The notes under the pieces: generated by a model
What the model was told of the DNA's origin: nothing
The model's database searches: none
Seen by the model: the letters and a program-made list of their open reading frames with translations, nothing else
Part shown: positions 1 to 64,000 of the stretch, piece by piece
Position numbering within the stretch: the stretch's first letter is position 1
How the letters are laid out: each line of letters starts with the position of its first letter
Source: an uncultured Bacillota bacterium
GTDB lineage: Bacteria > Sysuimicrobiota > Sysuimicrobiia > Sysuimicrobiales > Segetimicrobiaceae
Direction of reading: 5' to 3'
Assembly (NCBI GenBank): GCA_963804645.1
Contig: CAWDRG010000002.1
Location: 1 to 64,000 of the forward strand
DNA: 64,000 bases
Translations under genes and position numbers: made by a program

Positions 1-16
1 CAAAAGACTAGTGGCC

Positions 17-1158
17 TAGTGTAGTGCCTCACAAATAACTTGACAGTTCTTCGAGGTGGTGTCATGGTAGGGTTGCATGTGGACACCTCCGGACGCAGTG
101 CAGCTCACGGACGAACAGCGTCGCACACTGGAAGCGTGGGTGGCGGCGCGGACGACGCCGCAACGCCTGGCCTTTCGGGCGCGGATCATCTTGCTGGCCA
201 GCACCGGGGCCTCCAATCGCCACATTGCGCAGCAGGTGCAAACCAGCCGGCCGACGGTGATCTTGTGGCGTCAGCGCTTTGGGGCCGGCGGCGTGGCGGC
301 CCTGACCGAAGACGCCCCCGGCCGCGGCCGCAAGCCGACGTTGTCCCGCAAGAAGGTCCAGCACATCGTGGACGCCACGTTGCATACCACGCCGCCCGCA
401 GCGACGCATTGGAGCACCCGGACCATGGCGCAGGCCCAGGGCGTGAGCGCGGCCACGGTCCAGCGGATCTGGGACGCGCATGGGCTGCAGCCCCACCGCA
501 CCCGCACGTTCAAGTTGTCCACCGATCCGCGGTTTGTCGAGAAACTGACCGACGTCGTCGGCCTGTATCTGAACCCGCCGGAGAAGGCGCTGGTGCTGTG
601 TGTGGATGAGAAGACCCAGATCCAGGCCCTGGACCGCACCCAACCCGGGCTGCCGCTCAAGAAAGGCCGGTGTGGCACGATGACGCATGATTATCGGCGC
701 AACGGCACGACGACGTTGTTCGCCGCGCTCAATGTGCTGGAAGGCACCGTGATTGGCGAATGCATGGCCCGGCATCGGCACCAGGAGTTCCTGCGGTTCC
801 TGCGGACCGTGGACCGGGCCACGCCGCGGGGCCTCGCCCTGCACCTGATCCTGGATAACTATGCCACGCACAAGCACGATCAGGTTCAAGCGTGGCTGGC
901 GACGCATCGGCGCTTTCATCTCCACTACACCCCAACCAGTTCGTCGTGGCTGAATCTCGCCGATCGCTGGTTTCGCGAACTCAGCCAAAAGCGCATTCGT
1001 CGCGCGAGCTTTGCCAGCGTGCCCGATCTGAAACGGGCCATCCACGAATATCTGGCGCAGAACAATATCCACCCCAAGCCCTTCGTCTGGACGGCCAGCG
1101 TCGAGAAGATCTTGGCCAAGGTCAATCGTTGTAAAGCTATTTTGAATACACACCACTA
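17..1158 (+). mobile_element. IS630-family insertion sequence
   Basis: CTAG at both ends (16-19, 1156-1159); imperfect terminal IRs TAGTGTAGTGCCTCACAAATA vs reverse complement TAGTGGTGTGTATTCAAAATA (14/21); encloses the transposase. Confidence 0.85.
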
Positions 1159-1159
1159 G
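77..1159 (+). CDS. IS630-family transposase
   Basis: N-terminal HTH; CVDEK..QAL, HDYRRNGT, LILDNY and PTSSSWLN motifs; stop codon lies in the terminal CTAG. Confidence 0.95.
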   Translation: MWTPPDAVQLTDEQRRTLEAWVAARTTPQRLAFRARIILLASTGASNRHIAQQVQTSRPTVILWRQRFGAGGVAALTEDAPGRGRKPTLSRKKVQHIVDATLHTTPPAATHWSTRTMAQAQGVSAATVQRIWDAHGLQPHRTRTFKLSTDPRFVEKLTDVVGLYLNPPEKALVLCVDEKTQIQALDRTQPGLPLKKGRCGTMTHDYRRNGTTTLFAALNVLEGTVIGECMARHRHQEFLRFLRTVDRATPRGLALHLILDNYATHKHDQVQAWLATHRRFHLHYTPTSSSWLNLADRWFRELSQKRIRRASFASVPDLKRAIHEYLAQNNIHPKPFVWTASVEKILAKVNRCKAILNTHH

Positions 1160-1208
1160 TTAGACCGCTATTGTCCCCTTCACGGCCGTAGTGCGAGGCG
1201 TGATGTCG

Positions 1209-1248
1209 AGGCACCCGGTGTAGAATGTCACGATTTCGTGCAGTAATA
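1209..1248. repeat. ~100-bp direct repeat, copy A left part (interrupted by IS1634)
   Basis: aggcacccggtgtagaatgtcacgatttcgtgcagtaata matches aggcacggctgtaggaagtcataatttcgtgcagtaaga at 5078-5116. Confidence 0.8.
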
Positions 1249-1310
1249 CCCGACATTCCGCAAGTCGCGAAGCGAAGTCTCCCGATTTTCTCGGGGACTC
1301 TTGGGGAGGC

Positions 1311-3014
1311 CTATTGGTAGACCTCGGGCGGAATGTCCAAGAGCTCGAGCAGCGTACGTTGGAGTTGTGACAGCTCGATCGGAAACGCCGTGACCTCCCC
1401 GTTGAGCTCGACCTCGTACCACCGCACGTCTTGAAAGGCCTCCAGAATCCTGGGCCACGTTGGGGTCGGCGTGGGACGATGCTCCGGCAAGAGGGCCAGC
1501 GTCTTGAGGTTCCGCTGCCGCATGCTGGTGCGCACCTCCCGCTCGATGAGGCTCGCGACGACGAGGGCGATAAAGTAGGCGTGGAGCAGGCCCGCCGCCC
1601 GGCGTGGTTTCTTCAGGTACACCGGCGCGATCTCCAGGTCGGTTTTCAACAGCGAGAAGCGTTTCTCGACATAGGGTTGGAATTTGTACATGGCCAGGAC
1701 CTCGCGCTTCGGAGTCTTGGCGAGGTTCGTCACGAGCGGGAAGACCCCATCGGTGCGCCGCTCGCGGGCCAGGGCCTGCCCATCGCGGCGCACGTCCAGC
1801 GTGTAGGTCGTGTGTCGTTCGACCTCCACCGGCGTCTCGGCGGTGGGCCGGCCGCGCCGTAGATAGTGGCGACGCTGCTCGACGTGGCGCTTCACGGTCA
1901 CCTGGAGAAATGGCCGGGTGCCGGTCTCGCGGAGAATCTTGGTGACCGCACGCTGGATTCCCCCGTGGGTCCGATCCCGTCGCCGCTGCCGCGGTAGTTT
2001 GTCTTGGAACTCCCGCAGCGTGGCCTGGGCCTGGGCGAGGCGTCGCTCCCGCGCCTGCGCGTCCTCGACCGCTTTCTGCGAGCTCCGGATCCAGATCATC
2101 CGATATCCGTCGGCCGTGGTCGTGTACGTACCCGCACAGCTCGCGAAGATGTCTGGCGGACCATCCTTGTGCCGGTGGTTGGCGATGCGGAGAATGGGGT
2201 GCCACCGAATGCCATGGTCCCGCAGCCGATCGCGGAAGTGATGGTCTTCTTTCCAGGTCCGCGGCATCACGGTGACAAACTGCCCGCCATAGGCCGCGAT
2301 ATGCCGCAGATTGTCCTGGGTGCAGAGCTTGGCATCGGCCACGTAGATGAACTCCGCGCGGCCCACGAGCGTCCGCAAGGCGTCCACGGTGCTCCGGTGC
2401 ACCGTATCGTCGCTGCGGTTGCCGCTATGGACGTCGTGCCACACGGGGATTGCGCCATCGGCAGTGGCGGTGAGGCCGAAGACGAGCTGCTTGAGGTCCG
2501 GGCGGTGATCTTTGTTGTGCCCATGGGTGATGTGGGGCTCGCCGTGGGCAGTCGCGTAGGCGCCCTGGAACGTGACCGTGGTCGTGTCGTGGTGGAACCG
2601 CTCCGTCGCAAGTTCAAACTGCTTGATGATGCGCAAGGCCAAGCGGAACCAGATGCTGCGCCCCCGTTCGGAGGTGAGCGCATCCAGGGCCCGCGCCACC
2701 CGATCGTCGTTGATCGCCGCGTACTGCGAGGGGGTCAGCGCCAGCACCGCGGGCTCCACCGGCGCGAGCCACGTGGCGATCCGATACAGCGGGCCGGGGG
2801 AGACGAGCAGGTTGTGCACCAGCACGGCGAGCGTGCGCGCGTGATCGACGACCCCCTGGCGCGCGTTGCCCACGCAGCCGCGAATGATGGACTCCAGGGT
2901 GAGGCGTTCGAGGAAGTGCGCGATGATCGGATGCGGCCCGAGGTGATGGATCCGGTGCACCGCGCCCGGAGGAGCGCTGTGGGGACGACGGCCAGCGCGG
3001 GGCCGGAGCGTCAT
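1311..3014 (-). CDS. IS1634-family DDE transposase
   Basis: NDDRVARALD, FHHDTTT, GHNKDHRPDLKQ, YVADAK and YKFQPYVEKRF motifs; start placed at ATG 3014. Confidence 0.93.
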   Translation of the reverse strand: MTLRPRAGRRPHSAPPGAVHRIHHLGPHPIIAHFLERLTLESIIRGCVGNARQGVVDHARTLAVLVHNLLVSPGPLYRIATWLAPVEPAVLALTPSQYAAINDDRVARALDALTSERGRSIWFRLALRIIKQFELATERFHHDTTTVTFQGAYATAHGEPHITHGHNKDHRPDLKQLVFGLTATADGAIPVWHDVHSGNRSDDTVHRSTVDALRTLVGRAEFIYVADAKLCTQDNLRHIAAYGGQFVTVMPRTWKEDHHFRDRLRDHGIRWHPILRIANHRHKDGPPDIFASCAGTYTTTADGYRMIWIRSSQKAVEDAQARERRLAQAQATLREFQDKLPRQRRRDRTHGGIQRAVTKILRETGTRPFLQVTVKRHVEQRRHYLRRGRPTAETPVEVERHTTYTLDVRRDGQALARERRTDGVFPLVTNLAKTPKREVLAMYKFQPYVEKRFSLLKTDLEIAPVYLKKPRRAAGLLHAYFIALVVASLIEREVRTSMRQRNLKTLALLPEHRPTPTPTWPRILEAFQDVRWYEVELNGEVTAFPIELSQLQRTLLELLDIPPEVYQ

Positions 3015-3111
3015 CCGCCTGGGGACCGCACGGCATCTTGACGGCGCATCGGTCTGTCTGTAGAATAACAGACAGATCTCCGAAGTCAAGCATTTGTTCG
3101 AGTGTGCGGAC

Positions 3112-3465
3112 ATGGCGGACGCGACAGACGCGATACGGACGTATGAGGCGCTCAAGGCCGCGGTGGGACGCCTCGGGTGGGTCCGGCCTGGCACGCTCGT
3201 GCGCCGATTCACCCGATGCGGCAAGCCCGGCTGCCACTGCATGGCGGATCCACCGACGCTCCACGGGCCTTACTACGATTGGACCTATAAGATTCGCGGC
3301 CGGTCGATCGCGAGGCGCCTCACGGCCGCGCAAGCTCAGCGCTGCGGGCAGTGGCTGCAAAACCATCGCAGGTTGCGGCGGATCGTGCACAAGATGGAAA
3401 CGCTGTCGCGGAAGGAGACGGATCGGTTGCTACGCGCGATCGCCAAGGAACCTCACGAGAAGTAG
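3112..3465 (+). CDS. DUF6788-like small Cys/His protein inside the IS
   Basis: GTL..RCGKPGCHC...HGPYY.W motif typical of IS-associated DUF6788 proteins. Confidence 0.8.
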   Translation: MADATDAIRTYEALKAAVGRLGWVRPGTLVRRFTRCGKPGCHCMADPPTLHGPYYDWTYKIRGRSIARRLTAAQAQRCGQWLQNHRRLRRIVHKMETLSRKETDRLLRAIAKEPHEK

Positions 3466-3532
3466 GTGCGGTCTAACCCCCTAGCAAAAATCTGCAAACC
3501 CGCCCCTCAGACTTGCGGAATGTCGGGTAATA

Positions 3533-3588
3533 CCCCCGCAAAATATGGGATTTTGAGCCCTCTACCACGATATCGGCCGTGGTTTGGT
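3533..3588. repeat. ~100-bp direct repeat, copy A right part
   Basis: cccccgcaaaatatgggattttgagccctctaccacgatatcggccgtggtttggtc matches 5118-5175. Confidence 0.8.
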
Positions 3589-3652
3589 CAACTTCCTCTT
3601 GCTAGAGTGCTTGTCGGCGGGTGTTCACAACTCTCGCAAAGGAGCATTTCGA

Positions 3653-4297
3653 ATGAGAAAGCTTGTCTTAAAAATGTCGATGACGCTCGACGGATTCGTT
3701 GGCGGGCCCAACGGCGAGATCGACTGGCTGATTCGCACTTTGGATGAGGACGCAATGGCCTGGATCGCCGACACTCTCTGGCAGGCTGGACTACACGCGA
3801 TGGGCAGCCATACGTACTACGACATGGTTGGATACTGGCCGACTTCGACGGAATTGCTCGCGGCGCCAATGAACGAAATTCCAAAAGTCGTGTTTACGCG
3901 GAAACCATCCATGGACCTGGGTGTGGGGCGCACGACGACTGCGCTTCGGGACGCGACGAAGGCTCGTGAAGCAGAAGGCGGAGCAACAGCGGCGAAATCC
4001 TCTCCGAGTGCGGTCAGTTGGGCCGCCGCTGAGGTCGCAACCGGCGATCTGGCGGCAGAGGTCGAACGGTTGAAGAAGCAGCCCGGCAAAGACATCCTGG
4101 CCCATGGCGGAGCATGCTTTGCGCGAAGCTTGGTGAAGCTCGGGTTAATCGACGAATACCGCCTCCTGATTCACCCGGTTGCCATTGGCTCTGGCCTTCC
4201 GCTATTTTCGGACTTGCCAAAGCCTATGGACTTGAAGCTTGTCAGCACGTCGGTTTTTAGATCGGGTGTTGCGGCGTTTGTCTATCGCCCAGCGTAG
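3653..4297 (+). CDS. Dihydrofolate reductase / RibD C-terminal family protein
   Basis: MRKLV..MSMTLDGF, GG..FARSL..GLIDEY.L.IHPV..GSG.PLF; RBS AAGGAG. Confidence 0.92.
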   Translation: MRKLVLKMSMTLDGFVGGPNGEIDWLIRTLDEDAMAWIADTLWQAGLHAMGSHTYYDMVGYWPTSTELLAAPMNEIPKVVFTRKPSMDLGVGRTTTALRDATKAREAEGGATAAKSSPSAVSWAAAEVATGDLAAEVERLKKQPGKDILAHGGACFARSLVKLGLIDEYRLLIHPVAIGSGLPLFSDLPKPMDLKLVSTSVFRSGVAAFVYRPA

Positions 4298-4472
4298 GTG
4301 GCGGACGCACCTCGCGAACGGACTGCGGCGGGCGCACAAGCAACTTAGTAGCACGACACCGGCCGTGCAGCCCGGAGCGGAGAGCGCCGCCCAAAGAAGG
4401 GCGGACAAGAGGCCGGAGTGATCTCGTCCTGGGTCACGTGACGCCAATCGGATTCACCCGCCAGGTCTCTTC

Positions 4473-4494
4473 TGGTATGATAAATGTGAATACC
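4473..4494 (+). promoter_or_regulatory. TA promoter (extended -10 TGgTATGAT) with GGTAT..ATACC inverted repeat
   Basis: Directly upstream of the antitoxin; typical autorepression layout. Confidence 0.5.
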
Positions 4495-4513
4495 GTATGG
4501 GAGGCCGTGAACG

Positions 4514-4750
4514 ATGAGCACGCAGAAGGTGGCGATTACATTGGACCGGGTCATCCTGCACGAAATTGACCGCTTGGTGGCTGAGGGCCGCTACCCGAGT
4601 CGAAGCCGCGCCATTCAGGAAGCGCTCCGGCGACATCTGGACCGAACTCGACGGCAGCGCTTGGCCGACGAGGCCGCGAAGCTGGATCGAGCAGAGGAAC
4701 GCGGACTTGCCGAGGAGAGCCTGGTGGGTGAGGCGTGGCCCGCGTCCTGA
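4514..4750 (+). CDS. Ribbon-helix-helix (CopG/MazE-like) antitoxin
   Basis: KVAITL..IDRLV....PSRSRAIQEA RHH pattern; overlaps the toxin start. Confidence 0.88.
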   Translation: MSTQKVAITLDRVILHEIDRLVAEGRYPSRSRAIQEALRRHLDRTRRQRLADEAAKLDRAEERGLAEESLVGEAWPAS

Positions 4751-5070
4751 GAGGGAGCATCTATTGGGCGGATCTGAACCCGGTCCGTGGCAGCGAACAA
4801 GCGGGCGTCCGCCCCGTGCTGGTGCTGAGTCACGACGTCTTCAACGACCGATCTGGTACTGTGATCGCCGTTGCGCTGACGAGCCGTCCTCAAAAAGCGG
4901 GGTTCCCGCTCACGCTGCGCCTGGAGGGTACCGGGTTGCCCGCACCGTCTTGGGTGAAGATCAGTCAGATCCGAACGCTTTCGACCGAGCGGCTGGGCCG
5001 CCGAGTAGCGACGGTGTCCGCAGAAGAGCTTGACCAAGTCATTGAAGGATTGGTCGAGCTCATCGGGTAG
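4735..5070 (+). CDS. mazF: PemK/MazF-family endoribonuclease toxin
   Basis: RGSIYWADLNPVRGSEQAGVRPVLVLS..FN and SWVKISQIRTLS motifs. Confidence 0.93.
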   Translation: MARVLRGSIYWADLNPVRGSEQAGVRPVLVLSHDVFNDRSGTVIAVALTSRPQKAGFPLTLRLEGTGLPAPSWVKISQIRTLSTERLGRRVATVSAEELDQVIEGLVELIG

Positions 5071-5077
5071 TGGGTGC

Positions 5078-5175
5078 AGGCACGGCTGTAGGAAGTCATA
5101 ATTTCGTGCAGTAAGACCCCCCGCAAAATAAGGACTTTTGACCCCTCAATCACGATATCGTGGAGTGGTGTGGTC
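5078..5175. repeat. ~100-bp direct repeat, copy B (intact)
   Basis: Roughly 80% identical by eye to reconstructed copy A; contains the palindrome CACGATATCGTG (5151-5162). Confidence 0.8.
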
Positions 5176-5242
5176 GCGGGTTGTAGGCAATGAGGTTCAG
5201 CTATAGGCGAACCTCGTTCGGCCGAGCCCATAATAACCAGTT

Positions 5243-5270
5243 AGGCTGCATAATCCCCGTTATGTGATGT
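5243..5270 (+). other. dif-like Xer recombination site
   Basis: AGGCTGCATAA-TCCCCG-TTATGTGATGT: 11-6-11 layout with GCATAA/TTATGT as in E. coli dif GGTGCGCATAA-TGTATA-TTATGTTAAAT; intergenic. Confidence 0.65.
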
Positions 5271-5492
5271 AGCCATGCGTGCGGGCCCTGCACAGCAAGG
5301 TCTTCCAGCGAACACGCGAAATCGAGGTCGCCTGCCGGCCGCCGACCCCTGTCGCGCTTGGACCCCGGAGTCGGACGTGTGAGCAGTCCGTGACGCGATG
5401 TCCTCGCGACACCACGGCCTGGACGGATCATGCCGGAAGGGCCCCACCCCGGGGCTGAAGAAGCGCAGGGGGCACGAGCCCGGAGGCGTTCG

Positions 5493-8400
5493 ATGAGCTC
5501 TACAAGAGCGGAAGGCCCTGACGGCAGGTTCAGAGTAGCGTGGCCGTTGGTTCCGGCTCTCCCCGGACGTCGGATTGCCACGATCGCGATCGTGGCGGGC
5601 ACGTACCTGGTCGCGGCCAAATTCTGTTTTCGGCTCGCCTCCGTCAATCCAAGCGTCACTCCTGTCTGGCTGCCCACCGGAATTGCGATCGCAACGATCC
5701 TCTTGATTGGGTACCGTGGATGGCCTGGCATCTTCCTCGGTGCGTTTCTCGCGAATGTCACGACTGCCGGGACCATGTGGACGTCACTCGGGATCGCCAC
5801 GGGAAATACGCTCGAGGCGCTGGTCGCGGCATATCTGGTCAATCGGTACGCGGACGGTGTGGACGCATTCGATCATCCCAACACGCTATTTCGGTTTGCA
5901 TTGCTGGCCGCGGTCGGGAGTACCATGGTGAGCGCGACGATCGGTGTCACCACACTGGCCCTCGCCCGGTTCGCGCCGTGGACCGACTACGGTGCTGTCT
6001 GGTTCACGTGGTGGTTGGGCGACGCGACGGGGGCGCTGATCGTCACGCCTCTCGTATTGCTGTGGAGTCGTCGGCCGCCGACGCGGTGGTACCCCCGGGA
6101 GGTACTGCAGCGCATCGCATTCCTGGCCGTGCTGGCGGTGGTCGCCGGCATCGTTCTCAGCGGCCTTGTCCCCTATCCGTTCCTGCTCGCGCCGCTCCTG
6201 GTTTGGGCTGCGTTTCGATTCGCTCCGTGGGAAGCGATGGCCGCGCTCTTCCTGCTCGGCGGCATCGCGATTTGGGAGACCACGATGGGCCACGGCCCGT
6301 TTGCGCGCGCGACGTCGAACGCGTCGTTGCTGGAGTTACAGGCCTTTCTCGCCGCGATGGTGTTGGTCACCCTTCCGCTGGCGAGCGCTGTTGCAGAGCG
6401 CCAGGCCGCGGATCGAGATCGGCGCCGACACGAAGGCGCGCAGCGACTGCTCGCAGAGGCTGGGATGGCGCTCGGCACGTCGCTCGACCCCGACGAGACG
6501 CTCAAGGCCGTGGCACGCCTCATGGTCCCGGCGCTGGCTGATTGGTGCACCGTGGACGTTCTCACGAGCGAAGGTCGGCTCCAAACCTTAGCGCGGGTTG
6601 ATCACGATCCGGCCAACGCTGAGGTCAGCGGCGATTTGTCCATCCGAGATGCGGCGGGAACCGTGAGTGTTGTACCGGGCGTCCATGAGACGATCCGGGA
6701 CGGCCGTTCTCAAATCTACCCTGATCTGCGAGCGCATCCATCGGCGACTGTGGGAGACGCGCCGCCGCGCCAGATCGTCCGCGATTTGTACCCGCGCTCC
6801 GCGATGATCGTCCCGCTCACGGCGCGAGATCGCATCCTCGGAGCCCTGACGCTCGTGTCAACAAGTTCCGCGCGTCGTCGATATGACCAGGCGGACCTCG
6901 TGCTTGCTGAAGAGATCGCGCGGCGCGCGGCCATCGCGGTCGACAACGCGCGGCTCCATCAGATAGTGGAAGAACAACGTCTCGCCGCGGAGCAAGCCCA
7001 GCAGCGTGCGGAGCAGGCCGCCGTGCGCGCAGAGCGGCTGCAGGCGGTCACCGCTGCGCTCTCGCAGGCGCTGACACCGACGCAAGTAGCGGACGTGATT
7101 CTGACCGAAGGCAACCGGGTGTTGCATGCGGCCGCCGCGGTCGTATACGAGTTGCGGGAAGAAGATGCCAGCTTAGAGATGCTGAAGAGCGTCGGATACC
7201 CGGAACCGCTCGTGAGCGTCTGGAGCCGCATCCTCGGCAGCGCTGAATCCCCGGCGGCGGAGGCCGCGAGGACCGGACAACCCGTGTACTACGAGTCGAT
7301 CGCGGCCGTCCTGCGACGATATCCGGCGCTGCATGGCAAAATGAACCCCTACCAGGGGCGGCGAACGTTCCATCCCCTGCTCGTCGGTGGACGACCGACT
7401 GGGGCGCTCGGGTTCATCTTCGAAGAGGCCACGGAGTTTGAGACGGACGAGCGGATTTTTATCGCGGCGCTGGCGTACCAGTGTGCGCAGGCGCTCGAAC
7501 GATCAGGATTCTATGCGCGGGAACACCGCGTTGTCGAGGCGCTGCAACACGCATTCTTGCCCGTCGGGCTTCCGCAAATTCCCGGCATCGAGATCGATAC
7601 CGCATACCTGCCGGGCGCCCGCGACTCGAAGCTCGGCGGCGACTGGTACGATGTGTTTCACCTGTCGGACGGACGCGTCGCGCTGTCGATCGGCGATGTC
7701 GTGGGCCGCGGGCTGGACGCCGCCGCCATGATGGGACAGATCCGGCAAACCATCCGCGCGGTCGCGCTCAGCGGGCACGAACCGTCGGCCGTACTCGAAC
7801 ACGCCAGTCGAGTGCTGAATCTGACCCACGAGGCCGACGGGATGGCGACGGCGATCTTCGGCGTCCTGGATCCGGTCACGCGAACGTTCGAGTATTCGGT
7901 GGCCGGCCATCCGGCTCCCGTCGTGGCTCCGCCCGACGGCCCCGCGCGGGCTCTGCCTGCGGGCGGGGTCCCGCTTGGGTTTGTCAGTACCGACGAGCTG
8001 ACATCGCAGCGCGTGGTGCTCTCTCCTGGAACGCTCCTCACGTTGTATACCGACGGGCTGACCGAGTTCGCGCACGACGCCCCGGCTGGTGAGCACGCGC
8101 TGTTCCTCGCGGCCGAAGAGCTGCAACGTTCCGGGGACGCCGGTCCGGCGCACGCCCTGCTGCGCCGCGTGCTGGGGGATACGGTCGGAGCGGATGATAC
8201 CGCGATCATTACGGTGCACGTGGCTGACCACGCGCTCGATCGGTTGGATCTCCTGCTTCCCGCACGACCGTCGACGCTGCGGCTCGTCCGGCAGGCGGTT
8301 CGGCAGTTGACCACAGCGCTGTCCCTCGACAGCAGGAGCGCCGCGTCTCTCAACGTTGCGGTTGGCGAGGCGGTGAACAACGTGATCGAGCACGCGTACG

Positions 8401-9083
8401 GCGCGACCCCCGGTACCGTGTCGCTCCATGCCGAGCGAGACGGCGACATGCTACACATCGAAATCAAAGATCACGGACGCTGGCGTCCCGAGCGTCAAGA
8501 CGAGACGGGCGGCCGCGGCCTCATCCTCATGCGAGAACTCGTCGACGCGGTGGAGGTGCGCTCTACGCCTGCGGGGACGGTGACGCGGCTCAGTATCGCG
8601 CTGCCATCGGAAGCCAGCGCGGTAGAGACCGACGCGCCCGGCCGCGTGGAGACTGGCGCGGCGTCACCTGTGCGCGGCGGCCCTCAGGCTACGAGATCGG
8701 CGATCCACTCCGAGGCCGCTGCCGAGCCGATCCCCCCGGCGGCGCAACTGGAGCTTCAGCGTGTGTCCGGCGTGCCCGTTGTGTCGGTGGTCGGTGATCT
8801 GGACCTGACGAACATCGACCGCTTCGCCAGTCTTCTCGAGCGGGCGGCCAGTGGGAACGAGAAGACCGTCGTGCTCTCGCTTGCGGAGGCCACGTATCTT
8901 GACAGCCATGCTCTTCGCGTGATTTTGCAGATCGGACGGCGCATTCTGACGAGCCGCCGCCGATTGGTGCTCGTGATCCCTCCCGCGTGCTCCGTGCGGC
9001 GCATCCTTGACGCCGTCGGTCTCCACGGCGTGTTTCCAGTACAGCACTCCGTGGAAGCCGCAATCGCTGCCACGACCGACTGA
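5493..9083 (+). CDS. MASE1-GAF-GAF-SpoIIE(PP2C)-RsbW-like kinase-STAS multidomain regulator
   Basis: MASE1 (PVWLPTG, GNTLEA, WWLGD); two GAF domains; PP2C GGDWYD/GDVVGRG/YTDGL/DDTA; HATPase EAVNNVIEHAY/GRGL; STAS GDLD..YLDS; RBS GGAGG. Confidence 0.92.
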   Translation: MSSTRAEGPDGRFRVAWPLVPALPGRRIATIAIVAGTYLVAAKFCFRLASVNPSVTPVWLPTGIAIATILLIGYRGWPGIFLGAFLANVTTAGTMWTSLGIATGNTLEALVAAYLVNRYADGVDAFDHPNTLFRFALLAAVGSTMVSATIGVTTLALARFAPWTDYGAVWFTWWLGDATGALIVTPLVLLWSRRPPTRWYPREVLQRIAFLAVLAVVAGIVLSGLVPYPFLLAPLLVWAAFRFAPWEAMAALFLLGGIAIWETTMGHGPFARATSNASLLELQAFLAAMVLVTLPLASAVAERQAADRDRRRHEGAQRLLAEAGMALGTSLDPDETLKAVARLMVPALADWCTVDVLTSEGRLQTLARVDHDPANAEVSGDLSIRDAAGTVSVVPGVHETIRDGRSQIYPDLRAHPSATVGDAPPRQIVRDLYPRSAMIVPLTARDRILGALTLVSTSSARRRYDQADLVLAEEIARRAAIAVDNARLHQIVEEQRLAAEQAQQRAEQAAVRAERLQAVTAALSQALTPTQVADVILTEGNRVLHAAAAVVYELREEDASLEMLKSVGYPEPLVSVWSRILGSAESPAAEAARTGQPVYYESIAAVLRRYPALHGKMNPYQGRRTFHPLLVGGRPTGALGFIFEEATEFETDERIFIAALAYQCAQALERSGFYAREHRVVEALQHAFLPVGLPQIPGIEIDTAYLPGARDSKLGGDWYDVFHLSDGRVALSIGDVVGRGLDAAAMMGQIRQTIRAVALSGHEPSAVLEHASRVLNLTHEADGMATAIFGVLDPVTRTFEYSVAGHPAPVVAPPDGPARALPAGGVPLGFVSTDELTSQRVVLSPGTLLTLYTDGLTEFAHDAPAGEHALFLAAEELQRSGDAGPAHALLRRVLGDTVGADDTAIITVHVADHALDRLDLLLPARPSTLRLVRQAVRQLTTALSLDSRSAASLNVAVGEAVNNVIEHAYGATPGTVSLHAERDGDMLHIEIKDHGRWRPERQDETGGRGLILMRELVDAVEVRSTPAGTVTRLSIALPSEASAVETDAPGRVETGAASPVRGGPQATRSAIHSEAAAEPIPPAAQLELQRVSGVPVVSVVGDLDLTNIDRFASLLERAASGNEKTVVLSLAEATYLDSHALRVILQIGRRILTSRRRLVLVIPPACSVRRILDAVGLHGVFPVQHSVEAAIAATTD

Positions 9084-9392
9084 ACGCTCGAGGCGGTCGC
9101 GTTGCCAGCATACGGCCGCGCTATTTCAAAGGTTGACTCGGGAACATGGTTCGATCACCATAGGCCAATTCGGCGTCGTCTGTCGGAGGCAAGATGCTCC
9201 CCCTCCCCTACGCATCGTGTTGTACGTGCGTGGCCAAGAAGAGGGCGGTGGTCCCTTGCCTTCACCCTACTGAACGATATCCCGATACCCTACACGCCCC
9301 TTGGCGACCACATCGAGTTACCCGCCCGCGCGGCGAGGCTCTTAGGTGAAATCTCCAGTTCTGCGGTTGCGCCGCGGCTACCACGACGTCGC

Positions 9393-10178
9393 TCAGCGCT
9401 TGTCGTACTCGTCGTGGCGGCGCCACCAGACACCGGTCTCATTGCGCCCCTTGGGTGCGCGGTCGAGCCACTGGTACATGCCCCAGAGGCCGTCCAGTCC
9501 GCGTGCATAGGTGGAATAGGTGTGGTAGACGACGCCGTCCTCGAGCACGAACGCGCTCATGCCCGGCCTCTGGCGCGTGTACGTGGCCACGTCGGTTCCG
9601 GTCATGGCCGCGATCTCGGCGACAGGCCCGTCGCCGCGTTTCGTCAGTGAGTCGCCGATCCCGCGTACCGTCCACGCCGCCTCGCGCCGGTAGTTGTATT
9701 CGACGGCCCCCGCGCGCTGTTGCGCCTCGGTGAGCGAGACGTTGATGTCGAAGTTGAATTCACTGCCGAGCGAGGACGCCCAGGAAAACGTCCACCCCAT
9801 CCGCCGCTTGTACGCTTGCAGCTTCGCGAGCGGCGCCAGCGACACCGCCGAAAATGTGACGTCGTGGTTCGCCAGGTGGACGACGAAGCCGTTGAACCCG
9901 TCCGCGATTGACGAGCAGGACGGACACCCCGCCGTGTAGTCGGGCCCGAACATGAAGTGGTAGACGAGGAGCTGCGAGCGCCCGCGGAAGAGGTCTGCCA
10001 GCGAGGCGCTCCCCTCGTCGGTCTCGAATCGATACTCCTTGTCGACTCGCACCCAGGGTAGCTCCTGCCGCCGCCGCGCCAGCTCGTCGCTGCGCCGCGT
10101 GAGCTCCTTCTCCGCTTCGAGCAGCTCGAGCCGCGCTGCGAGCCACTCTTCACGCGTCCCGGTCATGTGCTTTGTCAT
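9393..10178 (-). CDS. DUF899 family thioredoxin-like protein
   Basis: EWLAAR..LL..EKE.TR, SQLLVYHFMFGP, GCPSCS, YHTYSTYARG, LDRAPKGRNE. Confidence 0.93.
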   Translation of the reverse strand: MTKHMTGTREEWLAARLELLEAEKELTRRSDELARRRQELPWVRVDKEYRFETDEGSASLADLFRGRSQLLVYHFMFGPDYTAGCPSCSSIADGFNGFVVHLANHDVTFSAVSLAPLAKLQAYKRRMGWTFSWASSLGSEFNFDINVSLTEAQQRAGAVEYNYRREAAWTVRGIGDSLTKRGDGPVAEIAAMTGTDVATYTRQRPGMSAFVLEDGVVYHTYSTYARGLDGLWGMYQWLDRAPKGRNETGVWWRRHDEYDKR

Positions 10179-10295
10179 CGCTCGTCCCTCTTTCGTGCTG
10201 TTACTTAGGCGACCTTAGTCGCCCACGAACCCACCAACTTTGGTCGGTGCGGCTTTGGTTCCACTTGTCGATCTCGATATCGTTCTCCGCATCCC

Positions 10296-10742
10296 CTATT
10301 CTTTCTCGTTCGGCTGGCCTTTACCGGTAGTAATCAAGCTCCGCAAACTACCGTTCGTGTAATAGCCCCATGCGCTTGAGCAGGCGCCGTAACATTCATA
10401 GTCAGGAACTAAGCCCACGTGAGTGAAGCGGACCTCGGTCTTGTCACCCTTCTTGGCGATTTCAAAAGTAATTCTTGTGCCCTTCCACTCACTCTTGTCT
10501 TCAACAAAGTTGAGGTAGCCGTCCAAAACAAGCCAAACGACTTTCTTCCCAGGGATTAGTTCTGTTATCTTCTGTTTGGAATAATGGACGTCTTTGTAAC
10601 GATACGTAAACTCATCCCCGAGTTTGTCGGTGCTGCCTTCAAGTTCTCCTGACCACCATCCGCGAACATTATTGATGGCGGCGAAGGCTTCTTCGGGCGT
10701 TTGGTCTACCGTAAAGGTCGTGGTGAAATTTTGACCACTCAT
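10296..10742 (-). CDS. SRPBCC/AHSA1 domain protein (low GC)
   Basis: GWWS, EWKGT.ITFEI, FTHVGL..ECY..CS..W pattern. Confidence 0.88.
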   Translation of the reverse strand: MSGQNFTTTFTVDQTPEEAFAAINNVRGWWSGELEGSTDKLGDEFTYRYKDVHYSKQKITELIPGKKVVWLVLDGYLNFVEDKSEWKGTRITFEIAKKGDKTEVRFTHVGLVPDYECYGACSSAWGYYTNGSLRSLITTGKGQPNEKE

Positions 10743-11218
10743 CGTTTCTCTCCGCCTTTCGGGGTGCCCGTGCGACGCTCCGCCCCTTCACGAACTTTGG
10801 CGAGGATGTAGCCCCAGCCTTTGCCGACCCCCTCTTGATGCGACGGTGTGATCTGTCCGATCGCCCGATGGACCAACGCGAGGCGCGTGCGGCCGCTGTC
10901 GGCCGTCAGCCGGTACTGCACGTGTGAGACGGCGGGATACGACATGAAGAGCGGCCCTGAGATTTCTAGGAGCGTCGGGGGCTTGATGACCTGCACATGC
11001 CCCCAGAGATGGCCGGCATTGTTCCCGAGATCCCGGTACCAGCGGCCGCCCGGCCATGGCTCCAGCTTCATGGGGAGCGGCGCAGCCGGCCCCGCCTCGT
11101 TGAGTGGACCGAGCTGTTCCAAGAGTGTCTCAAAGACCACGTCGATCGGCGCGGCGATCGTTTCCTCTCTTATCACTTCGAGGGTGTGGATCGCTTGTGC
11201 TGACGTGTCCGTCGTCAT
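10739..11218 (-). CDS. SRPBCC/AHSA1 domain protein
   Basis: IAAPIDVVFE, LEPWPGGRWYRDLG, GW.YIL; ATGA coupling to neighbours. Confidence 0.88.
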   Translation of the reverse strand: MTTDTSAQAIHTLEVIREETIAAPIDVVFETLLEQLGPLNEAGPAAPLPMKLEPWPGGRWYRDLGNNAGHLWGHVQVIKPPTLLEISGPLFMSYPAVSHVQYRLTADSGRTRLALVHRAIGQITPSHQEGVGKGWGYILAKVREGAERRTGTPKGGEKR

Positions 11219-11589
11219 CGTCCGGCCTCCTCGTTTTTCGTGGGTTCACGGAGCGATCGCTCCAGTGCCTTGCGCTCAGCCCGATCCTTGATTCGCTCAA
11301 GTTGATGGTCCCAGAAGTGTTCGTACGTGCTCACCCAGTCGTGTACAGGTTTGATCTCCCTCGCGTTGAGGCGATACAGGCGGCGGCGGCCCTGCTGGCT
11401 CGCCGACACAATCCCGACGGCGCGGAGCACGCCGAGGTGCTTCGACACGGCTGGTTGTGGGAGCCGGAGTCGCCGAACGACCTCCCCGACCGCATGGGCT
11501 CTGCCGTCCGCCAGGATATCGATGATCGCCCGCCGGCGCGGCTCCGCGATCGCGTTGAATGCGTCTGTTGTGGTTGCTGCTCGTGGCAT
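11215..11589 (-). CDS. ArsR/SmtB-family transcriptional regulator
   Basis: DAFNAIAEPRRRAI, QPAVSKHL.VLR..G.V, GRRRLYRL. Confidence 0.93.
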   Translation of the reverse strand: MPRAATTTDAFNAIAEPRRRAIIDILADGRAHAVGEVVRRLRLPQPAVSKHLGVLRAVGIVSASQQGRRRLYRLNAREIKPVHDWVSTYEHFWDHQLERIKDRAERKALERSLREPTKNEEAGR

Positions 11590-11700
11590 CAGGTCAGGCG
11601 CCCCGTGTGGACCCCGCGGCACGTACCGTTGTGGTGTCGTGCATAACGAGTGCCTCCCTGGCGGCGCGTTTGCCGCGACCCCGCTCGCGTCATGGTCCCT

Positions 11701-11728
11701 ATTATATTCCCATATGAGAATATGTCAA
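11701..11728 (-). promoter_or_regulatory. Consensus sigma70 promoter with overlapping palindromic operator
   Basis: Minus strand TTGACA-16 bp-TATAAT; palindrome ATATTCCCATATGAGAATAT (11704-11723). Confidence 0.85.
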
Positions 11729-11905
11729 GACCAAACGAGGGGAAAGTTCTGGGGTCGGTTCGGCGGGGCTCTCTGGGCTGGTCGTCACGCTCTGGGAGAG
11801 TTCGTCGGTCGTTAATCGGCGCCGGCGGAGACGAGTCCCACGCCTGTGCGCCCGGCACCACGCTGTAACGGTGCCGGTGCTTGAGGCGGCCCAGGGTCCA
11901 GCCCG

Positions 11906-12529
11906 TCAGATCGGGAGGCGCCGAGAGATGCGCGCGCTTACGGAGCGGTGGCCCGCCGCGTGCGAGTCCTCAAGAAATGCTGCCAGCCGATCGTACCACT
12001 CCACGAGTGCGGCGATCGGAAAGTGGGCGTTGGCCGGGCTGGGGTTCGGAATGACATAGAGGCGCACGGACCCCATGCCGATCGGTTGTGCCCCCAGCGT
12101 CCAGTCGCGTCGATCGCTGTCGAGCGCGTACCGGGCGAACGCTCGGTACGCCGTGATGCCGTGGAAGCAGACGACGCGCGGCGCGACCCGCGCGAGGCGC
12201 TGCCTCAAGCGCGGGGCCCACGTGTCAAAATCCTTCGGACGAAGCGCCGCCGCGTTGCGGCTCGGCGTTTTGACCACGTCGGTGAAGCCGATCCCAAATC
12301 GCAGGAGTCCGCGGTCATCACCGGGGCCGAGCGCGGAGCGTCCAAGCGCCGCGCGGATGGGCGCGGACAACCGCGACCGAGAAAACGCCGGCCAAAACCG
12401 GTTGGTCGTCCGTGCGAAGTAGCGTCCGCGCTCCACGGAGTAGATGCTGGGATTGATTCCGACGAACACAAGCCGCAGACGCGGGCGCAGGTAGTCTGGC
12501 AGTGTTCGAAACGGATACCCGTGCGTCAT
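11906..12529 (-). CDS. mug: Mismatch-specific uracil-DNA glycosylase (Mug/TDG family)
   Basis: LPDYL...L..VFVGINP, NRFW, GIGFTDVV, PNPSPANA. Confidence 0.9.
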   Translation of the reverse strand: MTHGYPFRTLPDYLRPRLRLVFVGINPSIYSVERGRYFARTTNRFWPAFSRSRLSAPIRAALGRSALGPGDDRGLLRFGIGFTDVVKTPSRNAAALRPKDFDTWAPRLRQRLARVAPRVVCFHGITAYRAFARYALDSDRRDWTLGAQPIGMGSVRLYVIPNPSPANAHFPIAALVEWYDRLAAFLEDSHAAGHRSVSARISRRLPI

Positions 12530-12736
12530 GGGGAGTAGTTGGCGGCACGGGAGGTGGTCCCCTGGTCGCGATCAAGCGGGGGTCCCCTCTCGTGGCCTCG
12601 AGACGTCTAGGCGTGCACGAGATGCAGGTCCGCCGCGTCGCTGGGAGGCTGAACGCGGGGTCGAATCGAAGGAATAGTGCGCGGGGCAACCGCGCGCAGA
12701 GCGCAACTGCAGATGCCCCAGCCTGGGGGGAGTCCC

Positions 12737-13429
12737 GTGGCGGTTCCGACGCTACTCACGACGCAGGCGCAAGACGAGACGTTCGGCGGTGTCACGTACC
12801 ACATCCAAGGCGAGTTGGTACCGGTCTTGCACGTGGAGCTGAGCGCCCTCCCCGTCTACTTCGAGCACCACATCCTGCTCTGGAAGGATCCGGCGGTCGA
12901 GATCAGCATCAAGCCGCTGAAGGGCGCGATGAAACGCGTGCTCTCGGGGATGCCCGTCTTCATTACACAGGCGAAGGGACCGGGACGGATCGCGTTCAGC
13001 CGTGACGGCGCCGGCCACGTGTTCGCGCTGCACATGAAACAGGGCGAAGCGGTGAACGTCCGCGAACATCAGTTTCTCGCCGCCACGGACAGCATCGATT
13101 ACACGTACTCGCGGGTCAAGGGCGCGGCCAACATGCTGTTCGGCGGGACCGGGTTCTTCATCGACACCTTCACGTGTGCGCGCCCCGAGGGGATTCTCTG
13201 GCTGCACGGGTACGGGAATGTGTTTACCATGACCCTTGGGCAGGGCGAGCAGATCGACATCGAACCCGGCGGCTGGATCTATCGGGACCCGACCGTCCAA
13301 ATGGAAACGATCTTCCAAAAACTGTCCACCGGGCTGTTCGCCAGCGCCGGGAACCTATTTTGGAACCGCTTTACGGGTCCCGGTCGGGTGGCGATCCAGT
13401 CGATGTATCTCAACATGCCAACCGAGTGA
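12737..13429 (+). CDS. AIM24 family protein
   Basis: YHIQGE..PVL.VEL, GGTGFFIDTF, LHGYGN, FTGPGRVAIQSM; GTG start after GGGAG (ATG 12713 is an alternative). Confidence 0.85.
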   Translation: MAVPTLLTTQAQDETFGGVTYHIQGELVPVLHVELSALPVYFEHHILLWKDPAVEISIKPLKGAMKRVLSGMPVFITQAKGPGRIAFSRDGAGHVFALHMKQGEAVNVREHQFLAATDSIDYTYSRVKGAANMLFGGTGFFIDTFTCARPEGILWLHGYGNVFTMTLGQGEQIDIEPGGWIYRDPTVQMETIFQKLSTGLFASAGNLFWNRFTGPGRVAIQSMYLNMPTE

Positions 13430-13780
13430 ATCCGGGGTCGCATGCGTGAGGAGTTCCGTGACGAGACAGTTACGTTGGCGCAAGCGGAAGTGCCGCATCA
13501 TTCGTCGAAGCGCATCTCCTTTACGCGGATGTGGCCCGTGTGAGCGCGGTACGTCGTACTGCGTAGGTCTCGGCGCTGCCGGTGCGCGGGGCGAATCGAG
13601 GGTCTGCGGCGCGGCCGGCGCCGATGACGGCAGTGATCGAAGTCGCTGGCCTCAGCTACGTGCGAGCCGAACGTCTTGACAGCTAACCAACGGATCAACT
13701 TATAGTAGAGGCGAACGACCTTACCGCTCTTCGGCGTCAACGTGATCGGACGCGACGAGTGGGGGAAACGGTGCGAGGTG

Positions 13781-14443
13781 ATGTCGTTGCGGTGGCGGAA
13801 TCTGGCGGCATTCGGATCCAGTCTGATCGCAGGGATGGCACTGTGCTCGCCGTGGCTCGGCGGGCCGGGCACGGCGTTCGCCGACGATGTCGTTCAGCGA
13901 TTCGCGATCGTGCCCGCATCTTCGACGGCGTCGTACCAAGTGGACGAGACCTTTATCGTGAAGTACCTCGATCACGTGGTGGTCGGTACGACTCACGCGA
14001 TTCAAGGCGAGATCGCGATCGACCGAGCCCACCCCGACCAGAGCGTGGTCGGCCCGATCCGCGTGGATCTCAGAACGCTCAAAACGGATTCATCCAACCG
14101 TGACAACGCGATCCAAACCCGTTACCTCGAGTCAGCCAAGTACCCTACCGCGGTGTTCACGTCGACGCGGATTTACGGGATTCCCGACACGTACGCCGAC
14201 GGTCGGGACATCCAGGTCGAGGTGCTGGGCACCCTCATGATGCACGGCGTGGCGAAGCCGGAGGGGTTTACGGGGAGCGTCCGCCTCGCGGGGAACACGC
14301 TGACCGGGACCCTCACCACCATGGTGCAGTGGACGGACTTTAGTATGGAATCGCCGAGCATCCTGGGCCAACGCGTCATCCCCGATCAGGTGACGCTGAC
14401 GGTGCAGTTCGTCGCCGCGCGGGAGTCGGCGACCCCGCACTGA
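13781..14443 (+). CDS. YceI family secreted protein
   Basis: Signal peptide; VDLRTLKTD..NRD....YLE..KYP.A.F, GTL..HGV motifs. Confidence 0.88.
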   Translation: MSLRWRNLAAFGSSLIAGMALCSPWLGGPGTAFADDVVQRFAIVPASSTASYQVDETFIVKYLDHVVVGTTHAIQGEIAIDRAHPDQSVVGPIRVDLRTLKTDSSNRDNAIQTRYLESAKYPTAVFTSTRIYGIPDTYADGRDIQVEVLGTLMMHGVAKPEGFTGSVRLAGNTLTGTLTTMVQWTDFSMESPSILGQRVIPDQVTLTVQFVAARESATPH

Positions 14444-14506
14444 CCGCGTTCTAGTTCTTCCGGCGTATTGGGAGGGATGCAGTCCGCAGGAGCGCCCCGC
14501 AGCCCA

Positions 14507-14536
14507 TTGACACGAACGTACGTTCGTATATATGAT
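14507..14536 (+). promoter_or_regulatory. sigma70 promoter with Gram-positive-type LexA (SOS) box
   Basis: TTGACA (14507-14512), CGAAC-GTAC-GTTCG (14513-14526), TATGAT (14531-14536). Confidence 0.85.
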
Positions 14537-14542
14537 CCCAGC

Positions 14543-15568
14543 ATGCCCCCCCAAAGAGAGTACGTGGAAATCGAGGTCAAGTCCGTCATGAACCGAGTCT
14601 CCGGCATGCCTTTTCGCTGGTCGATCAATCCCTATCGTGGCTGCTCGCATGGGTGCGTGTTCTGCTACGCCCGACGCACCCACTGGTTTCTCGACGAGGA
14701 CGGCCTCGACCGCTGGTCGACGAAGATTTTCGCCAAGGTCAACGCACCGGAGGTGCTGCGCCGGGAGCTTATGCGCCCCTCATGGCGCCGCGAGGAGGTG
14801 GCAGTCGGAACGGCGACCGACCCCTACCAGGCCATTGAGGGCCGCTACCGCCTCACCCGGCGGATCCTGGAGGCCCTCCGCGACGCACGGACGCCGGTCG
14901 GCATCATCACCCGGTCGCCGCTCATCCAGCGCGACATCGACGTGCTGCAGCGTCTTTCGGCCTCGGCGGGGGTGACGGTCTGCGTCAGCATCGCCACGAC
15001 CGATGCGGCGCTCGCCCGGAAGATTGAGCCCGGGGTCGCGCCGCCCCTCCAGCGTCTTCGTACCCTTCGCCGTCTCACTGAGGCGGGGATCCGCTGCGGT
15101 GTCATGCTCGCGCCGATTCTGCCCGGGATGACCGATGGCGCGGAGAGCCTCCGCGCGGTCGTGCACGCGGCTCGCGACCACGGCGCCGAGTTCTTGGGGC
15201 ATACCGCGCTTCACCTCGGACCCGTGACGCGCGAGTCATTCTTCCGGTTCCTCGGGCAAGAGCGCCGCGAGCTCGTGCCTCGGTATACGCAGATGTACAC
15301 CGGTCAGTACGCCCCAGGCGGGTACCGGGCGGCGCTCGCCCGGACGGTCGAGGTTGAGAAGGCCGGCGTTGGCATCGACGCCTCGCGCTATCTCCCCGCC
15401 AGGCGGGAGCCCGCCCAGCTACAGCTCGCGCTGGCCGATGGGGCAGGTCCGCTCGCGGGCGCGCCCGCGCGCGGCGCGCGACTTGCTAACGAGACCCCAC
15501 ACAGGGAGTTGGGCCCCCGCAGAGAAGAGTACGCGACGACGAGCTGTACGGGCGTGCGGCCGGGCTGA
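14543..15568 (+). CDS. Radical SAM protein, Rv2578c/PA0069 (SplB-like) family
   Basis: SINPYRGCSHGCVFCYAR (CxxxCxxC), GTATDPYQ, APILPG.TD. Confidence 0.92.
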   Translation: MPPQREYVEIEVKSVMNRVSGMPFRWSINPYRGCSHGCVFCYARRTHWFLDEDGLDRWSTKIFAKVNAPEVLRRELMRPSWRREEVAVGTATDPYQAIEGRYRLTRRILEALRDARTPVGIITRSPLIQRDIDVLQRLSASAGVTVCVSIATTDAALARKIEPGVAPPLQRLRTLRRLTEAGIRCGVMLAPILPGMTDGAESLRAVVHAARDHGAEFLGHTALHLGPVTRESFFRFLGQERRELVPRYTQMYTGQYAPGGYRAALARTVEVEKAGVGIDASRYLPARREPAQLQLALADGAGPLAGAPARGARLANETPHRELGPRREEYATTSCTGVRPG

Positions 15569-15614
15569 GTGCGGCCGGGTACGCGCGGACCGTAGCTGGA
15601 CGGAGGGTTGGGCG

Positions 15615-16967
15615 ATGGATGAACGCACGCAGACGTTGATCCAGCAGGACCAGCGGTATGTGATCCACCCGTTGCACCATCCGAAGGACAACGAGAAGCC
15701 GCTCCTGCTCGTCGAAGGACACGGCGCGATGCTGAAGGACTCGGAGGGCCGAGAATACATCGACGGCCTCGGCGGTCTGTGGAACGTCAACGTCGGGCAC
15801 GGCCGCAAGGAACTGGGTGACGTCGCGGCCGCGCAGATGACCAAGCTCGCGTTCGCCTCGGCGTACGCGGGGGCGTCCAACATTCCTGCGATCCAGCTGG
15901 CGGAACGTCTGGTCAAGCTCGCGTACCGGAATACCTCAGCGGTGTACTTCACCACGGCCGGGGCGGAATCCAACGAATCGGCGTTCAAGCTCGCCCGGTT
16001 CTTCTGGAAGGTGCTCGGGAAGCCGGACAAGGTCAAGATCATCTCCCGGGTGCACGGGTACCACGGCGTGACGATGGCGGCCATGAGCGCCACGGGCTTG
16101 GCCGCCTACCATAAGATGTTCGGGCCGCTGGTGCCGAACTTCATTCAGGCGCCGGCGCCCTACCCTTACCGGTGGGAGGGCGGCGGTGAGACCGGGGCGG
16201 AGGCGGCCAACGCGCTCGAGCAGGTGATTCTCCGCGAGGGGTCCGACACGGTGGCCGCGGTGATCGGCGAACCGATCATGGGAGCCGGCGGCGTGATCGT
16301 GCCTCCGCCGTCGTACTGGCCGCGCGTGCGGGAGATCTGCACCAAACACAACGTGCTGCTGATCGCCGACGAGGTGATCACCGGCTTCGGGCGGACCGGG
16401 CGCTGGTTTGCGATGGGACACTGGGGCGTGGAACCGGACCTCGTGTCGTTCGCAAAGGGCGTCACGAGCGCCTACCTGCCGCTCGGCGGGGTCCTGGTGT
16501 CGGAGCGCGTGCACGCGGCGCTGCAGGAGACGCCGGCCGATCGGAAGTTCATGCACGCGGCGACCTACTCCGGTCATCCCGTGTGCTGCGCGGTGGGCCT
16601 CGCGAATATCGACATCATCGAGCGAGAAGGTCTGGTCGAGCGCGCGGGTGAGATGGGGCGGCGCCTCCTGTCACGGCTCGAGTCGCTCCGCGACCTCCCG
16701 GTCGTTGGTGACGTCCGTGGGTTCGGGCTGATGTGCGGGGTCGAGCTCGTCGAGGACCGGGTGAGCAAGAAGCCGGCGGTCGGACTGGGCGGACGGGTCG
16801 TGCGCGAGTCCATCTCCCGCGGGCTGCTGCCGCGGCTGCGCGGGGGATCGACCGACCCCGCGTTCGGCGACACGATCACCCTGGCGCCGCCGCTCATGAC
16901 GCCCGTCGAGACAATCGACAGGATCGCCGCGATCCTCCGCGAGGCGATCATCGCGTCGACGCGTTGA
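15615..16967 (+). CDS. Class III PLP aminotransferase (omega-transaminase-like)
   Basis: YIDGLGGLWNVNVGHG, GYHG.T, EPIMGAGG, DEVITGFGRTG, SFAKG. Confidence 0.93.
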   Translation: MDERTQTLIQQDQRYVIHPLHHPKDNEKPLLLVEGHGAMLKDSEGREYIDGLGGLWNVNVGHGRKELGDVAAAQMTKLAFASAYAGASNIPAIQLAERLVKLAYRNTSAVYFTTAGAESNESAFKLARFFWKVLGKPDKVKIISRVHGYHGVTMAAMSATGLAAYHKMFGPLVPNFIQAPAPYPYRWEGGGETGAEAANALEQVILREGSDTVAAVIGEPIMGAGGVIVPPPSYWPRVREICTKHNVLLIADEVITGFGRTGRWFAMGHWGVEPDLVSFAKGVTSAYLPLGGVLVSERVHAALQETPADRKFMHAATYSGHPVCCAVGLANIDIIEREGLVERAGEMGRRLLSRLESLRDLPVVGDVRGFGLMCGVELVEDRVSKKPAVGLGGRVVRESISRGLLPRLRGGSTDPAFGDTITLAPPLMTPVETIDRIAAILREAIIASTR

Positions 16968-17039
16968 GCCGGCCGCGGCTACCGGGGCGCTGGGGCCGCC
17001 CCGTCGGGTACGACCTCGACAGCCGGGAAGATCGGGCCG

Positions 17040-17882
17040 ATGTCCGCGGATAGTCTCGCCGCAGTTCGGACGCTGCTGTTTACCCCCGGCAACCGTCCGG
17101 ACCGGTTTGCGAAGGCGGAAACCACCGGCGCCGACGGCCAGATCATCGATCTTGAGGACGCTGTGTCGCTCGGCGAGAAGGACCGCGCCAGGGAGACGGC
17201 GCTGGCCTACTTCAAGAGCGCGCCGCGGGGGACGCGGTTTCTGCGATGTCTCCGTATTAACGCGCTTCAGACCTCCGCAGGGTTCAAAGACGTGGCCGCG
17301 CTCGCCGACAGCGGCGTGCGGCCCGATGTGCTGGTGCTGCCGAAGGCCGAATCCCCCGTGTACTTCAGCCTGCTCGCGAGCGTGCTCGGGCCCGACCCGG
17401 TGCCCGCGATCGCGCTGATCGAGACCGCGCGCGGCCTTCGGGCGGCGGAGGCGATCGCGCGGCATCCCGGGGTAGGTGCCGTGGTCTTTGGGGCGGCGGA
17501 CCTCGCGGCGGATCTTGGGGCCGAGCTCGCCTGGGAACCGATGCTGCCGCACCGCGCCCACGTCGCGCGGGCGGCCGCCGGCGGGCAGATCCCCGCGTGG
17601 GACGTCCCCTACTTCCGGCTCGGCGACCCGGACAACAGCGGGCTGATCGACGAGACGCGGCGGGCGCGCGCCTTGGGCTACACCGGCAAGCTCGCGATTC
17701 ACCCCAAGCACGTCGCGCCGATCATTGAGGTCTTCACGCCGACGCTGGCCGAGGCCGAGCAGGCCCGGCGGATCGTTGACGCGTATGAGCGGGCGCACGG
17801 CAACGCCTGTGAAGTCGATGGGAAGATGATCGATACGCCGATCTATCGGTCCGCGAGAAGCCTCCTGGCCCGCGCCCGCTGA
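17040..17882 (+). CDS. CitE/HpcH-HpaI family CoA-ester lyase
   Basis: LFTPGNRP.RF.KA, DLEDAV, PKAE, IETARG, GKLAIHP, DGKMID.P. Confidence 0.9.
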   Translation: MSADSLAAVRTLLFTPGNRPDRFAKAETTGADGQIIDLEDAVSLGEKDRARETALAYFKSAPRGTRFLRCLRINALQTSAGFKDVAALADSGVRPDVLVLPKAESPVYFSLLASVLGPDPVPAIALIETARGLRAAEAIARHPGVGAVVFGAADLAADLGAELAWEPMLPHRAHVARAAAGGQIPAWDVPYFRLGDPDNSGLIDETRRARALGYTGKLAIHPKHVAPIIEVFTPTLAEAEQARRIVDAYERAHGNACEVDGKMIDTPIYRSARSLLARAR

Positions 17883-17901
17883 CGTCGACCGCCCTGCCGC
17901 G

Positions 17902-18786
17902 TCAGATCCGCGTGACCCCCCGGGGGTCGAGGACATCCCGGATCCCGTCGCCGACCAGGTTGAAGCCCAGAACGACGGACATGATCGCGACCCCCGGAAA
18001 CGTCGAGACCCACCACACGCCGGTGACCAGCTGGTTCCGTCCCTCGTTGATCATCGCGCCCCACTCCGGTGTCGGGGGCTGCGCGCCCAGCCCCACGAAG
18101 CTCAGGCTTGCGGCCAGCAGCACGCTGAATCCCATGCCGACCGTTGCCCGCACGATGATCGGGGACATGATGTTCGGGAGGACGTAGCGCGCAAGGATGC
18201 GGGTGTCGGACGATCCTTGAGCCCGGGCGGCTTCCACGTACGTCTCCTCGCGATTGACCAAGGTTGAGGCGCGCGCGAGCCGCGCGTACCCCGCGATCGA
18301 CGTGATCGCGACGGCGAAAATGGCCTTCCAGAGTCCCGGGCCGAGCGCCGCCCCGAGGGCCAGCGCCAGCACCAGGCTCGGAAACGCGAGCAGGACGTCG
18401 CACACCCGCATGATGGCGTCGTCGACGAGGCCGCCGTAGTACCCCGCCGCGACCCCGAACGGTACGCCGGCGCCCGCGGCCACCCCGACCGCCACGAGCG
18501 CGATCGCGAGATCGTACCGCGCGCCGTAGAGGATTCGGCTGAGTACGTCTCGACCGTAGAAGTCGGTGCCGAGCGGGTGCATCCCGCTCGGCGCCTGCAG
18601 CCGCCCGCCGATGTCCACGGCGAGCGGATCGTGCGGCGCCAGGATGGGCGCCGCGACGGCGACGAGCGCCCAGAGCACCAGGATCCCGAGCCCCACCAGC
18701 GAGAGGCTGTTGCGGCTGAGCCGACGGCCGAGCGCGCCCCACTCGCGGGCGGCTCGAGGCGCCCAGAGGACCGCCGCGTCACGCAT
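17902..18786 (-). CDS. Peptide ABC transporter permease (DppC/OppC type)
   Basis: HPLGTD..GRD..SR, EAA loop, LSF.GLG..PP.PEWG. Confidence 0.93.
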   Translation of the reverse strand: MRDAAVLWAPRAAREWGALGRRLSRNSLSLVGLGILVLWALVAVAAPILAPHDPLAVDIGGRLQAPSGMHPLGTDFYGRDVLSRILYGARYDLAIALVAVGVAAGAGVPFGVAAGYYGGLVDDAIMRVCDVLLAFPSLVLALALGAALGPGLWKAIFAVAITSIAGYARLARASTLVNREETYVEAARAQGSSDTRILARYVLPNIMSPIIVRATVGMGFSVLLAASLSFVGLGAQPPTPEWGAMINEGRNQLVTGVWWVSTFPGVAIMSVVLGFNLVGDGIRDVLDPRGVTRI

Positions 18787-18794
18787 CGTCCGAC

Positions 18795-19808
18795 CTACCC
18801 ATAGTGGATCCGCGGATCGAGCGCCGCGTAGGAAAAGTCCACGAGCACGTTGACGCCGACGAACAGCCCCGCGATCAGCACCGTGCACCCGATCACCGCG
18901 GAGTAGTCGAGCCACTCGATGGCCTGGACGAGATACGATCCGAGCCCCGGCCACGCGAAGACGGTCTCGACCAGGATGTTACCGCTGAACAGCAGGCCGA
19001 ACTGCACGCCGAGCACGGTCACGGTGGGAATCAGGGCGTTTCTGAGCGCGTGCCGGTAGAGCACGCCGCGGGCCGCCACGCCCTTGCTCCGCGCCGTGCG
19101 CACGAAGTCCTGGCTCAACACCTCGACGATGCTCGTCCGCACCAGCCGGACGGTGAGGCCGAGCGACGGGAGCGCCAAGGTAAACGCGGGCGGCAGCAGG
19201 TGCGAGACTGCGCGCCAGAACGCCCCGGGATCGCGCGCGAGCAGCGTGTCAATCGTGTACAGCCCCGTGACCGCTGGCGGGGGGATGTCCATCATGCCGA
19301 GCCGGCCGGTCGGCGACGGCAGCCAGCCGAGCAGATAGTAGCCGATGTAAATCACAATCAGGCCGAACCAGAAGCTCGGCATCGACAGGAACAATAACGA
19401 GCCGATCCGGCTGACGTGGTCGGTGGCCGAGTTGGCGCGGGCGCCGGAGAGCACGCCGATGGGCAGGCCGATGACGACGGCGATCACGAAGCTCACCAGG
19501 CTGAGCTCGACCGTCGCGGGCAGGTAGTGTGCGAGGTCCTTCGCCACCGCCTGTCCGGAGTGGATCGAAAACCCCATGTTGCCGCGGACCAGGTTGCCGA
19601 GGTACGTCACGTACTGGACCGGCAGCGGCCGGTCGAGCCCCCACTGCCGGTGCAGCGCCGCGAGGACCTGAGGGTCCTGCGCACTTTCCCCGAGGTACAT
19701 CCGCGCGGGATCCCCCGGGACCGTGTGGAGCAGCACGAACGTCACGAGCGTGATCCCGATGAGAATCGGCGGGACCGCCAGCAGCCGCCGCCACACAAAG
19801 CCGCTCAC
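18795..19808 (-). CDS. Peptide ABC transporter permease (DppB/OppB type)
   Basis: PGDPA, GLDRPL..QY, ARSKG, ETVFAWPGLG, LDPRI. Confidence 0.93.
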   Translation of the reverse strand: MSGFVWRRLLAVPPILIGITLVTFVLLHTVPGDPARMYLGESAQDPQVLAALHRQWGLDRPLPVQYVTYLGNLVRGNMGFSIHSGQAVAKDLAHYLPATVELSLVSFVIAVVIGLPIGVLSGARANSATDHVSRIGSLLFLSMPSFWFGLIVIYIGYYLLGWLPSPTGRLGMMDIPPPAVTGLYTIDTLLARDPGAFWRAVSHLLPPAFTLALPSLGLTVRLVRTSIVEVLSQDFVRTARSKGVAARGVLYRHALRNALIPTVTVLGVQFGLLFSGNILVETVFAWPGLGSYLVQAIEWLDYSAVIGCTVLIAGLFVGVNVLVDFSYAALDPRIHYG

Positions 19809-19870
19809 GGCGTCTGTCCCTCAGGCGTCAACGGGGCGCCGGCGGCGCCGTGCCGCGCCGCGGCCGGGTC

Positions 19871-21493
19871 CTACGCCCGCTTCTCAACGGGATAGAAGTA
19901 CCAGTTCCCGGACGGGAACAGCGTCCACCCCTTGACCCACGAGCGGTGCGCGTACATCAGCAGGCTGTCGTAGATCGGGACCGTCGCCGCGTCCGCGTTC
20001 AGCGTCTGCTGCATGCGCATCAGGAGTTGCTTGCGCGCGGCCGGGTCCGTCGTCCCCAAGAGCTGGTCGATCATCCGGTCCACCTGCGGGTTGTCGTAGA
20101 AGTTTCGGTTGCCCTTGGCGCCGGCGTTCTTCGAGTTGAAGTAGGAGTTCACGTAGTTGTCCACGATCGGCAGTTCCAGGCCGCTCAGGACGAACAGCGG
20201 CATCTTACCGTCGGTGTAGTTGTTCACGAACGTGCCCCACGGGATCTCCTGGATCGTCGCGTCGACGCCGATCTTCTTGAGCTGCGCCTGCACGAGCACC
20301 GCGGTCTGCTCACGCTCCGTGTTGCCGGCATTGTACGCGATCGGCACGCTGAACCCGTTCGGGTACCCGGCTTCGGACAGCAGCGCCTTGGCCTTGTCCG
20401 GGTTATAGGAGTACGGCCACAGGCTCGGCATGACGCCCTCCAGCGAGGTCGGGAGCATGCCGTGGGTGACCGTCGCGAGCCCAAAGGCCGCCGCGCGGTT
20501 GATGGAGTACGGGTCGATCGCGTAGATCATGGCGCGCCGCACGCGCACGTCGTCGAACGGCTTGAGTTTGTTCTGGATGTAGACTTGATGGATGCCGATC
20601 CCACCGTCGCGGCCCAACGAGATGTCCGGATTGCCCATCAGCTGGGTCGTCATGTCCGGCGGCAGATGGTACACGATGTCGAGCTCCCCGCGCTTGAGCA
20701 GCAGGAGTTGGGTGGCGAAGTCGGGCAGCACCCGGAACTCGACGCGCTTGAGCTTCGGCGGACCGGCCCAGTACTGGTCGTTCCCGAGCAGTTCGAACTG
20801 CTGCCCGGCGGTCCACTGCCCCCACTTGAACGCGCCGGTGCCGTCGGTGTTGCGCGTCATCCAGTCGTTGGCCTTGCCCGGCTGGATGCCGCCGTGCGCC
20901 TCGACTGTCTTCGGGTTGACGATCGCGCCGGTGTCCGTCGCCGCCATCAACTCGAGGAAGAACGGGCACGTCGCGCGCAGGGTGACGCGGATCGTGCGCG
21001 GGTCCACCACGGTCGTGCTGTTCTGGTCCATGTACTTGGAGACGAGGCTCGCCGGCGCCAGGTTGACGGTCAGCATGCGGTTGATCGAGTACTTGACCGC
21101 GTCCGCGGTCAGCGGGTCGCCCGAGTGGAACCGCACTCCCTGCCGCAGTGTGAACGTGAACGTCTTGCCGTCCTTGGACACCTGGACGCTCTCGGCGAGA
21201 TGGGGCTCCACCTCGGTGGTGCCGAGCGTCTGGCCGCCCACCTGCTTCGTCTTGTAGCGCACGAGCGGCTCGTAGATGTTGTCGAGCATCCACCGCGATC
21301 CCCAGTCGGAGATCGCGTGCGGGTCGAGGTTGACCGGCTCCCAGTACACGCCGTAAAACAGCGTGTCGGGATTGGGGACCACGGTCGCGGCCCGCGCCTC
21401 TGAGGCCGCGCCGAGATAGCGGGCCGCCAGGGCGGCACCCGCGGCCGCGGTGGTGCCTCGGACCAGTGCCCGTCGCGTGAGCCTCCGGTTCAT
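19871..21493 (-). CDS. Peptide ABC transporter substrate-binding protein with Tat-like signal
   Basis: LTRRALV twin-arginine; LDPH, LAES, LRQGVRFHSG, GTGAF, VRRA. Confidence 0.93.
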   Translation of the reverse strand: MNRRLTRRALVRGTTAAAGAALAARYLGAASEARAATVVPNPDTLFYGVYWEPVNLDPHAISDWGSRWMLDNIYEPLVRYKTKQVGGQTLGTTEVEPHLAESVQVSKDGKTFTFTLRQGVRFHSGDPLTADAVKYSINRMLTVNLAPASLVSKYMDQNSTTVVDPRTIRVTLRATCPFFLELMAATDTGAIVNPKTVEAHGGIQPGKANDWMTRNTDGTGAFKWGQWTAGQQFELLGNDQYWAGPPKLKRVEFRVLPDFATQLLLLKRGELDIVYHLPPDMTTQLMGNPDISLGRDGGIGIHQVYIQNKLKPFDDVRVRRAMIYAIDPYSINRAAAFGLATVTHGMLPTSLEGVMPSLWPYSYNPDKAKALLSEAGYPNGFSVPIAYNAGNTEREQTAVLVQAQLKKIGVDATIQEIPWGTFVNNYTDGKMPLFVLSGLELPIVDNYVNSYFNSKNAGAKGNRNFYDNPQVDRMIDQLLGTTDPAARKQLLMRMQQTLNADAATVPIYDSLLMYAHRSWVKGWTLFPSGNWYFYPVEKRA

Positions 21494-21583
21494 CGGCAAG
21501 TCCCCCTTCGTGTGGCCGTCATGATGAGCGATCTGTTCGCCCTGCGGCCCGACACCCCTGCGCGCCGGCGCCGCCGTCGGAGC

Positions 21584-21820
21584 CTACGCCCCGCCGAGGT
21601 GGCCGATGCGCTTCTCCCGGGTCGGGCCCTCGGTCGCGCCGGTGTACTCGTGCCACGCCATCCGTTGGGCCATCGGGAGCTTCACGTAGTCTTCCGGGCA
21701 GAGGAGCGTGCGCGTGAGCGGGCCGTCGCCGCGTCCACCGGGTCCGAGACCGCTGAAGCGCGCGTACCATCCTTTGAGTCCCGGTGTGTACTCCCTGCCG
21801 CATGTGCCACAGGTTGCCAT
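21584..21820 (-). CDS. Small hypothetical protein with CxxC (78 aa)
   Basis: RBS GGAGGTG before ATG; MATCGTCG...LLCPED. Confidence 0.65.
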   Translation of the reverse strand: MATCGTCGREYTPGLKGWYARFSGLGPGGRGDGPLTRTLLCPEDYVKLPMAQRMAWHEYTGATEGPTREKRIGHLGGA

Positions 21821-22008
21821 TCCCGCACCTCCGTTCGGCGGGCGTCGCGTTTCCACGTCCGCGGCCTTATGATACACCAGCACGGTACCCGGCGTGTATC
21901 CGGCCGCGCGCAGGAGAATCGGGCTCGAAGTTCGAACAAGCACGCCCGAACCCCGGCGTCACAGCGCCGAATCGCCGCAGCGTCTGTCGCAGAGTCGGAG
22001 GATCCTAC

Positions 22009-22998
22009 ATGGTCGCGCGCCGCCCGCTCCGGTCACCGGTGCCGTCCAGGCATCCCCTGCTCCTCGAGTGGTGGACGGATCTCGAAGGGGACAACCGGTC
22101 CGTCAACACCCGCCTCGCCTACGTCCGCGACGTGCAGCACTTCGCCGAGTACGTCGAGAACCGCCTCGAGCAGGTCACGTCGGAGGATCTGATCCGGTTC
22201 GGCCGGCGGATGACCGAGGCGGGACTGTCCGTGGGGACCCGGGCGCGCCGGATCACGGCGCTCCGTCGCTTCTACGAATGGTTCCGTCGGCGGCAGCACG
22301 AGCCGTTCTCGGTCGCGCAGGATCTTAAGCCGCCGCGCCGGCTGCGGCGCGTGCACCGGTGGTGGACCGAAGAGCAGGTCGCGCAGTTCAGGGCGGCGTT
22401 TGAGGGAGACGACCCGCGGGTGCTGCGCGACCGCGCCATGGCGGAGCTCGGCCTGATGGGACTGCGGGTCAGCGAGGTGACACGCCTCGACATCGAGCGG
22501 GTGGTCCGCCTGAGCCGTCCCGACGACGCCTCGATCGTCGTGTCGCGCAAGGGCGGCAAGGAGCAGGTGCTGCCGTTGACCGCCGACGCCCGTGCGGCCC
22601 TGCTGCAGTGGCTCGCGGTGCGGCCCCCCGCGGCGACGACCGCGCTCTTCTTTCGGATCCCGTTTCAACCGCGCCGTGCGCGGCTGCACTACGCCAGCGT
22701 CGAGAAGATTTTCAAGCGGTACGCCGCGCGGGCCCGCGTCCCGATTCCGGACGGGATCGCGTTTCACCACCTGCGCCATACGGCCGGCCAGCAGATGGCG
22801 AACATCGGGCTCGGGATCGAGGAGGCGCAGCGTCTCCTCGGGCACGAAAGCCCGGTGACGACCCAGGTGTACTACGAGGTGACGGACGCCCGGCTGCGCC
22901 GGGCCGCGCAGCGGCTGCGCTACGCGGGGTCGAGCGGGACCGCCCCCCGGGCCCGCCGCGCGGCCTCCCCATCCGGCCTCGCGCGCCGATCGGACTGA
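22009..22998 (+). CDS. Tyrosine recombinase, XerC/XerD-like
   Basis: SAM-like N-terminal domain; catalytic R (GLRVSE), K (RKGGKE), HxxR (HHLRH), H (LGHE), Y (TTQVY); RBS GGAGG. Confidence 0.93.
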   Translation: MVARRPLRSPVPSRHPLLLEWWTDLEGDNRSVNTRLAYVRDVQHFAEYVENRLEQVTSEDLIRFGRRMTEAGLSVGTRARRITALRRFYEWFRRRQHEPFSVAQDLKPPRRLRRVHRWWTEEQVAQFRAAFEGDDPRVLRDRAMAELGLMGLRVSEVTRLDIERVVRLSRPDDASIVVSRKGGKEQVLPLTADARAALLQWLAVRPPAATTALFFRIPFQPRRARLHYASVEKIFKRYAARARVPIPDGIAFHHLRHTAGQQMANIGLGIEEAQRLLGHESPVTTQVYYEVTDARLRRAAQRLRYAGSSGTAPRARRAASPSGLARRSD

Positions 22999-23226
22999 CG
23001 GCCCCGTCCTCGAGCGTCGCGCGCCGGCTCACCGGCGTTGCGAGCCCCGCGGAGCGTCCGCGCCGCGCCTCGAGCCTTGCTTGTCCACCTGAACACGCGT
23101 ACAATGGAATTGCTTCCCCTTCCTAACGCCCGCGGCCGTTTCCACCGCCACTCGGCCGGTTCCCCGGAGGAGAAGGTACGAGATCGGGTGTGATCCGGTC
23201 GATGCGGTTTCCAAAGGGGGACGCTG

Positions 23227-23460
23227 ATGGCACTGGACACTGAGCGGAACCGTGTGTTGGCGTGCTTGCGGGATGACTCGTCGGGGGCGGACAGCTCCAA
23301 CTTGAGTCAGCGTCTCAGCCTCACGAAGGAAGATGTGGAGCGTCACCTGCTGTACTGCACCGACCGCGATCTCGCCAAGTGGAAGCGCGAGCGCAACGGG
23401 CTTGGGCTTGCGGTGATCACCGATCGCGGGCGCGACTATCTCACGAGGCAGGGCCTTTAG
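23227..23460 (+). CDS. Small winged-helix-like hypothetical protein (77 aa)
   Basis: RBS AAAGGGGG; helix-turn-helix-like segment followed by a wing ending ITDRGRDYL. Confidence 0.65.
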   Translation: MALDTERNRVLACLRDDSSGADSSNLSQRLSLTKEDVERHLLYCTDRDLAKWKRERNGLGLAVITDRGRDYLTRQGL

Positions 23461-23728
23461 GATGCGCGCGAGCCAGTCGGATCATCGGGCGTTGCCGCGG
23501 GCGTCGTGGGACGCGTGCGGCGACAAGACCACGGAGGTTGCCTAGAGTCCCCGTCGGTCGGCGTGGTCCGCGCAGCGACACAGACGCATTCAGGTTTCGG
23601 TTACCTTACCCCGCGCCGGTCAATCATCGTCGCGCATTACGAACGGCCTCGGCACCGCGTGCCGGAGGCCGAAGGTCGGCTGCCGCTTCAGCGGCGCCGC
23701 ACTGGTCAACACCTAAGGGAGTGTGCAG

Positions 23729-23980
23729 ATGAGCGTAGTCGCGAAGCCACAGGGACGGTGGACGTATTGGATCGATGTGTCTGAGTCGGAGACGGCCGGT
23801 ACCCAGCATGCCTGGCAAGTCACCAAGGTCTACCAGCCTCAGCCTGAGACGGCCGTCCCGGTCGCCCGCGGCACGGCCGATAGCGTGGACCGGGCGGAGC
23901 GCGACGCCCAGGACGCGCGGGACGCGGCGATGCGAGCATCTCGCGAGACAGAGGTTGGAGAAAAACGGCCGGAGGCGTGA
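23729..23980 (+). CDS. Small hypothetical protein (83 aa)
   Basis: RBS AAGGGAG; protein-like composition. Confidence 0.55.
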   Translation: MSVVAKPQGRWTYWIDVSESETAGTQHAWQVTKVYQPQPETAVPVARGTADSVDRAERDAQDARDAAMRASRETEVGEKRPEA

Positions 23981-24013
23981 CGGCGTGCGCACCGGCCGAC
24001 AACGCCTGCCGCC

Positions 24014-27000
24014 GTGGGCCGGCGGCACCGACGCATACGTCGATCGCAGGGCCCCGGTCATGATCGCGGGAGTCGCGACACGTTAGCCCAGCCGCGGCCG
24101 TCTCCCGCTCGCACGCGCGTCAAAGGACGCGCGGAGTCGACGGGAGCGCGTGCGCCGTTCACCGGAGAGCTGTCGAGCATTGAGGGTCTCGACGCGCTCG
24201 GTAAGGTGCTGGCCGGTGCCCTCACCCCAGCGCGGAATTCGCGCTCTGCGATGCGGCGCTTCTTCGCCCGGCTCGATGCCAATGCCAAAGACCTGAGTCG
24301 GGCGTACCGCACGCTGGCCGGAGACGTCCGTGTTACCCAGAGTGCGCCGCCCGCGGCCGAGTGGCTGCTCGACAATTTTCACGTCGTCGAAGCCGAGCTG
24401 CGCGAGATTCGGGTTAGCCTTCCGCCGTCGTACTACCTTCAACTGACTGCCTCCCGGGAACTCCCCGAAACCGCCCGTGTGTACGCGATGGCGGTGGAGC
24501 TCATCCGCCATAGTGACGGCCGGCTTGATCTGCAGCGGCTGACCAGGTTCGTCTCGTCATTCCAGACGGTTTCGCCGCTCACGATCGGCGAGCTCTGGGC
24601 GTGGCCGACGATGCTCAAAGTCGCGCTGATCGAAAATCTCTGGAGGCTCACGGACGAAATTCTCGCCGACCGTGCCGGGCGCATCGACGCCGACCGCTAT
24701 CTCGCGCATTTTGAAGCCATGCCGGCCGGGGCCACGCCGCCGGCGCTGCCGGACGTGCTTCCCATGGCATACGTCGTGCGCCTGCTGGAACGAGTCCGCG
24801 AGTTTGGCCCTCGGGTCTCGCAACTCCGTGCCCGCCTTGACGAGAAACTCGCCGAGCAGGGTCTGACGCCCGAGGACGCGATTCTCGCCGACACTGACGA
24901 GCAGGCCGCGTGCCAGGTCTCGGTTGGGAACGTGATCACGAGTCTTCAGTTCTGCGCTTCCCTGGACTGGAGCCGGTTTTTCGAGCGCGTCAGTCTGGTC
25001 GAGCAGATCCTTCAGCGCGATCCGGCCGGTGTCTACGCGAACATGGATTTCGCGAGCCGGGATCGGTACCGCAGGGCCGTCGAAGAGCTAGCCGAGCCAA
25101 CCGGCGAAGCCCAGATGCGCGTGGCGCTTCGGGCCATCGAGCGTGCGCGGCAGGCCGCCGACCACAACCCCAGAGGCGATCGGGCAGCGCACGTCGGCGA
25201 GTATCTCATCGGAGAGGGTCGCGCAAGTCTGGAAGCGGACGTCGCCTTCCGGCCCGGCGTGCGCCAGCGCATACGCCGGGCCGTGGTCGCACACCCGACG
25301 GCCTGTTATCTCGGGACCATTGCCGTGTTGACTGCGCTCGGCCTGTACTTCGCCGTCACGCGTGCCCCTGGATGGCCTGCGGCGGTGTGGGTTGCCGCGA
25401 TCGCGCTCATTCCTGCCAGCGAGCTCGCGATTACGCTCGTTCAGTGGCTCGCCGCCGCCTTTGTGCCACCGCAACGCCTGCCCCGACTGGACCTCCGGGC
25501 CGGGGTCCCCGAGGACGGGCGCACCATGGTGATCGTGCCGACGTTGCTGACGAGCGTCCGGCAAGTGCATGCCCTCCTCGAGCACCTGGAGGTCCAAGCG
25601 ATCGGAAACTACGATGCCCGCATCCATTTTGCGATCCTCAGTGACTTCGTCGACGCATCCGCGGCGGAGATGCCAGACGATCGAGAGATCGTCGATGCCG
25701 CCCGCGCCGGGATTGAGGATCTCAACGCACGGTACGCGCCGGGGAAGAACGATCGGTTCTACCTGTTTCATCGCGCCCGACGGTGGAACGCACGAGAGAA
25801 TTGTTGGATGGGCTGGGAGCGCAAGCGCGGCAAGATTGAAGAGTTCAACCGCCTGCTCCGAGGCGCCACGGATACGAACTATCACGTGCAGGTCGGCGAC
25901 CGGTCCGTGCTGCCGACAATCCGGTACTGCATCAGCCTGGACACCGACACGCGACTGCCGCGGGACGTTGCCAAACAACTCATCGGGATCGCCCTCCACC
26001 CGCTCCACCGTGCTCGGGTCGACCCGCAGACGCGACAGGTCACCGCGGGGTACGGGATCCTGCAACCTCGGGTCAGCGCGACCATGTGGAGCGCCGCAGG
26101 CTCCCTGTTCTCGCGAGTGTACTCGGGCCATACCGGCGTCGACCCGTACGCGACGGCCGTCTCGGATACGTACCAGGACCTGTTCTCGGAAGGCGTCTAT
26201 GTGGGCAAGGGGCTCTACGATGTTGCGGCGTTCACATCAGTCCTCGCGGGTCGGGCCCCCGAGAACGCCTTGCTGTCGCACGATCTCTTCGAAGGGCTGT
26301 ACGCCCGCGTCGGACTCGTGTCCGACGTGGAAGTGGTCGACGACTATCCGTCGAGCGTTCTGACGCACATGCGCCGGTTGCACCGATGGGTGCGTGGGGA
26401 TTGGCAGCTGCTCCCGTGGCTGCTGCCCTGGGTTCCTGGGCGCCAGGGGATCGAGCGGAACGGCCTGTCGCTCATCAGCCGATGGAAGATTCTCGACAAT
26501 CTCCGCAGGAGCCTTGTGCCGGCATCGCTGGTGCTCTTCCTGGCGGCCGCGTGGACCGTGCTGCCGGGGAGCCCGTGGGCGTGGACGTTGGCGGCGCTTG
26601 CGGTCATGGGATCCCCGCTCTACCCCGTCGTGGTGCGCCTACTCCGGGGACCCGAAATGCGACAGCCGTGGGAGATGTTCTTGCGGGACGTGGGGCGGGA
26701 CTTCAGCGCTGCGACCGCCCAGGTCCTCGTGACGATCATCCTCCTTGTGTACCATGCGTACAAGAGTGTGCACGCGATCGCGGTCACCCTGGTGCGGCTC
26801 GGGACCAGCCGCGGGCGGTTCCTGGAGTGGGAAACTGCGGCGAGAGCTGCGCGCCTCGTCGGCCGGTACGGCATCGTGCAGTTTCTCTTTGAAATGGCGG
26901 TCAGTCCGCTCGTCGCCTTCGTCCTGTTGTGGACCATTCTCGCCGTCCGCCCCGACGCTCTGTTGGCGAGTGCCCTGTTTCTGCTCCTCTGGTTTGCCGC

Positions 27001-30000
27001 CCCGATCATCGCGTATGAGCTGAGCCGCCCTCCTATCGTGCGGCGACTCGAGCTCAGCGCCTCCGACAGGGCGTTTCTCCGGCGCGCGGCCCGCAAAACC
27101 TGGCGGTACTTCGAGACCTTCATGGGACCGGATGACAACGGGCTGCCGCCGGACAACTACCAGGAGGCGCCGGTGGAGGGGGTGGCCCACCGTACCTCAC
27201 CGACGAACATCGGCCTCGCTCTGCTCTCCACGCTCGCGGCGCACGACTTCGGATTCATCTCGACGCCGGAGATGGTCGACCGGCTGGAGCGCGCGCTGTC
27301 GACGACCGAGGCGCTCGAGCGCTTCGAGGGGCACCTGCTGAATTGGTACGATACGAGGACCCTCGCACCGCTGTCGCCGCGGTACGTCTCGACCGTGGAC
27401 AGCGGGAACCTCGCGGGCGCGCTGATCGCCCTCGCCCATGGGCTGCGTTACGTGGCGCAGCGCCCCGGGGACCCGGCGGCACAGCGCGCCGGCTGTGCTG
27501 TCGTCGCGGACCTCCTGCGTGAAAGTCTCGCCGTCTTCGCGGTGAACCACCCCACGTTGGACGGTCGCACCGAGCCATTGGTGCGCATGGTCGACGAGAT
27601 TCGGGGTGAGCTGAACGGAACAACGGAGCCGGGTCACACCCTCGATGCCCTCGCGGCGCGCTCGGCGTTGCTCGGCGAGGCGATCGAGCACATCGAGGAA
27701 GCACCCGGCTCGGCGGACCGGGACGACGTCGTGTTCTGGTCGCGGCGGCTCGTCGAGGCGATGGAGCCTCGCGCTGTGGAGCGCGAACCTCAGGAGATCG
27801 TCCGGAGCCTCGCGGAACTGGCCGACAGGGCCGCGGCGATGGTGGACGCCATGAACTTTAAGTTCCTGTTCAACTCGGACCGCAAGCTCTTCGCCATTGG
27901 GTACCGGCTTCCCGACGCCGAGGGGCCCGGTCGGTACGACCCGTCGTTCTACGACCTGCTCGGTTCGGAAGCACGTCTTGCCAGCTTCATCGCGATCGCG
28001 AAGGGCGACGTGTCGCAGGATCACTGGTTTCATCTGGGGCGCGCGCTCGTCGGTGTCGGCGGGCGCCCCACCCTCGTCTCGTGGAGCGCGTCGATCTTCG
28101 AGTATCTCATGCCGCTCCTGTTCACGCGGACGTATCCTGACACGCTGCTCGATCAAACGTATGGGAACGTCGTGCGGGTGCAGATGGACTATGCGAAGGC
28201 TCGGGGGGTCCCCTGGGGCATCTCGGAATCGGCGTTCAACTTCCTTGACCGCTCGGGTCACTACCAGTACAAGGCCTTCGGTGTGCCCGGGTTGGGCTTG
28301 AAGCGCGGGCTGGCGGACGAGTTGGTGATCGCGCCTTATGCGACCATGCTGGCCGGCCTGGTCGAGCCGGAGCGGGCTGTGCACAACATGCGGCGGCTCT
28401 CGAAGCTCGGTCTGGAGGGGCGCTACGGCTACTATGAAGCGATCGATTATACAACGCCCGAACCCGTCGAGGCGAGCGATCCGGTGAGCCGGAAGCGCGA
28501 TCGTGCGAAGGGGACCGTGGTCACCGCGTTCTTCGCCCACCATCAGGCGATGTCTCTCGTCGCCATGGACAACGTCGTGTGCCATTCCCGCATGCAAGAG
28601 CGGTTCCACGCGGATCCCAAGGTGCAGGCCACGGAGCTGCTGCTCCAGGAGCGGCTCACGAGCCACTACGCTATCGCCGAGGCCCGGCCCGCCGAGGCCA
28701 CACCCACCGCGCCGGCGGCGGGTGGGAGCGCCGTGCGCCGGTTCCGGACGCCCCATACCCTCTTTCCTGAAGCGCACTTCCTCTCGAACGGGAACTATAC
28801 TGTCACCATCACGAACGCCGGGGGCGGCGCGTCGATGTGTCGCGGCCTGTCCGTCACACGGCTTCGGGAAGACCGGACGCGTGACCTCGGAAGCCAGTTC
28901 ATCTATCTGCGCGACGTTCGGAGCGGATCGGTGTGGTCCGCGGCCTTCCACCCGGTGGACAAGGAACCCGATCAGTATCTCGTCACGTTTCTCCCCGACA
29001 AAGCGGTCTTCCGTCGCCGGGATGACGAGATCAACACGCAACTCGAGATCACGGTCGCATTTGAGGACGACGTCGAGGTGCGTCGGCTCTCGGTGACGAA
29101 CACCAGCGATCGGGCGCGGGAAATCGAGGTGACGAGCTACGTTGAGCTCGCGCTGGCGACGCCGGCGGAGGACCTGGCGCATCCCGCCGTCGGAAAGCTG
29201 TTTCTCGAGACCGCCTATCTCCCCGAGAGCTCGGCGCTCCTCTGTGGCAAGCGGTCGTCGATCGGCGGCGAAGCCGGCCCCTTTGCGGTTCACGTGCTGG
29301 CGATCGAGGGGTTCATGCAAGGCCCGGTCGAGTGGGAGACGGATCGGACCGCGTTCCTTGGGCGGGGCCACGCGCCCGATCACCCCGTGGCCCTCGATGG
29401 TCGCCCCTTGTCGGGTGCCAGCGGGGCTGTGCTCGACCCCATCGCTAGCCTGCGACAGCGGGTTCGGTTGGCACCGGGAGGGCAGGTCCGTCTCGCGTTC
29501 TCCACCGGGATGGCGCCGAACCGCGCGGCGGCCGCCGCGCTCGCGGCACGCTACCATGACCCGGCGGCCGTGGCACGGGCCTTCGCGCTTGCGTTCACGC
29601 ACGCGCGGATCGAACTGCGCCACCTCGCGCTCACCCCCGAGGACGCGCAGCAGTTTCTCGAGCTGGCCTCGCGGGTCTTCTATACCGACGACTCGTTGCG
29701 CGCCGCGCCCGAGATCCTGGCGCGCAATACGCTCGGGCAACCCGAGTTGTGGCGGTACGGGATCTCCGGGGATCTCCCCATTCTGCTCGTGCAGGTGTTG
29801 AACGAAGATGCGGTCCCACTGGTGCAGCGGGTCCTCAAGGCGCAAGAGTTCTGGCGGCTCAAGGGGTTGAGTGCCGACGTGGTGATCCTGAATGAGCACC
29901 CGCTCGGCTACCGCGACGAAGTGCACAAGCAGTTTGAGGCGCTGCGTGAGCAGCGGGTCGTGGGCGGCGTGGCAAGGCCGTCCCGGTGGCGTGTTCCTGC

Positions 30001-32653
30001 TGCGGGGAGACGGTCTGGGTGAAGCGTCCCGCGTGCTTCTCGCGGCATCCGCGCGGGCGATACTGAGCGGCGACCTGGGTGACCTGGCGGACCAACTCGA
30101 CATCTCAGCACCGGAGCCAACGTGGCCCGCCGCTCTTGTCCCTCGCCGACGCGTGGAGCTGCGAGCCGGGGCGGCCGGGACCCCGGTCCCGGAACCGCGG
30201 GTGCTCACGCTCGCCAACGGGTTGGGCGGCTTTGCCGAAGGCGGTCGCGAGTATGTGGTCGCGCTCGACGGCGATCAGGAGACGCCGATGCCCTGGGCCA
30301 ACGTGCTCGCGAACCCGGGGTTCGGCACCATCGTCACGACGTCCGGGGCGTCGTTCAGCTGGGCCGAGAACAGCCGCGAATACCGGCTGACCCCGTTTGC
30401 GAACGATCCGGTCACCGATCCGACCGCAGAGGCCATCTTCCTGCGAGACGACGACACCGGTGAGGTCTGGACCGGCGCGCCCGGACCCATGCGCCGCACC
30501 GGTCAGAGCGGTCGCTGGAGCGTGTCGCACGCTGCGGGGATGACTCGGTTTTCACACGCAGGGCGCGTCGTGGCCCAGGACCTCAGGGTGTTTGTGCATC
30601 CTGACGATCCGGTGAAGTTCTCGCTCCTCACGCTCTCGAACCAGACCGATCGCCGCGTGCGCCTTAGCGTCTTCGCGTACAACGAATGGGCGCTGGGGCC
30701 TCCGCGGGCCGGCGAGCACCTCTACGTGGTGACCGAGGTAGATATCGAGCAGCACGCGGTCTTGGCGCGCAACGCCTACAACCGGGCGTTTCCGGGCCAC
30801 GTTGGCTTCGTGATGACGAGCGACGCGCTGGCCTCCGTGTGCGGCGACCGCCTCGAGTTCCTCGGCCGCAACGGGTCGTTGGCTCATCCGGCGGCGCTCG
30901 GGCGCAGCGAGTTGTCGGGGCGGTGTGGTGCGGGCTTGGACCCCTGCGCCGTGCTCCATACGCGGATTGAGTTAGCGCCGGGGGAGACCCAGCGCACGCT
31001 GGTGCTATTGGGACAGGGCACCGACCGGGCGCACGCGGACGCGCTGATGGAGCGGTACGGCACAGTGGCTGCCGCTGAAGCCATCTCCGAAGCCGTCCGG
31101 ACGCAGTGGGATGAGTTGCTCGGCGCCGTCCAAGTGCGGACGCCCGACGACTCGTTCGATATGATCATGAACCGCTGGCTGTTGTACCAGAATTTGAGCT
31201 GCCGGCTGTGGGCACGCTCGGGCTATTACCAGCCGGGCGGCGCGTACGGGTTCCGCGATCAGCTGCAGGATGTCATGGCGCTCGCGATGGTGCGTCCCGA
31301 TCTGTACCGAGACCATCTGCTCCGGGCGGCCCAGAGACAGTTTCTCGAAGGGGATGTGCAGCACTGGTGGCACCCGCAGTCCGGGGTGGGCGTGCGGACC
31401 CGTTGCTCGGATGATCTACTCTGGCTCCCCTATGCGGTCGCCCACTACGTGGAGACGACCGGAGACCGGGCCGTGCTCGACACCGTGGTGCCGTTTCTAG
31501 AGGCGCCGTTGCTCGAGCCGGAGCAAGAGTCGGCGTATGGAAGCCCCCGAGTGTCCGCCGAGACCGGGACGCTGTACGAGCACTGCGTACGGGCCATCGA
31601 TCGCGCGATCACAGTCGGCGCGCACGGGCTGCCGCTGATCGGTACCGGAGACTGGAACGACGGTATGAACCGTGTGGGGTACCACGGCAAGGGGGAGAGC
31701 ACGTGGCTCGGATGGTTCCTGCATACGGTGCTGGACCGCTTTGCGCTCCTGTGCGAGGCGCGTGCCGATGCGCCTCGGGTCGCCGGGTACCAGAACGTCG
31801 GTGCCCAACTCGCGCAGGCCCTCGAGCTCGCGTGGGATGGCAACTGGTACCGGCGGGCGTACTTCGACGACGGGACGCCGCTCGGGATCCGAGCAGAACG
31901 ACGAGTGTAAGATCGACGCGATCGCGCAGTCGTGGGCGGTCCTGTCCGGCGTGGCCCCGGCGCGGCGCGCGGAGCGGGCGATGGACGCGGTGCGCACCCT
32001 CCTGATCGACCGCCCCGGCGGGGTGATCCTGCTCTTGACCCCGCCGTTCGACAGATCGGCGCAAGACCCCCGGGTACATCAAGCAGTATCTCCCCGGTAT
32101 TCGCGAGAACGGCGGTCAGTATACGCACGCCGCGATCTGGACGGCCATGGCGATCGCGAAGCTCGGCAACGGAGACGAAGCCGTGGAGTTGTTTCACATG
32201 CTCAACCCGATCAACCACGCGCGATCGCGGCAGGATGTCGAGCGGTACAAGGTGGAGCCGTACGTGGTCGCGGCAGATGTCTACGCTCACCGCCGTCACG
32301 TAGGCCGAGGCGGCTGGACGTGGTACACTGGGTCGGCTGGCTGGTTGTATCGCCTCGGGCTTGAGAGCATCCTTGGGCTAACGCGCCACGGTGCGTCGTT
32401 CGCGCTCGATCCCTGTATCCCCGCTTCGTGGCCCGCCTATTCGATCACGTGGCGCGTCGGGCGTACCCGATACGAAATCACCGTGACCAACCCGGAACAG
32501 TGCTGCCGCGGCATCGCGAACGCGACCCTGGATGGCCACGCCGTTGCCCCCTCGGCCATCCCGCTGACGGACGACGGGGCGGTCCATGACGTCAACCTCG
32601 TGATGGGCGTTCCGCAGGAGACCCCAACGACGACAGCGCCCCTCGCTCGATAG
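24014..32653 (+). CDS. ndvB: Cyclic beta-1,2-glucan synthase/phosphorylase (NdvB/ChvB; GT84+GH94), frameshifted three times; start uncertain
   Basis: [71 protein letters not shown] spread over successive frames; +1 shifts near 29945, 31887 and 32070. Confidence 0.92.
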
Positions 32654-32847
32654 CACAGCGAGACCGACGGCGCAGCATGCTCCGACGCGGCCCCCCACTC
32701 TTCCGATCCGTCGGTTGGATGGTCTCGATCCCGTGAGAACGGTGTACAGCATCAACGGTCGGTGTGCGCCGGCACGCCTTCGGAGGCACGGTGGGACCTC
32801 GCGCCGAAGCCGTACTCTGAGCCGAATGACCACGGGGGGTGACTAGC

Positions 32848-34056
32848 ATGGCGCCGACACCAGTGTCCGACACGACAGCGCTCAAGGCGCGGGCCCTCAA
32901 GGCGCTCGACGGGCTCGAGGCCGAGGCCCGCGCGCTCGCGCTTCGGATTCACGACACGCCCGAGATCGGGTTTGAAGAGGAGCGCGCGGTCGCGTGGGTC
33001 AGCGAGCTGCTCGAGCAGCACGGCCTGCGGGTCGACCGCGGCGTCGCGGGGATCCCGACCGCCATCGTCGCCCGCGTCCCGGGCGGCCACGGGGGGCCGA
33101 CCGTCGGGTTGATCGCCGAGTACGATGCGCTCGCCGGCTTGGGCCACGCCTGCGGCCACAATTTGATGGCGGCCGGGATGGCGGCCGCCGCGGCGGCGCT
33201 CGGGACGGTCGCGCCGGAGCTGCGCGGGTCGATCGTGTACTATGGCACGCCGGCCGAAGAGGGCGGCGGCGGCAAGGTGCTCATGCTCGAAGGGCGGCGC
33301 CTTCCAAGGCTGCGACGCGGCGCTGCAGTATCACGCGGGGGACCACACGTCGGTCGCGACGGGGTGCCTGGCGGTCCAGATCTTGACGTTCCAGTTCCGG
33401 GGCGGCCGGCCCACTCGGCGGCCGGCCCGTGGAACGGCCTGAACGCGCTCGACGCGGTGATCCAGCTGTTCAACTCGGTCAACGCGCTGCGCCAGCAGCT
33501 GCGGCCGGAGACGCGCGTCCACGGGATCATCACGGACGGCGGGCAGGCCGTCAATATCATCCCGGAGCGCGCCGCCGCGTCCTTAGGCGTGCGCTCCCCC
33601 GACACCGCGTACCACCGCGACGTGGTCGCCCGCGTCGAGGCGTGCGCGCGCGGCGCGGCGGAGGCGACCGGCACGACCCTCGAGGTCACCAAGGGCCTCC
33701 TGATGGAGTCGCTCAAGTACAACGCCACGCTTGCCGGCGTCGTCAAGCGCAACTCCCAGGCGATCGGGTTTGAGATGGCGGAGCGGTTCGTCGGGGCGTC
33801 GACCGATCTCGGAAATCTGAGCCAGGCGCTCCCGACCGTGAGCTACACCCTGCCGACCTGCCCGCCAGGCGTCGGGATGCACACGCGGGCCGCCCTCGAG
33901 GCCGGCAAGGCGGAGATCGGTCTCGCGGGCATGATGAACGATGCGCGGGTCATGGTCCTGAGCGCGATCGACCTCCTCACGTCCCCCGACCTCATCGAAC
34001 GGGCGTGGGCGGACTTTCGGAGCGGCGGGAACCTTTCACGGGAGCCCGGCGCTTAG
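32848..34056 (+). CDS. M20 family amidohydrolase (ACY1L2/AbgB-like) with compensating frameshifts
   Basis: PEIGFEE, AEYDAL..LGHACGHN, GTPAEEGGGGK, ASTDLGN. Confidence 0.9.
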   Translation: MAPTPVSDTTALKARALKALDGLEAEARALALRIHDTPEIGFEEERAVAWVSELLEQHGLRVDRGVAGIPTAIVARVPGGHGGPTVGLIAEYDALAGLGHACGHNLMAAGMAAAAAALGTVAPELRGSIVYYGTPAEEGGGGKVLMLEGRRLPRLRRGAAVSRGGPHVGRDGVPGGPDLDVPVPGRPAHSAAGPWNGLNALDAVIQLFNSVNALRQQLRPETRVHGIITDGGQAVNIIPERAAASLGVRSPDTAYHRDVVARVEACARGAAEATGTTLEVTKGLLMESLKYNATLAGVVKRNSQAIGFEMAERFVGASTDLGNLSQALPTVSYTLPTCPPGVGMHTRAALEAGKAEIGLAGMMNDARVMVLSAIDLLTSPDLIERAWADFRSGGNLSREPGA

Positions 34057-34088
34057 TGCGGAGATCGAACTGACGCAGGAGGTTCACG

Positions 34089-35486
34089 ATGCCCGTGGCC
34101 CTTGAGCCGTTCGTCCCGTCGTCCGGGGATCCGTGGGATTCCCAGAAGGCCGCGCATCTGCTGCGAAGGGCGGGCTTCGGCCCGCTGCCGCGCGAAATCG
34201 CCGCGGCCGCCGCCGTCGGGCCCGACCGCGCGGTCGACGCCCTGTTCGTGTTTCCGCCGGCGCTCCCCATTCCCCCCGTCGCCCTGGGGGACGCCCAGGC
34301 GGCGGAGATGCGGCTCGACGCCGAGCTGGAGCTCCTGCGGTCGACCCGCCAGCGCGCGCAGGACCATCCCGAGCTCCGCGAGTTTTACGAGCAGGTGAAT
34401 CAGGCGCACGGCCGTGCGATCGTCGAGACCACCTCGTGGTGGCTGGATCGGATGGCCTCGGGGCCCGCGCCGCTCCAGGAGAAGCTCGTCCTCTTCTGGC
34501 ACGGGCACTTCACGAGCTCGTTCGGGGACGTGCAGGACGCGATCGCGATGTACAATCAGAACCAGCTGTTCCGGCACTACGCCGCGGGGAACTTCGCGCG
34601 GCTCTTCGACGCCGTCGCCCGGGATCCCGCGATGCTGCGCTATTTGAACAACGACCAGAACCAGCGCGGCCGCCCGAACGAGAATTGGGCGCGCGAGGCG
34701 ATGGAACTGTTCACGATGGGGATCGGCCACTACACCGAGGACGACGTGCGTGAGGCCGCGCGCGCGTGGACCGGGTGGACCGTGGTGGACTACCGGTCGT
34801 TCCAGGACCGGCGGACGTTCGCGTTGAAACCGGCCGAGCACGACGGAGGCCAGAAGACGTTTCTCGGCCAGACCGGGCCGTGGGACGGCACCGACGTGAT
34901 GCGGATCATCCTCGCGACTCCCGCGGCGCCCCAGTGGGTGGCGGCGAGGCTGGCGAAGTTCTTTGTGGCGCCGCAGCCGCCCGCGGAGTTGGTCGACGGG
35001 CTCGCCGGCTTGCTGCGCCAAAACAACTACGAGCTCGCGCCCGTGCTGCGGGCGCTGTTCCGCTCGCGCGCGTTCTACCGGCCCGACGTGATGCACGCGC
35101 AGGTCAAGAGCCCGACGGAGTACGTCGTGGGAGCGGTGCGGCATCTCGGCATCCAGGACGCGGATTGGATCCGGCTTGGAGAGGCGATGACGCTGATGGG
35201 CCAGCGCCTGTTCTTCCCGCCGACCGTGGCCGGCTGGGACGGCGGCGCGGCGTGGATGAACTCCGGGACCGTGTTCACGCGCAGCGACGTCGCGGCGGCG
35301 CTGCTGGTCGGGCGCCTCGGCGTGCCGAATCTCGCGCCGCTCGGGTCGCCCGAGGCGATCAGCGCCCAGCTGCTCGCGCGTCCGCTGGCCCCGGCGCGCC
35401 AGGCGGTGCTGGCGCAGACGTCGGTCCCGTCGATGACCGGCGTGATCCACCTGGTGATGACGCTTCCTGAGTATCACGTAGCGTGA
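34089..35486 (+). CDS. DUF1800 domain protein
   Basis: AAHLLRRAGFG, EKLVLFWHGHF, PAMLRYL, NENWARE.MELFT.G, PPTVAGW. Confidence 0.93.
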   Translation: MPVALEPFVPSSGDPWDSQKAAHLLRRAGFGPLPREIAAAAAVGPDRAVDALFVFPPALPIPPVALGDAQAAEMRLDAELELLRSTRQRAQDHPELREFYEQVNQAHGRAIVETTSWWLDRMASGPAPLQEKLVLFWHGHFTSSFGDVQDAIAMYNQNQLFRHYAAGNFARLFDAVARDPAMLRYLNNDQNQRGRPNENWAREAMELFTMGIGHYTEDDVREAARAWTGWTVVDYRSFQDRRTFALKPAEHDGGQKTFLGQTGPWDGTDVMRIILATPAAPQWVAARLAKFFVAPQPPAELVDGLAGLLRQNNYELAPVLRALFRSRAFYRPDVMHAQVKSPTEYVVGAVRHLGIQDADWIRLGEAMTLMGQRLFFPPTVAGWDGGAAWMNSGTVFTRSDVAAALLVGRLGVPNLAPLGSPEAISAQLLARPLAPARQAVLAQTSVPSMTGVIHLVMTLPEYHVA

Positions 35487-35499
35487 GGAGGACACCAGC

Positions 35500-36825
35500 A
35501 TGCGGCACATGATGACCCGGCGGGAGTTTCTGGCCAAGGGGCTGACGATCGTCTCCGCCGGCGTCACCGCCCCGATGTTCCTGACGAGGACCGCGCTCGC
35601 GCTCAACAACCCGTGGGACCAGTCGCTCACCGCGCAGGCCGCGGGCCAGCCGGACTGGCCGATTCTCGTCGTCGTCCAGATGGGCGGGGGCAACGATGGG
35701 CTCAACACGATCGTCCCGTTCGTGCACGACGAGTACTACCGGGCGCGCCCGCATCTCGCGGTCCCGCAGAATCAGCTGCTGCGGCTGAACGACGAGGTCG
35801 GCCTGAACCCCGAGCTCAAGCCGCTCAAGGAGCTGTTCGACGACGGCCAGCTGGGCATTATCCAGGGCGTGGGCTATCCCAATCCGAACCGCAGCCACTT
35901 CCGGTCCATGGAGATCTGGCATACGGCCGACCCGACCGGGACCGGGCCGAAGACCGGCTGGCTGGGACGGATGTTCGACAGCGAGTGCCCCGACTGCGGC
36001 GAGACTGCGGGCATCACGCTGTCTCCGGAGATGCCGCTCGCGATGCAGGGCACCGGCGGCCGGGTCGTCGCGATGGACAACCCCGCTCGGTTCGGGTTTC
36101 ACCCGGTCCCCGGCGCGGGCGCGCAGGAGGTCGAGGCGCTGCACGCGCTGCTCCGCCCCGTCGCCGGCGAGGAGCCGATGGTGGACTTCCTCACGCATAC
36201 GGAGATGAACGCGCTCGTCGCCGCCTCCGACGTCGGCAAGATCGCCAGCAAGATCGCGACCGACGCCGGCGCGGGGTATCCGAAAGACCCGTTCAGCCAG
36301 AAGCTGCGGATCGTCGCCGAGCTGATCGCGGCCGGCTCCCCGACGCGCGTCTACTACGTCGGCCTCGGCGGGTTCGATACCCACGCCGCTCAGGCCGGCC
36401 GCCAGGATCGGCTGCTCGCGACCCTCGGCGCCGGGCTCGGCGCGTTCGCGGGCGACCTCAAAGACAAGGGCCTCCAAGAGCGGGTGCTCACGATGACGTT
36501 CTCGGAGTTCGGACGCCGGGTCGCCGAGAACGACGCGGCCGGCACCGACCACGGCACTGCGGCGCCGATGTTCCTGATGGGCGGTCCCGTCACCCCGGGC
36601 GTGCACGGCGCCCACCCGAGCCTGACGGACCTCGACATGGGCGATCTCAAGTTCGGCACCGACTTCCGGAGCGTGTACGCGACGGTTCTCGAACAGTGGC
36701 TCGGCGTCAAGAGCGATACAATCCTGAACGGGCGGTTCCAGACCCTGGATATTGTGAAGCCGCACGTGGGGGCGGTGGCCGTCTCCGGCCTGATGCCCGG
36801 CGGGGCGCGCGTGCGCCGCGCCTAG
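35500..36825 (+). CDS. DUF1501 domain protein with Tat signal
   Basis: TRREFL, GGNDGLN, PNRSHF, GGFDTH, SEFGRR, GTDHG. Confidence 0.93.
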   Translation: MRHMMTRREFLAKGLTIVSAGVTAPMFLTRTALALNNPWDQSLTAQAAGQPDWPILVVVQMGGGNDGLNTIVPFVHDEYYRARPHLAVPQNQLLRLNDEVGLNPELKPLKELFDDGQLGIIQGVGYPNPNRSHFRSMEIWHTADPTGTGPKTGWLGRMFDSECPDCGETAGITLSPEMPLAMQGTGGRVVAMDNPARFGFHPVPGAGAQEVEALHALLRPVAGEEPMVDFLTHTEMNALVAASDVGKIASKIATDAGAGYPKDPFSQKLRIVAELIAAGSPTRVYYVGLGGFDTHAAQAGRQDRLLATLGAGLGAFAGDLKDKGLQERVLTMTFSEFGRRVAENDAAGTDHGTAAPMFLMGGPVTPGVHGAHPSLTDLDMGDLKFGTDFRSVYATVLEQWLGVKSDTILNGRFQTLDIVKPHVGAVAVSGLMPGGARVRRA

Positions 36826-36852
36826 TCTGCCCTCGGGGATTGACGCGCGGCG

Positions 36853-37368
36853 CTAGCCGCCCGCGGCGGCGTTGGCGCGGCTCAGCAGCGTGTTGTGCAC
36901 CGAGGCGACGATTTCCTCGAGCGCGTAGCTCAGGTACACCGCCTTGGACCCCGCCAGGTCGTGCCGAGGGGACTCAAGGACATACGGCGGCGCGTGCTTC
37001 GGCAGCGGCGGCAGCGGCTGGAACGCCTCAACCAGCAGGGTGTCAGTCAGCTTCGTGAGCATGTCGAGCCGCCTCTCGACGGCCGCCGGCGCTTCATCGG
37101 GAATGCCGCTTGCGGAATGCGTGCCGTTCGGCAGCGCGACGGGAAGCACGTTCCGAAGCTCGATCAGGGCGCTGCGGATCCCGTCGAGTGTCCGGCGCAG
37201 GTCGTCCGCGTGGGAGACCCGGATGCCGGGGGCCTGCGGATAGTCGGGTCTGGCCTGGAGGAGCGGTTCCTGCTGCGACAGCCGGCGGAGTGCCTCCGCG
37301 TACGTGCCCAGTCCCTCCACGCGCCGCCACAACGACAGCCACGGCTGCTGGTCACCTGCGTCGGTCAT
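36853..37368 (-). CDS. Hypothetical protein
   Basis: RBS GGAGGA; helical protein-like sequence; no family recognised. Confidence 0.65.
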   Translation of the reverse strand: MTDAGDQQPWLSLWRRVEGLGTYAEALRRLSQQEPLLQARPDYPQAPGIRVSHADDLRRTLDGIRSALIELRNVLPVALPNGTHSASGIPDEAPAAVERRLDMLTKLTDTLLVEAFQPLPPLPKHAPPYVLESPRHDLAGSKAVYLSYALEEIVASVHNTLLSRANAAAGG

Positions 37369-37546
37369 GCCCGGTCCTCCCTGACGTCCTGATGCGATCC
37401 GCACGTCCCCGGCGTCCGTTCTCGCTATCATACGGTGCGGGCGTCGCGTCCGCCTGCCGCCGCCGCGGGGCGCGCACCCTGGGACTGTGCTATCATCGAC
37501 CCGTGCCGTCTCGAGTGAGCCGCTACCGACGCGCCCGGAGGCCTGC

Positions 37547-38428
37547 ATGAGCGGGCCCGGTTGGAAGCGCACCGTGCCGCTGCCGGCGGCCGTGCGCCTC
37601 GTCTGGCACGAGTCGGAACCGTTCCCGCGGGATGTGCCGATTGAGGCGCTCTACACCGACCTGCGGTTCCCGGCGGCGCTTGACGGCCTCCCCTATCTCA
37701 TCGCCAACATGGTCATGACCCAAAACGGCGAGGCGGCTGTCGACGGCAAGGCGTATCCGGTCGGGACGCCCGTGGACGGAGTGGCGCTGACGCGCCTGCG
37801 CGTCGCGACCGATGCGACGCTGACCGGCATCGGGACGGTGCTCGCCGAGGACGTGACCGCGGTCCTGTCCGAGGCGGAGGCCGCCCGGCGCGTGGCCGCG
37901 GGGCGCCCGCCGCACGTGCTGGTGGCCGTCCTGAGCACCGCGCTCGAGTTTCCGCCGGAGACGCTCTCCCGCCGTCTGTTCACCGACCCTCGGTTCGATC
38001 GGGTCGTGGTCACGACGGAGCGCGCGGCCGCCGGTGCCGCGGCCCACGTGGAGGCCCTCGGCATCGACGTGATCCGCGTCGCCGCATCGTCGGACGGCCG
38101 TCCGGACCCCGCCGCAGCCCTGCGCGCGCTCGGGCGGCGGGGCGTGCGCAGTGTGGTGACCGAGGGGGGTCCGGGACTCCTCACGAGCCTCTTCCGGGCG
38201 CGGCTCGTGCGCGAGTACTTCCTGACGACGAGCCCGTTTGTGCTCGGCGGCACCGCCGCGCCGCGGCCGGTCAGCGGCGCGCTGGACCCGTTCATCCTGG
38301 TGAGCCGGATCAGCCGGATCGAACACGCGTTTCGCGACCCCGCCACCGGCGCGCCGCTCGTGGAGGCGCTCGATCGCTTTCGCGTCGTGTATCCGGAGGC
38401 CTCCCCACCGGCCGGGGCGAATGCGTAG
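37547..38428 (+). CDS. RibD C-terminal reductase-like protein
   Basis: PYLIANMV, G.GTV.AE, VVTEGGP.L, EYFLT.SP. Confidence 0.8.
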   Translation: MSGPGWKRTVPLPAAVRLVWHESEPFPRDVPIEALYTDLRFPAALDGLPYLIANMVMTQNGEAAVDGKAYPVGTPVDGVALTRLRVATDATLTGIGTVLAEDVTAVLSEAEAARRVAAGRPPHVLVAVLSTALEFPPETLSRRLFTDPRFDRVVVTTERAAAGAAAHVEALGIDVIRVAASSDGRPDPAAALRALGRRGVRSVVTEGGPGLLTSLFRARLVREYFLTTSPFVLGGTAAPRPVSGALDPFILVSRISRIEHAFRDPATGAPLVEALDRFRVVYPEASPPAGANA

Positions 38429-38486
38429 CGAGGACCCGCCGCACGGCGCGGCTCCGATCACATCGGTTTGAGAGGGGTGAGCGTCC

Positions 38487-39596
38487 GTGGCTGACACCGC
38501 CGCGTACCTCGAGCGCACGCTCTGCGATCTCGTCAGCATCCGCAGCGTAACCGGCGAAGAGGCCGCGCTGTCGCAGTACATCTCCGACTCGCTGTCGCGC
38601 GCGGGCGTGGCGGTCGAGCGCGATGCGGAGGGGAACGTGACGGCGGAGCTCGGCGCGGGCGATCGGCTGCTCGTCGTCAACGGGCACATGGACACGGTCC
38701 CCCCGGTGGACGGCTGGACTACCGATCCCTTCTCGCCCCGCATCGACGGCGGCCGCGTGATCGGTCTCGGCGCCTCGGACATGAAGGCCGGGCTCGCCTG
38801 CATGATGTGGCTCGCGCAGCACGCGCGCCCGCGGGTGCGGACGTGGTTCGCGTTTACCAACAACGAGGAGGGCGGCTCGATCACGCCCCGCAACGGGGTG
38901 CGGCGGTTGATCGGCCGGGCGAAGCCGGACTACGCGATCACGACCGAGCCGTCGTACGACCCGGGCAGCCGGACGCTGCACGTCGGCATCGGCTGTCAGG
39001 GTCGCGCGGTCGGCTACCTCACGGTGCTCGGCCGCAGCGGCCACTCCTCCGACTGGCGCCGGGCCGACAACGCGATCTACCGCGGCGTCGACGTCATTCG
39101 GCGGATCGCGTCGGCCGCCGAGCGCCTCAAAGGGGTCGAGGTGGCGCCCGGCGTGCACAGCGTCCCGTCGCTGTCGGTCGTGGCGGCCCACGCCGGGTTG
39201 GCGGAAAACGTCATTCCCGACCGGCTGAAGCTGACCGTCGACCGCCGCCTCGCCGTCGGCGAGGACTACGGCACGTTCGAAGCGGAACTCCGGGCCGCGG
39301 CGGAGGGAGTGCCGCACGAGCTGGAGCTCGCCAAGCTGTGCCTGCCGACTCTGGCCGACCGCAACGGCCATACGCTGCGGGTCGTGCGCGAGACGGTCGC
39401 CAAGATCCAGGGCGCCGCGTCGCTGCAGTTCTCGCAGGGACGCCAGGACCTGTCGATCTTTGCGGAGCGGACCCACGACTTCTGCAATCTTGGTCCGGGC
39501 TCGATCGGCCAGGCCCACAACGCGGGCGAGTGCGCGACCGTGGCGGGCATGGTCGCCGCGACGGCGGCGCTGAAGGCCGTGATCGAGGCGATGTGA
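38487..39596 (+). CDS. M20 ArgE/DapE-like metallopeptidase/deacylase
   Basis: NGHMDTV, GASDMKAG, NEEGG, TEP, GPG...AH. Confidence 0.9.
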   Translation: MADTAAYLERTLCDLVSIRSVTGEEAALSQYISDSLSRAGVAVERDAEGNVTAELGAGDRLLVVNGHMDTVPPVDGWTTDPFSPRIDGGRVIGLGASDMKAGLACMMWLAQHARPRVRTWFAFTNNEEGGSITPRNGVRRLIGRAKPDYAITTEPSYDPGSRTLHVGIGCQGRAVGYLTVLGRSGHSSDWRRADNAIYRGVDVIRRIASAAERLKGVEVAPGVHSVPSLSVVAAHAGLAENVIPDRLKLTVDRRLAVGEDYGTFEAELRAAAEGVPHELELAKLCLPTLADRNGHTLRVVRETVAKIQGAASLQFSQGRQDLSIFAERTHDFCNLGPGSIGQAHNAGECATVAGMVAATAALKAVIEAM

Positions 39597-39859
39597 GGCG
39601 GCGGGACACCCTATCGCAGGAGACGCCATTCCTGAGGTCCCGACGGGTTCCGCGCCGCCCCCGGCCCTGTGCGGAGGCATTGCCATCGACTACAAGGCCT
39701 TCGCGCGCTCGCTTCCGCCAGACCGACGCTCGCAAGCAGAGCGATGCTTAACCCCCAGAACAGCTGCCGACGACGAGGGACGCAATCGGCGATGAAGGTC
39801 GCGGCCAGCGCCACCGCCGCCCCGGCGGCCCCTTGGGCGGTGCGCGCCTGTCCGACCGC

Positions 39860-39965
39860 CGCCAGTGAGACGTGGCGTCGTGCCAAGCAGCCGCTTGGTC
39901 TCCGCGATCTCTCGCTCCCGGCCGATGAAGCTTGTGAGTTGAACAGGTAGGTTGTCAAGACGCTG
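39860..39965 (-). pseudogene. Remnant of an NB-ARC/ATPase-LuxR-type regulator N-terminus
   Basis: LDNLPVQLTSFIGREREIAETKRLLGTT followed by loss of the expected Walker A GxGKT. Confidence 0.6.
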
Positions 39966-40197
39966 GCGAGGCGGCGAAGACACGGGGCGTTGTTGACGCA
40001 GAGGCCTTGCCGGGCGCTTAGCAGCCGGTTTCTTCGCAACCCGCTTCCGTGACCGACGAGCCATTCGTCAGCCCCGCGCGACCTGACATCGCGCTGTTGC
40101 GGTCGGGGTTCGGCAGGTCGGGAGTGTTGACCTCTGGGCGCCCTAGAGGGGGGCGGCACCCTACCCCAGAAACGCGGCGATCAAAAGATCCGCTGGG

Positions 40198-40632
40198 CTA
40201 CGCGACGGCCTCGACTCGCACCTGATGGCCGGACCGGCGGGCCAACCGAGCCCAGTGTTCCATCTGTCGCAGGTTGGCGGTGACCACGACCCCGCGTACC
40301 TGTGCGGCGCTCAACACGATCAGCACATCATTGGCATGCTCGGCAGGCTTGATCTGTCCATAAAGACGTTGGTATTGTTCAACGAGCCGACCCGCAAGGA
40401 TCCAGTCCTGATACGTCGGCGTCAAGACCGCTCCCAACCGCTCGAACCCTCTCAGGAGCAGCGCCAGCGCGTCGGCGTCTTCGCGATTGCGAGTCCCGGC
40501 CCAGAGTTCGTGCGCAACCACCGCACTTAGGTATCCTTGCCCCACGGTCAGAGGGCGCAGAATGGTGTCAGTTTCGAGACGCCCCCGAATTGCGAGAATG
40601 AATGTTGAGGTGTCGAAGACCCGAGGCCTCAT
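40198..40632 (-). CDS. vapC: PIN-domain VapC toxin
   Basis: VFDTS, SAVV..EL..G, NDVLI..SA, VVTAN. Confidence 0.9.
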   Translation of the reverse strand: MRPRVFDTSTFILAIRGRLETDTILRPLTVGQGYLSAVVAHELWAGTRNREDADALALLLRGFERLGAVLTPTYQDWILAGRLVEQYQRLYGQIKPAEHANDVLIVLSAAQVRGVVVTANLRQMEHWARLARRSGHQVRVEAVA

Positions 40633-40829
40633 CCCTTGGGAGCCCGACGGTATGCGTCGACGAACGTACCACGTTCCCGGAGACGACGGAGCCCCTCGAT
40701 CACATCCTCCCGGGCTAGCGCGAGATCCACAGCGCGGCGGACCGCCTCACTTTCACTCACCCCCAGCCGGGCGGCCAACTCCTGGACTCGGCCAGCCGAG
40801 ACGATTAGGTTTTTCCGTTGAAGCGCCAT
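40629..40829 (-). CDS. RHH antitoxin (VapB-like)
   Basis: RKNL...LA..LGVSESEAVRRAV; ATGA overlap with vapC. Confidence 0.82.
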   Translation of the reverse strand: MALQRKNLIVSAGRVQELAARLGVSESEAVRRAVDLALAREDVIEGLRRLRERGTFVDAYRRAPKG

Positions 40830-40848
40830 GGGCGTCCCTTACCGTGAG

Positions 40849-40879
40849 ATGTGTAATAAACTAGGGATATTATACACAT
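40849..40879 (-). promoter_or_regulatory. vapBC promoter/operator
   Basis: Minus-strand TGTGTATAAT extended -10; inverted repeat ATGTGTA..TACACAT. Confidence 0.6.
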
Positions 40880-41266
40880 TCGAGCGCACCAAGGGAATCT
40901 CCGCTCACCGGGTTGTCCTAGGTCAGGCTTCAAGTACATGCCCCAGGAACGCACGGCCGCTCACAAGCGCCCGCGCCAGGATCGCTCGCAACTCGTGGAG
41001 TTTCGTCTCACCATCCGGCGCAATGGTGAGCGCAGCGGAACTGAGCGCTCTCACCGCGGTCAGCGACAAGGGCCCCGTCCTCCCGCAGACTTCGGAGGGT
41101 TTGAGCGATCAGCGCGTTACCCGCCCCCCGAGCGCCCCGGGCCGCGCCGCGAGCATCTCCGCGATCCCCCATTTGGCTCTATTTCTTGGATTTGTAAAGT
41201 CCCGGAACAGGATCCCGGCGGCCGCGACCAGCAACTCCAGGGCTGTTGAGATGGGCGCGCCACACG

Positions 41267-41296
41267 GGGGACGTCACGCGAGCGCTCGACGTCCCC
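41267..41296 (-). terminator. GC-rich hairpin after the VOC gene
   Basis: GGGGACGTC..GACGTCCCC; no U-tract. Confidence 0.4.
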
Positions 41297-41313
41297 TCTG
41301 CGTCGCGGCGTGT

Positions 41314-42105
41314 CTAGAGGGTACGCAGGTCCGGACGGTCGACAAGTTCCACCCTGACGCCGTCGGGATCAGGAACGATGCCGACGTTGCCGAGTCCGGT
41401 GCCCGCGCGCTTGGGGCTGCCGGCCTCCGGGGTCGCCCCCAGGGCCGCCAGGCTCTTCAGCGCGCTCTCCACGCTGTCGACCCGCAGCGCGAAGTGGCCA
41501 AAGAACGGGCCGGGCGCCGGCTCCGGTCGGTGCAGGAGCTCGAGGACGTCGTAGTCGTAGTTGAGGTACTCCATGTCGAGCTGCCGCTGCTCGACGCGCT
41601 GCGTCTTGAGCGACTTCATCCCCAGCTTCCCGTGGTAGAACTCCATGGCCGCCTTCAGGTTGTTCGCGTTCAGCGAGTAGTGGTCGAACGACTTGATCAG
41701 CGAGTTCGGGACCGCCGCCGTTCGGTAATCCGGGCTGCGCTGTAGCAGTTCCACGCGCGCGCCGTTCGGGTCCAACACAAAGGCGATCCGGCCCACGCCG
41801 GACCCGGCAACCTTCGGCTTCACCACTCCCTCGACGCCGGAGTCCACCAGCCTCTGGTAGTCGCCGTCGAGATCGTGGGTCATGAACCCGATGTGCGTGA
41901 TCCCGTACACCTCGTTGCCGGCCGGCTCGCGCCGGTGCAGGAGCTCGATCATGCCCCCGGTGATCTGCAGGTAGACCACGTCGGTCTGGGTCGACGGGAT
42001 GATATTCCGGGACACGACTTTCGCGCCGAGGACCCCCTCGTAGAAGGCGAGCGATTTGTCCAAGTTCCGAATCACGATGCCGACATGATTCAGTTCGTAG
42101 ATCAT
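41314..42105 (-). CDS. Tandem-domain VOC/glyoxalase family protein
   Basis: LNHVGI..FY..LG, ELL, DPNGARVEL, repeated twice. Confidence 0.88.
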   Translation of the reverse strand: MIYELNHVGIVIRNLDKSLAFYEGVLGAKVVSRNIIPSTQTDVVYLQITGGMIELLHRREPAGNEVYGITHIGFMTHDLDGDYQRLVDSGVEGVVKPKVAGSGVGRIAFVLDPNGARVELLQRSPDYRTAAVPNSLIKSFDHYSLNANNLKAAMEFYHGKLGMKSLKTQRVEQRQLDMEYLNYDYDVLELLHRPEPAPGPFFGHFALRVDSVESALKSLAALGATPEAGSPKRAGTGLGNVGIVPDPDGVRVELVDRPDLRTL

Positions 42106-42304
42106 TGCGGCTCCTCTCTGCTCGTTTCTGCCGGTGCCGTGTGTAACGGCCTCGCGGGCGGTCGGCCGGTCACGTCGACCGCAGGCCGCCGCCGCGCGGC
42201 GCACCGGGCGCTGGGGCGGCGGGACGGACGTCCCGAACAGGATCGCGCATCGAGGCCGGGATACCCTCACTCTTCCCGCCCGCGCGGGTGCCTCCCTGCC
42301 GGTC

Positions 42305-43066
42305 TCAGCGTGCGCCGGGCCACGGCGTTACCGTGATGTTGGTGACGTGGAGGTAGCTCGGACGATCCAAGAGCCAGAGGAAGATGTCTGCGATGTCCGA
42401 GGGACGCAGCATCCGCGCCCGCTCTTCCTTGGAGGGGGGCTCGAGCTTGCGGTCCCACGTGCTCGTATCGACCGGGCCCGGGCTGACCGAGGTGATGCGG
42501 ATGTTCGTGTCGCGGTACTCGTCGATGAGCGCTTCGGTGAGCGCCCTCGCCCCGAACTTGGACGCGGCGTAGAGGCTGGTCCCCGGATTCGCCTTGAACG
42601 AGGCGGTGGACAGCACGTTGAGCACGTAGCCGCCGCCGCCCGCCACGAGGTGCGGCAGCACCGACCGGCACATCAGGTACGTGCCGGTCAGGTTCGTGGC
42701 GATGAGCCGCTCCCACTCCGGGGTGGTGGTGTCCACGAGGCGCCGGCGCGCGTTCATGCTGACACCGGCGCAGTTGACCAGGACGTCGATGCGGCCGAAC
42801 CGGTCCATTACCTCGGCGACCGCCGCGTCCACGTCGCGCTCCTGTCCCACGTCGGCACCGATGCCCACGATCCGGTCGCGCGCGGGTGCGTCGAGCGTCC
42901 GGATCGCGGAGTCGAGCCGCGCGCGGTCCCGGGCCACCGCGGCCACGCCCATCCCTCGGGCGGCGAGCGCGCCGACGGTCGCGAACCCAATGCCCAGGCT
43001 GCCCCCCGTGACAACCGCGACCTGCTCCGACACGCGCGTGGCGGGTGTGTGTTTCGGTGCCGTCAT
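42305..43066 (-). CDS. Short-chain dehydrogenase/reductase
   Basis: VTGGSLGIG, NCAG, YAASK. Confidence 0.93.
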   Translation of the reverse strand: MTAPKHTPATRVSEQVAVVTGGSLGIGFATVGALAARGMGVAAVARDRARLDSAIRTLDAPARDRIVGIGADVGQERDVDAAVAEVMDRFGRIDVLVNCAGVSMNARRRLVDTTTPEWERLIATNLTGTYLMCRSVLPHLVAGGGGYVLNVLSTASFKANPGTSLYAASKFGARALTEALIDEYRDTNIRITSVSPGPVDTSTWDRKLEPPSKEERARMLRPSDIADIFLWLLDRPSYLHVTNITVTPWPGAR

Positions 43067-43956
43067 CCCTTGAGCGCCCCCTCGCTGAGGCCCCGCACCA
43101 GCAGCCGCTGTGAGAACGTAAAGACGATGATGGCCGGGATGCTCATCAGCAGCGACGCGGCCATGAGATCGCCCCACCGGATCCCGTTCTCATCGATGAA
43201 AAAGGCGAGCGCGACCGACAGCGGTCGCTTATCCAACCCCTGCGTGAACACCAGCGCGAACAGAAACTCGTTCCAGGCAAGGATGAACGCGTACATCGCC
43301 GCCGCGATCAGCGCGGGCTTTGCCACCGGCAGCACGATCTGCCACAGCAGCCGCGGGATGGAGCACCCGTCGACGACCGCGGCCTCCTCGATCTCGACGG
43401 GGATCTTGTCAAAGAATCCCTTGATCAGCCAGATGGAGACGGGGAAGACCACCATCAGATACACGAGGATGAGGCCCGGCAGCGTATTCATCAGGTAGAG
43501 GTGCCGGAGCGTGATGAAGAACGGCACGATCACGACCACGCGGGGGAACAGCTGTGTGAAGAGGACCGACCACAGCAGCGTGGTGCGGCCCGGAAACTGG
43601 AACCGGGAGAACCCGTAGCCGCCGAGCACCCCGACCAGCAGCGCGATCGCGGTGGTGGAACTCGCGATGATCAGCGTATTGAGGAACCCGCGGATGACCG
43701 CATGGTTGTGGGAGATCGCGACGAAGTGCTCGAACGTCAGCGGCGACGGGATCCACTGCGGCGGAAACGAGTACTGGTCGACCTCCGGTTTGAGTGCGGT
43801 GCTCAGGCCCCAGAGCAGCGGGCCGACGCTGAACCAGACGAAGAGCAGCCCGAGCGCGTACACGAGCACGTGCTGCCCGGCGCGAGACTTCCGCGTCCGC
43901 GTCTCCGGGACGGTCGCCGTCCGCGGCGCGCCCCCCTGCGTCTCGAGCAGCGTCAT
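43063..43956 (-). CDS. Carbohydrate ABC transporter permease (MalG type)
   Basis: EIEEAAVVDGC, AWNEFLFA. Confidence 0.93.
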   Translation of the reverse strand: MTLLETQGGAPRTATVPETRTRKSRAGQHVLVYALGLLFVWFSVGPLLWGLSTALKPEVDQYSFPPQWIPSPLTFEHFVAISHNHAVIRGFLNTLIIASSTTAIALLVGVLGGYGFSRFQFPGRTTLLWSVLFTQLFPRVVVIVPFFITLRHLYLMNTLPGLILVYLMVVFPVSIWLIKGFFDKIPVEIEEAAVVDGCSIPRLLWQIVLPVAKPALIAAAMYAFILAWNEFLFALVFTQGLDKRPLSVALAFFIDENGIRWGDLMAASLLMSIPAIIVFTFSQRLLVRGLSEGALKG

Positions 43957-44951
43957 CGCGGGGCCTGCTGGGCCTGACTGGCCCGGTTGGCGGCGCTGTA
44001 GATCACGAGCAGCGTCACCGCGGCGAGAAACATCAGCACGCTGAGCGCGGAGGCGGCGCCGAAGTTGTAGTCGGTGAATCCTGCCCGGTAGATCGCGAGG
44101 CTCCAGGTCTGGGTGGCGTTCGCGGGACCCCCGCCGGTCATGACGGTCAGCGTGTCGAAGGAGTTGACGGCTTGGACCGTTTCCAGGATCAGGGCGATGG
44201 CCAGCACGCCCCGCACCGCCGGGACGGTGATGAAGCGGAACAGTTGCCACCAGTTGGCCCCGTCGACCGCGCCGGCCTCGTACTGCTCCACCGGCACGCC
44301 CTGGAGGCCGGCGAGAATCAGCAGCATGATGAAGGGGAAGCCCGCCCAGGAGTACGCCACCATCACGGCCGGCAGCGCGGTGTGGGGATCGCCGAGCCAG
44401 TTGTGGGCGAGCCTCGTGAGGCCCCAGCCCTTGAGGGTCTGGTCGAGGACGCCGACGTCGCTCTGGAGGATCCACCGCCAGAGATTGGCGGAGACCACCG
44501 ACGGCATCGTCCAGGGCAGCACGACCAACACGCGCATCCAGGCCGTCCCGCGGACCTTGGCGTTGAACACCAGGGCGGCGACGAAGCCGAGCGCGAAGCG
44601 CAGGAGGACGGTGCCCGCCACCCACTCGATCGTGCGCTGCACCAGCTGGCCGGCACCGATGGCGGGGTCGGTCAGGATGCTGGCGAAGTTGGCGAGCCCC
44701 ACGAACGTCGTCTGGAATGTCGGGAGCCGCACCGTGGACAGGCTGAACCACACGGTCTGGAGCGTCGGATAGACCATCATGAGCGCGATCAGCACCGTGG
44801 CCGGCAGCACCAGCACATAGCCGGGCCTCCATCTCCGCAGCGCCGCGCGCCGCCGACGCTCCCGAACCAGCGCGGTGCGCCGTCGAACGTCGCCCGCAGC
44901 GCCGTCGTGGCCGGCGCCCGCCGCCTCGCCGTCGGGAGGGGGGGCGATCAC
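43953..44951 (-). CDS. Carbohydrate ABC transporter permease (MalF type)
   Basis: FVGLANF, LAGLQ.VP..YEA..VDGA, TGGGP. Confidence 0.92.
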   Translation of the reverse strand: MIAPPPDGEAAGAGHDGAAGDVRRRTALVRERRRRAALRRWRPGYVLVLPATVLIALMMVYPTLQTVWFSLSTVRLPTFQTTFVGLANFASILTDPAIGAGQLVQRTIEWVAGTVLLRFALGFVAALVFNAKVRGTAWMRVLVVLPWTMPSVVSANLWRWILQSDVGVLDQTLKGWGLTRLAHNWLGDPHTALPAVMVAYSWAGFPFIMLLILAGLQGVPVEQYEAGAVDGANWWQLFRFITVPAVRGVLAIALILETVQAVNSFDTLTVMTGGGPANATQTWSLAIYRAGFTDYNFGAASALSVLMFLAAVTLLVIYSAANRASQAQQAPR

Positions 44952-45763
44952 ATCCTCCCCGACATGTAGCGGGCGAACTGCGGGATGGCCACCTCCGGCT
45001 CCTCGATCTCGGGGTGCCACGCTTTCTCCCACTCGAAGTCCACGTAGCCGTTGTAGTTCGCTCCCTTCAGCACCTCGAGGAAGGAGGGAATGGGAGCCGT
45101 GCCCGTGCCGGTCAGAACGAGATCGAAGCCCTGCGCGGAGGACTTGGCCGAGTCTTTCAGGTGCACGAGCTTGATGCGGTCGCCCAGTTGGGCCCACGTG
45201 TCCGCCGCCTTCTCGCCGTGCCGATAGGTGTGCAGCGTGTCCCAGAGCACCCCCAGGTTCTTGCTCGCGCCGCGCGCGAAGAGATCGAGGATGCTGGTCG
45301 ACGTGGAGAACGCGTCGTGGGTCTCGAGCAGGGCCGTCACGCCGCGCGCGCTGGCTTCGTCCGCCACCTGGCTGAGTCCCGTCGCGATGGCGCGCAGGGT
45401 GGCGGCCCGATCCTGGCCTTCCGGGATCGGGCCGCCGAAGACACGGAGGTACCGCGCTCCCAGCCCTACGGCGATCGCCGTGTTGGCCCGCGACGCCTCG
45501 AGTTGCTTCCGGCGCACGCCTTCGTCGAGGGAGTTCATGCGGACACCGGTGTCGATGGAGACGACGTCGATGCCGTTCTCTTCGAACCGCCGCCGCGTCG
45601 CGCCGATCGTGGCGGGCGCGAGTTCATCGAGCGTCGGCAGATCGACCTCGCCGCGGAGGAAGCGAATCTCCACGCCGGAGTAGTGGTTGTCCTTGGCCAT
45701 CGCGATGACCTGGTCCACGCTGTACTTGGGACAGCCGAGCGTGCTGAATCCGAGTTTGAACAA
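44948..45763 (-). CDS. Sugar phosphate isomerase/epimerase (xylose-isomerase-like TIM barrel)
   Basis: FSTLGCP, LETHD, WDTLH, VHLKD, FEWE. Confidence 0.9.
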   Translation of the reverse strand: MFKLGFSTLGCPKYSVDQVIAMAKDNHYSGVEIRFLRGEVDLPTLDELAPATIGATRRRFEENGIDVVSIDTGVRMNSLDEGVRRKQLEASRANTAIAVGLGARYLRVFGGPIPEGQDRAATLRAIATGLSQVADEASARGVTALLETHDAFSTSTSILDLFARGASKNLGVLWDTLHTYRHGEKAADTWAQLGDRIKLVHLKDSAKSSAQGFDLVLTGTGTAPIPSFLEVLKGANYNGYVDFEWEKAWHPEIEEPEVAIPQFARYMSGRM

Positions 45764-45791
45764 CGCCGTGAGTCCCCTTCCCCTCGTGCGC

Positions 45792-47027
45792 TTATTTCTT
45801 TGCTAGGATCGCGTCGATCTGCTGCGCCATCGCGTCCGCTGCCGCCTGCGGGGTCGACTGCCCGACCAAGATCTTCTGCGCGTTCGTGATGATCACGGTC
45901 TGGATGCCGGCCCAGTCGCCGACGGTCGGCAGGGACCTCGCGTCGCGCAGCGCCTGACCGAAGATGGCCCACTCCGGGTTATTCCACGGCGCGATCTTGT
46001 AGGCCGAGATGCGCGCCGGGGTGCGGTTCATGATCTTGGCCAGGTTCTCCGGCTTGGCGAACCACGTCAGGAAGACCCGGGCGCCCGCGGCGTTCTGGGC
46101 GCCGACCGGCACGCCCATCGTCCAGCCGCCGGACCGGTTGACTTTGCTCGGCGAGAGTACCACGCCCCACTTGAGGTCCTTGTGCGACGTGAACTCGTCG
46201 AAGTCGTTTGACGATCCCGTGATCAGCCCGACTTTGTTCGCCTCAAACAGCGGAATCAGATCGCGGGTCGTCGTGAAGTTCGGCGTGCCGTCCGGGGCGA
46301 CGTGATACTTGGTGTAGAGCTCCGCCCAGTAGGTCAGGCCGGCGACCGCCTTCGGGGAGTTGATCGTGGCTTTGGTGCCGTCCTTGGTGAGGAAATCGCC
46401 GCCAAACGCCCAGATCGTCGCAGACAGGAGGTCCATCGCGTTGGACGGATCGCTCAGGTCGGCGGCGACGCCGACGCCGAACTGTCCCGGGATCGTCAGC
46501 TTCTGCGCGACCCGCAGCATGTCGGTGTAATTCCAGTTGTCCGTGGGATACGGGACGCCCGCCTTGTCGAACACGGTCTTGTTGTAGTAGAAGACGTTGG
46601 CCGACGCCCGGTTGGGGATCGCGTACTGATGGCCGTTGAACTGACTCGACGCCCACACCGACGGCGAGTAGTCTTTCACGTCCAGGGTCTTGGCGACGTC
46701 GTCGAGGGGCTGCAGGAGCCCCTTGGCGGCGGCGGTGGAGACCCAGGTCGTATCGAGGTCGATCACGTCCGGTGGGGTGCCGCCAAGCGCGGAGGCGGTG
46801 AACTTATCGAGGTACCCGTTGATCGGCAGCGGCTCGATCTTGAGCGTGATGTCGGGGTTGTCTTTGGTCCACATCCCCATCGCGATGGGGATCTGAGGCT
46901 CCCACCAACTCCCCACCCAGACGGTCACGGTACCGCTCGCGGTGGCCGCGAACGTCGAGACGTTGACCGTGAGCATTCCGGCGAGGGCGAGTAGGACGGC
47001 GACCCGCACAACCGCTTTCACCCGCAT
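45792..47027 (-). CDS. Sugar ABC transporter substrate-binding protein
   Basis: Signal peptide; PDV, YAIP, YYNK..FDKAG; RBS AAGGAG. Confidence 0.92.
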   Translation of the reverse strand: MRVKAVVRVAVLLALAGMLTVNVSTFAATASGTVTVWVGSWWEPQIPIAMGMWTKDNPDITLKIEPLPINGYLDKFTASALGGTPPDVIDLDTTWVSTAAAKGLLQPLDDVAKTLDVKDYSPSVWASSQFNGHQYAIPNRASANVFYYNKTVFDKAGVPYPTDNWNYTDMLRVAQKLTIPGQFGVGVAADLSDPSNAMDLLSATIWAFGGDFLTKDGTKATINSPKAVAGLTYWAELYTKYHVAPDGTPNFTTTRDLIPLFEANKVGLITGSSNDFDEFTSHKDLKWGVVLSPSKVNRSGGWTMGVPVGAQNAAGARVFLTWFAKPENLAKIMNRTPARISAYKIAPWNNPEWAIFGQALRDARSLPTVGDWAGIQTVIITNAQKILVGQSTPQAAADAMAQQIDAILAKK

Positions 47028-47354
47028 GCGCAGTCTCCTTTCGAGTGGACGCCACATGGCCAGCCGCGCAGGCGGTATTCCCTTCGCGTCGCGGCGTCAG
47101 GTAATGGTGCGCCCATTTTCGAGTCCCTGCGGAGAATTTCCTGGTACCGGGGCCCACCGCACGAGTGTGTAACCAAGGGGTCACGCGAGGGGCCCCTCTG
47201 GGGCGGCGGTTCCGCCGGTCCGGCGCCCACCCCGCTCCACCTGCGTGTGCCGTCGGAGGATCGGTGACCGAGCGGGCGCGATTGTAGACCGTCGCCAGTG
47301 GCACCGCAGCCAAAATCCTGAGACAGTAGGAGGGACTTCCGGGGGGGTGCGATC

Positions 47355-47705
47355 ATGAGCAGCCGCGTAACGGGGGCGCGCGTCCGCCGCGGCACCGGCG
47401 ATCGGTCCTCATTCTTCGCCCGGGTGTACGAGCTCGTGCGCCAGATCCCGCGCGGCCGGGTGACGAGCTACGGAGCGATCGCCCGCGCGCTCGGTGTTCC
47501 GCGGGGCGCGCGCACGGTCGGCTGGGCGCTCAGCGCCTGCCCGGGTGACGTGCCCTGGCACCGCGTCGTCAACGCGCAGGGGAGAATCAGCTGGCGGCCC
47601 ACCGGCGGATACGTCCGTCAGCGGACGCTGCTCCGGCGCGAGGGCGTCCGGTTCAGCCGGGCAGGGCGAATTGACTTTGAGCAGTTCGGGTGGAAGGCTC
47701 TGTAA
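47355..47705 (+). CDS. Alkyltransferase-like protein (MGMT family, PWHRV)
   Basis: IPRGRVTSYG.IA, ARTVGWAL, PWHRVVN. Confidence 0.9.
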   Translation: MSSRVTGARVRRGTGDRSSFFARVYELVRQIPRGRVTSYGAIARALGVPRGARTVGWALSACPGDVPWHRVVNAQGRISWRPTGGYVRQRTLLRREGVRFSRAGRIDFEQFGWKAL

Positions 47706-47898
47706 GTCAGTCTCACCGTCACGGCAGCGGAATCGGCGCGACGGCGACCGGAGATGACAGACGTCGCCGCACCGAGGTCACTTGTGGGCGTGTGCCTGCT
47801 ACGCAGCGCACGAGCTCCGCGCACGAAGCGCCGCACGGCCGCCCCCCCGATGGCCGGAACGTCTGGGCGTCATGACGGGGTGATGGATCGCCGGGATC

Positions 47899-48230
47899 TC
47901 AGGGACGCGGGGTTCCCGCGCACAGCCACGCACTGTTGTGCACTGGAACGTTATTGGCGTCGAACCCTCCGGCGAACACCGTGCCATCGGGATCTTGCGT
48001 AAATGGCGACACACTCAGAGTCCTGGTGGACACTAGCATGGGAGACGGGTGAATCGGGAGTGATCGCCGCCACGTGAAGTCCGGCACGCTTTGCGCATCG
48101 CCGGTGCCGACGGCGCGGGGAGGCGCCGCCGAACTCCCCCCACGTCCGAGACCGGTGCCCGCATGGAACCGACGGCTCCGGTCGTCAGTCCAAGCGCCAA
48201 CACGAGACAGAGAAGCCGTCGGGCGTGCAT
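47899..48230 (-). pseudogene. Probable internally deleted secreted-protein gene
   Basis: RBS plus signal peptide MHARRLLCLVLALGL joined out of frame to a C-terminus-like segment VSTRTLSVSPF..FAGGFDANN..HNSAWL. Confidence 0.45.
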
Positions 48231-48420
48231 TGTCCCCCCTTCCCTCCCCCCACCGGACGAGGGCACCGAGACGCGTCTTTGGGTGTCCTCACCATCTCTT
48301 TGCCACCAACGCCGACACCTTACCGCTGGTGGCCATCCGCGGTTCCCGGTCTGCCCCGGTGCGAACCTGTTCGACGAAGATGCGTCAATGGGACGGCCGC
48401 CGGACTCCGGCGGCGGTGCA

Positions 48421-49131
48421 CTAGCATCGCAGTCGTCGGGCCAGATCGACAAAATCCGCCGCGACGACGTCCCACGCGCCTTGGGGCGCGTCATCCGCGC
48501 GTCCCCCGGGTCCGAACTCGAGCGGCCGGGCGACGAACCCGGTCCGCAGCCCGCACGCCCGTGCCGCGGCAAGATCTCGCTCGTGGGCGGCGACCATCAT
48601 CGCCTCGGGCGGCGTAAGCCCGAGGAGCGCGACGTTTTTCAGGTAGGCGTCAGGCATTGGCTTATAGGCCTGCGCGGTCTCGGCCCCGAGAATCACATCC
48701 CACGGAATGCCGGCCCGCTTGGCCATGTTCACCATCAGCGCCACGTTCCCGTTCGAGTTGGGCGCGACAATGTACTTGGTCCGCAGCCGCCGCAGCCCCT
48801 CGATGGTGTCGGGCCACGGGTCAAGACGGTGCCAGGCACGGTTCAGATCGTCGAGGTCCGCCGCGGACACGTCCGCCATCCCGAAGTCGCGGCAGACGGC
48901 CTCAAGGCTCTCGCGGTGCAGCGCGTCCAGGTTGGTCCAGGGGCGCCGACCGCTGCGCACGGTCTCCATCTGCGGTTGGTACCGGGCGCGCCACGCGTCC
49001 GCGAACGTCGCCCAATCCACGCCGCTCACGTGATGCGCGCGCCCGAACGCCTCGCCCTCGCGGGCGACCGATGTGCGCCAGTCGACGCAGGTGCCAAACA
49101 CGTCAAACAGGAGTGCCCTGACCTCCGCCAT
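48421..49131 (-). CDS. Haloacid dehalogenase type II
   Basis: FDVFGT.VDW, SNGN, YKP, MVAAH..DL. Confidence 0.92.
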   Translation of the reverse strand: MAEVRALLFDVFGTCVDWRTSVAREGEAFGRAHHVSGVDWATFADAWRARYQPQMETVRSGRRPWTNLDALHRESLEAVCRDFGMADVSAADLDDLNRAWHRLDPWPDTIEGLRRLRTKYIVAPNSNGNVALMVNMAKRAGIPWDVILGAETAQAYKPMPDAYLKNVALLGLTPPEAMMVAAHERDLAAARACGLRTGFVARPLEFGPGGRADDAPQGAWDVVAADFVDLARRLRC

Positions 49132-49408
49132 CCCGACACCATCCTCCCAATATCCATCCGGCGGTGTCCCGGACGATCTCGTCCACCGCGGCGGCCGTGG
49201 ATCCGGTCCCGCGAACCGGACGCGCCGGCTATGGGTTCGAGCGGACGCGTCCCTCTCCCTCGCTCGGAGACGTCGAAGGAGACGGGCAGACGTGAGGACC
49301 CGCGTGCGTTATCCTGAACAAGAGCGGACCGACCATGCCCGTGGTGGGTGGTCACGTGGAGAGCGCCAGCCAACGCGTCGATCAGTGGCGGCGGGAGGGA
49401 GTGTGTAC

Positions 49409-50413
49409 ATGCGACACCGTCAACTCGGCGCGGCCGGCCCGCGCGTCTCGATCCTCGGGTTGGGGTGCATGGCCATGTCGGGGGTGTACGGACCCGCCGA
49501 CCGGGCGGAAAGCATCGCCACCATCCACGCCGCCCTCGACGCCGGCATCACGCTGCTCGACACCGGCGATTTCTACGGCATGGGGCACAACGAGCTCCTG
49601 ATCGGAGAAGCCCTGCGAGGGAGCCCGCGGAACGGCGTGTTGATCAGCTGCAAGTTCGGCGCGCTGCGCGACCCCGCCGGCCGGTGGGTCGGCTACGACG
49701 CACGGCCCGCAGCGGTGAAGACCTTCTTGGCCTATTCCCTCCGGCGGCTTGGGCGGGATCACATCGATATCTATCGCCCGGCCCGCCTCGATCCGACCGT
49801 GCCGGTTGAGGACACGATCGGCGCGATCGCCGAGATGGTGAAGGCGGGATACGTGCGGTTTATCGGCCTGTCCGAAGTCGGGCCCGACACCCTCCGACGG
49901 GCGGCGGCCGTCCATCCGATCTGCGACCTGCAGATAGAGTATTCGCTGCTCTCCCGCGGGATCGAAGACGGCATCCTAGCGGCGTGCCGCGCGCTGGGGA
50001 TCGGGCTGACCGCCTACGGCGTGTACTCACGCGGCCTGCTCGGGGGCTCGTGGCGGAAGGAGGGCGGCGGCCCCGGCGATATGCGGACGCAGATGCCTCG
50101 GTTCGAACGCGAGAACATCGACAGGAACTTGGCGCTCGTCGAGGCGCTTCGGACGATCGCCGCGGCGAAGGGCGTCACCGTCTCGCAACTCGCCATGGCG
50201 TGGGTGGCGGCGCGCGGCGACGACATCGTGCCGCTCGTCGGCGCCCGGCGCCGCGAGCAGCTGCAAGACGCGCTGGGCGCGCTCGACGTGGCGCTGACCG
50301 GGGGCGACGTGGCGAACATAGAGCGCGCCGTCCCCAAGGATGCCGCGGCCGGCGGTCGATACGCGCCGGCCCAGATGGCCCATCTCGACAGCGAGGCGGC
50401 GCATCGGGGATAG
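49409..50413 (+). CDS. Aldo/keto reductase
   Basis: LGLGCM, DTGDFYG, SLRRLG.DHID, IGLSE, QIEYSL. Confidence 0.93.
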   Translation: MRHRQLGAAGPRVSILGLGCMAMSGVYGPADRAESIATIHAALDAGITLLDTGDFYGMGHNELLIGEALRGSPRNGVLISCKFGALRDPAGRWVGYDARPAAVKTFLAYSLRRLGRDHIDIYRPARLDPTVPVEDTIGAIAEMVKAGYVRFIGLSEVGPDTLRRAAAVHPICDLQIEYSLLSRGIEDGILAACRALGIGLTAYGVYSRGLLGGSWRKEGGGPGDMRTQMPRFERENIDRNLALVEALRTIAAAKGVTVSQLAMAWVAARGDDIVPLVGARRREQLQDALGALDVALTGGDVANIERAVPKDAAAGGRYAPAQMAHLDSEAAHRG

Positions 50414-50425
50414 CCGCGCCCGGCC

Positions 50426-50959
50426 TCACACCCGGGTCGTTTCTCCCATCACGAGGGCGTAGTCCAGGTTTTCCGCGGCGACGCCGATCTGCTTGAGCAT
50501 CGCCATCACCTGGGCGCGGTGGTGGACTTCATGGAACAGCAGATGCCCGACGAGGACGTCGGCGGTGACCCGCACCCGGACCGGCGGGGTGACGACCTTC
50601 GGGAAGAAATCGAAGTGACGCCCGGGATCGCCGAGTTCGGCAAACGCGCGGCGCGTATCCGGATTGACTCGCGTCCACGCCTCGACCAACTGCTCGAACG
50701 GCGGCTGCGCGTCGAGCCTGAACGGATTGTTCGTGTACTGGCCGTTCGCGGCGTCGGGTTCCCTTCCGAGCAGCCGCTGTGTGTGCCCCCACTGGACGCT
50801 GGCGACGTGCACGAGCGTCGTGCTGATCGACCCGAGGCCGATCGGAAATGACCGCCGATATACTTCCGCGGGCTGCGTCCGCACCCACCCGAAAAGCTTC
50901 TCCCTCGCCACACAGAGATACTCGAAATACCGGACACGATCGCTGTCGGTTGTCGTCAT
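50426..50959 (-). CDS. DinB family protein
   Basis: SI..TLVH, HLLFHEVHHRAQ metal-binding His motif. Confidence 0.85.
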   Translation of the reverse strand: MTTTDSDRVRYFEYLCVAREKLFGWVRTQPAEVYRRSFPIGLGSISTTLVHVASVQWGHTQRLLGREPDAANGQYTNNPFRLDAQPPFEQLVEAWTRVNPDTRRAFAELGDPGRHFDFFPKVVTPPVRVRVTADVLVGHLLFHEVHHRAQVMAMLKQIGVAAENLDYALVMGETTRV

Positions 50960-51008
50960 CGCACGCACCCCCTGTGCCCGGCTCGGCGTTGCTCGCGCTC
51001 CGCTGCCG

Positions 51009-51605
51009 CTACCACAGAAACAGGATGACCGACGCGGCGAGCAGCCCTCCCATGGCAACGTTGAAGGCACGGAAGGCGCGCTCGGACCGCAGGACGCGCT
51101 GCAGGGCCGCCCCGAAGGCGAGCCACGGGAGACAGCTCGGGAGGCACGCCACGAAAAACACGAGCCCCAGGCCGGTGGACTGCTCCAGCGCGCCGCCCGC
51201 CCCCGCGTCAAGAAAGGTGGCCGCGGCGCTGGCGCAGACAAGCCACGACTTTGGGTTCACCCATTGGAAGGCCGCCGCGCCGAGGAAGCCGACCGGCTTG
51301 GCCCCCGCTGCGGCCCCGCCGCTGCGTGCGGTCGCGATCTTCCACGCGAGCCAGCAGAGCATCACGGCGCCGCACCACTTCACCCCTTGGAGGACCAGGG
51401 GGTTGGAGAGGAGCAGTCTGCCGAGGCCGAGCGTGACGAGGAACATCATGCATGCCATGCCGACGGCGACCCCGAGGAGGCTGGGGAGGCCGCGTAGCAC
51501 GCCGACGTTGGCCCCGGTGGCGGTCAGCAGCACGTTGCTGGGACCGGGGGTGCCCGCGGCGGCGACCGAGAACGCGAAGAACGTGAGCGCCTGCTCCCGC
51601 GTCAC
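51009..51605 (-). CDS. LysE family translocator
   Basis: TPGPSN, FQWVNPK; hydrophobic segments. Confidence 0.9.
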   Translation of the reverse strand: MTREQALTFFAFSVAAAGTPGPSNVLLTATGANVGVLRGLPSLLGVAVGMACMMFLVTLGLGRLLLSNPLVLQGVKWCGAVMLCWLAWKIATARSGGAAAGAKPVGFLGAAAFQWVNPKSWLVCASAAATFLDAGAGGALEQSTGLGLVFFVACLPSCLPWLAFGAALQRVLRSERAFRAFNVAMGGLLAASVILFLW

Positions 51606-51640
51606 TTCAACTCGCCGCCGTGTCCCGGTATACTAGCCGC

Positions 51641-52525
51641 ATGGCGTCCATGGTAGCGGGATCGATCGGCGCGGGTCTTGTACGTTCGTGCGGCGGTGGA
51701 GACTGGGTGCGCACGTCCAAGCCCGGAGAAGGCGTCGAGCTGCTGCGCGCCTGGTTTGGCGGGCGCGCGTTCGCCAAGCACCGCCACGACACATACGCCG
51801 TCGCCGTAACCGACGTCGGGGTGATGACATTCGACTACCGCGGGCGGGTCGAACGCAGCACGCCGGGCCAGGTCATCGTGCTCCACCCGGATGAGACGCA
51901 CGACGGCCGCGCGGGCAGCGAGGTCGGGTTCGGCTATCGCATCGTCTACGTGGAGCCGGCGCGGATCGCCGCCGCCGTCGGCACGATCACGGAACACACG
52001 GCGGTCCTGCCGTTCGTGCGCGAGCCGGTGTCCGGCAACCCCACGCTCGTGCGGGCGGTCACGGCCGCGTTTCGGCCTGCCCTGGAACCACTGGCGCTCG
52101 ACGCACTGATCCTGCGCCTCGCGGAAGGCTTGATCGAAGGGGATCCTCACTGCCGCGCGGCTCGCGCGCCCCGCCGCGTCGACCACGCGGCGATTGGGCG
52201 GGCTCGGGCGTTCCTCGACGGCCGGCGCGCCGTGGTGCGGTCCGTGGAACTCGAGGCGGTGACCGGTCTGAGCCGGTACGAGCTTGCCCGTCAGTTCCGG
52301 AGCTTCTACGGGACCAGCCCGTACCGGTACTCGGTCATCCGGCGCATTGACTTCGCGCGCAGCCGGCTCGACGCCGGGCTGACGTTGGCCGAGGTCGCGC
52401 TGGCGGCCGGGTTTGCCGACCAGGCACACTTCACGCGGATGTTCAGGTCGGTCTACGGCGTCACGCCGGGACGCTATGTCAGGCTGCGTGATGCGGACGC
52501 GGCCGGGCAGCGCGGGCGCGCGTAG
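51641..52525 (+). CDS. AraC family transcriptional regulator
   Basis: HRHDTY cupin, HPDE.HDG, GFADQAHFTR.F. Confidence 0.92.
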   Translation: MASMVAGSIGAGLVRSCGGGDWVRTSKPGEGVELLRAWFGGRAFAKHRHDTYAVAVTDVGVMTFDYRGRVERSTPGQVIVLHPDETHDGRAGSEVGFGYRIVYVEPARIAAAVGTITEHTAVLPFVREPVSGNPTLVRAVTAAFRPALEPLALDALILRLAEGLIEGDPHCRAARAPRRVDHAAIGRARAFLDGRRAVVRSVELEAVTGLSRYELARQFRSFYGTSPYRYSVIRRIDFARSRLDAGLTLAEVALAAGFADQAHFTRMFRSVYGVTPGRYVRLRDADAAGQRGRA

Positions 52526-52673
52526 CCGGCCCACTGACGAGATTCGCCTTTCCACACGATCTCCACAGTGGATCCACGGCCCGTCCATTCGCGTGCCTCA
52601 GACTGGGTCGCGTGCGGGCGGGGACGCGCTCCCGCGAAGGAGCGAGCGAACGCAGTCGTGGAGGAGGAGCCGC

Positions 52674-53038
52674 GTGAACATCCACCGTGTCGACCTGCAC
52701 GTCTCGGACGTCGATGGCGCGCGCGAATTCTTTGAGCGGTGGTTCGGCCTGCGCTGCGTCTATCAGCGCGCGAAGGAAATCGCGCTGCTCGAGGACGGCG
52801 CCGGCTTCTTGCTCGGCGTGAGCAACCTGCGCGGCTCGCCCCGCCGCCGTATCCGCCGGATTTCCACGTTGGATTTAGACTGAACCGTATGGCGGACGTG
52901 CGCGCGCTGTACGAGGCCGTGAACGCCGGCGGAATCGGCATGAAGTTCGAGCTCGCGGAGGCCGGTCCGGTTCTGGTGTTTCAGTGCCTTGGGCCCGATG
53001 GGATTCCGGTCGAAGTGCAGGCGCTCCTCGGCACGTGA
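52674..53038 (+). CDS. VOC/glyoxalase family protein (frameshift near 52840)
   Basis: RBS GAGGAG; L.VSDV..AREFFE..FG, then in another frame FHVGF...GPDG..VEV. Confidence 0.8.
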
Positions 53039-53075
53039 CGGCCCTGCCCCCGGAGGGACCTTGCTCAGCGACCGG

Positions 53076-53537
53076 TCAGGCTTCGGCGGGGGGCTTGAAC
53101 CGTTCGAACGGGTTGCGGCAGCTCCGGCACAGATACATCGCCCGGCACAGCGTCGGGCCGAACAGGCTCTCCGCGGCCACGTCGTGGGACCCGCAGTACG
53201 GGCAGACCGGCGGCTCCGCGAAGCGGCAGCGGGGCACCGACAGGCCGTGGGCCGTGAGCTGCGCGCGGCCCCGCGGCGTCATGCGCTCGAGCGTCCACGG
53301 CTCGTCGAACGTGTACTCCACGACGGCGTCGGACACGCCCGGCAGCGCCAGCAGCGCGCGACGCACCCGGGTCCGGATCACGTCGAGCGCGGGACAGGCG
53401 ATCCACGTCGGCACGAGGCGCACGTTCACCCGCGCGCCGTCCACGCGGACGTCGCGCACCAGCCCCATGTCGGTGATCGTGATCGGGAGCTCGGGATCCT
53501 CGACGGTGGCAAGCGCATCCCAGACCGCCGCATCCAT
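53076..53537 (-). CDS. paaD: Phenylacetyl-CoA epoxidase subunit PaaD
   Basis: VEDPELP.TITDMG, CPA, CPYCGS, FGPTLCR...C..C..PFE.FK. Confidence 0.9.
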   Translation of the reverse strand: MDAAVWDALATVEDPELPITITDMGLVRDVRVDGARVNVRLVPTWIACPALDVIRTRVRRALLALPGVSDAVVEYTFDEPWTLERMTPRGRAQLTAHGLSVPRCRFAEPPVCPYCGSHDVAAESLFGPTLCRAMYLCRSCRNPFERFKPPAEA

Positions 53538-53554
53538 CGTGTTCGTGACGTTCG

Positions 53555-54340
53555 TCACCACCGTGCCTCCGGATCCGACCGCCAGACCTCGGTCATCTCG
53601 CTGTGCAGCTGTTGGAACGCGGCCGTGCGGACGCCGCGCCGGCCGCCCTCACGCGCGGCGGCGGACGCCGGAACGCGGAGCCCGCAGCCTTCGAGCGTGG
53701 GCTGCACCGTCTCCAGCCAGGATGCCCGCTGCGCGTCCGGCGCGGTGACCAGGACGCCCGCGCGCAGGAGGATCTCGTCGGCCTCGGTCGCCTCGAACAG
53801 CCCGAGCGCGTCGGGCCACGCGCTGTCGAGCGCGGCCTGCACACGGCCGGGGCCGTCGGCGGCGCCGCGGGCGAGGCGCGTCAGCCAGGTCTCCGCGAAA
53901 AGTGTGTGGTACCGTTCCTCCCGCACGAGGAGGTGGGCGAGGTCGGCGACCGGCTGCTGGCCGCTCGCGGCGAGGCGCTCGAGCCGTGCCGTCTCGAATG
54001 GTTCATAGAGGGTGAGGCGGACGATCGTCTCTTCCCATCCGCCGTTCGGCAGTTCGACGAAGGCCGCGTGCCGGTATTCCCCGGGCGCGCGGCCGAACGC
54101 GAGCCGGTCGACGTCGAGTCCCTCGTCCTGGGCGATCTGCTCGTAGAACGCGCGGGCGTGGCCGATCTCCTCCTGGGCGATGCTGCTCATCGCGACGTCG
54201 CTTTCGATGTCGGGCCCCACCCCGGTCCATTCCGAGTGCCGGTGGCCGATGATCAACTCGTCGTCCGCGATGCGCAGCAGCCAGTCGCGGAACGCCGCCC
54301 GCACCGCGGGATCGCCGATCGCGGTCAGCGCGCCGGGCAC
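53555..54340 (-). CDS. paaC: Phenylacetyl-CoA epoxidase subunit PaaC
   Basis: ADDELI.GHR.SEW, EE.GHA, EE.YH. Confidence 0.9.
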   Translation of the reverse strand: MPGALTAIGDPAVRAAFRDWLLRIADDELIIGHRHSEWTGVGPDIESDVAMSSIAQEEIGHARAFYEQIAQDEGLDVDRLAFGRAPGEYRHAAFVELPNGGWEETIVRLTLYEPFETARLERLAASGQQPVADLAHLLVREERYHTLFAETWLTRLARGAADGPGRVQAALDSAWPDALGLFEATEADEILLRAGVLVTAPDAQRASWLETVQPTLEGCGLRVPASAAAREGGRRGVRTAAFQQLHSEMTEVWRSDPEARW

Positions 54341-54341
54341 G

Positions 54342-54728
54342 TTAGGCCTCGTCCTCTCGGTAGTCGGTGCCGTAGGATCCCTGCAGGATCTTGCGCTGGC
54401 GTCGGTACGAGCCCCCGAACCGGTAGCTTTTGTCCGTGGCGGGCACGAACATCTCGGAGGCGGACTGCGTGGTCGCGTGGATCTGGTCGGCGCGCACGAC
54501 CCACAGGCTGACGCACGGATCGCGGCGCGTGTAGTTTTCCTTGGCGAGCACGAGCGCCATCTCGGCGTCCGGAGCGTGCACGTCGCCCGCGTAGACGTGC
54601 GCATCGCGCCGCCGTCCCTGGACAAACACCGCCCAGACGTCGTCGGCGGCGCCGAGCGGTCCCTCCCAGGATTCGTTCGACCGTCCGGGGGTCACACCCG
54701 GTCCCCTATCCGTCCGCGGCGCCGCCAT
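54342..54728 (-). CDS. paaB: Phenylacetyl-CoA epoxidase subunit PaaB
   Basis: W.VF, HAPDAEMAL..A...YTRR, SLWVV, DK.YR. Confidence 0.88.
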   Translation of the reverse strand: MAAPRTDRGPGVTPGRSNESWEGPLGAADDVWAVFVQGRRRDAHVYAGDVHAPDAEMALVLAKENYTRRDPCVSLWVVRADQIHATTQSASEMFVPATDKSYRFGGSYRRQRKILQGSYGTDYREDEA

Positions 54729-54729
54729 G

Positions 54730-55674
54730 TCACGCCGCGGCGGCCCACCGGCCGACGGCCTCGCGCACCCACGCGTGCTGCGCATGGAAGCGCTGCCGCA
54801 ATGCGAGCCGCTCCATGCTCTTCGGGCCGCCGTTCCGGCCGACCCGCTTCAATTCGTCCCAGTCGGGCTCGGTGTAGATGTAGCGCTGCTCGTCCTCGAC
54901 CCAGCGCAGTCCCGGGTCCGGCACCTCCAGCCCGTACTCGAGGATGACCGGGATGAACCGCCGCAGGAACTGCTGGCGCAGCTCCTCGTTCGACTTCACC
55001 TTGATGCGCCACGCGAGCATCTTCTCGGTGTGCGGCGAGATCCGGTCGGGCATGCCGAAGAAGTGGATGATCGGGGTCCACCAGCGCCGGAGCGCGTCCT
55101 GCAGCATCGCCCGCTGAGTCGGTGTGCCCTCCGCGAGCGACCGCCACACGTCGAGGCCGAGCTGGATGTGGAAGTCCTCTTCGTAGCAGATGCGCTTCAG
55201 CACCCGCGAGTACGGCGCGTACGAGCACGACCGCAACGCGCCCTGGGTCTGCATCGCGGCCCCGTCGACGAACACCTGGATGATCGCGACGTCGGCCCAG
55301 GTCTCCGCCGGGTAGTGGAAGACATTGTGGAAGCGCGCCCTCCCGGCGACCAGCTCGTCGATCATCTCGCTGCGCGAGCGGCCGAGGGTCTCCGCCACCC
55401 GATACAGGAGCATCCCGTGGCCCACCTCGTCCTGGACCTTGGCGGTCAGCGCCATCTTGCGGGCCAGGCTCGGCGCCCGGGGAATCCATTCACGTTCGGG
55501 GAGCGCGCCCATGATCTCGGAGTTCGCGTGCATGTTGATGAGGCGCAGCGCCTCGAACCGATACTCTTCGGGCATCCACTCTCCCGCTTCGAGCTGCTCT
55601 CCGGCCTGAATGCGCTCGGTAAAGCGCGCGAGCTGCTCCGGGTCTTCGGGGGTGCCCTGTGGATCGATCGGCAT
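54730..55674 (-). CDS. paaA: Phenylacetyl-CoA epoxidase catalytic subunit PaaA
   Basis: HANSEI.G.LPE..WI.RAP, AKVQDE.GH, ICYEE.FH. Confidence 0.93.
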   Translation of the reverse strand: MPIDPQGTPEDPEQLARFTERIQAGEQLEAGEWMPEEYRFEALRLINMHANSEIMGALPEREWIPRAPSLARKMALTAKVQDEVGHGMLLYRVAETLGRSRSEMIDELVAGRARFHNVFHYPAETWADVAIIQVFVDGAAMQTQGALRSCSYAPYSRVLKRICYEEDFHIQLGLDVWRSLAEGTPTQRAMLQDALRRWWTPIIHFFGMPDRISPHTEKMLAWRIKVKSNEELRQQFLRRFIPVILEYGLEVPDPGLRWVEDEQRYIYTEPDWDELKRVGRNGGPKSMERLALRQRFHAQHAWVREAVGRWAAAA

Positions 55675-55732
55675 GCTCGCGCTCCAGGACGTATGACGTT
55701 TTTCGGTCAGACTGCACGAAGTTGTCATATCT

Positions 55733-56168
<436 letters not shown>

Positions 56169-56498
56169 TCACCACGCTGGCACCTTGCGACCGAGTAGAT
56201 GGTGAGGCTACCAACGAGGACGCTCGTTGGCTGCGCAACCAGACCACGACGATCAGCGCGTGATTGCGGGCGGCGATGTGGCACCCGCTCCGCCTCACTC
56301 CCTAGCGTCGAAGCGCCCTCCTCAACGCGCACGATCGAATCAGGTGCTGGCGTCTGATCGTAGAGGGTGAGTTCGTTGAACTGCGCCCGGATGCGGGCAC
56401 AGGGGGTGTCGTGGGATGCATTGGAACGTGCCGTTCGGACTCCCAGCGAATCGCTGGAAACTGGCGCGCCTCGTTGGGAGCCCAGGGAGAAGCCAGCT

Positions 56499-56529
56499 CG
56501 TGGGGGGGCCGGTACGCAGCCCCCCTACG
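56499..56529 (-). terminator. Hairpin downstream of the thioredoxin-family gene
   Basis: CGTGGGGGGGC..GCCCCCCTACG. Confidence 0.4.
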
Positions 56530-56558
56530 AACAGCACGGCGTGCGGTCGCGGGTGTGG

Positions 56559-57119
56559 TTAGTCCCCGTACTTCTCCCGCAGGCGCTTGGATAGGCGGAG
56601 CATGAGCTGGTTGCGCTCGAACTGGCCGACCCACTCGGCCGTCACCGCAGACAGCAGCTCCGCGCCGGGCGGCACGATGCCGGTCGGGCACGCCGGACCC
56701 AACCGGTCGGCGGCCATCTGTCGGTACCCGGCGAGGGTCCGGTCGCCGTAACGGCCGCACTCTTGATCGTCCTCGCTGAGGAACACGACCCCTGGGACCC
56801 GGTGGCCGGCGTTCATCGCGAGCGCCTTCTGCGCCTCGGGCTGGGCGTCACGGTCGACGAAGCGGACCACGATCCGCTTGTTCTGCTCCGCGATCCGGCC
56901 CATGATCGGGCACTGGTTCACGCAGTCCCCGCACCACGCGCCGGCGACGCAGAGCACGTGCATCTCCCGGACAAACCCGCCGAGAAGCTCCCGCTGCTCC
57001 GGCGTGAGCGCGACGCGATCGTAGACCGCCTTCCAGCGTGCCTGCTGCTCGGCTGTGGCGTGGCGCTGCAAGAACTCCGCGTAATCAAAGGCCCCGCTGA
57101 ATGTCTGTGCCCAGTCCAT
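56559..57119 (-). CDS. Thioredoxin family protein
   Basis: WCGDC motif; RBS GGAGGA. Confidence 0.88.
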   Translation of the reverse strand: MDWAQTFSGAFDYAEFLQRHATAEQQARWKAVYDRVALTPEQRELLGGFVREMHVLCVAGAWCGDCVNQCPIMGRIAEQNKRIVVRFVDRDAQPEAQKALAMNAGHRVPGVVFLSEDDQECGRYGDRTLAGYRQMAADRLGPACPTGIVPPGAELLSAVTAEWVGQFERNQLMLRLSKRLREKYGD

Positions 57120-57280
57120 GCGTGTCCTCCCAGGATGTATCGCATGTCGCACCACGGTCGGGAACGTCTAGCGTAACGCGCCCGGTGAGACCCGGCATTC
57201 CCGGTCGCGGCCGCCGCCGGGCCGCCCTGCCCGGCGCCGCGGTTCGAGGACTTGCCCGGAACCGACCCGAAGACGCCAGT

Positions 57281-58414
57281 ATGAAAATTGCCTCGATTAC
57301 CTGTGTCCCATTGGCCGCACGCGCGCCCCGCCCGGTCGAATTTTCGATCGGCACGTTTCCGACGTTCTATGCGGTGCTCGTCCGCGTCACAACCGACACC
57401 GGTCTCGTGGGCGTGGGTGAGTGCATCGCACGGCGCACGCCGGAAGTCGCGGCGATGATCGTGGACCGGCTGCTGGCTCCGCTGGTCATCGGGCGAGATC
57501 CGTGGGACGTCGAGGGGCTGTGGGACGAGATGCTCGCGCTGCTGCGGCGGTGGGGGCACTCCCGCGGGTTTGTCGTGGAGGCGATGAGCGGCATCGACAT
57601 CGCGCTGTGGGACCTGCTGGCACGCTCGGTGGATCAGCCCTTGTATAAGTTCCTCGGCGGCGCGGGCCGCGAGCGCGTCAATTGCTACGTGTCCAAGGTG
57701 TACTTCGACGACATTCCCGCGATGGCCGACGAGGCGCGGGCGCAGGTGGCGCGCGGGTTTCGCGCGATCAAGGTGCAGCTCGGCTGGCCGGCGTCCCGCG
57801 GTGGAGACCGCGCCGACGTGCGGACGGTGCGGGCGATCCGTGACGCGGTGGGCCCGGACATCGAGTTGATGTTTGACGCGAACGGCGCCTACGACATCGG
57901 CACGGCGGTGCGGGTCGGCCGGCAGATCGAGGAGTGCGACGTCGCGTTTCTTGAGGAGCCCCTCCCCCCCGACGACCTCGACGGGTACGCGCACCTGCGG
58001 CGGTCGGTGCGCGTGCCGCTCGCCGCCGGCGAGACCGAATTCGGGATCTTCGGGTTCCGGGATCTGATTGCGCGCGGCTGCCTCGACGTGCTCCAGCCGG
58101 AGGTCGCGCGGATCGGCGGGATCACGGCGGCGCGGCGGCTGTGGGCGCTCGCGCACGCCCACAATCTTCAGTACGCCCCGCACACGGGATTCAGCGGCGG
58201 CGTCGCCCACCTGGCGTCGCTGCACCTTGCCGCGGCGGCGCCCAACTTCTCCACGTACGAATACATGGGGACGCAGTACATCCAGAACCCGCTGCGGGAC
58301 ATCTTTACGACGCCGTTTCCGGTGCCCGAGGACGGTCAGCTGCGCGTGCCCACCGGCCCCGGGCTCGGGCTGGACGTGGATCCCGAGGTGATCCGACGCT
58401 ACGAGGTGCGCTGA
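57281..58414 (+). CDS. Mandelate racemase/muconate lactonizing (enolase superfamily) enzyme
   Basis: G.GE, IDIALWD, DANG, EEP, AAGE, GGIT, P.GPGLG. Confidence 0.93.
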   Translation: MKIASITCVPLAARAPRPVEFSIGTFPTFYAVLVRVTTDTGLVGVGECIARRTPEVAAMIVDRLLAPLVIGRDPWDVEGLWDEMLALLRRWGHSRGFVVEAMSGIDIALWDLLARSVDQPLYKFLGGAGRERVNCYVSKVYFDDIPAMADEARAQVARGFRAIKVQLGWPASRGGDRADVRTVRAIRDAVGPDIELMFDANGAYDIGTAVRVGRQIEECDVAFLEEPLPPDDLDGYAHLRRSVRVPLAAGETEFGIFGFRDLIARGCLDVLQPEVARIGGITAARRLWALAHAHNLQYAPHTGFSGGVAHLASLHLAAAAPNFSTYEYMGTQYIQNPLRDIFTTPFPVPEDGQLRVPTGPGLGLDVDPEVIRRYEVR

Positions 58415-58463
58415 GCCGCGCCGTCTGGGGGAACGATCCCGCGCACCGACGGGCGCGGGCGCC

Positions 58464-58755
58464 TCAGCGGACCGCCGCGGGCTCCTGGTCAAGCGCCGCG
58501 CAGAGCGCGTCGACGGAGTCCCCGTCGTCCGGGATACACGGCGATGCGCAGCGGCAGCGTGAGGGACGGGTGGCGCAGCGTAATCTCTCCGAGGCGGCGC
58601 GCGAGCGTCTCGGCGCCCGACGGCCCGGCGCCGAGCTCGGCGAGGACCCACATCCGGTGTTCGTCGGGCTGCAGCACGCAGTCTGATCCGCGCAGGTTCT
58701 CGCGCACCTCGCGGGCGAGCGTGTTGATCTCCTGGTAGAAGTCGGCGGCGTCCAT
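58464..58755 (-). CDS. Small degenerate GGDEF/cyclase-fold-like protein (frameshift near 58530)
   Basis: LRGSD.V...IAVYP then DDGDSVDAL after removing one base; no GGDEF signature. Confidence 0.45.
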
Positions 58756-58803
58756 CACTTCCCGCACGGTCGCTGGGGACCGAAAGGGGTCGTCCCCGCG
58801 GGC

Positions 58804-59133
58804 CTACGACTTCGCCGACCGCTCGCGCACGCACGCCTCGCACTCGCACAGCCCCCGGAGCAGCGGGAAGGGATAGATGCCGGTGCTGTGCCCGTCCGAC
58901 CACGTGAACCGCAGCGCGTACGCCCCAACCCGCGCAACCTCTTTCGGGCGTACGTCCGGCGCCACGTTGGAAGGGTCGAGCAGCCGCTCCCCCGTCCACT
59001 CGTGGACGCACATCGCGCACGGGCAGCGCTGTCGCAGGAGCCGGTAGGCGTACCGGCTGACATGGTTGTCGGTCCAGGTGACGACCAACTCGTGCGCCGC
59101 GTCGTCCTGGTCGACCGACAGGGGTGTGGGCAT
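58804..59133 (-). CDS. DUF971 / gamma-butyrobetaine hydroxylase-like N-domain protein
   Basis: W.D.H.S.Y....LR..CPCA.C, VG.YAL...WSDGHSTGIY. Confidence 0.9.
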   Translation of the reverse strand: MPTPLSVDQDDAAHELVVTWTDNHVSRYAYRLLRQRCPCAMCVHEWTGERLLDPSNVAPDVRPKEVARVGAYALRFTWSDGHSTGIYPFPLLRGLCECEACVRERSAKS

Positions 59134-59404
59134 GCGTCCGCGTGGCATCGCGTCTCATACTGTAGGCGGTGGCCGCGATCGTGTCAAAGCAGGCGGCCGG
59201 GGCGTGCGGGTGCGCCTCGCTCGGGAAGCACCCCTCCGGTCGGTCGTGCGTGATCGTGGGACCGCAGGCGCAGGGGGCTGCTGCCTGCGCGTGAGCGCCC
59301 AGGAGGCCGGACGCCCACAAGGACCGGCGAGCGTGCGGACCGAACATTAAGGGTAAGCCGCTCGCATCACCACGCACCATAATGCCCTGTGCCTGGAGGC
59401 CGTC

Positions 59405-59911
59405 ATGAACGCACCGACCCATCTCGAACCCACCACCGTCGTCACCGTCACGGTGAACGGGCAATCTGAAGAGCTGCGCGTCTCCTCCCGGCGCACGCTG
59501 CTGGGGTGCCTGCGTGAAGACCTGCACCTCACCGGGACCAAGGAGGGCTGCGGAGTCGGAACCTGCGGCGCGTGCACCGTCCTGGTGGACGGCAAGGCGG
59601 TGCTGTCGTGCCTGATGCTCGCGGTCCAGGCGGACGGGCGCACGATCGAAACGATCGAGGGCCTCGCGCCGGACGGCGTCCTCGATCCGCTGCAGCGCGC
59701 GTTCATCGCGCAGGACGCGTTCCAGTGCGGGTTCTGCACGCCGGGCCAGATCATGGCGATGCGGGGGCTGCTGCGCCGCAACGCGCATCCCACGCTCGAC
59801 GAGGTGCGGCACGCGACCGAGGGCAACGTCTGTCGGTGCGGCGCGTATCTCCGGATCCAGGCCGCCGCGCTTGAGGTGGCCAAGTCGGCCGAGACCGCGC
59901 GCAAGCGCTGA
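59405..59911 (+). CDS. Xanthine dehydrogenase family (2Fe-2S) subunit
   Basis: GC..G.CGACT, SCL, QCGFCTPG, CRCG. Confidence 0.95.
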   Translation: MNAPTHLEPTTVVTVTVNGQSEELRVSSRRTLLGCLREDLHLTGTKEGCGVGTCGACTVLVDGKAVLSCLMLAVQADGRTIETIEGLAPDGVLDPLQRAFIAQDAFQCGFCTPGQIMAMRGLLRRNAHPTLDEVRHATEGNVCRCGAYLRIQAAALEVAKSAETARKR

Positions 59912-59983
59912 CGCCGGGCGCGCGCCGGCGCACCCGCGTGCACACGTACCGCATGCTGCTGAGCGACATCTAAGGAGGCTCCG

Positions 59984-62285
59984 ATGCCCCGGATTATCAA
60001 ACAGAAGATCGAGTTCGAAGGCCGCATCGAAGAGCGCGAGGTCGTCATCGAAGGCGACGACCTGCCGGTCTGGTCGGCCGCCGAAGTCTTCAAGGTGATC
60101 GGCACCCCGGTGCCGCGCGTCGACGGCGCGGACCGCGTGAGCGGGGCGGCGCGGTACACCGCCGACCTCTATCCCGCGGGCCTGCTGCACGGCGCGATGC
60201 TGCGCAGCCCGCATGCCCACGCGCGCATCACGCGCTTCGATGCCGCCCGGGCGGAGGCCGCGTCGGGGGTGCGCCTCGTGCTGTCCGCGGCCAACGGGCC
60301 GAAACTGCCGTGGTACAACGGGAAAAGCTCGCTGTTCGATCCGGAGCTGCGGTACGTCGGCGATGAGGTCGCGCTCGTGATCGCCGAAACCCCGGACCAG
60401 GCCCGCGACGCGCTGGACCTGATCGAGGTGGAGTACGAGGCGCTGCCCCATGTGATCGACGCCGAGGCAGCGCTGCGGCCGGGCGCGGTGCGGGTCCATG
60501 CCGACGGCCCGGAGCTGGGCGGCACGCCGGACGCGTACGAGCGCGGCGATGTCGCGCGGGGGTTTGCCGAGGCGGACGTCACGGTCGAGCTCGCGGTCGA
60601 TACCCCGGACGTGCTGCACCACAGCATGGAGACGCACGGGTCGGTCGCGCATTGGGACGGCGACCAGCTGACGATCTGGGACTCGACGCAGCACATCTTC
60701 GGCGTGCGCCGGCAGGTCTCAGGCGCCCTCAAGATCCCGCTCGACCGGGTGCGGGTCGTCAGCCCGTTCATGGGCGGCGGGTTCGGCAGCAAGAACGGCG
60801 CCGGGAAGTACACGATCATGGCCGCGCTCGCCTCGAAGCGGCTGCGGCGACCGGTGAAGATCATGTTCACGCGCGCGGAGGAGAGCCAGGCGCGCCGGCA
60901 AGCGGCCCCGCAGCGTGCAGCGGATCCGGATCGGCGCGAAGCGGGACGGCACCCTGACCGCGATCGAGCACTGGGGCGCCTCCAACGTTGGGGCGTACCG
61001 CGCGATGGGCTCGTCGATCAGCGGCCCGACGAAGGAACTGTATCTGTGTCCGAACATGCGGACCGAGATCCACAACGTGTTCACCCACACGGGGCCCGCG
61101 GCGGCGTTCCGGGCGCCGGGGTACGTCGAGGGTACGGTCGCGCTCGACGGCGCGATGGAGATGCTCGCCGACGCGCTGAAGATGGACCCCCTCGCCCTGC
61201 GCCTCAAGAACTACGTGGAGACCGATCAGGTGCAGGGGCGCAGCTACTCGAGCAAGTTTCTGCGCGAGGCGTACGAGCTCGCGGCCAAGGCCGCGGGCTG
61301 GGACCAGCGCGCCCCCACCCCGCCCGGGCCCGTCACCGGGCACGGCAAGCGGCGCGGGCTTGGGATGGCGAGTCAGATGTGGGGCGGCGCCGGCTCGCCC
61401 CCCGCGTACGCCGAGCTGCGGTTGAACCCCGACGGCAGCGCCGAGATCCGGATCGGCACGCAGGAGATCGGCACCGGGGCGAAGACCGCCCTCACGCAGA
61501 TCGCCGCGGAGGTCCTCGGGCTCCCCATCGAGCGGGTAGTGCTCTACCTCGGCGACACGGCGTTTCCCTACAGCCCCCTCTCCGCGGGCAGCCAGACGAT
61601 CACGTCGTGCGGTCCCGCGGTCCGGATGGCCGCCGAGGACGCCCGCCGGCACCTCCTGGACGCCGCGGCGTCGGTGCTCGAGGCCGCGCCGAACGACATG
61701 CGGCTCGAGGACGGACGCCTGTTTGTCGCGGGGACGCCCGAGCGCGGCCTGACGGTCGCCGAGCTCACGGGACGGATGAATAACTTCACGATCATGGGCC
61801 GGGGGTTTCGGGGTCCGAACCCCGATGGGGTCACGATCCGCACGTTCGGGGTCCAGATCGCGGATGTCGAGGTGGATCTCGACACCGGCGAGGTGACCGT
61901 GCGCAAGATCGTCGCGTGCCACGACGTCGGCCGGGTCATCAACCCGATGCAGTACGCCAGCCAGATCGAAGGCGGCGTGATTCAGGGGCTCGGGATGGCG
62001 CTGTGGGAGGATCATCTGACCGATCCGGACACCGGAACTGTGCTGGATCTCGGGTTCGACAGCTACGCGGTGCCGCGCACCTCCTGGATTCCCGAGATCG
62101 TGTCGCTGGCGGTCAACAAGCCGGACCCGATCGCCAACAACCTGGGCGCGAAAGGCGTCGGCGAGCCGCCGATCATTCCGACCCCCGCGGCGGTCGCGAA
62201 CGCGGTGGCGAACGCGATCGGCGTGCGCGTGAACTCGATGCCGATTACCCCGGCCAAGGTGCTGAAGGCGCTCGGCCGGATCTAG
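59984..62285 (+). CDS. Xanthine dehydrogenase family molybdopterin subunit (frameshift near 60893)
   Basis: RSPHAHA, GGGFGSK, AFRAPG, QEIGTG, SQIEGG..QG, AKGVGE. Confidence 0.92.
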
Positions 62286-62403
62286 CGCGCGCGGGACGGG
62301 CCGCAGCCGGCGCCGGGCGCGACGTGGTGTGTCGTGCCCGCGCGGGTAGGCCGCCGCCGGGCCGCTCGACCACACGAAACCGTCAACGAAGGGGGAGGCG
62401 AGT

Positions 62404-63447
62404 GTGCCGGTCGTAGTGGGAGAGTACGTGGATCGACTCGTGACCGTGAACATGAAGCCGAAGCGGCGGATCACGGGCAGCGGCACGACGGTGAACCCGC
62501 GAGACAACACGCACCGCCTGTACGAGGCCGCGCGCGCGAAGCAGCGGGAGCCGCTCACCTACCTGGCGGCGAAGCTGCTGCTCGATCGGCTCGGTCCCGG
62601 GGACGCGCTCTTCATCACGTGCGGAGCCGGCGGCCCGCCGGTGCGCAAAGTGGGAGAAGTGGACGGCTATCTCGGCGCCGCCGCGATCTCGCGAGCGCTG
62701 ATGCGCGGGCGGCACGCCAAGGTGGTGGTCGCGACGGACGACTGGGCCTTCGCCCCGCTCGCGGCCGCGTTCCGGGGCGCCGGCGCGATCCTGAGGCGGC
62801 CGGGCGACGACTATCGCGCCGTCACGGGGACGTTCGAGGCGATGCCGCTCGAGCACGATGCGTCCCGGACGCGCGCCGCCGAGCTGATCGACCGCTACCA
62901 TCCCAAGGTGGTGCTGGCGATCGAGCGCCTGGGCCCAAATCGCAAAGGCGTCACGCACGGCGCCACCGGCATCAGCCGCGACCCCGAGCAGAGCAAGACG
63001 CAGTATTTGTTCGAGCACGCCGCGGCGCGGAACATCGCGACCATCGGGATCGGCGACGGCGGCAACGAGATCGGCTTCGGGCTCATCCTCGACGACGTGC
63101 GCCGCGTGCTGGCGCACGGCGACCAGTGCCAGTGCCCTTGTCAGGGCGGGACGGCGTGCCAGGTGGCGACCGACGTGCTCGTGGTCGGCGCGATCTCGAA
63201 CTGGGCCGGCTACGGGGTGGCCGCGAACATCGCCTATCAGCTCGAGAAGCCGGAGCTGTTCATCAACGCCGACACGCTTGAGCGCATGCTCACCAACTGC
63301 GTGGAGGCCGGCGCGGTCGACGGCCTCTCGAACCTGCCGGAGCTCGCCGACGACGGCGTGCCGCTGCTGGCCCACCGGGCCTGCGTCGACATCCTGACGA
63401 CGCTGATCACCATCGCGGGGTCGACGGTCGACGACCCCGCGCACTAG
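62404..63447 (+). CDS. DUF4392 / D-glutamate cyclase-like protein
   Basis: EVDG..GAA, AIERLG, TIGIGDGGNEIG, SNWAGY, VDG. Confidence 0.85.
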   Translation: MPVVVGEYVDRLVTVNMKPKRRITGSGTTVNPRDNTHRLYEAARAKQREPLTYLAAKLLLDRLGPGDALFITCGAGGPPVRKVGEVDGYLGAAAISRALMRGRHAKVVVATDDWAFAPLAAAFRGAGAILRRPGDDYRAVTGTFEAMPLEHDASRTRAAELIDRYHPKVVLAIERLGPNRKGVTHGATGISRDPEQSKTQYLFEHAAARNIATIGIGDGGNEIGFGLILDDVRRVLAHGDQCQCPCQGGTACQVATDVLVVGAISNWAGYGVAANIAYQLEKPELFINADTLERMLTNCVEAGAVDGLSNLPELADDGVPLLAHRACVDILTTLITIAGSTVDDPAH

Positions 63448-63494
63448 CGGGGCGGGGCGCGGCGCGGCGGCTTGCCGCACTCGGGCGGTCGGTT

Positions 63495-64000
63495 CTACCG
63501 TGCACGGCGCGCCAGCCAGTCGTCTTCCCCGCCGATGTCCGGCCGCGCCGCCCTGACCTGGAAGAACTCCCGGAGGGGCTTGTACACGTCATAGAGGCGC
63601 CGCAGCTCGCCGATGGGCTCCGCGTGTGCGTCGACGCGGAGGTCGACCCACGCGTAGGGATCATCGGCGTAGACGAGCAGCCCGGACGATCGCTGCCCGT
63701 TCGGCTGCCCGCCGGCATCCCGCCCGGCCTCGATCGCCCGGAGCAGGCGCTCGTCAAGGTCCTCCCCGTCCGCGTGCTGAAACGCGGCCAGCATCTGCGG
63801 TACCACCCCGTCGTTGGTCAGGGCGTTGCCCATGGCGACGACGCCCGGCGGAGAACCCCTGCGCGAGCAGGCGGATGGCGAGCTGCCCGAGGCGCGGGTC
63901 GGTATGCGCCTGCGTGGCGACGGCGCCGACGTGGGGCCGGACGTGCGGGCACCGCGCCCCGACGGCGATCGCATGGGTCGCGATGCCGACCCCGAGGCGT
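63495..64000 (-). pseudogene. DUF1028 family protein (5' end outside window) with apparent internal deletion and frameshift
   Basis: LGVGIAT..IAVG...GAVATQ in one frame; MGNAL...AG..AGG...SS.LLV...DLRVD.H..P..EL in another. Confidence 0.75.

Follow-up and report, generated by a model that had tools for sequence, protein, structure and literature searches.

Truncated ends of a dispersed, putatively trans-mobilised cassette family beside the chromosomal dif site of an uncultured bacterium of the Sysuimicrobiota

Mobile insertion cassettes (MICs), such as MIC231 of Bacillus cereus and the TnXax1-derived cassettes of Xanthomonas, hold passenger genes between inverted repeats of the IS or transposon type, encode no transposase and have short duplications at their flanks. 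The ends of Tn7, Mu and IS21 open with TGT or TG and carry repeated binding sites, which are widely spaced at one terminus and close together at the opposite one, and TnsB, MuA and IstA bind the repeated sites in the ends of their own transposons. IMEX (CTX-phi, TLC-phi and the gonococcal island) and pdif modules sit beside dif, bring no integrase of their own, carry variable cargo and are bounded by dif-like sites. IMEX are described, for example, in PMC5357621 and bioRxiv 10.64898/2026.06.12.731946.

The locus compared with these systems here lies in a window of 64,000 nt (the whole stretch of DNA that was analysed) from an uncultured Bacillota bacterium (GTDB lineage Sysuimicrobiota; Sysuimicrobiia; Sysuimicrobiales; Segetimicrobiaceae), corresponding to positions 1-64,000, forward strand, of contig CAWDRG010000002.1 in assembly GCA_963804645.1. 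The assembly comprises 5.3 Mb in 22 contigs and is 96.8% complete, and the contig starts 1.2 kb to the left of the first repeat. Copies are named after the contigs of the studied genome (C2, C9, C15, C17 and C19), the genomes of relatives (G0xx) or the metagenome contigs L026 and L028. The predicted gene order was borne out: once the IS1634 element is removed, repeat A, a RibD_C gene, MazEF, repeat B and a 28-bp dif follow one another. The features of the window are these:

77..1159, + strand, IS630-family transposase gene (NCBIfam IS630, 278.8 bits; Pfam DDE_3 and helix-turn-helix domains); the left end of the element is the contig start
1219..1249, + strand, repeat A, left part: L-end tip TGTAGA and sub-repeat 1 (GATTTCGTGCAGT, 1232-1244)
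1250..3526 (2277 bp), - strand, IS1634-family IS splitting repeat A (transposase: NCBIfam IS1634, 283 bits)
3094-3465, + strand, DUF6788 ORF inside the IS1634 element
3534..3591, + strand, repeat A, right part: CCCCC..AAAAT-N5-ATTTTGA segment and a degenerate sub-repeat 2
3653..4297, + strand, RibD_C-type (DHFR-like) reductase gene (Pfam RibD_C, 84.5 bits), the first gene behind repeat A
4514-4750, + strand, ribbon-helix-helix antitoxin of a type II TA pair (pair 4514..5070; Pfam RHH_1/RHH_8)
4735-5070, + strand, PemK/MazF toxin of the TA pair (Pfam PemK_toxin, 109.8 bits; NCBIfam MazF, 51 bits, under the cut-off)
5087..5179, + strand, repeat B: L end that breaks off behind sub-repeat 2 (77.8 bits; positions 4-101 of the 159 in the model)
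5180..5224, - strand, candidate 15-codon remnant of an IS1380-type transposase (RPNEVRL*LNLIAYN)
5243..5270, + strand, chromosomal dif: XerC-type arm AGGCTGCATAA, spacer TCCCCG, XerD-type arm TTATGTGATGT
5430..9083, + strand, MASE1-GAF-GAF-SpoIIE(PP2C)-HATPase-STAS sensor gene (Pfam)
9269..9294, - strand, R-type end: inverted tip and sub-repeat 1 (TGTAGGGTATCGGGATATCGTTCAGT; 0 mismatches to the tip pattern)
22093..22911, + strand, Xer-like tyrosine recombinase gene (TIGR02225, 145.7 bits, under the equivalog cut-off)

Perfect inverted repeats of 17 bp bound the IS1634 element, and the 7-bp sequence GTAATAC is duplicated at its flanks (1243-1249 and 3527-3533); the element is 99.96% identical to C19:301827-304103, and another copy lies on C15. 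The segment at 5180-5224 is possibly what is left of an IS1380-type transposase gene, judging from 46 nt at 80% identity to such a gene in G010 and 12 of 15 residues matched by tblastn (E = 0.005 within 15 kb); no DNA match to the IS1380 copies of the studied genome was found. The IS and toxin-antitoxin content had been said to stop at dif, but the 9.3 kb to its right are also non-syntenic with relatives and contain, at 9269-9294, the repeat tip in inverted orientation. The sensor gene, which sits between dif and this R-type tip, had no match among the best matches per kb of the dif flanks of four relatives.

The site at 5243-5270 has the layout of a dif, with two 11-bp arms around a 6-bp spacer and an ATAA-N6-TTAT core that occurs once in the whole 5.3-Mb assembly. 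Allowing up to three mismatches, its 27-mer was found once in the window and in none of 100 shuffles, and no second dif-like site was detected in the 22 contigs, the next best match reaching 15 of 22 arm positions. The site is conserved in seven relatives with unrelated flanks (G006, G011, G012, G014 and, with up to three mismatches allowed, G010, G003 and G001), and canonical dif sites such as GCATAATGTCTCTTATGTTAAGT are present in other families of the order. Single in the assembly and kept in relatives despite differing flanks, the predicted dif-like site is, by its sequence, the genuine and only chromosomal dif. The GC skew switches from plus to minus at about 80 kb on this contig, some 75 kb from dif. 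The Xer-like gene at 22093-22911 is the best XerD-like match of the genome, which has two more Xer-like genes on C15. In four relatives, homologs of the gene at 22093-22911 are found 8-10 kb from dif; this gene is part of the conserved surroundings of dif and not of the repeat elements.

An attI-like core overlapping the dif-like site had also been proposed. The GTTRRRY motif occurs five times in 3.1 kb against 3.75 expected, which is chance level, and it is not kept in G006 or G011. An integron was rejected: against a cut-off of 265 for the integron-integrase model, the nearest tyrosine recombinase scored 47.7 bits, and the repeats form no conserved attC hairpin (-3.6 kcal/mol).

The two repeats of about 100 bp described in the original prediction are present, but each retains about 95 bp of a unit whose length, in copies elsewhere, is about 140 bp. 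A complete L end opens with the TGTAGG tip; after 7-9 bp comes a 13-bp sub-repeat (consensus GATATCGTTCAGT), and then a conserved run of C and the palindrome AAAAT-N5-ATTTT. Sub-repeats 2 and 3 have the same orientation as the first and start 54 and 24 bp further on. The R end has the same tip and sub-repeat, inverted, and its sub-repeats are packed. The 54/24-bp spacing was found in all three copies in which the three sub-repeats were detected (L026, G010:C163 and G002:C105), and the 54-bp interval is also kept in four further copies. Full copies were matched by the profile with E-values of 1e-36 to 1e-44. Seven tips, five L ends and two R ends, were located in the studied genome:

C2:1219 (A), C2:5087 (B), C17:624549, C17:852532, C9:700285: L ends
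C17:621720, C2:9294: R ends

GC and GC3 fall at the L end C17:852532. For most L ends, no partner end could be detected. The family is patchy, being present in four of the 94 genomes of the phylum, and no match to it was obtained in species-representative genomes, plasmids or viral contigs.

Repeat B has its TGTAGG tip at 5087-5092 and its sub-repeats at 5100-5112 and 5154-5166, and repeat A lacks sub-repeat 3. Local matches between them cover 1219-1251 and 5087-5119 (85% over 33 nt) and 3533-3575 and 5118-5160 (86% over 43 nt), and a profile made of four full-length copies from elsewhere matched both halves of A (E = 4.2e-4 and 2.8e-12). With the halves of A joined, identities were 74/90 for A and B, 78/90 for A and C17:624549, and 83/92 for B and C17:624549; B is 92% identical to C17:624462-624549 over 88 nt. 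Each of the two is nearer to C17:624549 than they are to one another, which marks A and B as separate members of the family and not as products of a local duplication.

Units with both ends arranged as terminal inverted repeats around passenger genes were found twice, in different genera. The first (C17:621720-624549; 2.83 kb) carries GNAT and SDR genes and is flanked by AGTGATTGT and AGTGATTCT, matching at 8 of 9 positions. The second (G010:C163:913-8844; 7.9 kb) has CCCCG at both flanks, and its tips are near-identical inverted repeats of 26-27 nt that differ by one base and one gap. At the locus itself, dif is enclosed by the right-facing L end B (5087) and the left-facing R tip (9294), a pair that no matching duplication flanks. 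Evidence of movement came from L026 and L028, which are 98-99% identical to C9:917756-925945 of the studied genome. L026 contains a 1636-bp unit, whose first bases are exactly TGTAGG, at a site that is uninterrupted in the studied genome (C9:925733-925735), and L028 stops 268 bp into the same unit. A 3-bp identity, AAC, marks the insertion, and the right end of the unit has no TGTAGG tip. Filled and empty sites, as sought in the original prediction, therefore exist, at a place that bears no resemblance to dif. The duplications of the three events measure 9 bp (8/9; C17), 5 bp (G010:C163) and 3 bp (L026), a variation unlike that expected for a single DDE transposase.

Variable cargo behind the ends, another of the expectations, was found among copies and genomes alike: RibD_C with MazEF, SDR (three times), GNAT, LuxR-STAND and DinB_2-PCMT. 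The first gene behind the L end is co-directional with it in seven of nine independent copies. Among the genes inspected beside the copies, no recombinase, transposase or integrase adjoins any of them, so the expected co-occurrence with a particular integrase was not seen.

We think it reasonably probable, taking the account as a whole, that A and B are truncated L ends of non-autonomous elements, mobilised in trans, that piled up beside dif. Each would have been acquired independently and since cut down from the L end of a small non-autonomous element, amid mobile DNA (IS630, IS1634 and the MazEF module) piled up next to the XerC arm of the true dif. A transposase supplied in trans, perhaps absent from the studied genome, would bind the sub-repeats and then move the unit as a cassette; Xer recombination at dif would not be what moves it. 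The presence beside dif may come from a preference for inserting, or for being retained, in the replication-terminus region, and later truncations and IS insertions would have produced the present order of remnants.

The closest known kind is the MIC. The family differs from MICs in having long, asymmetric ends (three spaced sites over the 140 bp of an L end) in place of simple IS repeats, an inconstant duplication length and mostly copies that are short of one end; moreover, a cognate autonomous IS or transposon was not found. With Tn7, Mu and IS21 it shares the TGT terminus, sub-repeats that are spread over one end and packed at the opposite one and, in the G010:C163 unit, the 5-bp duplication; it departs from them in the 9- and 3-bp duplications of the other two events and in lacking linked tns, tni, mu or ist genes, no TnsA, TnsB, TnsC, TniQ, MuA or IstAB gene being linked to any copy. 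A search of the four genomes in which the family occurs found no autonomous element with matching ends. Those IS21 and rve elements that were inspected have ends unlike those of the family, and the rve matches belong to other IS elements. Pfam searches for the Mu-transposase C domain, TniQ and TnsA had no match in the studied genome, but they are uninformative because the control genomes were equally silent.

Ends within 4.3 kb of dif account for three of the seven tips in the studied genome and for one of the two L ends in G010, and all near-dif L ends lie on the XerC-arm side in one orientation. The G010 case (contig C171), in a second genus, bore out the expected recurrence beside dif: its L end and a dif-like site are 4.3 kb apart, the L end being on the matching side and in the matching orientation, with cargo in between that is unrelated to that of the studied locus. 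With random placement, the probability of falling within 5 kb of dif would be about 0.002 per element (10 kb/5.3 Mb, by our own arithmetic). Of the five L ends of the studied genome, three sit on other contigs, away from any dif-like site, and at least three of four L ends in other genomes have none in the fetched flanks. The fetched flanks of the L ends at G010:C163, G004:C23 and L026 have no dif-like site; G002:C105 is a contig of only 6.2 kb. The dif loci of six of seven relatives carry no L end. The original prediction would have failed if only two copies existed, or if copies were scattered without relation to dif or integrases; more copies exist, and the scatter holds for most of them, not all.

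It is doubtful that the family targets the flank of dif, next to the XerC arm and with a single orientation. Such a "dif hunter" would depend on a trans-acting transposase that reads a structure associated with the terminus or with Xer/FtsK, and the dif flank would then be a dedicated cargo-capture site in the phylum. Analogues are the Tn5053 family, which is res-hunting, and the TnsE pathway of Tn7, in which transposition is biased to about 100 kb around the terminus; the studied family has neither TnsE nor Tn7 genes, and Tn7 is not known to put its ends so close to dif as a few kb.

That the repeats are attachment arms of a Xer or tyrosine-recombinase element of the IMEX type, whose repeated integration at dif left tandem cargo modules, seems quite unlikely. 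Repeat B does end about 65 bp from the XerC-type arm (about 50 bp had been claimed), A lies 4 kb upstream in the shared orientation, and the L end of G010:C171 has the matching placement; moreover, MazEF is typical of integrated plasmid-like modules, an Xer-like gene belongs to the dif neighbourhood, the AAC identity would fit a short crossover core, and a left-hand dif-like site is conceivable beyond the contig start, 1.2 kb left of A. However, IMEX and pdif modules are bounded by dif-like sites, whereas this locus has one dif and none at its other boundaries, the best other candidate in the assembly being the 15/22 match. Most members of the family are away from dif, as are the polymorphic insertion and its site, the dif loci of most relatives have no L end, and the ends are 26-nt terminal inverted repeats with flanking duplications. 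The tyrosine-recombinase mechanism is not supported, with no second dif-like site in the assembly, no integrase at the copies and insertion away from dif. That the repeats are ends of mobile elements, present as separate copies, stood; that they are Xer or integrase attachment arms did not.

Similarly low is the probability that the unit of about 140 bp is no transposon end but has a regulatory role, as a promoter region whose three direct-repeat operators serve one transcription factor and which was duplicated before stress or redox genes. The prevailing co-direction of the first gene, the oxidoreductases or detoxification-type proteins that many first genes encode, and the fixed 54/24-bp spacing of direct repeats beside a small palindrome would agree with it. 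Inverted partner copies with no gene behind them (C17:621720 and C2:9294) speak against it, as do the presence or absence of the 1.6-kb unit between strains with its boundary exactly at the tip, the lack of an inward sigma-70-type promoter in the two copies scanned, and the identity of 82-90% among A, B and the C17:624549 copy, which is unusually high for promoters of one regulon. Read as an RNA, the unit had no conserved predicted structure at the same -3.6 kcal/mol, and the copies scanned had no Rfam match. Finally, a local segmental duplication or chance similarity is hardly credible: only two copies lie within the studied interval and AGGCAC stands just outside both tips, but two other contigs and three further genomes have copies as well, with the profile E-values given above, and A and B each have their closer relative at a distance.

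These results provide a first experimental handle on the dif/Xer neighbourhood in a small uncultured phylum (94 species-level genomes), including a dif consensus with an unusual G+C-rich spacer. They also describe cargo cassettes of a new family, with ends similar to those of Tn7 or Mu and a putative transposase that would act in trans. If the recurrence near dif does not reflect targeting, the locus would be an ordinary junkyard of mobile DNA in the terminus region, and the architecture that the original prediction could not name would resolve into known classes. If the recurrence in two genera is due to targeting and not to retention, it would represent a new mode of target selection by transposons.

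The host assembly comprises 5.3 Mb in 22 contigs with a G+C content of 69%, and the window is the 64 kb that start its contig C2. The parts of the dif-adjacent locus were laid out as follows.

Features of the dif-adjacent locus (window positions):
77-1159, transposase gene of an IS630-family element (278.8 bits), the left end of the element being the contig start
1219, start of repeat A, interrupted by an IS1634-family element; the remainder runs to ~3591
1250-3526, IS1634-family element (283 bits, IS1634 model), splitting repeat A
3653-4297, RibD_C reductase gene
4514-5070, genes for a ribbon-helix-helix antitoxin and a PemK/MazF toxin
5087-5179, repeat B
5243-5270, 28-bp dif-like site

The original prediction had described this order of parts, and its description was correct because both halves of repeat A match repeat B (85% over 33 nt and 86% over 43 nt); B and dif, claimed to be ~50 bp apart, are separated by ~65 bp. 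This interval holds what may be the remains, 15 codons long, of a transposase gene of IS1380 type (5180-5224, minus strand), which, if real, means that B was cut back by another insertion or deletion. The IS1634-family element, with 17-bp perfect inverted repeats at its termini and a 7-bp duplication (GTAATAC), was 99.96% identical to a copy on contig C19.

A profile search together with pattern scans located seven tips of this repeat family in the host genome, five of long ends (L ends) and two of short inverted counterparts (R ends).

Tips in the host genome (contig and position):
C2:1219, L end, repeat A
C2:5087, L end, repeat B
C17:624549, minus strand, L end
C17:852532, L end
C9:700285, L end
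C17:621720, R end
C2:9294, minus strand, R end

A full L end spans ~140 bp and consists of a TGTAGG tip, 7-9 bp, the 13-bp sub-repeat GATATCGTTCAGT or a variant of it, a run of C with a small palindrome (AAAAT-N5-ATTTT), and sub-repeats 2 and 3 in the same orientation, whose starts follow at distances of 54 and 24 bp. All of the sub-repeats were detected in three copies, each of them with this 54/24-bp spacing, and four more copies had the 54-bp interval. At C17:621720 the R end shares this tip and sub-repeat; behind them come a second sub-repeat and possibly a degenerate third, spaced ~22 bp apart as read from the sequence. Repeats A and B are both cut off after sub-repeat 2. In both, the motif AGGCAC stands outside the tip at a distance of 3-4 nt (1210-1218 and 5078-5086); it is absent outside the other copies, which reflects either a shared target preference or chance. 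Additionally, 20 nt in the coding region of the mazE-like gene (4548-4567) were 85-90% complementary to sub-repeat 1 (5100-5119 and 1233-1252), and could be a chance match or derive from a former inverted end. Just inside the R tip of the window, a 79-nt repeat resembles a hairpin (GGCAAG...CTTGCC, 9186-9264); its second copy, C20:1039-1117, adjoins a stretch resembling a segment of C9 that has a group II intron domain (Rfam RF02003) in its vicinity.

The decisive case for the mobility of the units that carry these ends was provided by the metagenome contig L026. This contig is 99.2% identical to C9:924133-925735, then carries a 1636-bp insert, and then continues at 99.1% identity to C9:925733-925945. 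The insert starts exactly at TGTAGG and matches the copy at C9:700285 over L end, leader and SDR gene with 92.7% identity, and a second contig, L028, has the same left junction. Since the site is filled in L026 and L028 and uninterrupted on C9, the host holds the empty site. The junction duplication of this unit was AAC only, and its right end, lacking a tip, stops two bases past a sequence resembling one sub-repeat; this may be the result of a small deletion in which the tip was lost along with most of a 9-bp duplication.

Two further units were delimited by ends on both sides. The 2.83-kb unit C17:621720-624549 has inverted tips, encloses GNAT and SDR genes and is bordered by AGTGATTGT and AGTGATTCT; the protein flanking it belongs to a family of 50-80 paralogs per genome, and an empty-site search by this protein was uninformative. 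In G010, a genome of a different genus, a 7.9-kb unit (C163:913-8844) has CCCCG at both flanks and near-identical inverted repeats of 26-27 nt at its tips, differing by one base and one gap. Its cargo includes a DinB_2-PCMT gene, plsY and an IS110-type gene. Moreover, the L end at C17:852532 lies exactly at a drop in G+C and third-position G+C.

A role of the L end as a regulatory module is suggested by the first gene, which was co-directional with the L end in seven of nine independent copies. Such a module does not account for the inverted partner ends or for the presence/absence polymorphism. A consensus scan of two copies, which is a weak test, predicted no inward promoter. A coding remnant was discarded, the opposite-strand peptides of the L ends looking alike yet having in-frame stops in two of the five copies, which is read as conservation at the DNA level. 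An RNA element was rejected as well: the consensus fold of the five L ends reached just -3.6 kcal/mol, Rfam gave no match in window positions 1-10000 at E values up to 1, and at gathering score it gave nothing at the copies of the window, of L001-L003 and of L026. A local duplication was dismissed, A and B being identical at 74/90 positions versus 78/90 (A) and 83/92 (B) to C17:624549. 

The ends of this family resemble in layout those of Tn7, Mu and IS21, in which the terminus is likewise TG(T) and sub-repeats occur in several copies, widely spaced at one end and close together at the other. No copy with its own transposase or integrase was found in the neighbourhoods examined, and the Pfam models for TnsA, TniQ and the Mu transposase C-terminal domain had no match in the host, the control genomes being equally silent. 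IS21-type helpers were present in the host and absent from G010; the host IS21/rve elements that were inspected had other ends, without TGTAG tips. IS110-type genes were found inside two units. IS110 was provisionally set aside as the mobilising enzyme; the gene at C17:852727 belongs to a 3-kb multi-copy IS inserted in a different repeat. Of the categories described, the mobile insertion cassette comes closest; in it, according to PMC4337579, IS-type inverted repeats surround passenger genes and the cognate transposase acts in trans. The units have unequal flanking duplications (9, 5 and 3 bp), and many copies are one-ended.

The repeat that holds the IS110-type element at C17:852727 is a second family, made up of a conserved ~100-nt leader and the N-terminus (MARRPKKR...) shared by LuxR/STAND regulator paralogs. 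The repeat also comes after the L end in two cases, C17:852532 and L026, and was seen at the following positions.

Copies of the LuxR/STAND leader repeat:
39875-40139 of the window, minus strand
C9:121773
C22:4157-4230
C17:623225-623308

The dif site at 5243-5270 is real. The pattern ATAA-N6-TTAT occurs once in the entire assembly, the dif 27-mer with up to three mismatches had a single match in the window and no match in 100 shuffles, and the second-best candidate genome-wide matched just 15 of 22 arm positions. The strict core CATAA-N6-TTATG was present in 11 of 31 genomes, host included, and a relaxed search added three more (G010, G003 and G001). A near-identical site, [GT]CTGCATAA-[TG]CC[CG]CG-TTATGTGAT, was found with unrelated flanks in one genome of the same genus (G006) and three of the same family (G011, G012 and G014), and other families in the order have canonical dif sites, e.g., GCATAATGTCTCTTATGTTAAGT. 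The sequence GTTAGGC, proposed as an attI core, overlaps the XerC-type arm from just outside it; this proposal did not hold up, since GTTRRRY had five matches in 3.1 kb versus 3.75 expected and the core was not retained in G006 and G011.

On the XerD-arm side, four relatives have homologs of C2:14.5-23 kb in the order of the host, and on the XerC-arm side relatives have homologs of C13:37-44 kb, genes that in the host are not beside dif and lie mid-contig on C13. The distance from dif to the first syntenic gene is 9.3 kb in the host versus 2.9 kb in G006. Together with the displaced C13 homologs, this means that extra DNA lies on both sides of dif, contrary to the claim that mobile content stops at this site. 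A caveat to the dif assignment is that GC skew switches from plus to minus at ~80 kb on C2, ~75 kb from dif. With the position of the C13 genes, this suggests that the terminus has been rearranged. The best XerD/XerC-like tyrosine recombinase gene of the genome (22093-22911, plus strand; 145.7 bits, below the equivalog cut-off) is within the syntenic C2 block, 17 kb from dif, and its homolog is 8-10 kb from dif in four relatives. This conserved nearness suggests that xer may be kept close to dif in the phylum, an arrangement known from XerS and XerH systems.

L ends were patchily distributed. A sequence-only covariance model detected them in four of 94 genomes of the phylum (the host, G002, G004 and G010), the class-level and phylum-level scans covering the same 94 genomes, and found none in 639 kb of unrelated genomes. 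BLAST against 40 relatives gave no L end, its two weak partial matches being unrelated coding sequence. Exact-pattern scans gave none in species-representative genomes or viral contigs, plasmids had no L-end match, and metagenomes yielded three contigs, one of which, L027, was the MazF-B-dif stretch of the window itself. All 80 loci kept as relatives of the SDR cargo came from other phyla with identities of 50% or less, and an L end was present at none of them.

In the host, A, B and the R tip at 9294 are all within 4.1 kb of dif. This site lies between B and the R tip; the two ends face each other, and there is no matching duplication around the pair. One of the two L ends of G010 (C171:5098) is 4.3 kb from a dif-like site, CGTTATAA-GACCCG-TTATGTGAT (positions 782-804, minus strand, of L045 from C171), on the XerC-arm side and pointing to it, with unrelated cargo between. 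That site, with an XerD-type arm identical to that of the host and an XerC-type arm GTTATAA instead of TGCATAA, is probably the dif of that genome. By our own arithmetic (a 10-kb target in 4-5 Mb), placement near dif by chance has a probability of ~0.002 each, and the association of the ends with dif exceeds chance. It is possible that the terminus preferentially retains junk DNA, that the ends were carried on elements integrating there, or that the terminus is truly targeted, a precedent for such targeting being the TnsE pathway of Tn7 (PMC4678854). Clustering of copies at dif, which the original prediction asked to check, was not the rule: most are elsewhere, and six of seven dif loci of relatives (12-20 kb covered) had no L end.

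The original prediction was right in recognizing a real dif, mobile-element ends and repeated acquisitions with variable cargo; its mechanism, a tyrosine-recombinase element of IMEX type with the repeats as attachment arms, was wrong in kind. The second dif-like site of IMEX is missing here, assembly-wide, and the insertion in L026 is at a site that is not dif-like. The locus, which had been said to match no nameable class, is best regarded as the remnants of cargo cassettes from a new, non-autonomous family, alongside ordinary IS elements, in a plastic zone around dif, and the recurrence of the ends at dif in two genera is the single point deserving follow-up.

Follow-up and report, generated by a model that had tools for sequence, protein, structure and literature searches.

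The classical XerCD/dif system employs two recombinases, XerC and XerD, and its Escherichia coli site is given in Table 1 of PMC2731167 as GGTGCGCATAA-TGTATA-TTATGTTAAAT. Other dimer-resolution systems work with one recombinase. In streptococci and lactococci XerS is linked to a terminus site with asymmetric half-sites, difSL, as described in PMC5357621; this site spans 31 bp around a centre of 11 bp, and xerS lies directly next to it. In Campylobacterota (XerH/difH) and Legionellales (XerL/dif) a lineage-specific single recombinase with its own dif has replaced XerCD, and relatives of these lineages are described as keeping the classical system (PMC2731167; PMC9765430). Linkage of dif to the recombinase gene is called a possible hallmark of single-recombinase systems in PMC5357621. 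Insertions of the IMEX type are, in the descriptions of PMC5357621 and PMC9765430, bounded by dif and a dif-like mimic.

We analyzed a stretch of 64 kb, referred to as the window, which is the beginning of contig C2 in a draft genome of 22 contigs (5.31 Mb, about 69% G+C, 96.8% complete). Positions 5243-5270 of its + strand read AGGCTGCATAA-TCCCCG-TTATGTGATGT, an 11-6-11 layout with CATAA/TTATG as the inner dyad. An earlier note on this DNA had taken the 28-mer for a dif site with an attI-like core fused to its left end. Our analysis makes it likely that the 28-mer is a dif site served by one lineage-specific Xer, with 5223-5242 being ordinary flank. The relevant features of the window are as follows.

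5223..5242, no strand assigned: flank called attI-like, outside the site (unconserved; matrix scores negative)
5243..5270, + strand: predicted dif site of 28 bp, presumed chromosome dimer-resolution site (uniqueness, conservation with unrelated flanks, intergenic position)
5243..5253, + strand: left arm AGGCTGCATAA, the variable arm (comparison with 13 relatives)
5254..5259, + strand: central region TCCCCG, presumed strand-exchange spacer (classical layout)
5260..5270, + strand: right arm TTATGTGATGT, the conserved arm (comparison with 13 relatives)
22009..22998, + strand: xer, encoding a 329-aa Xer-like tyrosine recombinase with PF02899 and PF00589 domains, presumed sole dif recombinase

The locus resembles XerCD/dif in the 28-bp 11-6-11 layout with its inner CATAA/TTATG dyad, in the single copy in the terminus region with variable surroundings, in the better conserved right arm and in the presence of an FtsK with a gamma domain. 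It differs in its outer right arm, which is GATGT and not TAAAT, in its G+C-rich spacer (TCCCCG), and in that no XerC or XerD equivalog is encoded, whereas the classical pair and site are kept in sister families of the same order. The likeness to XerS/difSL lies in one recombinase linked to a terminus site with unequal half-sites. In contrast to difSL, the site found here is 28 bp long with a 6-bp centre and its gene is 5-30 kb away; the protein scored 67.9 bits against the NCBIfam XerS family (NF003462, cut-off 267), so that both protein family and site size place it outside that group. The arrangement of a lineage-specific single recombinase with its own dif in place of XerCD is that of XerH/difH and XerL/dif, but phylum, protein clade and site sequence are different. 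By the sequences given in PMC5357621, difH has no CATAA/TTATG core, unlike the 28-mer. XerL is reported as experimentally necessary and sufficient for recombination (PMC9765430), whereas the role of the window Xer is a prediction.

The 28-mer is intergenic. On one side is an RHH/MazF toxin-antitoxin pair (4514-5070, with mazF ending at 5070), and on the other a large sensor gene with a MASE1 domain starts at 5430, 160 bp downstream. When up to three mismatches were allowed, the 28-mer was matched once in the window, and no match of any kind appeared in 100 shuffles. The core GCATAA-N6-TTATG, with at most one mismatch, had the 28-mer as its sole match on both strands of the window (0.08 expected). 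The exact core occurs once in the whole 22-contig genome, again as the 28-mer, and the other matches, on C6 and C15, have one mismatch each. We built a scoring matrix from the sites of 13 relatives, leaving out the genome of the window. With this matrix the 28-mer scored 50.1 bits and the runner-up 10.3 bits among 10,615,722 genome positions; only two positions reached 10 bits. No second dif-like site or strong half-site was found in the matrix scan of the 22 contigs. The earlier note had named a better dif at the skew switch, together with lack of conservation of the 28-mer in relatives, as the result that would count against its reading, and the assembly contains no better dif. The length of about 28 bp, the two imperfectly inverted 11-bp arms, the centre within the 6-8 bp range and the single copy per chromosome, as far as a 96.8% complete draft allows it to be counted, are all those of dif sites. 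The cleavage positions would be those of the classical layout.

Two identical dif-like words, at C8:110677 and C17:13592, scored 9.8 bits. They adjoin duplicated integrase fragments (C8:110173-110418 and C17:12862-13212) and probably belong to a mobile element that is present as a repeat.

Conservation of the site was analyzed in the family to which the window belongs (f1), whose available genomes are all MAGs, labelled Bacillota, 'Bacillati bacterium ANGP1', Armatimonadota or plain 'bacterium'. A blastn search with positions 5100-5430 against 40 relatives matched six genomes, that of the window among them. In G011, G006, G003 and G001 the match consisted of the 28-mer plus a few bases only and started at query positions 143-144, which are window positions 5242-5243. 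Sites extracted from relatives are one to six letters off the window's and have unrelated flanks. A search with a right-half pattern (up to two mismatches) gave matches in 16 of 23 family genomes and none with the reversed control pattern. A clear site with an AG-type left arm and unrelated flanks is present in 14 of the 23, and the full form in these 14 genomes is approximately AGRYNKYAKAA-NNNCCG-TTATGTGATST, preceded by T and followed by A. Five pattern matches look like chance and all of them are without an AG-type left arm: these are the second matches in the window genome (G000), G001 and G010, and the sole ones in G007 and G004. Seven of the 23 genomes have no pattern match and two more a doubtful one; among those without a clear site are G009 and G016, which are 92-94% complete. 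Overall, the sequence is kept among relatives while its flanks vary, and the expectation in the earlier note that 5243-5270 but not 5223-5242 would be conserved was borne out.

The two arms are conserved to a very different degree. In the left arm of the 13 relatives, A1 is present in 11, and G2 and A10 in all 13, and positions 3-9 vary (CATAA, TAGAA, TATAA, CGTAA). The search pattern did not include left-arm positions 1-8, whose conservation thus tests the site independently. The 5′ half of the spacer is variable and its 3′ CCG nearly invariant, part of this invariance being ascertainment, as the CG was fixed by the search pattern. The right arm is far less variable than the left: TTATGTGA is found in 13 of 13 relatives, followed by T in 12, by G or C, and by T in all 13. 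Its invariance is likewise in part ascertainment from the pattern, and four of the sites were found by pattern-free blastn. The right-arm sequence is family-specific, with matches in 16 of 22 f1 genomes; the order's other families gave 6 matches, spread over 5 of 68 genomes, and the reversed-pattern control in the same 68 genomes also gave 6 matches. In a metagenome scan with a 15-letter right-arm pattern at least 121 stretches were matched. Among the 80 examined three are dif-like (L175, L158 and L106), and the other loci among those 80 are chance matches in unrelated, mostly low-GC DNA.

The closest relative, G004, has an Xer which is 96% identical but split by a frameshift, in a genome that is 65% complete. 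Its sole candidate site (C10:13570-13597, L087) combines the family right arm with a foreign left arm, CCATTGTAGCA. The flanks of this candidate match contig C9 of the window genome near 1.365-1.371 Mb, and the xer block of G004 (C5:80357-100356, L086) adjoins DNA which in the window genome is located on C17 at 780-797 kb. This arrangement may have come about by rearrangement or misassembly, or the site may be a hybrid.

Analysis of GC skew places the 28-mer in the terminus region. Skew is clean on all large contigs, at about +/-0.03-0.05, and its sign changes only on C9 (origin-type, cumulative minimum near 435 kb) and on C2 (terminus-type, cumulative maximum at 70-95 kb). The 28-mer is thus on the sole contig with a terminus-type switch, as its reading as dif in the earlier note would have it; the switch is 65-90 kb to its right, a distance of 1.2-1.7% of the genome. 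It is near the skew switch with no fine-scale coincidence in this genome. According to PMC3025954, the one-sigma range of offsets between dif and the switch is 0-1.39% of the genome and outliers stay below 3%; values for single genomes in Table 1 of PMC2731167 reach 39,100 bp in E. coli K12 and up to 77,935 bp. In G011, where one contig covers the site together with both of its flanks, the cumulative skew peaks in the same 5-kb bin as the site. The visible side of the site in G003 has the expected skew sign. On the xer side, G001 shows a flat skew, and in G012 the skew has the opposite sign over the visible 19 kb, as in the window genome.

Between 1 and 95 kb of C2 both skew and octamer polarity are weak or neutral, and from 5 to 95 kb the skew is slightly positive, the 'wrong' sign where the xer side is concerned. 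Octamer polarity was calculated as log-odds trained on the other contigs. In this KOPS-type test the bias of even the most skewed octamers is no more than 72-77%. Neither the switch in skew nor that in octamer polarity coincides with the 28-mer. KOPS polarity, which the earlier note had proposed as a further check, is neutral over 1-95 kb and neither places nor displaces the 28-mer at a fine scale. We infer that the point where replication forks meet has drifted in this larger, IS-rich genome.

Only 5.2 kb are visible to the left of the 28-mer. Because contig C2 begins inside an IS, the left replichore junction was deduced from synteny with C13: the far side of the site in G011, G012 and G003 matches C13 of the window genome from 39 kb on. 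The adjacency of C13 to the left end of C2 is by synteny only, and no contig end shares a 25-mer with the first 300 bases of C2. Several relatives also have a contig end 0.5-7 kb from the site. The GC content of window positions 1-16000 and of C13:1-25000, on the two sides of the site, is 0.61-0.68, versus 0.69 in the genome; if C13 adjoins C2, dif is within a strain-specific stretch of roughly 40 kb.

The window genome has eleven matches to PF00589, and none of them reaches the XerD cut-off. The best Xer-like gene of the genome is the xer gene of the window. Its product scored 144.8-145.7 bits against NCBIfam XerD (cut-off 329.6), 139.4 bits against XerC (cut-off 335.15) and 126.8 bits against XerA (cut-off 220). 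The closest solved structures are XerD 1a0p (E = 3e-21) and the archaeal Xer 4a8e. The gene is single-copy in 21 of 23 family genomes, with 73-96% identity, and the two genomes without it are 64% and 83% complete. Columns invariant in 19 aligned sequences include R153, H253, R256, H279 and Y288/Y289; at K181 the conservation is at least 90%. From the R-K-H-R-H-Y pattern of the family we take these to be the catalytic residues.

Among the 14 genomes that have a clear site, the site and xer are on one contig in eight and are separated by a contig end in six. In all eight the site is upstream of xer and on the same strand, at distances of 5.2, 7.8, 9.4, 9.5, 16.2, 16.5, 16.7 and 29.8 kb, the value for the window genome being 16.7 kb. 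The xer side is a syntenic backbone conserved in four genera, consisting of an aminotransferase region (15.4-17.0 kb), xer, and then 32.9-39.6 kb. The segment 23.0-32.9 kb is an insertion common only to the window genome and G004. This insertion of about 10 kb, directly downstream of xer, contains a gene for a 2002-aa protein (24014-30019, + strand) with glucoamylase-like and GH94 supersandwich domains. A full-length FtsK with 4TM, alpha, motor and gamma domains is encoded on contig C4; the genome carries both a presumed Xer recombinase for the site and the translocase.

Taken together, the unique and conserved 28-mer in the terminus region is very probably a genuine dif site. Dimer resolution at this site would start from an odd number of crossovers between sister chromosomes after replication, which would yield a chromosome dimer. 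The FtsK translocase would join the two dif copies at the septum, and a tyrosine recombinase acting on the two 11-bp arms would exchange strands across the 6-bp spacer, giving monomers. The recombinase would be the divergent Xer of the window alone, on both arms, as with XerS, XerH and XerL elsewhere, and no XerC/XerD pair would be formed in this lineage. Binding by this Xer, dependence on FtsK and the lack of a second partner are all predicted here from sequence data.

That the site is worked by a single lineage-specific Xer is also probable, though less so than its identity as dif. In the profile search the XerD cut-off was reached in none of the 23 family genomes. A sample of 60 genomes from the class, each with a completeness of 90% or more, gave the same picture: the cut-off was passed in 0 of 15 f1 genomes versus 35 of 45 others. 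The sample includes G034 and G086, which are flagged as unpublished and on which no conclusion depends by themselves. Most of the sister-family genomes above the cut-off have a second match of 290-328 bits. In five sister genomes we found one unique classical site each, for example ACTTCGCATAA-GGTCCG-TTATGTTAAAT. These sites are of the ACTTCGCATAA-N6-TTATGTTAAAT type, which matches the proteobacterial dif sequences published in Table 1 of PMC2731167. Since the family is without canonical XerC/XerD and the sister families have both together with a classical dif, a single-recombinase system is the simplest reading. One conserved Xer linked to its dif is what is found in this family, though the linkage is looser than that of xerS and difSL, and the pair of XerC and XerD which defines the classical system is absent from the profile matches.

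The window Xer is 30-35% identical to both sister-family paralogs and shares 39-41% identity with the lone Xer found in two genera of family f5 without the canonical pair (G040 and G061). Four f5 genomes (G040, G061, G049 and G077) have no canonical XerC/XerD and one Xer-like gene each, of 168-177 bits; a search of these four for TAA-N6-TTATGTG gave no matches, and their dif is of another type than TTATGTG. In a tree of 25 rows the 11 Xer rows of the window clade and the two f5 lone Xers are separated from all canonical rows with support of 100/99. This tree was unrooted, was built on frames taken from tblastn and held no reference XerC, XerS, XerH or XerA rows, and it gives neither a donor nor an order of events.

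It is somewhat more probable than the opposite that the family has replaced an ancestral XerC/XerD pair and classical dif by one divergent Xer and a co-evolved dif. The predicted dif of the family keeps the CATAA-N6-TTATG core; the letters of its outer arms are new and its spacer is G+C-rich. If the replacement is real, dimer resolution by a single recombinase would have one more independent case in addition to XerS, XerH, XerL and archaeal XerA, and the related lone Xer in some f5 genera (39-41% identity) would share the same takeover. Among the papers listed in a limited full-text literature search, none is on this lineage by its title. A dif site alone is ordinary housekeeping DNA, and the interest of this one is in the contrast within one order: two canonical Xer proteins and a textbook dif in the sister families, one divergent Xer and altered outer arms in the family of the window. 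Such a contrast would offer a natural pair of systems for the co-evolution of recombinase specificity and site sequence, and it raises the question of how a homomeric Xer handles two unequally conserved arms. The site may also mark the terminus when drafts from this uncultured lineage are to be oriented.

The best of the alternatives is a classical two-recombinase dif whose second Xer is too divergent or lies in the unassembled 3% of the genome. The completeness of 96.8% leaves room for such a gene, and the combination of a variable left arm and an invariant right one is the same asymmetry that is described for the XerC and XerD arms of Proteobacteria in PMC2731167. Extra Xer-like genes of 129-232 bits are also present in about 10 of the 23 family genomes, and the window genome itself has a broken, frameshifted one (C11:127573-128430). 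Nevertheless, no second Xer-like gene common to the family was found in the 23 genomes, and in six of them (G003, G008, G009, G016, G022 and G007) the conserved Xer is the only one at E <= 1e-15. The two accessory types tested are rare: the C15 recombinase has weak matches in 3 of 22 relatives, and the best-scoring extra type, that of G002, occurs in 2 of 23 genomes. By their distribution and reading frames, the other recombinases of the window genome are accessory or broken. The distribution of XerD-level matches given above, none in near-complete f1 genomes and most in sister families, also speaks against this alternative, and the known single-recombinase sites difSL and difH are described as asymmetric too (PMC5357621). 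We consider a two-recombinase system unlikely. The labels 'XerC arm' and 'XerD arm' used in the earlier note are probably inapplicable, because no XerC/XerD pair was found.

Contig C15 is of lower GC (0.668) and has two adjacent, overlapping tyrosine-recombinase genes, for products of 721 and 357 aa (G000:C15:12835-15932). A weak recombinase match, the third one there, is nearby at C15:9628-9771. These recombinases are not conserved in the family. The genes resemble a recombinase-trio mobile element.

The 28-mer could instead serve a mobile element for attachment or switching, or act as a regulatory operator, with no role in dimer resolution. Its position in a low-GC, IS-rich stretch beside a toxin-antitoxin module and its closeness to the large sensor gene would suit such a function. 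Such sites are at odds with one copy per genome that has no inverted or direct partner, with neighbours that differ in every relative while the xer side is anchored to a housekeeping backbone, and with the coincidence of site and skew switch in G011. The linked recombinase, which is single-copy, syntenic and family-wide, is also unlike an integrase of an element. This explanation is very unlikely.

The third explanation, proposed in the earlier note, concerns the left flank: an attI-like core fused to dif as the scar of an IMEX- or integron-type integration at the XerC arm. The letters were correctly placed there, both those of the 28-mer and those of GCCCATAATAACCAGTTAGGC at 5226-5246, and the heptamer GTTAGGC (5240-5246) does fit GTTRRRY, which is the one likeness to an integron attI. 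But GTTRRRY was observed 58 times in the window versus 55.07 expected, which is chance frequency, and four of the seven letters (AGGC) are the conserved outer dif arm itself. Since AGGC is conserved and a T-rich dinucleotide precedes the outer arm in most relatives, GTTAGGC recurs in G017 and GTTAGAC in G015 and G010. The flank itself, 5223-5242, is kept in no relative: blastn matches begin at 5242-5243 and the flanks are unrelated. A second, degenerate Xer site, which had been suggested to overlap the dif from 5223 on, scored -28.9 bits, a value reached by 209,730 of 10,615,722 positions (2%), and all windows starting at 5205-5242 scored -28.9 bits or lower.

Nor are the other parts of an integron present. 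The best TIGR02249 score for an integron integrase in the whole genome is 37.2 bits, versus a cut-off of 265, and the immediate neighbours of the site are mazF and the MASE1 sensor gene and not an intI. A simple motif test over 16 kb gave no attC-like R''/R' pair with the heptamer at 5240; two R''/R' pairs, both at the same site elsewhere, were seen versus 1.5 in shuffles, and by this test there is no downstream attC cassette array. A blastn search with 5205-5275 against 72,556 plasmid records gave no integron match, and its two 19-23-nt matches are due to chance (E = 6). As with the IMEX elements (CTX phage, gonococcal island, LME-1), low-GC and horizontally acquired DNA abuts dif here. Unlike in an IMEX insertion, no second dif-like site bounding an inserted element is found within the assembly. 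As neither an integrase nor an attC-like pair nor a further dif-like site was found, the integration scar is unsupported, and the attI-like resemblance beside dif looks like chance.

What the scar has in its favour is the DNA around it: a low GC content (0.61-0.67), which extends from the site in both directions as far as about 16 kb, and, directly to its left, mobile elements, two copies of a repeat of about 90 bp and mazEF. The elements are an IS630-like one (77-1159) and an IS1634-like one (1250-3526, with a DUF4277 transposase). The latter has a copy at C19:301827-304103 which is 99.96% identical, and a disrupted copy on C15. By Pfam these left-hand elements are of the DDE-transposase type, and neither they nor the repeat or mazEF use Xer; the mobile DNA left of dif is not an Xer-mediated insertion. 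An integration scar is largely refuted and very unlikely.

The repeat of about 90 bp has four copies in the window genome, at 1219-3589, 5087-5175, C17:624462-624549 and C17:852532-852614, and was absent from the 40 relatives by blastn. The first copy is split by the IS1634-like element. The two copies on C2 are direct and bracket a RibD_C gene and mazEF. The copy at 5087-5175 was considered as an attC-like or RNA element and rejected, as it folds no better than shuffled sequences (z = -0.95) and so is without a recombination-hairpin fold, and a comparison of 1-24000 with Rfam gave no matches at E <= 0.1.

The large gene to the right of the site (5430-9083, + strand) is specific to the window genome among the relatives' loci compared. 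It encodes a protein of 1217 aa with MASE1 (membrane sensor), two GAF, SpoIIE/PP2C phosphatase, HATPase_c_2 kinase (of the anti-sigma type) and STAS domains, that is, an entire partner-switching module in one polypeptide.
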